Shown: positions 1 to 32,000 of the stretch, piece by piece
Layout of the letters: each line of letters opens with the position of its first letter
How positions within the stretch are numbered: position 1 is the stretch's first letter
Origin: Candidatus Scalindua sp.
GTDB lineage: Bacteria > Planctomycetota > Brocadiia > Brocadiales > Scalinduaceae
Direction: 5' to 3'
NCBI GenBank assembly: GCA_031316155.1
Contig: JALDRB010000001.1
Coordinates: 309,572 to 341,571, forward strand
Length of the DNA stretch: 32,000 bases
The notes under the pieces: generated by a model
The model's database searches: none
What the model was told of the DNA's origin: nothing
Seen by the model: the letters and a program-made list of their open reading frames with translations, nothing else
Made by a program: the position numbers and the translations under genes

Positions 1-162
1 TTCATTCAGCTCTTTTTTTGTTGTAGTCATGTTGCCTTTGGCTCCAAATGATATTAAAAATGAAAGGAAGTGTATACCGGGTGTTTTTTGCATTATACTC
101 ATAAGTTTAATTATGTCAACATCTATGAGAAAAAAATAGACGAAAATTTTTAAAAGAGAATA

Positions 163-519
163 TTGGTTTTAAGATATCTGTATTTTATGAAATTTACTGA
201 ATTTATTAACAAAGCTGAAAAAATGGGTGGATTGACGCTCTCTATAATTAGTGGAGCCGAGATTTTTCTCAAGAATCAGGTCCTGTCTCGAATAAAAAAA
301 TGTTTCTTTGCAAGTGGAGGAGAAGAACAGGGATTAATTGTCTTTCGTGGTGAAGATCCTGGAAATAAAAAAACAGGTGAATATTTAGATAGTACCAGCA
401 TCGAAAACAGTGATATTCGTACATCATATCGTGATGTTTTTGAAGAGGTCGGTACTGTTTCCATGTTTGGCACGTATAAACTGGTGATTGTTGAGAATGC
501 GGATAACTTTTTGAAATGA
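163..519 (+). CDS. holA: DNA polymerase III delta subunit (HolA), N-terminal domain only; frame ends at TGA 517-519
   Basis: ORF 163-519 has TTG at 163; the first ATG is at 187 (MKFTEFINK). The translation shows the HolA N-domain pattern (LSIISGAEIFLKNQVLSRIKK, FRGED, MFGTYKLVIVENADNF). The same family continues without a gap in the next ORF, which is in the -1 frame. Confidence 0.6.
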   Translation: MVLRYLYFMKFTEFINKAEKMGGLTLSIISGAEIFLKNQVLSRIKKCFFASGGEEQGLIVFRGEDPGNKKTGEYLDSTSIENSDIRTSYRDVFEEVGTVSMFGTYKLVIVENADNFLK

Positions 520-1319
520 ACCAGCAGAAACTCTTGGAATTTCTAGAAAACCAATTTAATTCAAATTGCTTAGTTTTGAATGTATTATCTCTGGATAAGA
601 GAAAAAAAATCGTAAAAGCGCTAAACGGAAACAAAGGAGTTCTGATTGAATGCAATAAGCTTTATGACAGCCCTGCACCTTGGGAAAAGGAGAAAGCTGA
701 ATATGACAGTGAGTTAACAAAATGGATCGTTATGCATGCTGAAGGTTATGGTAAGAAGATGGATATGAAAACAGCCTTCTCTCTCTTGGAGAAGACGGGA
801 AATGATCTGGCTATTATTGATAAGCAGATAGAAATCTTGTCAATTTATGTGGGCGGTAGAAAACAAATTACTGAAGATGATATTCAAAAGGTGTTAGGGG
901 TGAGTCAGAGAGAAAAGATTTATCATTTACTCGATGCCATTGGTGGTAAAGATTTTGTTTCGGCTATGAGGATGGTAAAGGTTATGTTTGATACCGGTAT
1001 AGAAAATGAGAGGAAAAATATTATTTACGATGAAAAGGTAATTGCCATAGCCATAATCAGTTCATTACATAAAAGAATGAGAGATTTATGGAAGAGTGTC
1101 AGGATTATCAATAAAGGTGGTAGCGATGAAGAGATTATGGAAAATACATCCCAAAAGAGGATTTTTATTGATAAAATCAGAAGGCAAGCTCAAAATTTTA
1201 ATGAAGAAGAGATGCCTGATAAATGGAGATTTATGTTAGAAGCAGATTTGCTATGCAAAACCAGTAATCTGTCACCGGTTATTATAATAGAACAATTAAC
1301 AGCAAAATTATGTATATGA
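516..1319 (+). CDS. holA: DNA polymerase III delta subunit (HolA), domains II-III (continuation of the previous ORF)
   Basis: ORF 516-1319. ATG 516-518 overlaps TGA 517-519 of the upstream ORF (ATGA). The sequence QQKLLEFLEN...CLVLNVLSLDKRKKIVKAL, LAIIDKQIEILSIYVGG and REKIYHLLDAIGGKDFVSAMRMV fits the HolA family pattern. Confidence 0.7.
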   Translation: MNQQKLLEFLENQFNSNCLVLNVLSLDKRKKIVKALNGNKGVLIECNKLYDSPAPWEKEKAEYDSELTKWIVMHAEGYGKKMDMKTAFSLLEKTGNDLAIIDKQIEILSIYVGGRKQITEDDIQKVLGVSQREKIYHLLDAIGGKDFVSAMRMVKVMFDTGIENERKNIIYDEKVIAIAIISSLHKRMRDLWKSVRIINKGGSDEEIMENTSQKRIFIDKIRRQAQNFNEEEMPDKWRFMLEADLLCKTSNLSPVIIIEQLTAKLCI

Positions 1320-1380
1320 AACTCCGCGTTTAAGCAACAACGGTAATCTATTATTTTTACTGCATCGTTTGTCTCTTTGC

Positions 1381-1424
1381 AAAGACTATTTGCTTGTGTG
1401 TAAATAGTCTTTATAACTTTTATT
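1381..1424 (+). terminator. Hairpin downstream of holA (possible intrinsic terminator)
   Basis: A perfect 11-bp stem, aaagactattt (1381-1391) / aaatagtcttt (1402-1412), with a 10-nt loop, followed by ataacttttatt. The stem is AT-rich and the U-tract is imperfect. Confidence 0.35.
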
Positions 1425-1438
1425 AAATGGAGGTGTAT

Positions 1439-3013
1439 ATGTTTTGCGGAAAGAGCGTGAATGCTGTTATTATTCTATTTTTTGCAATGCTTATTGGCGT
1501 GTATGGCTGTACCTCTCAACAAAACCAGGTAGTGATGGATGAAATGAGCATTGGGCGAGAAAGACCAAAATACACAGCTCCTGCGAATAGAGAAGAAACG
1601 ATTAGCATGAGGAGTGCAGAAGGATACTCTACGGAAGCTGGATCAAGAAGTGCTATTTCCATAAAAAAAATTGTACCCTCTCAAAGCTTGTTGGGACGGG
1701 TAATCGATGTTGTTATTAACGTAACGAACCTTAGCGACTCAACGGTTAATGATATTGAGGTGTTCGAAACCATTCCACAGAAATTTGACGTAAAAAGCTC
1801 CGAACCTCTTATGAAGGGAGATGTATTGTCGGGAAGAGCACATTGGCTTCTTGGTGATTTGGGACCCGGAGAAACAAAGGTAATTCGAGTTTCGGGTACG
1901 CCTGCAGCTTTAGGGGTCTTAGAGTTCTGCTGCACAGACGTGGCTTATAAATTACCCTTAAACATTTGTAAGACTACAAACGTTGTACAGCCAGAATTGA
2001 TGATTACGAAGCAGATACCGTCTGATGTTATAATTTGTGATCCAATACCAATAAAGATTGTGGTTACCAACACAGGAACAGGTACGGCTCAGAATGTGAA
2101 GATTAAAGAACCTCTCCCTTCAGGCATGAAGTCGCAGAGAGGTGAAGACTACGTGGAATATGATGTTGGCTCTTTGCAGTCAGGTGAATCACGAGAGGTT
2201 GTCTTCAACGTTAAGGCTGACCGAATCGGCACATTTGATAACTCAGCAACCGTTGTTGCTGATGATGGTTTGAGTGCTAATTCTAACACAACCACTACAG
2301 TCGTAAGTCAACCTGTTCTCTCTATCACCAAAACAGGGCCAGCGATACGGTATATTGGCCGGAATATCACGTATAACATCGTAGTAACCAATGAGGGCAA
2401 TGGGCCGGTCTTTAATACAGTTGTTGATGATTCCATTCCCACAAACACCTCAATGGTAAGAGCCAGTGACGGAGGTACTTTAACCGGAAAAGGCGTATTG
2501 TGGCATTTGGGTACTTTGCAGCCAAGGGAATCCAGAGAGGTAAGTGTGACTGTTCGGGCAGATAGTTTGGGAAAGGCTGAAAACTGTGCAGTCGTCAGTG
2601 GCGAATGTGCTGATGCAGTAAAAGATTGCGCTGTTACAGAAGTGGTTGGGATTTCTGCTATTCTCCTTGAAGTTGTCGATATCCAGGATCCAATCGAGAT
2701 CGGCGCAAGTGAGACGTATGAGATTACGGTAACCAATCAAGGTTCAGCGACTGGTACAAATATTACAATTGCATGTACTTTGGAATCAGGTACCATGGAA
2801 TATATTTCTTCTGATGGTCCAACGGCCGGATCATCTGTAGGCAACAGAATAATATTTGAACCCCTGCCTGCTTTAGGACCGAAAGAGAGGGCAATCTGGA
2901 GGATACATGTAAAGGCTGTTGGTAAAGGAGATGTGAGGTTTAAGGCTACTTTGAACAGTGATCAAATAGATCGAGTTGTGGAGGAAACAGAGTCAACGAA
3001 CTTCTACCAATAA
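1439..3013 (+). CDS. DUF11 (conserved repeat domain) lipoprotein, OmcB-like
   Basis: The ORF is open from 1427, but GGAGG at 1429-1433 sits 5 nt before ATG 1439, so 1439 is the likelier start. It has an N-terminal signal peptide with a lipobox-like GVYGC. Three or more repeats of the DUF11 pattern are visible (ITKQIP...IKIVVTNTGTGTAQNV, ITKTGP...YNIVVTNEGNGPVFNT, YEITVTNQGSATGTNI). Confidence 0.8.
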   Translation: MFCGKSVNAVIILFFAMLIGVYGCTSQQNQVVMDEMSIGRERPKYTAPANREETISMRSAEGYSTEAGSRSAISIKKIVPSQSLLGRVIDVVINVTNLSDSTVNDIEVFETIPQKFDVKSSEPLMKGDVLSGRAHWLLGDLGPGETKVIRVSGTPAALGVLEFCCTDVAYKLPLNICKTTNVVQPELMITKQIPSDVIICDPIPIKIVVTNTGTGTAQNVKIKEPLPSGMKSQRGEDYVEYDVGSLQSGESREVVFNVKADRIGTFDNSATVVADDGLSANSNTTTTVVSQPVLSITKTGPAIRYIGRNITYNIVVTNEGNGPVFNTVVDDSIPTNTSMVRASDGGTLTGKGVLWHLGTLQPRESREVSVTVRADSLGKAENCAVVSGECADAVKDCAVTEVVGISAILLEVVDIQDPIEIGASETYEITVTNQGSATGTNITIACTLESGTMEYISSDGPTAGSSVGNRIIFEPLPALGPKERAIWRIHVKAVGKGDVRFKATLNSDQIDRVVEETESTNFYQ

Positions 3014-3103
3014 TCTTCAGTTTAGCTGTTCTTCAAAGTAAAAGGGAGAAGGTATGCAAGTACGATTATTACCTCAAAGAATGTATGCTGGCGGATTGTG
3101 AAT

Positions 3104-3157
3104 GCCAGCCTTGTGAAAAGCCACTGTTTGCACTTTCTCACAAGGCTGGCACTTTTT
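3104..3157 (+). terminator. Intrinsic terminator between convergent genes
   Basis: A perfect 13-bp stem, gccagccttgtga (3104-3116) / tcacaaggctggc (3138-3150), followed by acttttt. It lies between the stop at 3013 (+) and the stop at 3170 (-). Confidence 0.55.
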
Positions 3158-3169
3158 CAGTTCTCCTGT

Positions 3170-3790
3170 TTATTGTCCAAAGCTCTTTAATTTGTCGGTT
3201 AGGTTGTCTTTAAGGTCTTCGGCTTTATCCGTTGCTGTTGTTGTTTCAAGCTTCTCTTTAGCTTGCTCTTCAAGGAGCTCTTTCAATTTCTCTTTGGCCT
3301 TCGTAATAATGTCCTTGGCTTCCTGTGAATCGCTGTCATGATTACTTAAGATATCCTGCGCCGCTGCTATGGATTCTTTGAACTTACCTTGTTCAAAGAA
3401 TGCCCTGGCCTTGTTAATAAGATCTTTCACGATCGAAGCTGTTTTGTCTTTCATTGAACCAATTTTAGTGCTTTCCTCCTTTAGTGTTTGATCCGCCTTA
3501 GTTGCCGCTTCATCACCGTGCTCAATAATAGCTTCATCTTCCTTGCCTTTGTCAAAAACAGCTTTGGCCTTGTCAACTTGATCACCGATGACCGAAGAAG
3601 TCTTTTCTTTTATTGTCTCTGCTTGAGATTTCATTTTTTCTATCATTCCGCTATCCTTGGTTGCAGTTTCATCAGACTGTTTTACAGCAGATTCTTTTGT
3701 CTCGGTAGGACGCTCTTGATCCTGACCACATCCAACAGTGAAAAATATTAAGGCCAGTCCGCACACGAACATATTCATTATTTTTACCAT
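3170..3790 (-). CDS. Lys/Glu-rich lipoprotein, unknown function
   Basis: ATG at 3790 is preceded by GGGGAG. It has a signal peptide plus lipobox (LIFFTVGCGQ). The mature part is low-complexity and helical, with an internal duplication (KTSSVIGDQVDKAKAVFDKGKEDEAI / KTASIVKDLINKARAFFEQGKFKESI). Confidence 0.7.
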   Translation of the reverse strand: MVKIMNMFVCGLALIFFTVGCGQDQERPTETKESAVKQSDETATKDSGMIEKMKSQAETIKEKTSSVIGDQVDKAKAVFDKGKEDEAIIEHGDEAATKADQTLKEESTKIGSMKDKTASIVKDLINKARAFFEQGKFKESIAAAQDILSNHDSDSQEAKDIITKAKEKLKELLEEQAKEKLETTTATDKAEDLKDNLTDKLKSFGQ

Positions 3791-3883
3791 TTTTCTCCCC
3801 TCTCATTAATTAGTTTCAAATTAAAGTAAACATTTCTTGTTTTGTTTCAGATTAAAAAAAGCAAAGAAAACTTGTTGTATGAT

Positions 3884-4498
3884 TTACTCAAGAGTACGTA
3901 CAGGGCGAACATAACGGGCGCCAATGCGTCTCCAGAATACGCAACCACATCCGTAGTGTACGAGCCATGCACCTCCCGAAACATAGTTGTCACCGGTCCA
4001 AACCCATATTTGCTTTTTGTCAAAAAGTGGATCGATAAATAAGTCATCATTCATCTTTTTTGATTCCAACAGTGATGCAGCTTCTTCCATCGTTGGTAAT
4101 CTCCAATCATTATATCCAGCATAACCCTTCTTGTTGAAATTGCTGATCCATTCCTTTGAGCCTTCCCAGCTGAGACAGTGGTTGGAACCTGACTGGTGCC
4201 ACATGAGACCCGTGGCATGGTCGATGACAACTCTGTCTTCATTGATTGTCTTCATTTCGTAATCATTTGCAAAATCACCTGTCTTATTATCAAACTTATC
4301 ATAAAAGTTATATTTTTTCACCATTGAATCATCAGCAAAAACTCCGCATGTGGACCGTAGTTTTGTGAATATTTCTCTATTTTCTTCTGCCTGTAAGATA
4401 TCGTAACACATAAAGATAGCCGATATGCTTAAGAGAGAGGTGATAAAGAACACAGTGGTTTGTGTTCGAAAATTGTGAATAAAATGTTTATTCTTCAT
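3884..4498 (-). CDS. DUF1566 (Lcl C-terminal-like) domain protein with N-terminal membrane anchor
   Basis: It carries the motif set typical of DUF1566: DHATGLMWHQSG, W..A...I..FN..GYAGYNDWRLPTMEEAASLL. An N-terminal hydrophobic segment is present (TTVFFITSLLSISAIFM). Confidence 0.7.
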   Translation of the reverse strand: MKNKHFIHNFRTQTTVFFITSLLSISAIFMCYDILQAEENREIFTKLRSTCGVFADDSMVKKYNFYDKFDNKTGDFANDYEMKTINEDRVVIDHATGLMWHQSGSNHCLSWEGSKEWISNFNKKGYAGYNDWRLPTMEEAASLLESKKMNDDLFIDPLFDKKQIWVWTGDNYVSGGAWLVHYGCGCVFWRRIGARYVRPVRTLE

Positions 4499-4660
4499 GC
4501 TTCTGTCTATTTGTATCTGATTTTACTGCTGTACAAAAAGAGGATTGGATGTTATCTTTTCAGAGAGATAATTCCTATTTTACAGCAGAATAACAAATGG
4601 ATACTCCTAAAATCAAGTACAAAAAACGTAAATAAAACATGTATCTGATTTAGATCTCTT

Positions 4661-5602
4661 ATGCTTAAGATAATTTTCTTAATAACAGTGTTGGTTAATC
4701 TAGTTTTTTTTAGTTTCCTACATCGTGTTGCTGTGGCTCTGGAAAGACACGAACAAGAAAGGGAAGATATTGTTATCCGGGAACTAGTTGTTAATAATGA
4801 TAATAAATACAGAACTGTTATCTGTAAAAATGAAGAAGAAGGAATTAAAGAATTAAGGAGTCTTGTTGATACTTCGAGAATAGAAGAGTGTTGGATATTT
4901 TTGCCTCCGGAAGAAAGGTGGGTTGAAATAGGAAGTGGAGCAGTTCCTGAAACGAGGGTAGATGACCATTTTATCACGAAAGTGGGAGTTGATGTCCAGT
5001 TTATGGAAAGTGTAATGGCAAAAAATAATTCTCTTATCGTGTATCACATCCACCCTACATATAGTCTTTTTCTTGAACACCAAATGAGGAAATGCAGAGA
5101 AAACGGCCAACCTATGAAGGAAAAAGAGGTAAAAAAAGCAAGAACTGAATTTTTAATAAAAAGGGCTTATCCCTCAGGGCAAGATTTAGGGAACATGATA
5201 GAAAACACAATGGAGTTTATTAAAAAAAATCCCGGTGGAAATATAATGTTCAAGATATGTTCACATTACGGAATAACCGAATGTTATTTGACTAAAGAGG
5301 GAAAGATATACTTTATCTGTGATAACTATCCAGATCTTTTTGAAAAAATCGTTAGAATTTGCATGAAAATGCATCGCGATGCGGCTCTTGCAGTGGAAAA
5401 TTATGAACAAAAAATCCGAAAAAAAGTAAATTTACTATACAGGATTAAGATGCACTCTAAACAAAAAAAAAGAAGTTTTTTGAGAGCTAATAACGGTTCC
5501 AAGTTCGAGATTGACCCATTTACTTTGATTAACAAAGCATTTGAAGCGATGAGTAGCGATTATCTAAAAGTGGCTTTTACACCTTACACACAAAGAGAGT
5601 AA
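4661..5602 (+). CDS. Hypothetical membrane-anchored protein (313 aa)
   Basis: A long ORF with an N-terminal TM helix (IIFLITVLVNLVFFSFL). I recognise no family with confidence. It contains YHIHP (res 128-132) and YPSGQD (res 170-175); see findings. Confidence 0.55.
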   Translation: MLKIIFLITVLVNLVFFSFLHRVAVALERHEQEREDIVIRELVVNNDNKYRTVICKNEEEGIKELRSLVDTSRIEECWIFLPPEERWVEIGSGAVPETRVDDHFITKVGVDVQFMESVMAKNNSLIVYHIHPTYSLFLEHQMRKCRENGQPMKEKEVKKARTEFLIKRAYPSGQDLGNMIENTMEFIKKNPGGNIMFKICSHYGITECYLTKEGKIYFICDNYPDLFEKIVRICMKMHRDAALAVENYEQKIRKKVNLLYRIKMHSKQKKRSFLRANNGSKFEIDPFTLINKAFEAMSSDYLKVAFTPYTQRE

Positions 5603-5636
5603 AGAGGGGAGAACTAACTCGTGAATGAATACATGA

Positions 5637-6269
5637 TTAAAAATCTTCCAGATATTCTGGGTTTTTACTAGCGTACAAAATATGGATTATATTCTTCATT
5701 TCTTTAGTGACTTGATAGCGTGTATCAAATACTGTCTTCAAAGACAATGAAATTTCTGTCTTTTCCGTTTCCCATATTGATTTATAGCTAAGGTGGTTGG
5801 GATCGGAAGGAAATTCCGGGCGCTTTTGAAATCTTTCGTCTTTCCATGTTTCATCTTCAGAGACAGGAGCTCCATATTTTCGTGCCAAAATGTTCCTGAG
5901 CTTATAATATATATCAATGTAGGAATTCTTTTTTTCGTATTCCTTTCTAAAAGAATATTCTGATCCCACAAGACTATCGTTAAGGAAGAAATAACTCATT
6001 TGGACATCCATCTCCGCAACTTTCTCATTATATACGATTACTTCATCAGCCACGAGACCTGTATAGCTTTCATTTATCTTCTTCTCTGTTTGTATTCTTG
6101 CTGATTCGCTCTCACTGGCTTTGACTTCATTTTTTGTCATTCCCCACCTAGTCTTACGGAAATCGAATGAAGTTGCTCCTTGGTCATCGGAAAAACAAGC
6201 CGTATGATATAACAAAATTGTGCATACTAAAAAAGTAATTGGGATGCATTGTCGCAAAAGAATTTTCAT
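5637..6269 (-). CDS. Hypothetical secreted protein or lipoprotein (210 aa), last gene of the lipid operon
   Basis: ATG 6269-6267 directly abuts the TAA (6272-6270) of the upstream radical SAM gene (TAAATG). It has a signal peptide (ITFLVCTILLYHTAC). Confidence 0.65.
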   Translation of the reverse strand: MKILLRQCIPITFLVCTILLYHTACFSDDQGATSFDFRKTRWGMTKNEVKASESESARIQTEKKINESYTGLVADEVIVYNEKVAEMDVQMSYFFLNDSLVGSEYSFRKEYEKKNSYIDIYYKLRNILARKYGAPVSEDETWKDERFQKRPEFPSDPNHLSYKSIWETEKTEISLSLKTVFDTRYQVTKEMKNIIHILYASKNPEYLEDF

Positions 6270-7736
6270 TTAACTTACGGTAACTCCAGTTTCTGCTGGC
6301 ACCGTTACAGAACTACTCTTATACCAATCCTGATAATAATCCCCAGAATCATAAAGTTTCTGCAAATTTTCCAGTACCTGTTGAAAGACCTGTTGCCAAT
6401 CGGAACCAACCCTGAAACCAAACATAGCGTTGCGTTTTCCGTGTCTTGTGCTGCCGATAGTTTTGGCTGATTTCCTAAAGCGCTGTCTCAGATTGTCGCC
6501 AGCATACAGATGGTCATACATATATTGCATGCCCTCAATAAAATCTTCCAATGTCATATCTACAAACCTGTGCACCACATGCGCCGTGTCGTAATATTTC
6601 CAATCTTCTGGATAATTCTTACGAAAAATCCTCTTTTCAGCATTTAATCTGTGGTAGAGTGCAGTTTGAGGAAAAGGACAATTAATACCAAAGGTCAAGA
6701 CATCGATATTGTTCTCCAAGACAAATTCTGTCATTTTTTTAAACGAATCCTTGTTATCTCCATCTGCTCCCAAGACGATAGAACCCCAAACTATGAGTCC
6801 GTGGTCATGAATCTTTTGAATACAGTCAAAATAACTATCAGTCCCAAGTCTTAGATTTACCTTTTTGTTCATCTTCTCCAAGACTGCTTCATTTGTTGAT
6901 TCTATTCCACAAAGAAAGCCAAAATTTCCGCTCTTAGCCATCAAATCCAGCGCTTCAGCATCCTGAGAGATGTTGAGGGCCGTAAATCCAAGCCAGTCCT
7001 TCTGGATCCCCCTTTCGATCATTCCACGCCAGAGGCTCTTTGCTCTGTTTGCAGAGTTTTTGCTATGGCCGTAAAAATTGTCTTCAGCAAACATGAGGCC
7101 CTTGTAATCGGTGGCTTCCATTTCATCCAAGACATCTTCGTATGGTCTTTCACGGTATTTTTTCCCTTGAAAGGTTGGAACGCTACAGAAATCACAGTAA
7201 TTTGGGCATCCCTTTGTGGTGACAATTGAAGAGAACTTATAATTGTATTTTTTCTTCATGAATTCCCTGTTGGGAAAAACATTTTTCATTTCTGATAATG
7301 CAGGTAGCCCTCCATTATAAACTTTTTTAAGCTGGCCATTCTCAAAATCCTTAATGACTTGAGGCCACAGGGCTTCTGCCTCACCGGTGAAAATCGCATC
7401 AACGTATCGAGATGCTTCGTTAGGCATTACGGATGCATGGATCCCGCCCATTATTACCGTCATTCCTCTTTTTCTGCATACCTCGGCAATCTTGTAAGCC
7501 CTGGCAACTTGATATGTAACAGAGGTTATACAAACGAGATCCACATTGTCAAAGGTGAGGTTATCATTTTCGTCAATAGCCAGTTCCATATTTTCGTCTA
7601 TAATATCGAACTCCCAATCTCCTGGTGTTAAAGCCGCAATATATGCCAGATTTAGAGGCATCTGGACTATAACCGAAATACTCTCTTCGCCATGTCTCCC
7701 CGGAGGGTGTGGATTGATAAGCATCATTTTTCTCAT
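6270..7736 (-). CDS. B12-binding (class B) radical SAM protein
   Basis: The CxxxCxxC cluster motif is present (GCPNYCDFCSV). The N-terminal region is B12-binding-domain-like (LVCITSVTYQVARAYKIAEVCRKRGMTVIMGGIHAS). AGGAGG lies 8 nt upstream of ATG 7736. Confidence 0.9.
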   Translation of the reverse strand: MRKMMLINPHPPGRHGEESISVIVQMPLNLAYIAALTPGDWEFDIIDENMELAIDENDNLTFDNVDLVCITSVTYQVARAYKIAEVCRKRGMTVIMGGIHASVMPNEASRYVDAIFTGEAEALWPQVIKDFENGQLKKVYNGGLPALSEMKNVFPNREFMKKKYNYKFSSIVTTKGCPNYCDFCSVPTFQGKKYRERPYEDVLDEMEATDYKGLMFAEDNFYGHSKNSANRAKSLWRGMIERGIQKDWLGFTALNISQDAEALDLMAKSGNFGFLCGIESTNEAVLEKMNKKVNLRLGTDSYFDCIQKIHDHGLIVWGSIVLGADGDNKDSFKKMTEFVLENNIDVLTFGINCPFPQTALYHRLNAEKRIFRKNYPEDWKYYDTAHVVHRFVDMTLEDFIEGMQYMYDHLYAGDNLRQRFRKSAKTIGSTRHGKRNAMFGFRVGSDWQQVFQQVLENLQKLYDSGDYYQDWYKSSSVTVPAETGVTVS

Positions 7737-7748
7737 TTTATTCTCCTC

Positions 7749-9161
7749 CTAATTATTTAAAATCATACTCGCCACTCTCCATCCAGAGGACACAACTGCA
7801 CATATCCCTGGTCCAGGATTTGTCCAGTGTCCAGCCAGAAAAAGATTCCTGAAAGGTGTTGTATGCCGCAGCCTGTTCGACCATGTTTGGTCTACGGTAA
7901 CAGCCCAGCCATAAGCAGCGCCTTTTGAGTTAAGCGTATAGCGTTCTAAAGTCCTGGGTGTGCCCATTTCCATAACGTCAATGTGGTTCTGAATATTCGG
8001 TAAAAATGTTTCAAGATAACGTATGGTATACTGCTTCTTCTTTTCTTTAAAGATATTCCAGTCTTCTATTTCATCAAAACGCTCTTTTATGGATACAACA
8101 ACCGTAATTATCTGTTTATTGTCTGGGGAGAGGCTTGCATCAGCATGTGTTGGTACAGAAATATAAAACCAGCCGTTGTCGGCAAAACTCATGTCTCTTG
8201 AAGTGTGATAGAATCCTCTCTTTAAGCCTTTTAAATCGATTCTGCTGTCAAGTCCTAAATATAACAAGAAAAACGAACCACTTCCCTTCATCTTTCTGAT
8301 TTTGTGAAGGTATGATTCTTCGATTTCTTGATTATCTATTAAGGTAAAAAACAACTGTAACGGGTCTATGTTCGAAACGAAATTATCAGCAAAAAATTCC
8401 TCCCCTTTGTCTGTTATAACTCCTTTTGCAAACGTATTTTTCGTACTGATCTTCTTAATCGTAGAAGATAACATAATCTGGCCACCATAGTCAATAAATT
8501 TTTGAGCAATTCTGTCAGTGAAATTTTGGGTACTGCCTACTGGGTAATAAGCTCCGTCTTTGAGATAGTTAACCAGCATCTGACACATACCAATTGCTGA
8601 AGCCTCATGAGGTGGCGAACCAATATAGCCCCACTGTGCTGACAATACCATTTTAAGTCTTTCATCGGTAAAATACATATCCAGCATTTCCTTGTAAGTC
8701 AGGTCTTGGTATTTTGATAACAATTTGCTCTTTCCTGTGCTGACCGTGGATCGGTACAATCCCACAAACTCTTTGAAAAAAACTGGTATGGTTTTATTCT
8801 CAGATGCAAATTGTTGTGTTAACAGCTGAACGTAATCATCTAGTTCCGCAGGCACATCCAGAGAAAATGTTGGGAAATGGATACTATCCATTGGGTCAAG
8901 TCGCAAAAACCGGATGTTTATGTCGAGTTCACTGAGACATCTGCCAACTATGCCCCACTTTCCACATCCGCCAATATGATGAACTGCAGCATCGAAAATG
9001 AATCCTTTCCTTTTAAAAGAAGTGCAATAGCCTCCGGGTATATGGTGTTGTTCTAGTATCAATACTTTTTTCCCGTTTTTGGCTAAGAAAGCTCCACAAA
9101 TTAAGCCTGCTATTCCTGCGCCCATTATGATAACATCGTATTTTGATTCTTTAACATTCAT
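7749..9161 (-). CDS. Phytoene desaturase (CrtI)-like FAD-dependent oxidoreductase
   Basis: It has a Rossmann dinucleotide motif (YDVIIMGAGIAGLICGAFLAKNGKKVLILEQHHIPGG) and CrtI-family length and C-terminus (LFLAGHWTNPGPGI). The ORF is open to TTG 9197; the first ATG is at 9161 (MNVKESKYD). Confidence 0.85.
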   Translation of the reverse strand: MNVKESKYDVIIMGAGIAGLICGAFLAKNGKKVLILEQHHIPGGYCTSFKRKGFIFDAAVHHIGGCGKWGIVGRCLSELDINIRFLRLDPMDSIHFPTFSLDVPAELDDYVQLLTQQFASENKTIPVFFKEFVGLYRSTVSTGKSKLLSKYQDLTYKEMLDMYFTDERLKMVLSAQWGYIGSPPHEASAIGMCQMLVNYLKDGAYYPVGSTQNFTDRIAQKFIDYGGQIMLSSTIKKISTKNTFAKGVITDKGEEFFADNFVSNIDPLQLFFTLIDNQEIEESYLHKIRKMKGSGSFFLLYLGLDSRIDLKGLKRGFYHTSRDMSFADNGWFYISVPTHADASLSPDNKQIITVVVSIKERFDEIEDWNIFKEKKKQYTIRYLETFLPNIQNHIDVMEMGTPRTLERYTLNSKGAAYGWAVTVDQTWSNRLRHTTPFRNLFLAGHWTNPGPGICAVVSSGWRVASMILNN

Positions 9162-9257
9162 CAGGCTTGAAACGTAACGATTTGGTTTCAGTCGCAACTG
9201 ATTTTAAAACCGTCACCATATATCTGGTCAACAATTTACTTCATTCATTTTGCAGTA

Positions 9258-10499
9258 CTATTCGTTTGAATATTTTGAGATGATTATGGATGAAATATTA
9301 CCTGTATCAGAAAAAGCGTTGATCAGCACATTATTTACCTCTAGCTCTCTGCTTTTATTCGGAACAAAATCTAAATCGCAGTTCTCATCTTTTTCCTGAT
9401 AATTGATTGTTGGCGGGATAACTCCATTGTTAATTGCCATGATACTGGCAACACACTGCATAGCCCCTGATGCATCAAGGCATTCACCACTCATTGACTT
9501 TATTGCGCTTATGGGGGCCTGTTTTGCGAAATCACCAAAGTACTCTTCGATAACCCTGGTTTCCATGATATCTCCCGTTTCACTTGAGTTTGCGCATGCG
9601 GATATATAAGAGATATCGTTACTTTTAAGTTTAGCATCTTTCATCGCCACGGAAATGCATCTAGCACCCTCTTCTGTGTCGAGCAAGTCATGGTTGATTT
9701 TCTTGGGATTAAAGGTGTTTCCATATCCTTTTATTTCAGCATAAATTTTTGCGTCCCTCTTTAATGCGTCTTCCAGCCTTTCGATCACTAGTAATGCAGC
9801 GGTTTCTCCTAAGATAAAGCCATTCCGTCTCTTATCAAATGGAGCGGAGATCTCAAGAGATCCATTCTTGCTGCCTGAAAGAATACCAGATTTGTACGCG
9901 CCCCAGAAAATGTCAGGGGTGAGCCCATGTACCCCTCCAGCTAATACAGCTTTCACTCTTTTCAGCTTGAGGAAATCAGAAGCGTAAATTATCGCATCCA
10001 GTCCGCTCGTAACACCAGTTGAAATAGTTGAGTTAAGACCGGTAGCTTTACAAAATATTGAAGCTCTACTTGCAGGGGCATTCAGAACTGTATTCGGGAA
10101 ATCCATGGGATTTACAAAACTTGGTCCCTCTTTTAATGCTTCTAAATCAAATGAGCTGATACTGTCTATGCTGCCATATGTCGAGCCGATCACAATTCCC
10201 AAATCTTCTTCTCCATAAATTTCATGGGTGATTTTGGCATCTTCCATTACCAGCTTTGCTGCTGAAGATGCCAGAAGCGAGGTTCTGTCAATGTGTCGTA
10301 TCCCCTTCTTGCCCAGGTATTCCTTTGCGTCAAAGTTTGATATCTCTCCTGCTTTTTTACTTTTATATCGGGAAACATCAAATAGCGTAACATCCTTTAT
10401 ACCGGAATTACCGTTTGTCAAATTGTGCCAAAATTCGTCTTTGTTTAAGCCGAGAGGAGACAAAATACTCATTCCCGTTATTACCAAGCGGATACTCAT
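9258..10499 (-). CDS. Beta-ketoacyl synthase-like protein lacking the Cys-His-His triad (CLF-like)
   Basis: It has the KS fold throughout and aligns to the neighbouring FabF. The FabF motifs TACAAG / SAHGTGT / GHTMGAAS read TGVTSG / SACANSS / GECLDASG here. The ORF is open to TTG 10541; ATG at 10499 gives the canonical MSIRLVITGM start. Confidence 0.85.
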   Translation of the reverse strand: MSIRLVITGMSILSPLGLNKDEFWHNLTNGNSGIKDVTLFDVSRYKSKKAGEISNFDAKEYLGKKGIRHIDRTSLLASSAAKLVMEDAKITHEIYGEEDLGIVIGSTYGSIDSISSFDLEALKEGPSFVNPMDFPNTVLNAPASRASIFCKATGLNSTISTGVTSGLDAIIYASDFLKLKRVKAVLAGGVHGLTPDIFWGAYKSGILSGSKNGSLEISAPFDKRRNGFILGETAALLVIERLEDALKRDAKIYAEIKGYGNTFNPKKINHDLLDTEEGARCISVAMKDAKLKSNDISYISACANSSETGDIMETRVIEEYFGDFAKQAPISAIKSMSGECLDASGAMQCVASIMAINNGVIPPTINYQEKDENCDLDFVPNKSRELEVNNVLINAFSDTGNISSIIISKYSNE

Positions 10500-10646
10500 A
10501 GTTTTTATTAATCCATCAGAAAAATGTTTTTCACTAAACAAAACGTTAACGGAGTTAATTAAGTACCGTTAACTTTGATACATGCAACTGGTATGATAAA
10601 GGTAATAATCTCTTTTTTTGGTTAGAGGACTGAGTAATGGTAACCT

Positions 10647-11867
10647 TTACCCGGAAAACTTCTTTAACACAAGACAGCTATTGTTGCCGCCAAAGGCATA
10701 TGCGTTATTCAATGCTATGTTTATTTCCATTTCGCGTTTAACATTTGGCACGAAATCCAAATCGCATTCAGGATCCTGAGTCTCAAAATTTATTGTGGGT
10801 GGAACAATACCTTCTTTGATAGCCAAAGCGCATGCAATGGCCTCTATAGCACTGGCAGCTCCCATGGTATGTCCAATCATGGATTTAATAGAACTGATAG
10901 CCAGCCGTTTCGCATGTTCTCCGAAAACCTTCTTGATTGAAATAGTTTCTGCCTTGTCGTTGGCTACGGTCCCGGTACCATGTGCGCTTATATGTTGAAC
11001 ATCCCCAGGTTTTATGTTCGCATCTCTTAATGCCTTTTCCATTGCAGAAACAACACCATTGCCGTCCGGGTGAGGAATGGTAATGTGATATCCATCGCAA
11101 CTTAATCCGTAACCTAAAATTTCTGCATAGATATTTGCGTTTCTTGCCAAGGCGTCTTCTAAAGATTCCAGCACCAGCATTCCGGCTCCTTCACCAATTA
11201 GCATTCCCTTTCTGTTCTTGTCAAAAGGCTGACAGATTTCCGGTGCAATAGCATTTAGCCTTCCAAATCCAACGTAAGCTACTTTTGAAAATGGATCTGA
11301 GCCTCCGGCGAGCATAATATTTGCTCTACCCAGTCTTATTAAATCGCATGCATAGCCAATAGCATAATTCCCTGCCGCACACGCTGTTGGGATTATTGTG
11401 GTTGGCCCCTTAAAGCCAAATTCAATTGAGATATTGGAAGGTATGTTAATGCATGGGTGACTTAAAAAGAGGTGTGGGTCGATTTTGTCTTCACCATTCT
11501 CAAATCGTAAAAGATTTACCTTCTCAAGTATCTGAATTTCACCCGCAGTTGTTCCGATAGAAACACCAACGCTTTCAGGATCTATATCTTTTGTATAAAT
11601 CTGAGAGTCATCCAAGGCAAGTTTAGTAGCAGCAATTGCAAATTGTGATCCCTTACCGATTTTCCGGTTTGAACCGTTACTCACATAATCCTCATACTTG
11701 AAGCCCTTTACCTCGCAACCTCGGTGTACTTTGAATATAGACGTATCGAAGGATTTTACTTCCGATACCCCGGATTTACCGGAAATCAAGGCATCCCAGA
11801 AAATCTCTTTTCCGCATCCTATGGGAGATATCACTCCAACACCAGTTATTACAATTCTTTTATCCAT
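10647..11867 (-). CDS. fabF: Beta-ketoacyl-ACP synthase II
   Basis: The N-terminus is [17 protein letters not shown]. The active-site Cys ([12 protein letters not shown]) and both His residues ([20 protein letters not shown]) are present, as is the C-terminal [15 protein letters not shown]. Confidence 0.95.
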
Positions 11868-12021
11868 GAAACTTCATTCTCAAATTTCTGATTCTTTCAC
11901 CTGCACACACATCGAAAGCTCTTTGCAGTGCGAGTATACACGTTTGAAGCGTTGCGTGGTATTAATGATCATGTATAACTGCGCTCCGAAAAAGCAGTTG
12001 TTCTTATACTGTCTATCTTGC

Positions 12022-12471
12022 TTACTGCATTAAAGATTCTTTTTCTGTAACCCCAAAACTTAATGTTGCCTTCGAAACAATCTTTTCTCCAACCTTCGCT
12101 ACACCCCTTACAATTGCAGCAGTTGAAATAACTTTTTCAGTGTTGATCTCTAAGAGTAGCTGGTCGCCCGGAAAAACAGGTTTTGAAAAACGAACATTGG
12201 CTGAAGCCAATAGAAATACCTTGTCTTTGCCCTTGTCTGAATTAAAGCTCTTCTGGAAGAGAATTATCGAGGCTTGCGCCATGGCCTCTAAAATAAGAAC
12301 TCCCGGCATTATGGCAAAATCAGGAAAGTGTCCGGCAAAAAACGCTTCATTGCCTGAAATGTTTTTCAAACAAACAATTTTGCTTTCTTTTTGATATTCA
12401 ATAACCCTATCGATAAATAGGAACGGGAATTTTTGAGGAACCAGCTTCCTTACTTCCTCAAAGCCTAACAT
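12022..12471 (-). CDS. fabZ: 3-hydroxyacyl-ACP dehydratase
   Basis: It carries FPFLFIDRV and GHFPDFAIMPGVLILEAMAQ (catalytic His and Glu context). The ORF is open to TTG 12495; ATG at 12471 gives a typical N-terminus. Confidence 0.9.
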   Translation of the reverse strand: MLGFEEVRKLVPQKFPFLFIDRVIEYQKESKIVCLKNISGNEAFFAGHFPDFAIMPGVLILEAMAQASIILFQKSFNSDKGKDKVFLLASANVRFSKPVFPGDQLLLEINTEKVISTAAIVRGVAKVGEKIVSKATLSFGVTEKESLMQ

Positions 12472-12639
12472 TGTTGAATGCCTTTCGATGTTCAATTGTC
12501 TTAATATACGGATCAGTTACTTTAAGAACGACCAGTGTTTTAAAGGTGTACAAGTGCCTCTTGCATGACCTGGTTACGTAATGAACTTTTATAGCGAGCC
12601 GTTACGTTCACTTGGTGAGTTGATTAGGTCTATAAAAAA

Positions 12640-12909
12640 TTAGGTTTTTGCATTTCCCTCAATTGTTGATTTTGTCATCTCAATTGTGGCGTTTAGTGAA
12701 GTAATATCAACTAGCTTTTCTTCCGGGATCTGTATCTTGAATTTTTTTTCAATAAGCGCCAGAATTTCCAATGCTAATAAGGAATCTATTTCTAAATCTT
12801 TAAAAAAATCAGCGTCTCTTTTCTCCCATATTTCATTCTCGTCTAACTCGGTTACTTCTGCCACAATTGATGTAACCTCTTTTTCTATATTATCAACAGC
12901 CAATATCAT
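12640..12909 (-). CDS. acpP: Acyl carrier protein (dedicated, operon-leading)
   Basis: An 89-aa protein with the phosphopantetheine site DLEIDSLLALEI. GGAGG (12915-12911) is only 1 nt from ATG 12909 but 7 nt from the in-frame TTG at 12903, so the true start may be 12903. Confidence 0.9.
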   Translation of the reverse strand: MILAVDNIEKEVTSIVAEVTELDENEIWEKRDADFFKDLEIDSLLALEILALIEKKFKIQIPEEKLVDITSLNATIEMTKSTIEGNAKT

Positions 12910-13077
12910 ACCTCCTTATAAAACAGTAATTATGGAAAGTTACAATAAAACGAATTTAGAATTTAGAAAACGATATAATAATATGAACATACCGTTATAA
13001 GGCTCGCTACTGTTCGAATTATAGGGTAGTTAGCGTAAAATTCAATACCATTTAACATAAAGAAAAATTTGAATGGA

Positions 13078-13106
13078 AAAATAACAAACTTACCCTGAGA
13101 TGTCAA
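13078..13106 (-). promoter_or_regulatory. Candidate sigma70 promoter for the ACP operon
   Basis: The minus strand reads TTGACA (13106-13101), a 17-nt spacer, then TATTTT (13083-13078), about 170 nt upstream of the ACP start. Confidence 0.35.
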
Positions 13107-13120
13107 TAACAATCTTGTTT

Positions 13121-13142
13121 GAAATGAGAATATTCTCATTTC
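13121..13142. promoter_or_regulatory. Perfect 22-bp palindrome (possible operator or hairpin)
   Basis: gaaatgagaatattctcatttc is its own reverse complement. It ends 14 nt upstream of the candidate -35 at 13106-13101. Confidence 0.4.
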
Positions 13143-13152
13143 AAGTTATACA

Positions 13153-13175
13153 AAAACCATTACGAGGTGAGTATA
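13153..13175 (-). repeat. Intergenic repeat family, 5' module only (copy D)
   Basis: The minus strand reads TATACTCACCTCGTAATGGTTTT, which matches copies A (15154-15132) and B (24937-24959) at 20-21 of 23 positions. It is preceded on the minus strand by TTGGCA (13214-13209), an 18-nt spacer, TAATAT (13190-13185) and then 9 nt. Confidence 0.45.
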
Positions 13176-13254
13176 AACAAAATGATATTATGTAATTCAT
13201 AGTTTTCCTGCCAAAGTCCTATTGCTTCAGGTAAAGAGTCCGTACGTTTCAAAA

Positions 13255-14076
13255 TTATCTGCAGTTGTACCATAACGTAATAACAATATTGGGTATGTCC
13301 CATAAAAATTCTGTTGAGATAAATTCTCCCATTTCGTCTAAAGGGAGTCTGACCTGTCTGGTTTGTCCTTTTTTAATACCACCTATTTCCCTATTAATGA
13401 TAGGGATAGTTTTTAACGGGTTTACCGTATCTGACTGAGGTAGTCGATCAGAAAAATTCGGATTATTAAAGTATTCCATTAATTTCTCAATAGCAGAGTT
13501 TCTTTTTGTTGAGGCAAATATCACTATTGCTCCTTTTCCGTAATTTTTCCCAAAGGGTAACCATTTCTTCATTGGAGGCACAAAATATGTCAAATTTGCT
13601 GTCAAAGGGTTTGTCTGTGCACTGAACTTCCTTCGTGGAAAAAGTGGAAAGATGATGCCTGTTGGTTCAATCCTGAATATGTATACAAAACAGGTTCTTC
13701 TTGGGGTAAAAGATATTTTACCTTTATCTCTCCTCTGCACAACATCTCCATTATTAATTTTTACAGCAAGTGTTTTGTTGTCAACAACCTTCATCTTCAG
13801 AACGTCAAATTCTAAAAAGCTTATTTCCTCTTCTCTAGTGGTAAATCCTTTTGCTTGAAGAAGAATATCATAGAGTTTCTTTGCATTTGAAGCATATGGG
13901 CTGCCATAATTTTTCTTCAAATGTATGAGAAAGGACTTAAGGGAAGAGTTTTGGGAATTGTTTACAGGAGTATATGATGCTTCTGTGAAGTTTTCCTTCG
14001 CGGCCATTCCAAGAGCGGTTACCATTACAATAATCAACAGGTATTCAGTAAGTCTGCGAACTTTTACGGGATACAA
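13255..14076 (-). CDS. Secreted hypothetical protein, DUF4384-like C-terminal half
   Basis: The ORF is open to 14157 but would then overlap the proC 3' end by 70 nt. TTG at 14076 gives MYPVKVRRLTEYLLIIVMVTALGMAA, a signal peptide. The segment CFVYIFRIEPTGIIFPLFPRRKF...GKGAIVIFAS resembles the DUF4384 pattern. Confidence 0.6.
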   Translation of the reverse strand: MYPVKVRRLTEYLLIIVMVTALGMAAKENFTEASYTPVNNSQNSSLKSFLIHLKKNYGSPYASNAKKLYDILLQAKGFTTREEEISFLEFDVLKMKVVDNKTLAVKINNGDVVQRRDKGKISFTPRRTCFVYIFRIEPTGIIFPLFPRRKFSAQTNPLTANLTYFVPPMKKWLPFGKNYGKGAIVIFASTKRNSAIEKLMEYFNNPNFSDRLPQSDTVNPLKTIPIINREIGGIKKGQTRQVRLPLDEMGEFISTEFLWDIPNIVITLWYNCR

Positions 14077-14086
14077 TTTATTTACT

Positions 14087-14905
14087 CTATTTCGAAAAGG
14101 TTCTTCCAAGTTTTTTTGATTTTTTAGTTGCAGCCTCAACTGCATCAATGAGTGCACTTCTCATGCCGCCTTTTTCTAAAGCATGTATACCTTCAATTGT
14201 TGTTCCTCCAGGAGAGGATACAAAATCCTTTAGTTTACCTAAATGTATGTTGGATTCGAGTACCATTTTTGCAGCACCGAGAACTGTCTGTGCAGCAAGC
14301 GTTGTTGACATATCTCTGGGTAAACCCATCTTTACCCCACCGTCTGACAGTGCTTCGATAACCATATAGACATAAGCAGGTCCGCTTCCGCTTAAACCTG
14401 TTATTGCGTCAAGAAGGTGCTCTTCCAATAGATAAGCTTTTCCAACGGTCTTTAGGATATCGCAAACGAAAACCCCGTCATCACGGGTGGCATTTTTCCC
14501 CAATGAAAAACCTGCAGCACCTTCACCAACGAGACATGGAGTGTTTGGCATTACCCTGATAACCCGGCAGTTTCTGTTTAAAATCGATTCTATGAAACCC
14601 GTAGGGATTCCGGCCGCTATAGAAACAACAAGGTGTCTAACCGTTATTTCATTCTTCAATTCTTCAAGGATATGTCCTATTGTATTTGGTTTCGTGGCAA
14701 GAACGAGAATGTCAGAACAGGATGCTACTTTGTTGTTTTCCTGTGTGGTTTTAATCCCCGTTTCTCTCTCTAATATCTGGCATCGATTGTTGTCTATGTC
14801 ACTGGCCATAATTGTGTCCTTGGTAGAGAGCTTTGCATGTAAGATACCTTTTATTAAGGCCTCTCCCATCTTTCCACCACCAATAAAGCCTATTTTTTCT
14901 TTCAG
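14087..14905 (-). CDS. proC: Pyrroline-5-carboxylate reductase
   Basis: ProC family features run throughout (PNTPCLVGEGA, GSGPAYVYMVIEALSDGGV, SPGGTTIEG). The Rossmann motif IGFIGGGKMG lies upstream of the first ATG (14869). The only SD-compatible start is CTG 14905; see findings. Confidence 0.9.
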   Translation of the reverse strand: MKEKIGFIGGGKMGEALIKGILHAKLSTKDTIMASDIDNNRCQILERETGIKTTQENNKVASCSDILVLATKPNTIGHILEELKNEITVRHLVVSIAAGIPTGFIESILNRNCRVIRVMPNTPCLVGEGAAGFSLGKNATRDDGVFVCDILKTVGKAYLLEEHLLDAITGLSGSGPAYVYMVIEALSDGGVKMGLPRDMSTTLAAQTVLGAAKMVLESNIHLGKLKDFVSSPGGTTIEGIHALEKGGMRSALIDAVEAATKKSKKLGRTFSK

Positions 14906-15014
14906 TATGTTCTCCTTATCTCATGAATCCGCTGTGCAGGTATAAAATCAATACTGTAAATGGTCATGGTTTCCGCTTGATTTATTAAGGGGAGTTTCTT
15001 ATTTTATACCTATC

Positions 15015-15156
15015 CAGATATACTAAAATCGATTTGGTTTTCGGATTTACTGAAAACCAAATCCTGGTGAAGGTGTCCCCGGACAGGCGCCGAGGACTTT
15101 ACTCGCTCAATTTTATCTCGGATTTTATCCGAAAACCATTATGAGATGAGTATACA
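15015..15156 (-). repeat. Intergenic repeat family, full copy A (candidate sRNA/leader or MITE)
   Basis: On the minus strand the 5' module is TATACTCATCTCATAATGGTTTT (15154-15132). The 3' module is GTAAATCCGAAAACCAAATCGATTTTAGTATATCTG (15050-15015), identical at 33 of 36 positions to copy B. It contains a perfect 12-bp hairpin, gatttggttttc (15031-15042) / gaaaaccaaatc (15052-15063). Confidence 0.6.
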
Positions 15157-15162
15157 AACTGG

Positions 15163-15191
15163 ATTTTACTGTGGTATATAGTATGTGTCAA
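15163..15191 (-). promoter_or_regulatory. Candidate sigma70 promoter reading into repeat A and proC
   Basis: The minus strand reads TTGACA (15191-15186), a 17-nt spacer, then TAAAAT (15168-15163). The repeat's 5' module starts 8 nt downstream. Confidence 0.45.
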
Positions 15192-15205
15192 TTGTTTAAT
15201 TAAAT

Positions 15206-15814
15206 ATGAATGTTACCTTTTTCAGATGGATACCGCTTCTTTATTTCAAAATTTTTCATAGAGTTAGGTTTTATGGGTGTGAAAACGTTCCTGACTCAGG
15301 GCCTGTTGTAATTGCCCCGAACCATATCAGTTTTTATGATCCGATAATAGTTGCGATTGGTATAAAAAGAGACATGGAATTTATGGCATGGGACAGACTT
15401 TTTTCAATACCTATCCTGAATAGAGTAATACGTTTTTTTGGTGCCTTTCCAGTTGAGTTGACAAAGTTTGATAAGAGTGCATATATTAATGCCCTCAAGG
15501 CCTTGAATAACGGGCACGCGTTAATGCTCTTTCCCGAGGGGAGGAGAAGTATAGACGGAAAAATTAAAGAGTATAAACTCGGGCTTGCACGCATAGTTTT
15601 TAAGACAAATGCCCAAATAGTTCCAGTTACGATTGTTGGTGCTTATGCGGCGTGGCCAAAGCATAAAAAACTGCCACGCCCAAAAAGAATACTCGTTTAC
15701 TATCACAAACCTATGACAATTGAAAAACGCAAGTTTCAAGATATGAAAACCAGAAATGAATTCTTTGCTAAAGTAACAAACCAGGTAATGGAAGTTATTG
15801 GTAGTAAGTTGTAA
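15206..15814 (+). CDS. plsC: 1-acyl-sn-glycerol-3-phosphate acyltransferase
   Basis: The HX4D motif (APNHISFYDP) and the FPEGRRS motif are present. The size is typical of the PlsC family. Confidence 0.85.
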   Translation: MNVTFFRWIPLLYFKIFHRVRFYGCENVPDSGPVVIAPNHISFYDPIIVAIGIKRDMEFMAWDRLFSIPILNRVIRFFGAFPVELTKFDKSAYINALKALNNGHALMLFPEGRRSIDGKIKEYKLGLARIVFKTNAQIVPVTIVGAYAAWPKHKKLPRPKRILVYYHKPMTIEKRKFQDMKTRNEFFAKVTNQVMEVIGSKL

Positions 15815-15816
15815 GT

Positions 15817-16671
15817 GTGAGGAATGATAACGAAATGACTAAATTTGAAAACAGTCTAGAAAAAAAATTTAAGGTTGCGGCAATTCAATTTTGCGCAAAT
15901 GAAGAGAAAGAAGAGAATTTACAATTTATCAGCCGGCTTATCGATACTGCTGTCGAAAACGATGTAGATATTGTTGTTCTGCCTGAAATGTTTAATTGCT
16001 GCGGGCGTATTGAAGCTATGATAGAAAATGCAGAGAAAATACCCGGTTACACGACAAATCTTCTTTCGGAAAAAGCGAGAAGATTCAAAATTTGTATAGT
16101 GTGTGGAAGTATCTTTGAAAAGTTTCAAAAGGATAAGGTCTTCAACACGTCAGTGCTTGTTGGCAGGAGCGGAGAGATTTTAGCCAAGTATAGCAAGATT
16201 CACCTTTTTGATGTTGATATTTTGAACAAGATACGATATAAAGAATCCGATCATGTATTAGCGGGAAACAGACTCGTTACCGTAAACATGGGACAATTTG
16301 ATGCTGGCTTGGTTATATGCTACGACTTACGCTTCTGTGAGCTTTTTCGGGTTTTGACATTAAAGGGTGCAAAGATTTTCTTTGTTCCTGCAGCGTTTAC
16401 GGCTGCTACGGGGAAATACCATTGGGAACCGTTGATCAAGGCCCGCGCTATTGAGAATCAGGTGTTTATTGTTGCTGCAAACCAGATAGGGACGAGTCCA
16501 AATAATATTACCTGTTATGGGAAAAGTATGATAGTTGACCCATGGGGTAAGGTGCTGGCGAAGGCGAAGGATAACGAAAATATCATTTATGCTGAAGTTG
16601 ATTTGAGTTTGTTGGAGACTATTCGAGCAGAGATTCCTTTGTTTAAACATAGGCGTACCGATTTATATTGA
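15817..16671 (+). CDS. Carbon-nitrogen hydrolase (nitrilase/omega-amidase family)
   Basis: The Glu-Lys-Cys triad contexts are present: VVLPEMF, YSKIHLFD, GLVICYDLRF. GTG at 15817 or ATG at 15835 are possible starts. Confidence 0.85.
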   Translation: MRNDNEMTKFENSLEKKFKVAAIQFCANEEKEENLQFISRLIDTAVENDVDIVVLPEMFNCCGRIEAMIENAEKIPGYTTNLLSEKARRFKICIVCGSIFEKFQKDKVFNTSVLVGRSGEILAKYSKIHLFDVDILNKIRYKESDHVLAGNRLVTVNMGQFDAGLVICYDLRFCELFRVLTLKGAKIFFVPAAFTAATGKYHWEPLIKARAIENQVFIVAANQIGTSPNNITCYGKSMIVDPWGKVLAKAKDNENIIYAEVDLSLLETIRAEIPLFKHRRTDLY

Positions 16672-16682
16672 ATTTGGAGATT

Positions 16683-17858
16683 ATGATGAAATTAGTATAT
16701 GTTGATAATAATGCTACTACTCAAGTTGATGCCAGCGTGCTTGAAGAAATGCTGCCATATTTTAGGGAATACTACGGGAATCCTTCAAGTTTGCATACGT
16801 TTGGGAGGCAAGTTGCAGGTAAGATTGATATTTCCAGAGAAAGGGTTGCTGACCTCTTGGGTGCAAGTGCGTCCGAAATTGTATTCACAAGCTGTGGAAC
16901 TGAAAGTAACAATAATGCAATACACTCTTCTTTAGAGGCTAATCCTCAAAAAAAGCACGTAGTTATAACGAAGGTAGAACATCCTGCTGTGTTAAATTTG
17001 TGCAGATATTTTGGAAAGAATGGTTATGAAGTAACGGAATTGCGTGTTGATGAGAATGGGATGCTTGATCAGAATGAGCTAAGAGAGTCTATAAGAGAGA
17101 ATACCGCTATTGTTTCGATTATGTTTGCAAACAATGAAACGGGCATTATCTTTCCGATCGAGGAAATCGGTAAAATAGTAAAAGAAAAAGGGGTACTCTT
17201 TCATTGTGATGCTGTGCAGGCCATCGGTAAAATACCGATAAATTTGAGAAACAGTTATATTGATTTACTGTCACTTTCCGGGCACAAGCTTCATGCATCA
17301 AAAGGCATTGGAGTCCTTTATATACGAAAAGGTGTAAGGGTTAATCCGTTAATTATTGGTGGTCATCAAGAAAGTAACAGGCGGAGTGGGACAGAAAACG
17401 TTCCGGCCATCATAGGGTTGGGAAAGGCTTGCGAATTAGCGAAAGAATCACTGGAAGATTATCAAAAAAGGGTTAAGGGTCTTAGAGATACGTTGGAGCA
17501 TGGTATTAAGGCGAGCATTTCAAACGTAAAAATAAATGGAGAAAAGAGCAGCCGTTTGCCAAATACGAGTAATATAGCTTTTGAGTATGTTGAAGGTGAG
17601 GCTATCTTGCTGTTACTTGACATGGCAGGTATCGCCGCATCATCTGGCTCTGCCTGTACAACTGGCTCAACGGAACCTTCACATGTTTTGCAAGCGATGG
17701 GAGCCCCTCCCTCTCAAAGCAGAGGAGCTATTAGGTTCAGTCTTAGTAGATATAACTCAGACGATGAAATTCGTTACATTCTCGAAAAATTGCCACCAAT
17801 CATTAAGAAATTACAAGATCTTTCTCCGGTCTTTGAAGATTCACAGCTTAGCACTTGA
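16683..17858 (+). CDS. nifS: Cysteine desulfurase (NifS/IscS family, class V aminotransferase)
   Basis: It carries VYVDNNATT, the PLP lysine context SLSGHKLHASKGIG and the catalytic Cys loop ASSGSACTTGS. GGAG precedes ATG 16683; the ORF is open from TTG 16668. Confidence 0.9.
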   Translation: MMKLVYVDNNATTQVDASVLEEMLPYFREYYGNPSSLHTFGRQVAGKIDISRERVADLLGASASEIVFTSCGTESNNNAIHSSLEANPQKKHVVITKVEHPAVLNLCRYFGKNGYEVTELRVDENGMLDQNELRESIRENTAIVSIMFANNETGIIFPIEEIGKIVKEKGVLFHCDAVQAIGKIPINLRNSYIDLLSLSGHKLHASKGIGVLYIRKGVRVNPLIIGGHQESNRRSGTENVPAIIGLGKACELAKESLEDYQKRVKGLRDTLEHGIKASISNVKINGEKSSRLPNTSNIAFEYVEGEAILLLLDMAGIAASSGSACTTGSTEPSHVLQAMGAPPSQSRGAIRFSLSRYNSDDEIRYILEKLPPIIKKLQDLSPVFEDSQLST

Positions 17859-17901
17859 TATGGAGCTCCTTCCGGAATCGGCGAATTTTAACGTTAATTT
17901 G

Positions 17902-17952
17902 TGGAGAATCGTTCCTGTTTTGCAGGTGTGCAGAGGGGGATACGATTCTCCA
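17902..17952. terminator. Hairpin between convergent nifS and htrA
   Basis: A perfect 11-bp stem, tggagaatcgt (17902-17912) / acgattctcca (17942-17952), with a 29-nt structured loop. There is no strong U-tract on either side. Confidence 0.3.
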
Positions 17953-17975
17953 TCTATTAACCCTGTCTATACTTG

Positions 17976-19487
17976 CTATTTATTCTTAATTATTACAAAC
18001 TGCGTGAATTTCTCTCTTCTTACAAGCAGTAAAATGTCACTCTCTTTGTCTGTTTTTTTTATCGCTTGTTTAAATTCGTTTAAATTGTTAATTTTTTTGC
18101 GGTTGACTTCTTTAATTAAGTCTCCTTCCTTTATGTCAGATTGAGCTGCAGCACTGTCCGGCTCAACTGATGAGACAACAACACCATTTTCATCCTCATA
18201 ACCCAAACTGTCAGCCAATTCTTTCGTTAATTCCTGTGCCGTTATTCCCAGATCATTACCGACAGGAGAGAGTCCTCCTGCAAACAAATCTGCAGGCTGT
18301 TCTTCAATAGTGACGGTTAATACTTTTTCTTTGCTTCCTCTTAAAACTTTGACTTCTACTTTCTTGCCAACACTTGTCTGGGCTACTATATTTCGTAATT
18401 GATTGAGATCTGTTATATTACTGTTGTCGAACATGATTATAATATCTCCTCGTTCAAAACCAGCCTTTTCTGCGGGAGACTCTTTTTGTATATCACTGAT
18501 TAAGACACCTTCAGTAATATCTACATCAAATTGTTTTGCAAGTGAAGGGTCAAGGTCTTGAATTACAACTCCCAGCCATCCACGGGTGACCTTTCCTTTA
18601 TCTATCAGGTCTCTCAGTACAGCTTTTGCCATATTCACGGGTATTGCGAACCCGATTCCCTGATACCCTCCTGTGCGTGTTACGATTACCGTATTAATAC
18701 CTATGACCTCACCCTTTATGTTAACCAATGGTCCTCCACTATTCCCCGGGTTAATGGCTGCATCAGTCTGGAGAAAGTCCTCATATTGGGCAATCCCGAC
18801 ACCTGACCTCTTCGTAGCGCTTATTACGCCGAGTGAAAGGGTGTTGCTGAATCCAAAAGGGTTACCAACTGCAATTGCCCACTGACCCGGTCTCATTTCA
18901 TCAGAATTACCCAACTTTGCAGGAATCAAATTTTCTCCCTCAATTTTGACTACGGCCAAGTCTGTTTGTGGGTCTGTTCCAATTATTACGGCATCAAACT
19001 CTCTATTATCTCCAAGCTTGATCTTTAATTCGTCAGTATCCTCAACGACATGATTATTGGTTAAGATGTATCCTCTCTCGTCAACAATTACTCCGGAGCC
19101 AAGGCTTTGTGTCTTAAATTCGCCTTCTGGTATTCTGGGAAAAAATTTTTCGAAAAAGTCGTCTCCAAAAAAATCACGGAATGGATCATTTTCTCTTTTT
19201 TGTCTATTTCCATGGAAGTTACCCGCGGGGTGCTTGATAACCTTTACTGTCGTGACAGAAACAACTGAGGGTTTAATATATTCGGCCACAAGCTCAAGGG
19301 ATTTTTCTAAAGTATTTGCCGCACTCTGTAGTTTCTCGATCTTTTTTAACAGTTCTTCGGTTTCTTCTGTGGTTGATGCATATAAAGTGCTTAATAAAGT
19401 GAAACATACAGTCGCTATCGGTAAGATAATTAACGTTAATAATAGAGTAGAAAGTTGTTTTTTTATGTTCTGGTTTTTCTTATACAC
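17976..19487 (-). CDS. htrA: Periplasmic serine endoprotease DegP/HtrA with two PDZ domains
   Basis: The catalytic contexts TNNHVV and GNSGGPL are present, with two PDZ-like C-terminal segments and an N-terminal signal anchor. GTG at 19487 lies 5 nt after AAGGAGG. Confidence 0.9.
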   Translation of the reverse strand: MYKKNQNIKKQLSTLLLTLIILPIATVCFTLLSTLYASTTEETEELLKKIEKLQSAANTLEKSLELVAEYIKPSVVSVTTVKVIKHPAGNFHGNRQKRENDPFRDFFGDDFFEKFFPRIPEGEFKTQSLGSGVIVDERGYILTNNHVVEDTDELKIKLGDNREFDAVIIGTDPQTDLAVVKIEGENLIPAKLGNSDEMRPGQWAIAVGNPFGFSNTLSLGVISATKRSGVGIAQYEDFLQTDAAINPGNSGGPLVNIKGEVIGINTVIVTRTGGYQGIGFAIPVNMAKAVLRDLIDKGKVTRGWLGVVIQDLDPSLAKQFDVDITEGVLISDIQKESPAEKAGFERGDIIIMFDNSNITDLNQLRNIVAQTSVGKKVEVKVLRGSKEKVLTVTIEEQPADLFAGGLSPVGNDLGITAQELTKELADSLGYEDENGVVVSSVEPDSAAAQSDIKEGDLIKEVNRKKINNLNEFKQAIKKTDKESDILLLVRREKFTQFVIIKNK

Positions 19488-19611
19488 AGGTGCCTCCTTA
19501 GCGGTACCAAGAAATTGTTTAAAAAATTTTTCGCTGCGTCCATTAAATGAGCTGCTCGCATGGTTTTAAAGTTCCGTGCTCGATCATGTAATTCGGATGG
19601 CGGGAGAAAGC

Positions 19612-22278
19612 TTATTTATATTGCAACTCTTTTTCAATACATTTTACTCGATCTTTAGCTTGCTCTGTACGGATATAGGTTAGTTCACGTATAGAACCGA
19701 ACAGTTCGATTGATTTCTTTTCATCTATGATGTATGTGTAGGCATCTTTTGCCCTATTATAATATACTTTCTGTTCATTCTCAAATAATAAGGCTAACTC
19801 TTCATAAAGATTACCGATACGATACTGGGCATTTACGGGTGTGATTCCTTCAAATTTTTCTATTATTTCCTGGAATCTCTTTATTGCTTTGGTATAACTA
19901 ATTTTAGATCCCTCGCAATCTCCCACATCAAAGAGTGCCAAACCCACATAATGGTATGCTTCTGCCACGGCATATGAATGTTCTTGTGCTTCATCTTTGT
20001 GTCCTTCCTTAAGCTCTTCCAGGATATTTTTATATCTCTGTTCCATCGCTTCTACAAGACTAATGCTCAGCGGGATCTCAGAATCTTCTAACTCATTACA
20101 GCTTGCCACTTTTACGTGAGGGAAAAGAAGCTTCGTGAGACAAGCGGGGTCCAAACCCTTTATAAAATAGAGTTCACCTATAGAGTTTATTTTGGCATTG
20201 GTTTTCCGGTAATGCAAGATAATCTTTGTCTCTTCCTCGCTTACTCCAAATTCATTCTTCAATATGCCGGACAAATAATCATCATTTGCCCTGCAGAAAG
20301 CTTTGTACAATCCCAGCAGCTTAATCAGGATTGCTAATTTCTGAGAAGGTGTTGCTCCGTGTAAGACTGTTCTCCGGAAAAAAATCAGCCAGGGATTTTT
20401 ACAGGAAAAATGTAAAAATTTTGACCTTTCATAAAAAACCTGAAGGGCCGTGGCAAGTTTGTGCATGTTCCAGTCTGCAGATTCTCTGTAGCCGTACTCC
20501 TGATATATCCTGTCTATCCGTTGAAAGTATTCCTCTATAACGTCTCTCATCTCAATGGAATTTACTTTCCGGTGCAGTTTCAATTCATGAGGTCTGTATT
20601 TCAAAGCTTCTCTATAGCAGCAGAGAGCATCATTATATTTTTTTGCATGACAGCTTTTGTCTCCCATAAATTCATAGAATCGTTTAAACATTTTTTTGTT
20701 TCTGAGTGCTTCCATCTCTTCTTTGTCTAAGCAGTCCGACTGTACAAAGTGTTCAATAATCTCTTTTGGAGTTTGCAGCGATACCTTTGTAAGAAATTCT
20801 AATCCAGAGATATATTCATAAACAGAGTTGCATTTCTTGGTTAAATCGCTTTCCGGTGTAAGTTGTTTTTTTGCTTTTTGAACACAATCTCTTGCCTCTT
20901 GAAACAGGCCAAACTCAGCATATGCCTTTCCTAATTGAATGAGTAAGCTTGCACCTGTTTGTTCATTTGTTTGTTGTGTGTGTTCGTATTCACTCCTGTA
21001 TTTACCAATTGTTGTCTTGTAAACGATAGGGATAATTTCAATGGTATTACTGAAAACACGAATTACATATACTTTTACGTCTCCCGTATCAGGTTCTATC
21101 GTTACCCCTGGAACTTCTTTGCCATCAGGAAACCTTATCCATGGGTTTTTTTTTATTATGGCGGATGTGAAAATGGTACTTTTCCCTTTTGCCAGGTCTT
21201 TTGAGCTCAAGATCTTATTCCAGGGCATTTCATCTTTTTTTTCTGTGCCGGGTCTCACTATCTTGAAATTCCTCAAAGTATCTATTTCATTCTTTTTAAA
21301 ATGGTCCCAATTTTTTCTTTTTTTTATTAACAGTTCATCGAGTGCCACTTCATTTGGCAATATTCTCAACGACATTTCACCTCCCAGTCGTTCAACAATT
21401 ATTCCACTCAGAACTGCTTCAGGCACTCCTCCTACACCGACAATGAGATCTATTTCGTTTCTTACTGCTGCAAAAGTTGGGGTAAGGTCATCATCTTTGA
21501 CAAGGATTGCTGTGGCTCCCAGGTTTGTGATTGTTTCAGCGAGAGTTTTATGTCTTTGCCTATCCAGCGTCAGAACCTTCATCGTCTGGAGTTCACAGCA
21601 GATATTCTGCGGAGAAGTTATCATGCCTTTATTTTTCAGTGCGTGCTCTGCCATTAACTTGAGATTATGCGTAACAGATTGATTTGCAGTTACACCTGCC
21701 CCTTTATATTTGTTCCCGACAATGGTTTTAATTCCGTACATGTCAGGAGAATTGAACAGCTCACCTCTATTGCTATATCCAACGGCAAAGATTACGCCTC
21801 CTTTAGATTCAGGATTAACGATACATTGATCATTTTCAAAGGCACTCAGTACAATATCTGCCTCATTTACCTTATAACCTGTGGCAGATCCGAATTTTTC
21901 TCCTATGTACAACATGGGCATATCCTTCCGTTCTCCCTCTGCATTCACCACATACGCTTTCCACCAGTTAAAACTGTTGTAGATGTGCCTCAACAACCAG
22001 ACAGCCATATCCCGTGTGCGATAGATATTAAAATTCTCTCCATTGGTACTGAAATATTTCAATGACCGGGCAGCAACAACCCCAACTGCATGCCGTAATT
22101 CGTTTCTGTTTTCCAATTGAAGTCCGATTCCTGGAACAATCAGATTGTTTTCTTCCGGTATGTATGCTTCTGTTATATAGGAGTCATAGAGCATCTTGGA
22201 ACTAAACAGTTCGTCCTTAATAAAAGAAATATTTTCTTTCATCTTTAGTTTAAGCAGTTGAGTGTTAATGTAACTCAA
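19612..22278 (-). CDS. GlpX-like (class II FBPase fold) domain fused to a long TPR-like helical C-terminus (888 aa)
   Basis: Residues ~60-320 follow GlpX family motifs (MPMLYIGEKFGS, LVKDDD, GVGGVPEAVLSGIIVERLGGEMSLRI). The C-terminal ~430 aa carry TPR-like repeats (e.g. AEAYHYVGLALFDVGDCEGSKISYTKAIKRFQ). TTG at 22278 overlaps the upstream gene; ATG at 22242 is an alternative start. Confidence 0.7.
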   Translation of the reverse strand: MSYINTQLLKLKMKENISFIKDELFSSKMLYDSYITEAYIPEENNLIVPGIGLQLENRNELRHAVGVVAARSLKYFSTNGENFNIYRTRDMAVWLLRHIYNSFNWWKAYVVNAEGERKDMPMLYIGEKFGSATGYKVNEADIVLSAFENDQCIVNPESKGGVIFAVGYSNRGELFNSPDMYGIKTIVGNKYKGAGVTANQSVTHNLKLMAEHALKNKGMITSPQNICCELQTMKVLTLDRQRHKTLAETITNLGATAILVKDDDLTPTFAAVRNEIDLIVGVGGVPEAVLSGIIVERLGGEMSLRILPNEVALDELLIKKRKNWDHFKKNEIDTLRNFKIVRPGTEKKDEMPWNKILSSKDLAKGKSTIFTSAIIKKNPWIRFPDGKEVPGVTIEPDTGDVKVYVIRVFSNTIEIIPIVYKTTIGKYRSEYEHTQQTNEQTGASLLIQLGKAYAEFGLFQEARDCVQKAKKQLTPESDLTKKCNSVYEYISGLEFLTKVSLQTPKEIIEHFVQSDCLDKEEMEALRNKKMFKRFYEFMGDKSCHAKKYNDALCCYREALKYRPHELKLHRKVNSIEMRDVIEEYFQRIDRIYQEYGYRESADWNMHKLATALQVFYERSKFLHFSCKNPWLIFFRRTVLHGATPSQKLAILIKLLGLYKAFCRANDDYLSGILKNEFGVSEEETKIILHYRKTNAKINSIGELYFIKGLDPACLTKLLFPHVKVASCNELEDSEIPLSISLVEAMEQRYKNILEELKEGHKDEAQEHSYAVAEAYHYVGLALFDVGDCEGSKISYTKAIKRFQEIIEKFEGITPVNAQYRIGNLYEELALLFENEQKVYYNRAKDAYTYIIDEKKSIELFGSIRELTYIRTEQAKDRVKCIEKELQYK

Positions 22279-23755
22279 AATCTAATTCTTTAAAATCATT
22301 CAGGTGGTTAAATTTGTCCATATCTTCCAGGAATATCTCACTTTCCGTCCTTCGTAAGGAACGGGTAGCATCCTTTATGCGAAAATATGGTCTTAACAAT
22401 AAGACCCTGAGGAGGTTGACAAGCGGAAACCTTGACTTAAAGGATGGAGTTGTTTTAAAAAATGTGGAGTATTTGCGTTTGTACTTCCATTTTAAGAACT
22501 GTAACTCCTCAGAACTGAGATGTTTCGTGCGCACATTGGCCCAAAAACCATTATACTTGCTATAGTCTTCCCTATTGGAAACAAGGTTTGCCTTAATAAG
22601 TTCCTCACGGATGCCGGTTTTAGGATATGGTGTAATTATCTGATCACTAATGAAATCGATATTGTGTCTGTCGAAAAATTCATAGTTCTGTGCAATATCT
22701 TCTTCCTTATCATCCTGATTTCCAATAATCATACCTCCTATAATAAGCATATCTTTATCGTGGAGAAGTTCAACTGCTTTCTTTATGCTCTCCAGAATAT
22801 TGCCTTTCTTCATCATCTTGAGATTACGGGTGGAAACATTTTCAATACCCAGAAAAACAAATTCAAATCCCGCACGTGCCATTTTCGTTGCCAGGGTCTT
22901 TGAGGATGCGATTCCCGTGCAGGATGTTTGCACAATATAACGAATATCGTTATGCCCCTCACTCGTGATAGTATCACAGAGTTCCTCAAATCTCTTTGGG
23001 TTTAAGGTGATATTGTCGTCAGCAATTGCTAAATATTTTGCACCCTCTTTCTTTGCATGAGAAATGTCTTTGATAACACGTTCGATTTCATAGGCCCTGA
23101 ATTTTCTACCATACATATGGTTCATGCTGCAAAAGTTGCAGGGCATCGTACAGCCACGGGAGGTTTCTATGATGTCAAGCTGTTTCGCTCCAAAAGAATA
23201 GCCCCTCCAAACCCGATTTGTCCTGTTTGGCAGAGCTATTTTCGAAAGGTCTTCAAGGGGCCGCGGTTGATTATGAATAAATATTCCCTCTTGACGGAAG
23301 GACAGCCCCATCACCTCGCTGAAATTGGCTTTACCTTCAATAGCACTGATTAATTCGCCAAAACTCAGATCACTCTCGCCCCGAAGAATAAAATCGAATG
23401 GGCCATCCTTGTTTTCCTCTCCGATCTCTCTATACATCAGTGTTGCGTGGTAACCACCTAACACAATTTTGATTGAACTGTCCAGGTTCTTGATAAATGC
23501 TGCAATGCGTCTGGCAGTATTAAATTGGAAGCTCATTGCACTAATACCGATAAGTGCAGGATTGTATTCAGAGAGGAGTTTTGTGATGGCTGAGGTTAGT
23601 CTATGCCGGACGAGAATAAGGTCTGCGAGATAGACATCGTGTTCCTTCAGATTCCCAGCGATGGAAGAAATAGCCAGATTGGGAGGTCTCCACCCCTTAA
23701 ATGCCGGTACCATATCTGGCATAGAAAAGAGTAATATCCTCATTTTATTGTGCAT
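22265..23755 (-). CDS. B12-binding (class B) radical SAM protein, second copy
   Basis: The CxxxCxxC motif is present (GCTMPCNFCSM). The N-terminal region is B12-binding-domain-like (ALIGISAMSFQFNTARRIAAFIKNLDSSIKIVLGGYHAT). Confidence 0.9.
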   Translation of the reverse strand: MHNKMRILLFSMPDMVPAFKGWRPPNLAISSIAGNLKEHDVYLADLILVRHRLTSAITKLLSEYNPALIGISAMSFQFNTARRIAAFIKNLDSSIKIVLGGYHATLMYREIGEENKDGPFDFILRGESDLSFGELISAIEGKANFSEVMGLSFRQEGIFIHNQPRPLEDLSKIALPNRTNRVWRGYSFGAKQLDIIETSRGCTMPCNFCSMNHMYGRKFRAYEIERVIKDISHAKKEGAKYLAIADDNITLNPKRFEELCDTITSEGHNDIRYIVQTSCTGIASSKTLATKMARAGFEFVFLGIENVSTRNLKMMKKGNILESIKKAVELLHDKDMLIIGGMIIGNQDDKEEDIAQNYEFFDRHNIDFISDQIITPYPKTGIREELIKANLVSNREDYSKYNGFWANVRTKHLSSEELQFLKWKYKRKYSTFFKTTPSFKSRFPLVNLLRVLLLRPYFRIKDATRSLRRTESEIFLEDMDKFNHLNDFKELDFELH

Positions 23756-23934
23756 ACCTTCGAAAGAGGATGTTCTATGATATTGATATTATATTGGTCT
23801 AAAATTCTCTCTAAGAAGAAAATTCCTCAAGCTCATAAAAAACTTGACATCTCTTGCTTTTTTATACCAAACATCAGGTGCATTGTAAATTAAATTTAAA
23901 TTCCAGGGGTAAGAGTCCTGGAAGTACATAATTT

Positions 23935-23972
23935 GACAGGTAAAACCGAAAACCAAATCGGTTTAGGGTATA
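23935..23972 (+). repeat. Intergenic repeat family, 3' module (copy C)
   Basis: gacaggtaaaaccgaaaaccaaatcggtttagggtata matches copy B (24985-25022) with 1 mismatch over the first 30 nt. Its end overlaps the stop codon of the M23-like gene. Confidence 0.5.
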
Positions 23973-24583
23973 ATCATCTTTATCTTATCCTCTATTGAGT
24001 ATTTACAATCTATGAAATCAAGCGGATTGGAAAGTGTAACGCTGTCAGGATTGCCCAGCTCCTCCCAGTTCAGTTTCTCACAGGAAAGAGTTTCAGGCAG
24101 CCAGGCCAGGGTAATATGTGCGTGCGGAGGTATCCTTCCTTTCTCAGGTGCAGGGGCGATGGTTGCGATTATGTCACCCTCTCGGACGCCATGTTCGACT
24201 TTACAGATATTCCCGGGAAGTACATGCCCGTATATCGAGTGAAGTTTACAGCCTTTCTTGCCATCGATGCTGTGTCTCACATATATCGATTTACCAAGGA
24301 AATCATCGTGAATGTGTGTTATCACACCGTCATACATAACGGGGATCCTTGCTTTTTCATCAAGGCGGTGGATCTTTCCGGCGCGGTCTCTGAAGAGACA
24401 CAGGTCTATCCCCTCATGGGGTACGGGGCGGGCATTGCCTTGCGTCCACCAGGAATTAAGGTCCTGAAACAGCATCCCGGGACAGAAGACCCACTCACTG
24501 AAACCGTATGCATGAAAATCATTGTGCTGTTCAAAGAATGTATTGAATGCTGAGACTGGTATTGGATTTTTTTTCATGTTCAT
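23963..24583 (-). CDS. M23 (LytM-type) metallopeptidase-like protein, no signal peptide
   Basis: The HxxxD motif (PHEGIDL), a central SIYGHV and a C-terminal HxH (PPHAHITL) occur in the order typical of peptidase M23. Confidence 0.65.
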   Translation of the reverse strand: MNMKKNPIPVSAFNTFFEQHNDFHAYGFSEWVFCPGMLFQDLNSWWTQGNARPVPHEGIDLCLFRDRAGKIHRLDEKARIPVMYDGVITHIHDDFLGKSIYVRHSIDGKKGCKLHSIYGHVLPGNICKVEHGVREGDIIATIAPAPEKGRIPPHAHITLAWLPETLSCEKLNWEELGNPDSVTLSNPLDFIDCKYSIEDKIKMIIP

Positions 24584-24783
24584 AAAGTGTTACGATACGT
24601 GATAAGGGTACAGGGAGAGTTTTGAAAGATTTGCCCTTGCGGTGGTTTTTACTAACGACACTTTTTGCGGGGAGAGACGTTGTTCGTTTTTGGAACTGTC
24701 GTTGTCAAGCACAATTCCGGCAAGCTTATGATAAATTGGAAGGCTTTCTTCAACAAGATGAGTGGGCGGCAATAGAAACTAAA

Positions 24784-24822
24784 GCTATCCGAAACAGACA
24801 TACGCAATCTGTTTCGGATAGC
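24784..24822 (-). terminator. Strong hairpin, possible terminator of the SWIB transcription unit
   Basis: A perfect 15-bp stem, gctatccgaaacaga (24784-24798) / tctgtttcggatagc (24808-24822), with a 9-nt loop. On the minus strand it is followed by TTTAGTTTC. Confidence 0.4.
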
Positions 24823-24936
24823 ATGAGATGATAGTAAATTTTTAATAAATTTCTGAATAACTGAAAACCCTTATCAAATATTCCCTAACCCTTCAATTTC
24901 GACAACTGCAATTAAAGGGTGTTTACTATTAATTGC

Positions 24937-25025
24937 TATACTCATCTTGTAATGGTTTTCCAGCCTGCCTGTGCGATGCACGCAGACAGGTAAAACCGAA
25001 AAACAAATCGGTTTTAGTATATCTG
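24937..25025 (+). repeat. Intergenic repeat family, full copy B (candidate sRNA or MITE)
   Basis: The 5' module is TATACTCATCTTGTAATGGTTTT (24937-24959). A central imperfect hairpin follows (cctgtgcg...cgcagacagg). The 3' module is GTAAAACCGAAAAACAAATCGGTTTTAGTATATCTG (24990-25025), with the hairpin aaaaccga/tcggtttt. It is preceded by TCGACA (24899-24904), a 17-nt spacer, TTTACT (24922-24927) and then 9 nt. Confidence 0.6.
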
Positions 25026-25050
25026 AAGTTTTGATCGGTTCACCAGCACT

Positions 25051-25383
25051 TTAAGCTGATTCTATGTTTGCGCTGACAATAGCGGCCATCTGCATCATGT
25101 TGATCGTCTGACCTTCTTTCAGCTTTGTAAGGTCAGTGGTTTTACCTGATTTGCTTTTGGATTTTGTGTTTTTGAAGATCGGGAGCAATTTGGAATCAGC
25201 CACAATGAACTTGCCTGCATTCTCAGGTTTTCCATTTTCAGTCTTTGTCTGAAGTTTATTTGTTTTAATATAGTCCCATATTTTTTTGGTGATCTCTGTC
25301 CTGGGAAGTTCCGTTGCTCCCAGAAACTCTGCCAGTGCTTTTTTTAGCTTTACCGGTTTACTCAATCCTTTTGCTTCTGCCAT
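25051..25383 (-). CDS. SWIB/MDM2 domain protein
   Basis: LKKALAEFLGATELPRTEITKKIWDYIKTNKLQ is the SWIB signature region. ATG at 25383 is preceded by AAGGAGA; the ORF is open further, to 25464. Confidence 0.8.
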   Translation of the reverse strand: MAEAKGLSKPVKLKKALAEFLGATELPRTEITKKIWDYIKTNKLQTKTENGKPENAGKFIVADSKLLPIFKNTKSKSKSGKTTDLTKLKEGQTINMMQMAAIVSANIESA

Positions 25384-25408
25384 TTTTTTTTCTCCTTCAT
25401 ATTTAGAT

Positions 25409-25624
25409 TTATGTGTTTTCTTCGAATTTTGATACGTACGCTTCACAAATAAATTCATCTTCACCCAGCTGGTCTAATCTGTTTATTGTGCAGAACTTTT
25501 CCTCTTTCTGGTCATCGTCTTTTCTGCATGTGGTACACAGCGACGGTTTTTCCATGAGATTCGGATTAATCTTTGTTCCGTCATCATCATAAAAACCTCT
25601 GATTTCATCTTCCGGTTTGGCCAT
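25409..25624 (-). CDS. Small acidic Cys-containing protein (71 aa), unknown function
   Basis: ATG at 25624 is preceded by AAGGAAA. It has four Cys residues (CTTC ... C ... C). It lies 25 nt upstream of the SWIB gene on the same strand. Confidence 0.55.
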   Translation of the reverse strand: MAKPEDEIRGFYDDDGTKINPNLMEKPSLCTTCRKDDDQKEEKFCTINRLDQLGEDEFICEAYVSKFEENT

Positions 25625-25812
25625 TTAATTTTCCTTTCTGGTTCGATGTTATAACAGTTAAATATACCGAAAAAGTTTTGTTTTTCTTGCTAATGGGTTG
25701 TGGTTTGATCTCAGATCACTATTTTTGTCAACAAATTAGATTTGGCCCTATATCGCACTAAAATAATCCTAAGGGCTTTACGCATTTTTTTGCATTAATT
25801 TTTCGTAAATTT

Positions 25813-26115
25813 TTGTTAGGGCATCAATTAGATATTTTGAAAAAGCTATACGCACAGGCTCTGGCTGAAAATGATATTCGAAAATGGGCAAGGCTTCTCC
25901 CTGAATATTTATGGTTGTCAGCACACTATACAGGCGAGATTATAACGCCTGTTATGGATGGGCTTTATATATGGCCACACGCACCTGGCGCCATTGCAAA
26001 AATGAAAGCAAGGCCGTTACCGATGACATATGCAGCGAAAAGCAGCTACACAAAAAACTTGCTTGACACATGCACTAATGAAATACCGAAAAGGTTTCAG
26101 GAATACCATATATAG
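25813..26115 (+). CDS. Hypothetical ORF (100 aa), doubtful
   Basis: The start is TTG, there is no clear SD and I recognise no family. It is listed only because the region is otherwise empty. Confidence 0.2.
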   Translation: MLGHQLDILKKLYAQALAENDIRKWARLLPEYLWLSAHYTGEIITPVMDGLYIWPHAPGAIAKMKARPLPMTYAAKSSYTKNLLDTCTNEIPKRFQEYHI

Positions 26116-26300
26116 CATCGGTACGCTTTCGAGAAAGCTAACTTATATGAGATTTTCAATGATAAGTCAAAAACTAATTTTCATGTGTCAAGGTAAACCC
26201 AAAATGTCAGGAAGCGAAATAGTCACGAAAGATAGTTGCTGAATTTTTCGGAATGAATGAAAACGCTATCCAAAGTAGTGAGGATAAGGTGTCACAGCTT

Positions 26301-26402
26301 GACAGGTTGTCCGAGAATAGGTATTTAGGATAATTTTCAAGTCATAAGTCTCTTAATACCAACATAGAACTTTTGAAATTTTGTATTCTCGGACGACCTG
26401 TT
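26301..26402. repeat. Long-range inverted repeat in an AT-rich non-coding region
   Basis: gacaggttgtccgagaata (26301-26319) pairs with tattctcggacgacctgtt (26384-26402): 17 of 19 complementary positions, 64-nt spacer. Confidence 0.4.
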
Positions 26403-26723
26403 GATCAGTGATTATAACTTGATTTTATAGTCTTTTCATTTTAACAACATATAGAATGATAAGTTATGTTAAAAAGTCTTTTGACAATAAATGTGGATAA
26501 GTTGGTATAGATACTTGATGCGGAAATTGAATAATTGTTAAAAAGGGCTTAAATGTATAATACATAGGGATAATCAAAATCATTTTAAAAGAGTTGCGCA
26601 GTATGCGCTTAACGCGTTTTCAAAAATAGTGATATCGATCGTTAAAAAGAGAAAGATTCTGATTCTGCTAACATGCATACCTTAGCGTTGATTTTGAAAC
26701 ATGAATGGTTCTGATAGTTTTCA

Positions 26724-26753
26724 TTGACAAAGTATAAATCTTTAGGCTATATT
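26724..26753 (+). promoter_or_regulatory. Candidate sigma70 promoter of hicBA
   Basis: TTGACA (26724-26729), an 18-nt spacer, then TATATT (26748-26753). The hicB ATG at 26762 is only 8 nt downstream, which implies a leaderless or near-leaderless mRNA. Confidence 0.4.
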
Positions 26754-26761
26754 TTATCTTT

Positions 26762-27040
26762 ATGAAGACAGTAACTTTTAGGAAATATATAATAGAAGTC
26801 TTGAAAAATGCCGTTTATGAAAAGGGTGAAAGTTCTAATGTGATTATTGCTGAGGCACCAGACCTCGCGGGGTGTTTTACGCAGGGACGAAATTTTGAAG
26901 AAGCCAGGGAAAACCTTATTGATGCTATAGAGCTCTGGGTTACCGTCGGGTTGAAGAAAGGTGAGAAAGTGCCCATCGTAAATGGTTGTCGCATTGCCGC
27001 TGATGTAAAGGGATCAATAAAGAAAAAGCTTTATGCCTAA
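26762..27040 (+). CDS. hicB: HicB-family antitoxin
   Basis: The protein is 92 aa. IIAEAPDLAGCFTQGRNFEEARENLIDAIELWV matches the HicB/UPF0150 fold pattern. It overlaps the downstream toxin gene by 8 nt. Confidence 0.75.
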   Translation: MKTVTFRKYIIEVLKNAVYEKGESSNVIIAEAPDLAGCFTQGRNFEEARENLIDAIELWVTVGLKKGEKVPIVNGCRIAADVKGSIKKKLYA

Positions 27041-27251
27041 ACTGAAACCCTGCCTACGGCGGATATTGGTCAGGAAATTGAAAGAATTTGGGTTTAAAGG
27101 GCCATACTCTGGTGGCAAACATAGTTGGATGGAGAAAGAAAATATTCGCCTTATAATTCCCAATCCGCATAAGGGCGATATAGATGTTGGGCTTATCAGA
27201 AGGATTTTGAAACAGGCCAAAATACGCCCTGAAGAATGGAATAAGTTATAA
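27033..27251 (+). CDS. hicA: HicA-family mRNA interferase toxin
   Basis: The protein is 72 aa. LVRKLKEFGFKGPYSGGKHSWMEK...IPNPHKGDIDVGLIRRILKQAKI matches the HicA (YcfA-like) pattern, including the conserved His. Confidence 0.8.
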   Translation: MPKLKPCLRRILVRKLKEFGFKGPYSGGKHSWMEKENIRLIIPNPHKGDIDVGLIRRILKQAKIRPEEWNKL

Positions 27252-27403
27252 TCCCATCCGATCTCCTTGCCAAAAAGGTTATTGGGCAAGAAAGTGGCCA
27301 CAGCTTGATTAGTGGTTATATAGTTTACATTTTACAGTTTCTTCCTCGCATTTTCGGGTACAGTTTTTTGTTACCGGCCAGATTAACCTTCATACTCTCA
27401 ATC

Positions 27404-30400
27404 TTATTCCTTTTCCTTCCTGTTAAGTTTCAGGAATATCTCTTTTGCCAGTAAGGGAAACACTACTGACTGAAAATCTTTGTCATCCATATACCGTGTT
27501 ACTATCTTGTCATTATCCGCCATACGCTGGATCATGAAATCCTCTATCATCTTCTTTATGCCAAGCTCAAACTTATCGAGCGGATTTGCCTTGGCCGTTT
27601 CAATGACACGATCATCATCACACGCCTTTTCCTTAATCTGCTCAAAAAACAGCCTGTCTTCTTCCTTAAACTCAGTATGAAACCGTTGGTTCAGCACTTC
27701 GATAATATTTGATAAAGGTACCTCCCTGTCTTTTGCTTTTCTGGTGCCAATGTCCGCAGGGCTTTTTACCTCGATCTTTTCTCCTGAGTCGAGATCGATT
27801 ATGCCGGAAAAGCATCGTTCCAGCCGGTAATACGAAAGAGCGACATCATCTTCGGGTTTCACCACCGTCGTGGACTTATCACTCGGCAGATGAGGCAGGA
27901 GAAACCGTCCAAAGCTATACAATATTTCCAGATCCCTGTCCGCATATGGGATAATCTGGCTCATAAACGCATAGAGTCTCACATACGCGCTTAGCTTATC
28001 ACGAAATTGCTCTCTCTGCTCCTTCTCTTCAATGGCTTTAAACCTGTCGACGGCTGGCTGGGTGTGTTTCTCCATGCGCGCATGGTCGCTGAATGTCTGC
28101 TTTTCAATCGGTTTATAAAAAATCGTTGCAAAGGCCTCAACCTCTTCCCAGTGATACACCTGGAACTGGTCAAGATCATGCTTTAAATTCTCCATGCTCT
28201 GCGGATCGGTCTCCCCGAACAGCTCTGTCGTATCATAGTATGGTTTGAACGACTGATAAATTATGGCAGGATCATTGACAAAATCAAGAATAAATGGTTC
28301 TCTTTTTCCCGGAAACATCCTGTTAAGGCGGGATAACGTTTGCACCGCCTGCACCCCGGAGAGCTTTTTATCCACATACATCGCGCATAATTTTGGTTGA
28401 TCATATCCCGTTTGATATTTATTGGCCACCAGCAGTATTTGATAATCCATCGTATCAAACCTGTCTGCAAGCTGTGCCTCGTTTATGCTCGTTCCCGTAA
28501 CAATGTCGATGTTCATTCCGGGCTCGGTAAATTCCTCCTTTGTTTCCGGATCTTTCACCGTTCCGCTGAATGCCACAAGGGGCCTGATGTCATCATATCC
28601 GTGTTCCTTTATATATTTTTGAAATGCCTGCATATACTTTGCCGCCTGCAGGCGTGACCCGGCAACCACCATCGCCTTTGCCTGTCTGCCGATTAAATGC
28701 ACAATACGCCTGCGGAAATGCTCTACAATCACCTCTGTCTTCTGCTGAACGTTTACGGGGTGAATGTGCAGAAATTTTGAAAGTTTTTTTGACGCCTTCT
28801 TCCTGGGATACCTGGGGTCGTCTTCTACTTTCTTGATCAGTTTATAATAGGTCTTGTACGTGGTGTAGTTCTTTAACACATCGAGGATAAACTCCTCTTC
28901 GATTGCCTGTCGCATGGAATAGACATGAAATGGTTCCGGTTTCCCATCAATGCCTTTTCTGCCGAAGAGTTCAATGGTCTTCCCCTTCGGTGTTGCCGTA
29001 AACGCAAAGAAACTCAAGTTCGGCTGACGTCCGCGAGACTGCATTACCTCATTTAACCTGTCCTCAAAATCGGCCTCTTCCTCACTATCCATTGATGCAC
29101 CCGCACCTAAAATAGCCTTCAACTCCCGGGACGTTTCACCCGTCTGGCTTGAATGGGCCTCATCGACGATGACAGCATACTTCCTTTCAGAGATTCTGGT
29201 TTTCCACTCCGCCACCTTTTCTCTGATCTGTTGAATTTCTCTCTCGCTCTGCTGAATCTCTTCCGAAAACCCTGCAATTTCCATAAGACGTTTCAAAACA
29301 AAGGGGAATTTCTGCAGGGTGGTAATGACTATTTTCGTACCGTCAACCAGCGATTCTGCCAACTGTTTTGAATTCTCATCAATGGCCTGCAATACTCCCT
29401 GGGCGTGTTCAATCTGATAAATCGCGTCCTGAAGCTGTCGGTCCAGGACGCGCCGGTCGGTAATCACCACAACGCAATCGAATATCTTCACATCCTTATT
29501 GTTATGCAGGCTTGCCAGCCGGTGGCCCAGCCAGGATATACTGTTTGTCTTCCCGCTTCCTGCAGAGTGCTGAATCAGATAATTATGCCCTGCCCCATCT
29601 GCCCTCGTACTTTCAATCAAGTTGCGCACGGCAATCAGCTGGTGGTAACGGGGGAAGATCAGGGTCTCCCTCTTTACGATATGGGGTCTTCCCTGTGCAT
29701 CATACCTCTTTTCTTCCTTATGCTCAAGAAACATGAAGGAGCTGATAATCTCCAGCAGTGAATCCTTCTGCAGAACCTCCTCCCAGAAGTAGCCCGTTCG
29801 ATACCCTGAGAGATGGGATGGATTACCCGCACCGCATTTGATCTCACCGGGGCTGCTTCCCCGATTAAAGGGCAGAAAAAAGGTCTTTTCCCCCTTTAAT
29901 TGCGTTGTCATATACACCTCATTCACATCAGCGGCAAAATGGACCAGAGCCCTCCTTTTAAAGGAAAAGAGCGGAGCATTCGGACTGCGCGTAGAGCGGT
30001 ACTGCCTCACCGCATCATGCCACGCCTGCCCGGTGCCCGGGTTCTTCAGCTCGCAGGTGGCCACCGGCAGGCCGTTTATACTGAAGACAAGGTCAATGGT
30101 TTCGTTCGTTTCAGGATGGCAGGGCACCTGCCGGGTCACGCGCAGTCGATTCTTATTGTAGAGCTCTATTATCTCCTGATTAAGCCCATGCGATGGTTTG
30201 AAACATGCAATGAGAAAGGTCTTGCCGAAAAACTTGAACCCGTAACGAAGCACATGAAGTGTACCTTTGGAGTCAAGTTCCTTACAGAGCGTGGCTATCA
30301 GTTTTTCTGGCAAGGGAGAATGACCGTCAGCTCCTGCGTTATGGAGTTTTTCCATCTCCTGCCACAACGCAGGCTGTGTCTCTCTGATGAATGCGATAAT

Positions 30401-30526
30401 TTCGGAGGGAAACAGCGCCAGCCTCTTGTCCCAATCCCTGTTTGAGCCTTTTGTCCAGCCGGATCTGTTGATCAGGGTCTCTTCCAGATACGATTCAAAT
30501 GCCTTTTCCTTTGTCTGATCGCGCAT
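27404..30526 (-). CDS. hsdR: Type I restriction enzyme, R (restriction/translocase) subunit
   Basis: The protein is 1040 aa. It has an N-terminal nuclease-like region, Walker A (QHSAGSGKTNS), a DEAH box (IVDEAHSSQTGE), helicase motif VI context (QTLSRLNR) and a long helical C-terminus typical of HsdR. Confidence 0.95.
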   Translation of the reverse strand: MRDQTKEKAFESYLEETLINRSGWTKGSNRDWDKRLALFPSEIIAFIRETQPALWQEMEKLHNAGADGHSPLPEKLIATLCKELDSKGTLHVLRYGFKFFGKTFLIACFKPSHGLNQEIIELYNKNRLRVTRQVPCHPETNETIDLVFSINGLPVATCELKNPGTGQAWHDAVRQYRSTRSPNAPLFSFKRRALVHFAADVNEVYMTTQLKGEKTFFLPFNRGSSPGEIKCGAGNPSHLSGYRTGYFWEEVLQKDSLLEIISSFMFLEHKEEKRYDAQGRPHIVKRETLIFPRYHQLIAVRNLIESTRADGAGHNYLIQHSAGSGKTNSISWLGHRLASLHNNKDVKIFDCVVVITDRRVLDRQLQDAIYQIEHAQGVLQAIDENSKQLAESLVDGTKIVITTLQKFPFVLKRLMEIAGFSEEIQQSEREIQQIREKVAEWKTRISERKYAVIVDEAHSSQTGETSRELKAILGAGASMDSEEEADFEDRLNEVMQSRGRQPNLSFFAFTATPKGKTIELFGRKGIDGKPEPFHVYSMRQAIEEEFILDVLKNYTTYKTYYKLIKKVEDDPRYPRKKASKKLSKFLHIHPVNVQQKTEVIVEHFRRRIVHLIGRQAKAMVVAGSRLQAAKYMQAFQKYIKEHGYDDIRPLVAFSGTVKDPETKEEFTEPGMNIDIVTGTSINEAQLADRFDTMDYQILLVANKYQTGYDQPKLCAMYVDKKLSGVQAVQTLSRLNRMFPGKREPFILDFVNDPAIIYQSFKPYYDTTELFGETDPQSMENLKHDLDQFQVYHWEEVEAFATIFYKPIEKQTFSDHARMEKHTQPAVDRFKAIEEKEQREQFRDKLSAYVRLYAFMSQIIPYADRDLEILYSFGRFLLPHLPSDKSTTVVKPEDDVALSYYRLERCFSGIIDLDSGEKIEVKSPADIGTRKAKDREVPLSNIIEVLNQRFHTEFKEEDRLFFEQIKEKACDDDRVIETAKANPLDKFELGIKKMIEDFMIQRMADNDKIVTRYMDDKDFQSVVFPLLAKEIFLKLNRKEKE

Positions 30527-30621
30527 AAATAATTTTTGGGGTTTGTAATGAAAGATTTCTTAAGATCAGTTTTATCAATGATCTATATTTTGTTTGCAGT
30601 GTCGTATCATAAATAAAATAC

Positions 30622-31038
30622 CTATGTCAGCAAATTCAATATGACCTTGATCATGGTATCTTTTTCAGATGGATTACTTATCGCAATCATAATCGTCAAT
30701 GCAACTAAGGTGTTTTCGTCAATACGCCTTATGCCATCCTTTCGCAAAAGAATACCGTCCGAAATAATCGCATCCAGATTAAAATGTTCGATTTTTCGTT
30801 CAATTAAACGCTCTCCTTCAGATTGAACAGTTGCAAAAAATGCAACAGTTGCAGACCTTTTTAATTCATTAGATTTAAAGATATTATTTAAGTGTCTTGA
30901 TATAACAGATTTATCCCGACCAAATAACTCAGCCATTTGATTCAGGCTCAGCCATATGGTCTCCTTCTCAAGCCGGACCTCAAATGTATGTTTGTAGAGA
31001 ACAACTTTTCCTTTTGGTAATTCCTTATGCTTTACCAT
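30622..31038 (-). pseudogene. RhuM-family gene, C-terminally truncated or divergent
   Basis: The N-terminal 95 aa follow the RhuM pattern (VRLEKETIWLSLNQMAELFGRDKSVISRHLNNIFKSNEL ... HFNLDAIIS). After DAIIS the family's G-Y-R-V continuation is absent. The ORF ends at 138 aa, whereas as I recall full-length RhuM proteins are roughly 300+ aa. Confidence 0.65.
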
Positions 31039-31256
31039 ATCCTCTTATACCTGTTTTTCAGACCATTAGCGCTATGTTTAAAAAACAATGAACGGAATTC
31101 GGGACATTTGTTGATAGTAATGAGATTTTATCGAGTAACGCTTCATCTAAACAAGATTGAAATGCATTTCCCGTTACTTGATCGCTCATATTGTCTCTTT
31201 TTTTGGTAGTTTACAAAGAAAACTTTCATAACGCTTGTGTCTACAATTGGTTAAGG

Positions 31257-31285
31257 TTTATTTGCAACGCCGTATTGCAAATAAA
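31257..31285. other. AT-rich hairpin between RhuM-like and AlbA_2-like genes
   Basis: An 11-bp stem, tttatttgcaa (31257-31267) / ttgcaaataaa (31275-31285), with a 7-nt loop. Its function is unknown. Confidence 0.25.
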
Positions 31286-31429
31286 AAATAGCACATCTTA
31301 AGCCATAACATCTACCTGGTTACATAACGCAACCATTCGCAAACACTCTTAAGGATATAATCTTATGTTACTTATGATATTAAAGCGTTTTACTTGTCCA
31401 TACTCAGTTACATCGCGTTACATAAAATA

Positions 31430-32000
31430 TTAAGCCCAAAAAGGTAAATAACTGCTATCTCTTTTCGAGCCAGCTCCCTCAACTTTTGATTTTATCAAAC
31501 CCGATGTAATTGCATCTTTAAGAATTCTGGAAGCAGCAGGATAATTGCTGTCTTTAATACCTAACCTCTTGCGTAATGAAGCGTTTGTCATTTGCCCACC
31601 GGACACATACTGTAAACATGCATGTTGATAACATGCCCGAATTCTTTCTTCTCGCTTCATTTTAGAGAATTTTCTCGGCCCATAAAGAACAGTAATCGTG
31701 CTATGTGTGGATGCTCTAAAGTCTGGCGCAGGTAACTGAAAGACTTCGATGTTAAAAATAACTTTATCAATTCCGCTTCCTCTCTCTTCACAAATAGCCA
31801 TACGCCTCATTAGCGCCGCTAATTGTTCATTTCTGGATCTCGGAGGTTCATCAATGAATCGTAACGTGTCAATGAGTGGAACACCTGGATTTGTTATTTC
31901 CATACGATCTGAAAATATTTCTACAGTTGGACCGGCTCCAGTTATATGAAAATCCTGATGAATCAACGCATTTGCAACTAATTCTCTAATTGCGATTTGC
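31430..32000 (-). CDS. AlbA_2/HATPase_c_4-type putative DNA-binding ATPase (RecG-related C-terminal region), 5' end outside the window
   Basis: The reading frame stays open to the window edge. Upstream codons read QIAIRELVANALIHQDF, the family's RE..NA..H.D motif. These are followed by IEIFSDRMEITNPG and ICEERGSGIDKV. Confidence 0.75.
   Translation of the reverse strand, partial: QIAIRELVANALIHQDFHITGAGPTVEIFSDRMEITNPGVPLIDTLRFIDEPPRSRNEQLAALMRRMAICEERGSGIDKVIFNIEVFQLPAPDFRASTHSTITVLYGPRKFSKMKREERIRACYQHACLQYVSGGQMTNASLRKRLGIKDSNYPAASRILKDAITSGLIKSKVEGAGSKRDSSYLPFWA

Follow-up and report, generated by a model that had tools for sequence, protein, structure and literature searches.

A Candidatus Scalindua ortholog of anammox Cluster I, a candidate assembly line for ladderane lipids

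The window analyzed here, a stretch of 32,000 nt from a Candidatus Scalindua MAG (GCA_031316155.1, contig JALDRB010000001.1, positions 309,572-341,571 of the forward strand), contains six co-oriented minus-strand ORFs between 12909 and 6270. They encode an acyl carrier protein (ACP), FabZ, FabF, a ketosynthase (KS) paralog devoid of the catalytic triad, a CrtI-like flavoprotein and a radical SAM enzyme (rSAM) with a B12-binding domain. Judging from sequence, this locus is the Scalindua ortholog of the anammox ‘Cluster I’, i.e., kuste3603-3608 of Kuenenia stuttgartiensis. We consider it probable that its products make up a private FAS/PKS-like assembly line of type II with two tailoring enzymes, whose end product is a ladderane lipid or a precursor committed to it. 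The finding as such is not new: Cluster I was proposed for ladderane synthesis in 2009 (Rattray 2009) and has been the main unproven candidate since; Scalindua brodae and Brocadia fulgida possess it as well (Rattray 2009; Javidpour 2016; Dietl 2023; Granatino 2026 preprint). Half of the cluster is biochemically characterized in orthologs, and crystal structures from sister species exist for three protein types (amxACP, amxFabZ and the amxFabF2/amxFabFmut heterodimer). The features of the locus are as follows.

12910-13254, minus strand: upstream intergenic region, likely containing the putative operon promoter(s) and the ACP ribosome-binding site
12640-12909, minus strand: amxACP-type dedicated acyl carrier protein, 89 aa (PF00550), phosphopantetheine Ser in LEIDSLLAL
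12022-12471, minus strand: amxFabZ-type 3-hydroxyacyl-ACP dehydratase, 149 aa (PF07977), from ATG 12471; the listed ORF reaches TTG 12495
10647-11867, minus strand: amxFabF2-type active ketosynthase, 406 aa (PF00109 and PF02801)
9258-10499, minus strand: amxFabFmut-type triad-less KS paralog, 413 aa from Met15; the ORF reaches TTG 10541
7749-9161, minus strand: CrtI/phytoene-dehydrogenase (PDH)-like FAD flavoprotein, 470 aa from Met13 (PF01593 and NAD_binding_8); the ORF reaches 9197
6270-7736, minus strand: class-B-type radical SAM enzyme, 488 aa, with a B12-binding-like Rossmann domain, a CX3CX2C barrel and a C-terminal helical DUF4070
5637-6269, minus strand: lineage-specific 210-aa ORF with a hydrophobic N-terminus, abutting the rSAM stop
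5648-5660, no strand assigned: terminator-like hairpin (consensus match) with T-rich tails on both strands, between convergent genes at the operon 3' end

All six ORFs of a preliminary description were present, and domain searches agreed with the families it had named; PF00550, PF07977, PF00109/PF02801, PF01593, PF02310 and PF04055, which it had put forward as a check, all matched on the expected ORFs. Start codons were chosen by ribosome-binding site and by alignment to crystallized orthologs (FabZ ATG 12471, KS paralog 10499, flavoprotein 9161). We judge the six genes to be real and not chance ORFs, because exact proteins occur in NCBI Ca. Scalindua MAGs (three of the six, namely FabF, the flavoprotein and the rSAM) and orthologous clusters occur at 65 anammox loci. 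Six-gene colinearity is found at 51 of these; with one exception, the others are interrupted by a contig end or by a split gene. The loci span the Brocadiales (Scalinduaceae, Brocadiaceae, Anammoxibacteraceae, Subterrananammoxibiaceae) and the order Hypogeohydatales. In a tree of the six concatenated proteins, the window falls inside the Scalindua clade with 100% bootstrap. The locus matches Cluster I exactly in gene order, domain content and the pattern of catalytic residues, the differences being at species level only, and all published Cluster I sequence hallmarks were found in the window. The kuste3603-3608 assignment of the preliminary description agrees with Fig. 1d of the Granatino 2026 preprint and Table 2 of Javidpour 2016.

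The ACP matches PF00550 (E 9e-14), with the expected DSL phosphopantetheine site. It aligns with 148 bits and about 91% identity to 7qv0_D, the ACP in the complex of S. brodae amxACP with amxFabZ. FabZ (PF07977, E 2e-26) aligns to the amxFabZ structures 8ayi and 7qv0_A with 252 bits and about 81% identity; its catalytic His and Glu are present, as are the hallmarks Ile69, Ser96 and Ile115 (S. brodae numbering). FabF is complete as described before, with both ketosynthase domains (PF00109, E 1e-44; PF02801, E 1e-41) and intact catalytic Cys163, His296, Lys and His333. Its paralog retains the domains (PF00109, E 2e-35; PF02801, E 2e-23) and carries Val, Cys, Lys and Glu at the Cys, His, Lys and His columns, which bears out the claimed loss of the triad. 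It aligns from residue 17 to the amxFabFmut heterodimer subunit 9s5h_C with 588 bits. At the Cys column, where Thr was reported for S. brodae, the window protein has Val; among 19 Scalindua-type sequences, Val occurs in nine and Thr in ten. The orthologous FabF2 and FabFmut form a KS/CLF-like heterodimer (Granatino 2026 preprint), which decarboxylates malonyl-ACP and self-primes, and crosslinking favors C6-C8 chains and amxACP. By analogy, we regard the paralog as a chain-length-factor-like partner of FabF and not as an independent enzyme.

The FabF, FabZ and ACP domains could also point to a redundant or diverged housekeeping fatty acid synthase operon. This explanation is effectively refuted. 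As claimed previously, no FabD, FabH, FabG or FabI domain accompanies the genes in any window ORF of at least 120 aa. The ACP scores below every housekeeping-ACP equivalog cutoff in NCBIfam, and FabF reaches 466 bits against the FabF model TIGR03150, under its 494-bit equivalog cutoff. Moreover, amxFabZ dehydrates 3-hydroxyacyl-amxACP up to about C8 but does not accept housekeeping ACP, the canonical FAS of Kuenenia is a separate cluster (kustd1386-1391; Javidpour 2016), and a housekeeping operon would leave the triad-less KS, the flavoprotein and the rSAM out of account.

The flavoprotein shows PF01593 and NAD_binding_8 domains and the motif GAGIAGL, as anticipated. It scores 146 bits with the crtI_fam model (cutoff 238), the CrtI structure 4dgk matches it at 90 bits, and its ortholog kuste3607 has no CrtI activity (Javidpour 2016). 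The rSAM matches PF02310 (35.9 bits, cutoff 32.1), PF04055 and DUF4070 and contains the motif CPNYCDFC; its only invariant cysteines among 20 homologs are C177, C181 and C184. An AF2 model (pLDDT 87) predicts a class-B fold, in line with the earlier class-B assignment with a B12-binding-like N-terminus, and its nearest folds are AprD4, MgmA, TsrM, TokK, CysS and OxsB. AprD4, the closest of these, uses no cobalamin. Membership of the rSAM in the NCBIfam family "rSAM_ladder_B12" was rejected (94 bits, cutoff 360). Both findings weigh against the ladderane reading.

With the chosen ATG starts, the first four spacers in gene order are 168, 154, 147 and 96 nt and the last two are 12 and 0 nt, matching the 96-170-nt, 12-nt and 0-nt spacing given before. 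The internal spacers of 96-168 nt are unusually long compared to medians of 15-81 nt. Between the flavoprotein stop and the rSAM start lie 12 nt; across 61 loci, the median length of this PDH-rSAM junction is 14 nt. Tight spacing is conserved here and at no other junction of the cluster; the long spacers, like the seventh gene, are particular to the lineage. Thus, of the tight packing claimed for the tailoring genes, the flavoprotein-rSAM part holds and is conserved, while the 0-nt join to the seventh gene is not. This 210-aa ORF has no Pfam or NCBIfam match, and a homolog was found at one of 80 loci (Scalindua SCAELEC01; 62% identity, 76 nt past the rSAM). It is probably co-transcribed with the cluster and, on this distribution, appears to lie outside its conserved part. 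Upstream of the ACP, three sigma-70-like sites matching 10 of 12 positions were found on the minus strand at 13214-13187, 13106-13078 (extended TG) and 13045-13018, although the overall count of such sites is not above shuffled expectation. AAGGAGG lies 5 nt ahead of the ACP ATG, and a GAAAGG ribosome-binding site precedes the FabZ ATG.

From the literature on orthologs, amxACP would carry the intermediates, the heterodimer of FabF2 and its triad-less paralog would self-prime through decarboxylation of malonyl-ACP, and amxFabZ would dehydrate the 3-hydroxyacyl-amxACP up to about C8. For the remaining steps we propose that a ketoreductase, for which no gene was found in the window, and an enoyl reductase, if used, would be supplied from elsewhere in the genome; the SDR, FabH or ECH genes borne by sister clusters of other phyla speak for this. 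The flavoprotein and the rSAM would probably act jointly on a short ACP-bound acyl or enoyl intermediate, through flavin-dependent desaturation or isomerization followed by hydrogen abstraction by a 5'-deoxyadenosyl radical and C-C bond formation. The canonical three-Cys cluster alone and the class-B fold of the rSAM speak for this proposal. The preliminary description implied that a chain would be built, desaturated and then cyclized, which corresponds to the long-chain ‘type a’ route; this is disfavored by the published C6-C8 preference and labelling data, and the authors of the published work favor a ‘type b’ route. Given the short-chain preference of both FabZ and the KS heterodimer, the cluster's contribution to the lipid may be limited to its linear C6-C8 part.

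This preference also fits a different reading, which we consider unlikely yet worth weighing. Here, the cluster would make a specialized fatty-acyl unit, for example a short chain serving as primer or linker, or an acyl-ACP modified in mid-chain by methylation, desaturation or otherwise, and cyclobutane formation would be encoded elsewhere. The rSAM would be a cobalamin-dependent methyltransferase, as are most class-B enzymes and most of its structural neighbors (MgmA, TsrM, TokK, CysS), the flavoprotein a desaturase or reductase, and the product shared with non-anammox bacteria. Methyl-branched fatty acids may occur in anammox biomass. Anaerobic expression of kuste3603-3608 in E. coli gave all six proteins but no ladderane, intermediate or new fatty acid (Javidpour 2016). 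As the preliminary description had it, no enzyme has been shown to make the cyclobutane ring: in vitro ring formation is not reported in reviews and preprints up to 2026. However, the anammox clusters group apart, in a clade with 100% support that tracks every known anammox order, and no candidate shared lipid is known. Among the FAS-type clusters of Kuenenia, Cluster I ranks second in expression (Javidpour 2016), and this high expression, together with the private ACP/FabZ recognition, argues for a major membrane lipid. Thus, the end product in anammox bacteria is most likely a ladderane lipid or its committed precursor, on the basis of phyletic distribution and expression and not of a demonstrated reaction.

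The same six-gene order was also found in non-anammox MAGs, which likewise favors a shared acyl unit. These sister clusters come from Blastocatellia (SMAG_U9992), other Acidobacteriota (Acidobacteria 13_1_40CM_2_60_7, MFD06085), ‘delta proteobacterium’ (MFD00822, MFD04944), Spirochaetales (SRP128890_co1_175) and Planctomycetota (Bin8). They show the ACP-FabZ-KS-(triad-less KS)-PDH-rSAM order of the window with PDH adjoining the rSAM, at 36-75% protein identity and 50-72% GC. As in the window, their FabZ carries the bulky tunnel residue and lacks the basic patch, and the catalytic triad is intact in the KS but lost in its partner. Usually they are extended by an SDR ketoreductase and FabH, or by more rSAM paralogs and a second KS/CLF pair; fusion to KR/FabH genes and to a kuste2802-2805-like module is frequent, and ECH genes are attached as well. 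Because of these MAGs, the published claim that the cluster is exclusive to anammox is contradicted, and the chemistry would not necessarily be ladderane-specific. Six-gene synteny, which the preliminary description had named as evidence against a ladderane role if common in bacteria that make no ladderanes, therefore does occur outside anammox, but it is rare, more divergent and confined to uncultured hosts.

Other anammox rSAM/KS modules also favor the reading as an acyl unit. The kuste2802-2805 module, which is not in the window, comprises a PPTase, a B12-rSAM, FabF and a non-canonical FabB, and lacks an ACP, FabZ and flavoprotein of its own. Its rSAM is a 51% identical paralog of the cluster rSAM, and here, too, an active KS is accompanied by a partner that lacks the triad (Phe/Asn/Lys/Glu). 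Two genomes, one Anammoxibacter-like (L083) and the other CSMAG_693, have the module beside Cluster I, and KS/CLF-rSAM modules with a similar Phe-type signature adjoin sister clusters in Blastocatellia and ‘delta’ MAGs.

A KS/CLF pair, a private ACP and a FabZ-type dehydratase are also the core of polyene-type type II PKSs, so that a highly reducing pathway akin to type II polyketide synthesis, like those for polyenes, aryl polyenes or cispentacin, has to be weighed; its product would be a small secondary metabolite and not a membrane lipid. We regard this as improbable. NCBIfam side matches to cispentacin AmcB, AmcE and AmcF and ApeI/ApeP-like Pfam matches on one sister-cluster dehydratase were obtained, and loci of this kind are classified as BGCs by antiSMASH across many phyla, but all Amc and Ape matches are far under the family cutoffs. 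Moreover, the window holds no thioesterase, aminotransferase, glycosyl/lipid-anchoring gene or exporter, and anammox-wide conservation with high expression would be unusual for an accessory metabolite.

Returning to the favored ladderane assembly line, ishigamide Iga11/Iga12 and cispentacin AmcF-AmcG (Hibi 2023) combine, as here, an active KS with an inactive partner, a private ACP and FabZ-type dehydratases. These highly reducing type II PKS systems operate without a radical SAM or CrtI-like enzyme, and the window proteins score far below their family cutoffs. With cispentacin, machinery of this type is known to form a small carbocycle while the chain is bound to an ACP, albeit a five-membered ring made by polar chemistry. 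The rSAM shares its class-B architecture with the non-methylating cobalamin-type radical SAM enzymes BchE cyclase, OxsB and HpnJ and with the Jaw5 cyclopropanase, its similarity to the BchE, HpnJ and PhpK models being weak (76-94 bits). Among these enzymes there are precedents for the formation or rearrangement of rings and for radical ring closure while a polyketide is growing.

Our ORF and domain searches found all six minus-strand ORFs that the preliminary description had placed at 12909-6270, on one strand and in the order ACP, FabZ, FabF2, FabFmut, flavoprotein (PDH) and B12-radical SAM enzyme (rSAM). The ACP carries a PP-binding domain with the motif LEIDSLLAL and FabZ a FabA/FabZ hot-dog dehydratase domain; the flavoprotein is of the amine-oxidase/CrtI type with the motif GAGIAGL, and the rSAM combines a B12-binding domain with a radical SAM core (CPNYCDFC) and DUF4070. 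Both ketosynthases (KS) are full-length. Aligned with those of related loci (139 ketosynthases in all), the first retains Cys163/His296/Lys/His333 and is intact, whereas the second shows Val/Cys/Lys/Glu at the triad columns and lacks the triad, as had been claimed. For three of the listed ORFs the true start most likely is an ATG a little further in: for FabZ, ATG 12471 with a GAAAGG ribosome-binding site, from which the numbering fits S. brodae amxFabZ; for the KS paralogue, 10499, with the alignment to 9s5h_C opening at residue 17; and for the flavoprotein, 9161, one NCBI annotation giving 470 aa. From these revised starts the successive spacers measure 168, 154, 147, 96, 12 and 0 nt, in agreement with the earlier values. 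That an operon of ACP, FabZ and FabF genes is a housekeeping duplicate is a reading to which we give next to no credence. No FabD, FabH, FabG or FabI domain occurs in any window ORF of at least 120 aa, which bears out their reported absence, and the ACP (47.6 bits, cutoff 70.45) and FabF (466 bits, cutoff 494) fall short of equivalog level, so that a housekeeping FAS II operon was rejected.

The locus is an orthologue of the KustE3603-3608 arrangement, the 'Cluster I' of the literature; a well-known candidate was thus re-identified, not discovered, and its interpretation as a candidate ladderane cluster was right. Rattray et al. 2009 (PMC2649909) were the first to propose Cluster I for ladderane synthesis, Javidpour et al. 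2016 (PMC4790861) expressed it in E. coli, and Dietl et al. 2023 (PMC10139942) and Granatino et al. 2026 (bioRxiv 10.64898/2026.05.19.726425) characterised parts of it. The window ACP matches the crystallised 7qv0_D with 148 bits (~91% identity), FabZ matches the crystallised 8ayi and 7qv0_A with 252 bits (~81% identity), and the KS paralogue matches 9s5h_C with 588 bits. amxFabZ is told from canonical FabZ by Ile69, Ser/Thr96 and Val/Ile115 (Dietl et al. 2023, PMC10139942); the window FabZ has Ile, Ser and Ile at these positions and is of the amx type, the E. coli FabZ reference in this alignment being a hand-entered sequence whose Gly/Lys/Arg pattern fits the description by Dietl et al. 2023. 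The ketosynthases (C/H/K/H and V/C/K/E) likewise show the Cluster I pattern of a Cys-His-His KS next to a paralogue with Cys replaced by Val/Thr and His by Asn/Cys/Glu. Three of the six proteins, FabF, the flavoprotein and the rSAM, are identical to Candidatus Scalindua MAG proteins in NCBI encoded on a 430-kb contig. Moreover, a concatenated six-protein tree (neighbour joining, 200 bootstraps) places the window in the Scalindua clade beside Scalindua sp. SCAELEC01 with 100% bootstrap support. Judging from these exact matches and this placement, the host is an anammox bacterium; the window itself contains no hydrazine synthase.

To survey the cluster, one genome of each GTDB species was searched with an rSAM profile built from 20 homologues; it matched 169 relatives, and the best 80 loci were retained. 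At 65 of these best 80, the rSAM is at least 68% identical to that of the window. They derive from the Brocadiales lineages Scalindua, Brocadia, Kuenenia, Jettenia, Loosdrechtia, Anammoxibacter and Subterrananammoxibius and from Hypogeohydatales-type MAGs, among them JP1; HZS and HDH have been reported in Hypogeohydatales. All six genes stand in order at 51 of the 65 anammox loci. The other 14 comprise twelve cut by a contig end, one with a split flavoprotein gene and a solitary additional rSAM (L050) from a MAG that has the full cluster too.

Further lone rSAM paralogues (L070-L073, L075, L079, L080) are 54-58% identical to the cluster rSAM and lack neighbouring FAS genes; at least five of them come from MAGs in which a separate contig bears the full cluster. 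Near Cluster I, Brocadiaceae and Kuenenia (L022-L063) conserve a second FabZ-like gene that the Scalindua window lacks. It lies ~4-8 kb downstream of the rSAM on the opposite strand, is 28-32% identical and has the signature His/Glu/Thr/Arg/Arg.

The surroundings of the six genes in the window include the following features.

1427-3013 (+), DUF11-repeat/CARDB surface-type protein, flanking the region
5637-6269 (-), seventh ORF of 210 aa, directly after the rSAM stop
13255-14157 (-), DUF4384 protein, flanking the region upstream of the ACP
15206-15814 (+), PlsC-type acyltransferase (PF01553)
19612-22278 (-), ORF of 888 aa with a GlpX-type fructose-bisphosphatase domain
22265-23755 (-), second B12-binding rSAM of 496 aa
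25051-25464, SWIB-domain protein
26762-27251, two small overlapping ORFs, a HicB/HicA-like pair by eye
27404-30526, type I restriction R subunit
within 25400-31966, a RhuM-like fragment and a RecG-C/HATPase_c_4 protein

Upstream of the ACP lie the DUF4384 gene and proC, with positions conserved only in Scalindua SCAELEC01. A link to lipids is possible for the PlsC-type acyltransferase, whose gene and that of the ACP are 2.3 kb apart on opposite strands; at E<1e-10 none of the other fetched loci yielded a homologue. The second rSAM has BchE as its best model (186 bits against a cutoff of 481), and its 3' end overlaps the start of the 888-aa ORF by 14 nt, an unusual pairing of a B12-rSAM with a GlpX-type protein. 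It was rejected as part of Cluster I, being 24% identical to the cluster rSAM, BchE-like and not syntenic elsewhere in anammox loci. The stretch 25400-31966 is mobile or defence-like in appearance, and no tRNAs were found in the window.

The preliminary description had also noted spacers of 96-170 nt between the first four genes and tight packing of the tailoring genes. Elsewhere in anammox loci the first four spacers vary widely, with medians of 81, 15, 55 and 36 nt, and the long spacers of the window are thus lineage-specific. RNA elements within them were rejected: there was no Rfam match at E<=1 in 5000-14000 and none at the gathering threshold in the full window, and the four spacers showed no significantly stable structure (MFE z-scores 0.52, 1.12, 0.03 and -1.25). 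Promoter-like sites (26 seen, 22.8 expected) and terminator-like sites (7 seen, 5.8 expected) did not exceed chance, leaving internal promoters and terminators unsupported. The tight packing held for the flavoprotein-rSAM junction, which has a median of 14 nt (range 8-202 nt, n=61), and failed for the 0-nt junction to the seventh ORF. Among the best 80 loci, a homologue of this ORF was found in SCAELEC01 alone (L006), 76 nt downstream of the rSAM. It therefore lies outside the conserved unit and was rejected as a cluster member. As the sole conserved tight junction, flavoprotein-rSAM points to these two enzymes as a functional pair.

For the rSAM, matches to PF04055 (59 bits) and PF02310 (35.9 bits against a cutoff of 32.1) give the class B architecture. 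Among 20 homologues, C177, C181 and C184 (CX3CX2C) are the only invariant cysteines, and these canonical residues give no evidence for an auxiliary cluster. By sequence there is no close relative of solved structure (best match 50 bits); the AlphaFold model (pLDDT 87, pTM 0.86) retrieved AprD4, MgmA, TsrM, TokK, CysS and OxsB in Foldseek with E-values of 1e-15 to 1e-18. AprD4, the top fold match, has a B12-binding-type domain yet is cobalamin-independent, so that cobalamin use by the window rSAM is putative. Its best NCBIfam match, TIGR04072 'rSAM_ladder_B12', was rejected at 93.8 bits against a curated cutoff of 360, which the rSAM paralogues, including the kuste2803-type, and the sister-cluster rSAMs described below also fail. 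The model captures neither the Cluster I rSAM nor the kuste2803-type paralogue, and its name could mislead automated annotation. The flavoprotein aligns to CrtI (4dgk) with 90 bits and belongs only to the broader PF01593 amine-oxidase fold; the CrtI phytoene desaturase family (TIGR02734) was rejected at 146 bits against a cutoff of 238. The kuste3607 orthologue neither complemented crtI nor desaturated phytoene (Javidpour 2016, PMC4790861).

The synteny comparison with non-anammox genomes that the preliminary description had set out as a test went partly against it: the six-gene order recurs in non-anammox MAGs, with proteins 36-75% identical to those of the window. These sister clusters are as follows.

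L066 (with L065), Blastocatellia MAG, within the 36-75% identity range of the sister set
L067 and L068, 'uncultured delta proteobacterium', contigs of 1.8 Mb and 382 kb
L074, Acidobacteriota, 382 kb
L077, Planctomycetota Bin8 (non-Brocadiia), 884 kb
L078, Spirochaetales
soil Acidobacteria contigs carrying P0118

L081 and L082 are also among the non-anammox Cluster I-type loci. Mis-binned anammox contigs were rejected as the source, because the sister loci have a GC content of 50-72% versus ~40% in the window, the flanks on the Blastocatellia contig encode typical acidobacterial proteins, and four of the MAG contigs span 381 kb to 1.8 Mb, the Blastocatellia contig being shorter. Each sister cluster pairs an intact KS with a triad-less partner. 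In their FabZs the basic patch is missing and the tunnel position is occupied by Ile or Leu, or in L074 by Ala, instead of glycine. In the concatenated tree, the anammox clusters form one clade, with the Blastocatellia cluster as its sister and the 'delta' clusters branching next, each with 100% support. As judged from these genomes, the anammox-type cluster is a distinct clade, but neither the gene family nor its synteny is confined to anammox bacteria, contrary to the statements of Dietl 2023 (PMC10139942) and Granatino 2026 (bioRxiv 10.64898/2026.05.19.726425) that the cluster is exclusive to ladderane producers. Among the best 120 matches of each of two rSAM searches there was no cultured carrier of a sister cluster, nor did Desulfotalea or Geobacter appear among the best 120 of either; the synteny with these genera cited by Rattray 2009 (PMC2649909) concerns other Kuenenia clusters.

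Several sister clusters carry additional modules. In the Acidobacteriota clusters the rSAM is followed by an SDR ketoreductase and FabH. The 'delta' and Spirochaetales MAGs have, downstream of the six genes, more rSAM paralogues and another pairing of a KS with a triad-less KS; an SDR is present as well in the 'delta' loci. P0147 lies in the context PPTase-rSAM-KS-KS, as in kuste2802-2805, with an rSAM that shares 51% identity with that of the window. For Kuste2805, a Phe/Asn/Lys/Glu signature was reported by Rattray 2009 (PMC2649909). The second triad-less KS of L061 shows the same residues, and those of L065, L067 and L068 show Phe/Ser/Lys/Glu or Phe/Cys/Lys/Glu. In L083, an Anammoxibacter-like 5.1-Mb contig, Cluster I lies back-to-back with rSAM-KS-KS-OYE-type reductase-ECH-SDR-MIase. 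The joined arrangements are the following.

L083:1035-16040, Cluster I with a kuste2802-2805-type module
L061 (CSMAG_693):86-11234, Cluster I with a kuste2802-2805-type module
Blastocatellia, and 'delta' L067 and L068:5-20139, KS/CLF-rSAM modules with a similar Phe-type signature adjoining sister clusters

The recurrent joining of Cluster I to the kuste2802-2805-type module suggests that they work together, such that the two 'separate' Kuenenia candidate clusters would form one pathway, and that reductive steps missing from the anammox operon are supplied elsewhere in the genome.

Work on orthologues outlines how such a pathway might run. They have a private ACP (amxACP), FabZ is limited to chains of ~C8 or shorter on amxACP (Dietl 2023, PMC10139942), and the KS/CLF-like heterodimer is self-priming and prefers C6-C8 chains (Granatino 2026, bioRxiv 10.64898/2026.05.19.726425). 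Ketoreductase and enoyl reductase (KR/ER) would be borrowed from elsewhere in the genome, and the flavoprotein-rSAM pair would act on a short ACP-bound intermediate. Expression of kuste3603-3608 in E. coli gave all six proteins and no new lipid (Javidpour 2016, PMC4790861), neither ladderane production nor cyclobutane ring formation is reported for any Cluster I orthologue, and reviews and preprints to 2026 call the pathway unknown. We consider it fairly probable that the operon functions in this way and supplies ladderane synthesis. The occurrence of the family beyond anammox weakens the 'exclusive distribution' argument tying it to ladderanes, and it bears on an alternative in which Cluster I makes a different or more generic acyl unit common to non-anammox bacteria; with the anammox clusters forming their own fully supported clade, we regard this as unlikely, though the weightiest of the alternatives. 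Mid-chain methyl-branched fatty acids in anammox bacteria would support a methyltransferase reading; no confirmation of such lipids was found in the literature searched.

Ladderanes, chains of fused cyclobutanes under very high ring strain, are used as anammox biomarkers, make membranes proton-tight and are of interest as high-energy fuels. How biology builds them is a long-standing open problem, for which the field's consensus candidate is Cluster I. With the window, Cluster I gains another orthologue and the state of knowledge stays as it was; what proved useful besides are the non-anammox sister clusters and the linkage of the modules. The KR, FabH or ECH genes of the sister clusters and the fused kuste2802-2805-type module indicate which extra genes would be worth including in a reconstitution. 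That the sister-cluster organisms use these enzymes to make ladderane-like lipids, or others with strained rings, is unlikely. If they do, ladderanes would cease to mark anammox bacteria alone, and work on the pathway could turn to lineages beyond the slow-growing, genetically intractable anammox bacteria.

The likeness of the two ketosynthases to the KS/CLF pair of type II polyketide synthases (PKS) consists of their adjacency and the pattern of active and inactive residues, the heterodimer being known from orthologues alone. We consider it very unlikely that the operon is a type II PKS-like secondary-metabolite pathway. The window KS paralogue has Val at the position where the CLFs of aromatic PKSs are known to carry Gln.

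Follow-up and report, generated by a model that had tools for sequence, protein, structure and literature searches.

The closest described counterparts of the two ketosynthase (KS) genes considered here are the amxFabF2/amxFabFmut pairs of anammox bacteria, namely kuste3605/3606 of Kuenenia, Broful02171/02170 of Brocadia fulgida, and Scabro02229/02228 of Scalindua brodae. These pairs belong to Cluster I, a six-gene operon that is thought, though not proven, to make ladderane lipids; in published work, no experiment ties Cluster I to ladderanes. Lost active-site residues in the second KS were tabulated as early as 2009, with Val163, Asn298, and Glu333 given for Kuste3606 (Rattray et al. 2009). 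More recently, orthologous subunits were reported to co-purify, and those of Kuenenia and B. fulgida were found to be inactive alone and active together when co-expressed (Granatino et al., bioRxiv, 21 May 2026, 10.64898/2026.05.19.726425). The orthologous pair decarboxylates malonyl-ACP and forms acetoacetyl-ACP, and a crystal structure at 2.6 Å captures the amxFabF2/amxFabFmut heterodimer, the substrate tunnel of which is lined by Phe135, Thr138, and Val139 of amxFabFmut (10.64898/2026.05.19.726425). The tie of PDB entries 9S5H and 9S5I to this preprint, the main text of which is without PDB codes, is drawn from their chain composition.

Judged from sequence, the KS pair found in the window (the whole stretch of 32,000 nt that was analysed) is the amxFabF2 and amxFabFmut of Cluster I of a Candidatus Scalindua. 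Both genes lie on the minus strand, and transcription reaches an intact KS gene (11867..10647) before its paralogue (10499..9258), so that the original prediction of an active FabF followed by a dead paralogue has the order right. The intact gene (10647..11867, minus strand) encodes 406 aa. The open reading frame of the paralogue (9258..10541, minus strand) has a TTG start that gives 427 aa and an ATG at 10499 that gives 413 aa; the ATG is taken as the start because 413 aa fits homologues of 411–413 aa and a database protein that is 100% identical. That protein is named Candidatus Scalindua sp., and the next matches are from Scalindua, Brocadia, and Brocadiales, which places the host among the anammox (Brocadiales) bacteria. 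Both KS proteins contain the N- and C-terminal ketoacyl-synt domains of Pfam (E = 1e-44 and 1e-41 in the active protein; 2e-35 and 2e-23 in the dead one). The active protein is orthologous to chain B of 9S5H (E = 6.6e-208) and the dead one to chain C (E = 6.8e-176).

The first Cluster I gene in the window encodes amxACP, the anammox-specific acyl carrier protein (12640..12909, minus strand; Pfam PP-binding, E = 9e-14), with PDB matches to 7QV0 chain D (E = 2.9e-43), 7AUF (E = 1.7e-36), and 9S5I chain E (E = 1.8e-35). It is followed by the gene for amxFabZ, the anammox-specific 3-hydroxyacyl-ACP dehydratase (12022..12495, minus strand; Pfam FabA-like, E = 1.6e-26), which matches 8AYI (E = 1.1e-74) and 7QV0 chain A (E = 1.4e-74), and then by the two KS genes. 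Next comes a phytoene-desaturase-like FAD oxidoreductase, the kuste3607 orthologue (7749..9197, minus strand; Pfam Amino_oxidase, E = 1.7e-22, and NAD_binding_8), which scores 146 bits against NCBIfam crtI_fam, under the cut-off of 238. The last conserved gene encodes a B12-binding radical SAM enzyme, the kuste3608 orthologue (6270..7736, minus strand; Pfam Radical_SAM, E = 8e-16, B12-binding, E = 7e-9, and DUF4070), with TIGR04072 (rSAM_ladder_B12) as its best NCBIfam match at 93.8 bits, against a cut-off of 360. The whole set is the counterpart of Kuenenia kuste3603–3608, and the same six-gene order is common to the window, four Brocadia-type loci, a S. japonica locus, and another Scalindua locus.

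The spacer between the KS genes measures 147 nt in the window, 6 nt in S. japonica, and about 51–53 nt in the Brocadia-type loci and the other Scalindua locus; being 147 nt apart, the two genes in the window are not translationally coupled. No recognised element was found in this spacer, an Rfam scan of the whole window gave no match, and promoter-like and terminator-like sites were no commoner in the window than in shuffled sequence. A contig scan with the dead KS as lone query and with over-specific peptide patterns returned only two unrelated KS loci (24–25% identical). That the locus is the ladderane Cluster I of anammox bacteria had escaped the original prediction.

The two KS proteins are 37% identical over 412 columns (BLASTP, E = 1e-85). 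This alignment pairs PTACAAG with STGVTSG, SAHGTGT with SACANSS, and IGHTMGAAS with SGECLDASG, setting Cys163, His296, and His333 of amxFabF2 opposite Val163, Cys302, and Glu339 of amxFabFmut. The same Val/Cys/Glu fall in the columns of the Cys/His/His of Bacillus subtilis FabF (4LS5/4LS6) in an HMMER alignment. Both alignments give exactly the three substitutions first proposed (Cys to Val, His to Cys, and His to Glu), and the motifs said to be retained (LAGG, FDKRRNGF, IKSM, PPTINY, and DLDFVPN) are all found in the dead protein. None of its 120 close homologues keeps the triad. Across dead-KS relatives, the former Cys position is filled by V, T, I, E, A, F, M, or S, and the second-His position in the wider family is a nearly invariant Glu, mostly with a Cys next to it. 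The B. fulgida dead subunit has Val/Asn/Glu where the window has Val/Cys/Glu, and that of S. brodae has Thr at the first triad position (10.64898/2026.05.19.726425).

We conclude that the two genes very probably encode the condensing enzyme of anammox Cluster I, the heterodimer amxFabFhet. In this complex, amxFabF2 (11867..10647) would provide the sole Cys-His-His active site, and amxFabFmut (10499..9258), FabF-derived and performing no condensation catalysis, would take the place of a second identical subunit beside it. The complex would work on the dedicated amxACP, decarboxylating malonyl-amxACP and forming acetoacetyl-amxACP, and would favour short acyl chains of about C6–C8. Such a preference matches that of the adjacent amxFabZ, orthologues of which prefer chains of at most C8 and accept amxACP only. 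Heterodimer formation, activity of the pair only, and influence of the dead subunit on chain length are taken over by analogy from the orthologues in the literature; we infer that the Scalindua pair behaves like them and that its product would feed ladderane synthesis.

For the orthologous heterodimer, C6 and C8 probes react faster than C16, a preference that rests on a non-physiological crosslinking reaction, and mutating Phe135, Thr138, and Val139 of amxFabFmut shifts the kinetics of the C6, C8, and C16 probes (10.64898/2026.05.19.726425). In the window, the corresponding tunnel-lining residues, Phe134, Thr137, and Val138, sit in a DFPNTVLN motif, and the Phe/Thr/Val set is kept in 27 of 29 diverse dead-KS relatives. 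The gate residue of the active KS, Phe392, is equivalent to B. fulgida Phe394. Compared with the known anammox pairs, the window presents the same orthology, six-gene context, triad split, gate Phe, and tunnel Phe/Thr/Val, and differs at the species level only. An AF2 monomer model of the dead subunit has high confidence (pLDDT 88.5) apart from residues 110–140, a helix-loop-helix region described as disordered when the partner is absent (10.64898/2026.05.19.726425). Against the heterodimer, S. brodae amxFabFmut on its own crystallises as a homodimer (10.64898/2026.05.19.726425). The electrostatic asymmetry between subunits described for the orthologues (10.64898/2026.05.19.726425) is not reproduced by a crude net-charge count over the helix-loop-helix (residues 106–140) and partner-helix segments (−3 in the active subunit and −4 in the dead one); a manual tally over the B. 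fulgida segments gives no asymmetry either, so that this measure is uninformative and does not contradict the description.

Two parts of the original prediction are supported by the orthologues: a KS/CLF-like heterodimer, since they co-purify, crystallise as a heterodimer, and are active only together, with the dead subunit lining the tunnel; and a product of defined chain length rather than bulk fatty acid, given the faster C6/C8 probes and the preference of amxFabZ for chains of at most C8. Unsaturation of this product, also proposed, is unproven and has the adjacent phytoene-desaturase-like gene as its only ground; when Kuenenia kuste3607 was assayed in Escherichia coli, CrtI-like (phytoene desaturase) activity was absent.

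The comparison originally drawn with the KS-alpha/CLF pairs of type II PKSs holds for mechanism and not for sequence family. Like actinorhodin ActI-ORF1/ORF2 (PDB 1TQY), the window has adjacent genes for a KS and a Cys-less partner, and in the orthologues the heterodimer is likewise obligate, with the dead subunit lining the tunnel. Act-type CLFs have a Gln at the active-site Cys position. The window, by contrast, has Val at this position, and among the 120 close homologues there is no Gln (T, V, I, and E occur). A dead-KS family profile gives 330–392 bits for FabFs in the PDB, 295 for the actinorhodin KS (1TQY_A), and 227 for the actinorhodin CLF (1TQY_B). By these scores, the family stands nearer to FabF than to that CLF and thus seems to be a FabF-derived lineage of its own, the dead subunit being apparently a FabF derivative outside the actinorhodin-type CLF clade. 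Its top Foldseek matches are B. subtilis FabF structures (4LS5–4LS8; TM 0.91), in a PDB library that runs to 2026-04-08 and is without 9S5H. The gene context also departs from that of the actinorhodin PKS, being FAS-like (FabZ and a dedicated ACP) with desaturase-like and radical-SAM genes, and without cyclases or aromatases. Canonical FabF shares the fold and, with the active subunit, the full triad, whereas the window pair is orthologous to a heterodimer with a dedicated ACP, FabF being a homodimer; both proteins score under the 493.75 cut-off of the TIGR03150 fabF equivalog (466.4 for the active KS and 347.6 for the dead one).

Two further systems invite comparison. Iga11/Iga12, the highly reducing type II PKS pair of ishigamide biosynthesis (PDB 6KXD–6KXF), is also a KS/CLF heterodimer and acts alongside reducing and dehydrating enzymes; of the structural homologues of amxFabF2, Iga11 is reported to be the closest (10.64898/2026.05.19.726425). 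Iga11 matches the active KS of the window with E = 3.8e-100; Iga12 is not among the best 60 PDB matches of the dead-KS profile, the lowest of which scores 225.6 bits. The Iga system differs in its polyene amide product, its Streptomyces host, and its gene context. In aryl-polyene clusters, the KS/CLF pair is ApeO/ApeC. The likeness to these clusters, which had also been suggested, extends to the pairing of an active KS and a dead, KS-like subunit and to dehydratases of the FabZ type; ApeP-like and ApeI-like families are among the precomputed Pfam hits for the Cluster I FabZ. It stops there: Pfam annotation of the whole window yields only the ACP, FabZ, two KS, desaturase-like, and radical-SAM genes plus unrelated neighbours, and no other aryl-polyene hallmark gene.

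The biochemistry of the orthologues can also be read as that of an initiation module, in which the heterodimer would serve mainly as malonyl-ACP decarboxylase and acetoacetyl-ACP synthase, replacing FabH on amxACP, with the dead subunit only stabilising its partner and chain length set elsewhere. In vitro, decarboxylation and acetoacetyl-ACP are indeed all that is seen, hexanoyl-ACP not being elongated (10.64898/2026.05.19.726425), and the six-gene core is without a FabH-like gene, both by Pfam in the window and in the compared loci. However, alpha-bromoacyl C6 and C8 probes crosslink efficiently to the active Cys, mutations of Val139 and Phe135 in the dead subunit alter chain-length kinetics, and the modelled tunnel fits chains of up to C12–C16 (10.64898/2026.05.19.726425). 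The family-wide conservation of the tunnel-lining residues likewise speaks against a merely stabilising subunit, and we consider this reading unlikely.

Conversely, the dead subunit of amxFabFhet might do more than gauge chain length. It might bind another ligand (for instance, a polyene or ladderane intermediate in folded form) or dock the desaturase-like and radical-SAM enzymes, making the heterodimer a scaffold for cyclobutane formation. This idea, which we consider quite improbable, is compatible with the near-invariant Glu and its usual Cys, with the freely varying former Cys position, and with the PEG molecule bound in the crystal by the orthologous dead subunit's own, separate tunnel (10.64898/2026.05.19.726425).

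The strong conservation of the dead protein, together with the same Glu and neighbouring Cys, might instead mark the triad-less paralogue as an independent enzyme with other chemistry, for example, one joining a ladderane moiety, itself made separately, to a short acyl chain, as proposed by Rattray et al. (2009), cited in 10.64898/2026.05.19.726425. There is, however, no conserved nucleophile at the former Cys position; moreover, the orthologue alone has no activity and does not crosslink, and the dead subunit's own tunnel reaches no catalytic site (10.64898/2026.05.19.726425). Largely refuted by the inactivity of the orthologue and the missing nucleophile, this explanation retains very little probability and is rejected.

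Purifying selection on the dead gene is no weaker than on its active neighbour: a pair of Brocadia-type loci gives dN/dS values of 0.067 (dead gene) and 0.092 (active gene). A comparison of Scalindua species gives a dN of 0.134, with dS saturated. The absence of the triad from all 120 homologues and this strong purifying selection argue that triad loss is not a matter of chance or decay. A functionless, decaying FabF duplicate, as the disappearance of all three catalytic residues might suggest, is next to impossible and is rejected, given the intact frame, the 64–86% identity to orthologues across anammox genera, a dN/dS not above that of the active partner, the kept synteny, and the need for the orthologue in activity.

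Related modules occur beyond the compared loci. Two contigs (one from SRR32147499, and ERZ25039463 contig_26365, of 1.8 Mb) carry genes for an ACP, FabZ, KS, dead KS, and desaturase-like protein, followed by three radical-SAM genes, and KS–dead-KS fusion proteins exist among the relatives. A suggestion from these modules and fusions, weaker than the scaffold idea, is that related unusual lipids may be made outside the known anammox bacteria.

The reading of the pair as an active KS with a dead, CLF-like partner is correct and already known, triad loss having been reported in 2009 (Rattray et al. 2009) and the CLF-like heterodimer in the May 2026 preprint. How ladderanes are made has long been an unsolved question, and in the candidate pathway few parts besides the KS/dead-KS pair have a defined mechanism. 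To this pair, the window itself adds only another Scalindua orthologue. What the analysis adds is that the triad is never retained family-wide, that the tunnel residues are conserved, and that the dead subunits apparently form a FabF-derived lineage distinct from PKS CLFs. These additions may help in choosing pathway targets, among them the related modules on other contigs and the KS–dead-KS fusion proteins.

Both ketosynthase (KS) genes of interest lie on the reverse strand of the window: that of the active KS (amxFabF2) at 11867..10647 (406 aa) and that of its triad-less paralogue, the dead KS (amxFabFmut), at 10499..9258 (413 aa from the ATG). An alternative TTG start at 10541 would extend the dead KS by 14 residues; we prefer the ATG because homologues are 411–413 aa long and a 100%-identical database protein, from a Candidatus Scalindua sp. 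genome, has 413 aa. Each protein contains two Pfam ketoacyl-synthase domains and falls under the NCBIfam fabF equivalog cut-off, and the two align over their full length at 37% identity (E 1e-85). The active KS has the triad Cys163 (PTACAAG), His296 (SAHGTGT), and His333 (IGHTMGAAS), along with the gate phenylalanine (Phe392). In the dead KS, the same columns hold Val (STGVTSG), Cys (SACANSS), and Glu (SGECLDASG), and the catalytic residues of Bacillus subtilis FabF fall in these three columns of its alignment. The triad loss described in the original prediction (Cys to Val, His to Cys, His to Glu) is thus borne out, and since all quoted motifs, including those listed as retained, are present in the window's sequence, the observation itself is confirmed.

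The pair belongs to a co-directional six-gene block (all on the reverse strand) that begins with an acyl carrier protein (ACP; 12909..12640) and a FabZ-type dehydratase (12495..12022), continues through the active and dead KS, and ends with a phytoene-desaturase-like flavoprotein (9197..7749) and a B12-binding radical-SAM enzyme (7736..6270). The order is identical in the Brocadia-type loci L003–L006, in Scalindua japonica (L007), and in another Scalindua genome (L012), while the flanking genes vary from genus to genus. The block is Cluster I (Kuenenia kuste3603–3608), which is the leading candidate for making ladderane lipids. Between the active and dead KS genes, the spacer (10500–10646) measures 147 nt in the window, compared with 6 nt in S. 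japonica and approximately 51–53 nt in the Brocadia-type loci and L012; a search of these 147 nt returned no Rfam match, no convincing terminator, and no recognised RNA or regulatory element.

The locus is already characterised through its relatives, and for all four of its FAS-like proteins close homologues have solved structures. The window's ACP matches structures of amxACP (7QV0 chain D, 7AUF, and 9S5I chain E) and its dehydratase those of amxFabZ (8AYI and 7QV0), an enzyme that favours chains of up to eight carbons and accepts amxACP as its only carrier. The active KS matches chain B of 9S5H/9S5I (E 6.6e-208) and the dead KS chain C (E 6.8e-176). We infer from the chains present (a pair of KS homologues in both entries, joined by ACP only in 9S5I) that these entries are the structures of a recent bioRxiv preprint (Granatino et al., 21 May 2026, 10.64898/2026.05.19.726425), the text of which gives no PDB codes. 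For Kuste3606, which carries Val163/Asn298/Glu333, a differing function had been concluded earlier (Rattray et al. 2009, PMC2649909). According to the preprint, the orthologous KS proteins are inactive singly, co-purify when co-expressed, and together decarboxylate malonyl-amxACP and form acetoacetyl-amxACP; in the crystal heterodimer, the dead subunit contributes Phe135, Thr138, and Val139 to the lining of the substrate tunnel (10.64898/2026.05.19.726425). These results support the reading of the two genes as a KS/chain-length factor (CLF)-like heterodimer. The preprint places amxFabFmut ‘just upstream’ of amxFabF2, whereas in the window, as in all six related loci compared (L003–L007 and L012), it lies downstream of amxFabF2 with respect to transcription. 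The pair is already known, and what we add at the family level is incremental.

A profile built from the dead-KS family and scored against solved structures ranked 9S5H chain C first (675 bits), with canonical FabFs at 330–392 bits, its own partner at 389, actinorhodin KS at 295, Iga11 at 294, and actinorhodin CLF at 227. By this ranking, the dead subunit is a FabF derivative that is CLF-like in action and stands outside the actinorhodin CLF clade. CLFs of the act type carry Gln at the position of the former active-site Cys, where the window's dead subunit has Val.

The best 120 matches to the dead KS (64–86% identity) come from Scalindua, Brocadia, and other Brocadiales, and none retains Cys-His-His. 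At the triad positions they show T-C-E (59), V-C-E (40), E-N-E (8), and I-N-E (6), more rarely E-N-D (4), V-N-E (3), or a partial T-C (1), so that the former Cys position is more variable than the preprint's ‘Val, or Thr in S. brodae’. Among 29 diverse relatives, this position holds eight residue types; Glu replaces the second His in 28 (Asp in one) and is usually followed by Cys, and the tunnel-lining residues (Phe134/Thr137/Val138 in the window) are kept in 27. Comparison of two Brocadia-type loci put dN/dS at 0.067 for the dead gene, against 0.092 for its active partner; comparison between Scalindua species gave a dN of 0.134 with dS saturated. Purifying selection on the dead gene is at least equal to that on the active gene.

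The best-supported mechanism builds on what has been shown for the orthologues. There, the active subunit performs transacylation, decarboxylation, and condensation, with its substrates bound to amxACP, and the dead subunit takes the place that a second copy would occupy in a FabF homodimer, its helix-loop-helix completing and narrowing the acyl tunnel. Such a complex would initiate, and probably extend, short chains for dehydration by amxFabZ. Given 67–74% identity to the Brocadia-type orthologues and identical key residues, the window's Scalindua pair probably works in the same way. C16 probes react more slowly with the orthologous pair than C6/C8 probes do, and mutating dead-subunit residues alters this preference. 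In vitro, hexanoyl-ACP was not elongated by the orthologous complex (10.64898/2026.05.19.726425), for which reason iterative elongation to a defined length by the pair is an inference. The product of Cluster I may feed into ladderanes, and the pathway may include an unsaturated intermediate; CrtI-like activity was not seen for the Kuenenia desaturase homologue kuste3607.

Several neighbouring genes deserve mention. A divergent trio on the forward strand (15206–17858; PlsC-type acyltransferase, carbon-nitrogen hydrolase, and class-V aminotransferase), approximately 2.3 kb from the ACP gene, is conserved beside the cluster in L012, unlike in the Brocadia-type loci; the acyltransferase may bear on how the cluster product is joined to glycerol. 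Two ORFs directly after the radical-SAM gene (4661–5602, forward, and 5637–6269, reverse) have no Pfam match; the latter (210 aa, hydrophobic N-terminus) abuts the radical-SAM stop codon and shows no similarity to the gene at the equivalent S. japonica position. Together with a DUF4384 gene between proC and the ACP gene (13255–14157, reverse), they lie in stretches of low GC (~0.34), are absent from the otherwise syntenic L012, and look like strain-specific insertions outside the cluster. Some 10 kb away from the cluster, a second B12-binding radical-SAM gene (22265–23755, reverse; best NCBIfam match BchE-like, 186 bits against a 481 cut-off) overlaps with its 3′ end, by 14 nt, an 888-aa ORF (19612–22278, reverse) that matches a known family only at residues 90–377 (class II fructose-bisphosphatase, GlpX-like), an unusual pairing. 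The holA gene (DNA polymerase III delta subunit) is split into overlapping forward ORFs in different frames (163–519 and 516–1319), which match residues 1–110 (65% identity) and 113–377 (69%) of a single 378-aa gene in L012; either a frameshift or a metagenome-assembled genome (MAG) assembly error accounts for this. Unrelated neighbours encode a surface protein with four DUF11 repeats (1427–3013, forward), a SWIB/MDM2-domain protein (25051–25464, reverse), a HicB/UPF0150-like antitoxin (26762–27040, forward), and a 1040-aa type I restriction enzyme R subunit (27404–30526, reverse).

More distant relatives of the dead KS occur in several further settings. When representatives of 50%-identity clusters were searched exhaustively, most of the best 150 relatives proved likewise triad-less, with the pattern x-x-E, and one cluster includes a protein named Candidatus Helarchaeota archaeon. 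Many are proteins of ~800–830 aa in which an intact Cys-His-His KS is fused to a triad-less KS (P0122, P0125/P0272, P0127, P0130, and ~40 others), that is, a covalently linked KS/CLF-like pair. Gene contexts were obtained for relatives at 42–52% identity in L008–L011. L008 (5911–12563) encodes a methyltransferase, ketoreductase, dead KS, FabZ-like protein, KS, ACP, and desaturase-like protein; L010, from an Omnitrophota genome (8001–11944), encodes a dead KS, ketoreductase, FabZ-like protein, and flavoprotein, with no active KS called beside the dead one. The metagenomic contigs L009 (644–12079) and L011 (6021–17221) encode an ACP, FabZ, KS, dead KS (reading E-G-E across the triad columns; 46–47% identity to the window's), and desaturase-like protein, after which come three tandem B12 radical-SAM enzymes and another two KS proteins as a pair. 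In published work Cluster I is described as confined to ladderane producers; depending on their taxonomy, L009 and L011 may qualify this claim of exclusivity.
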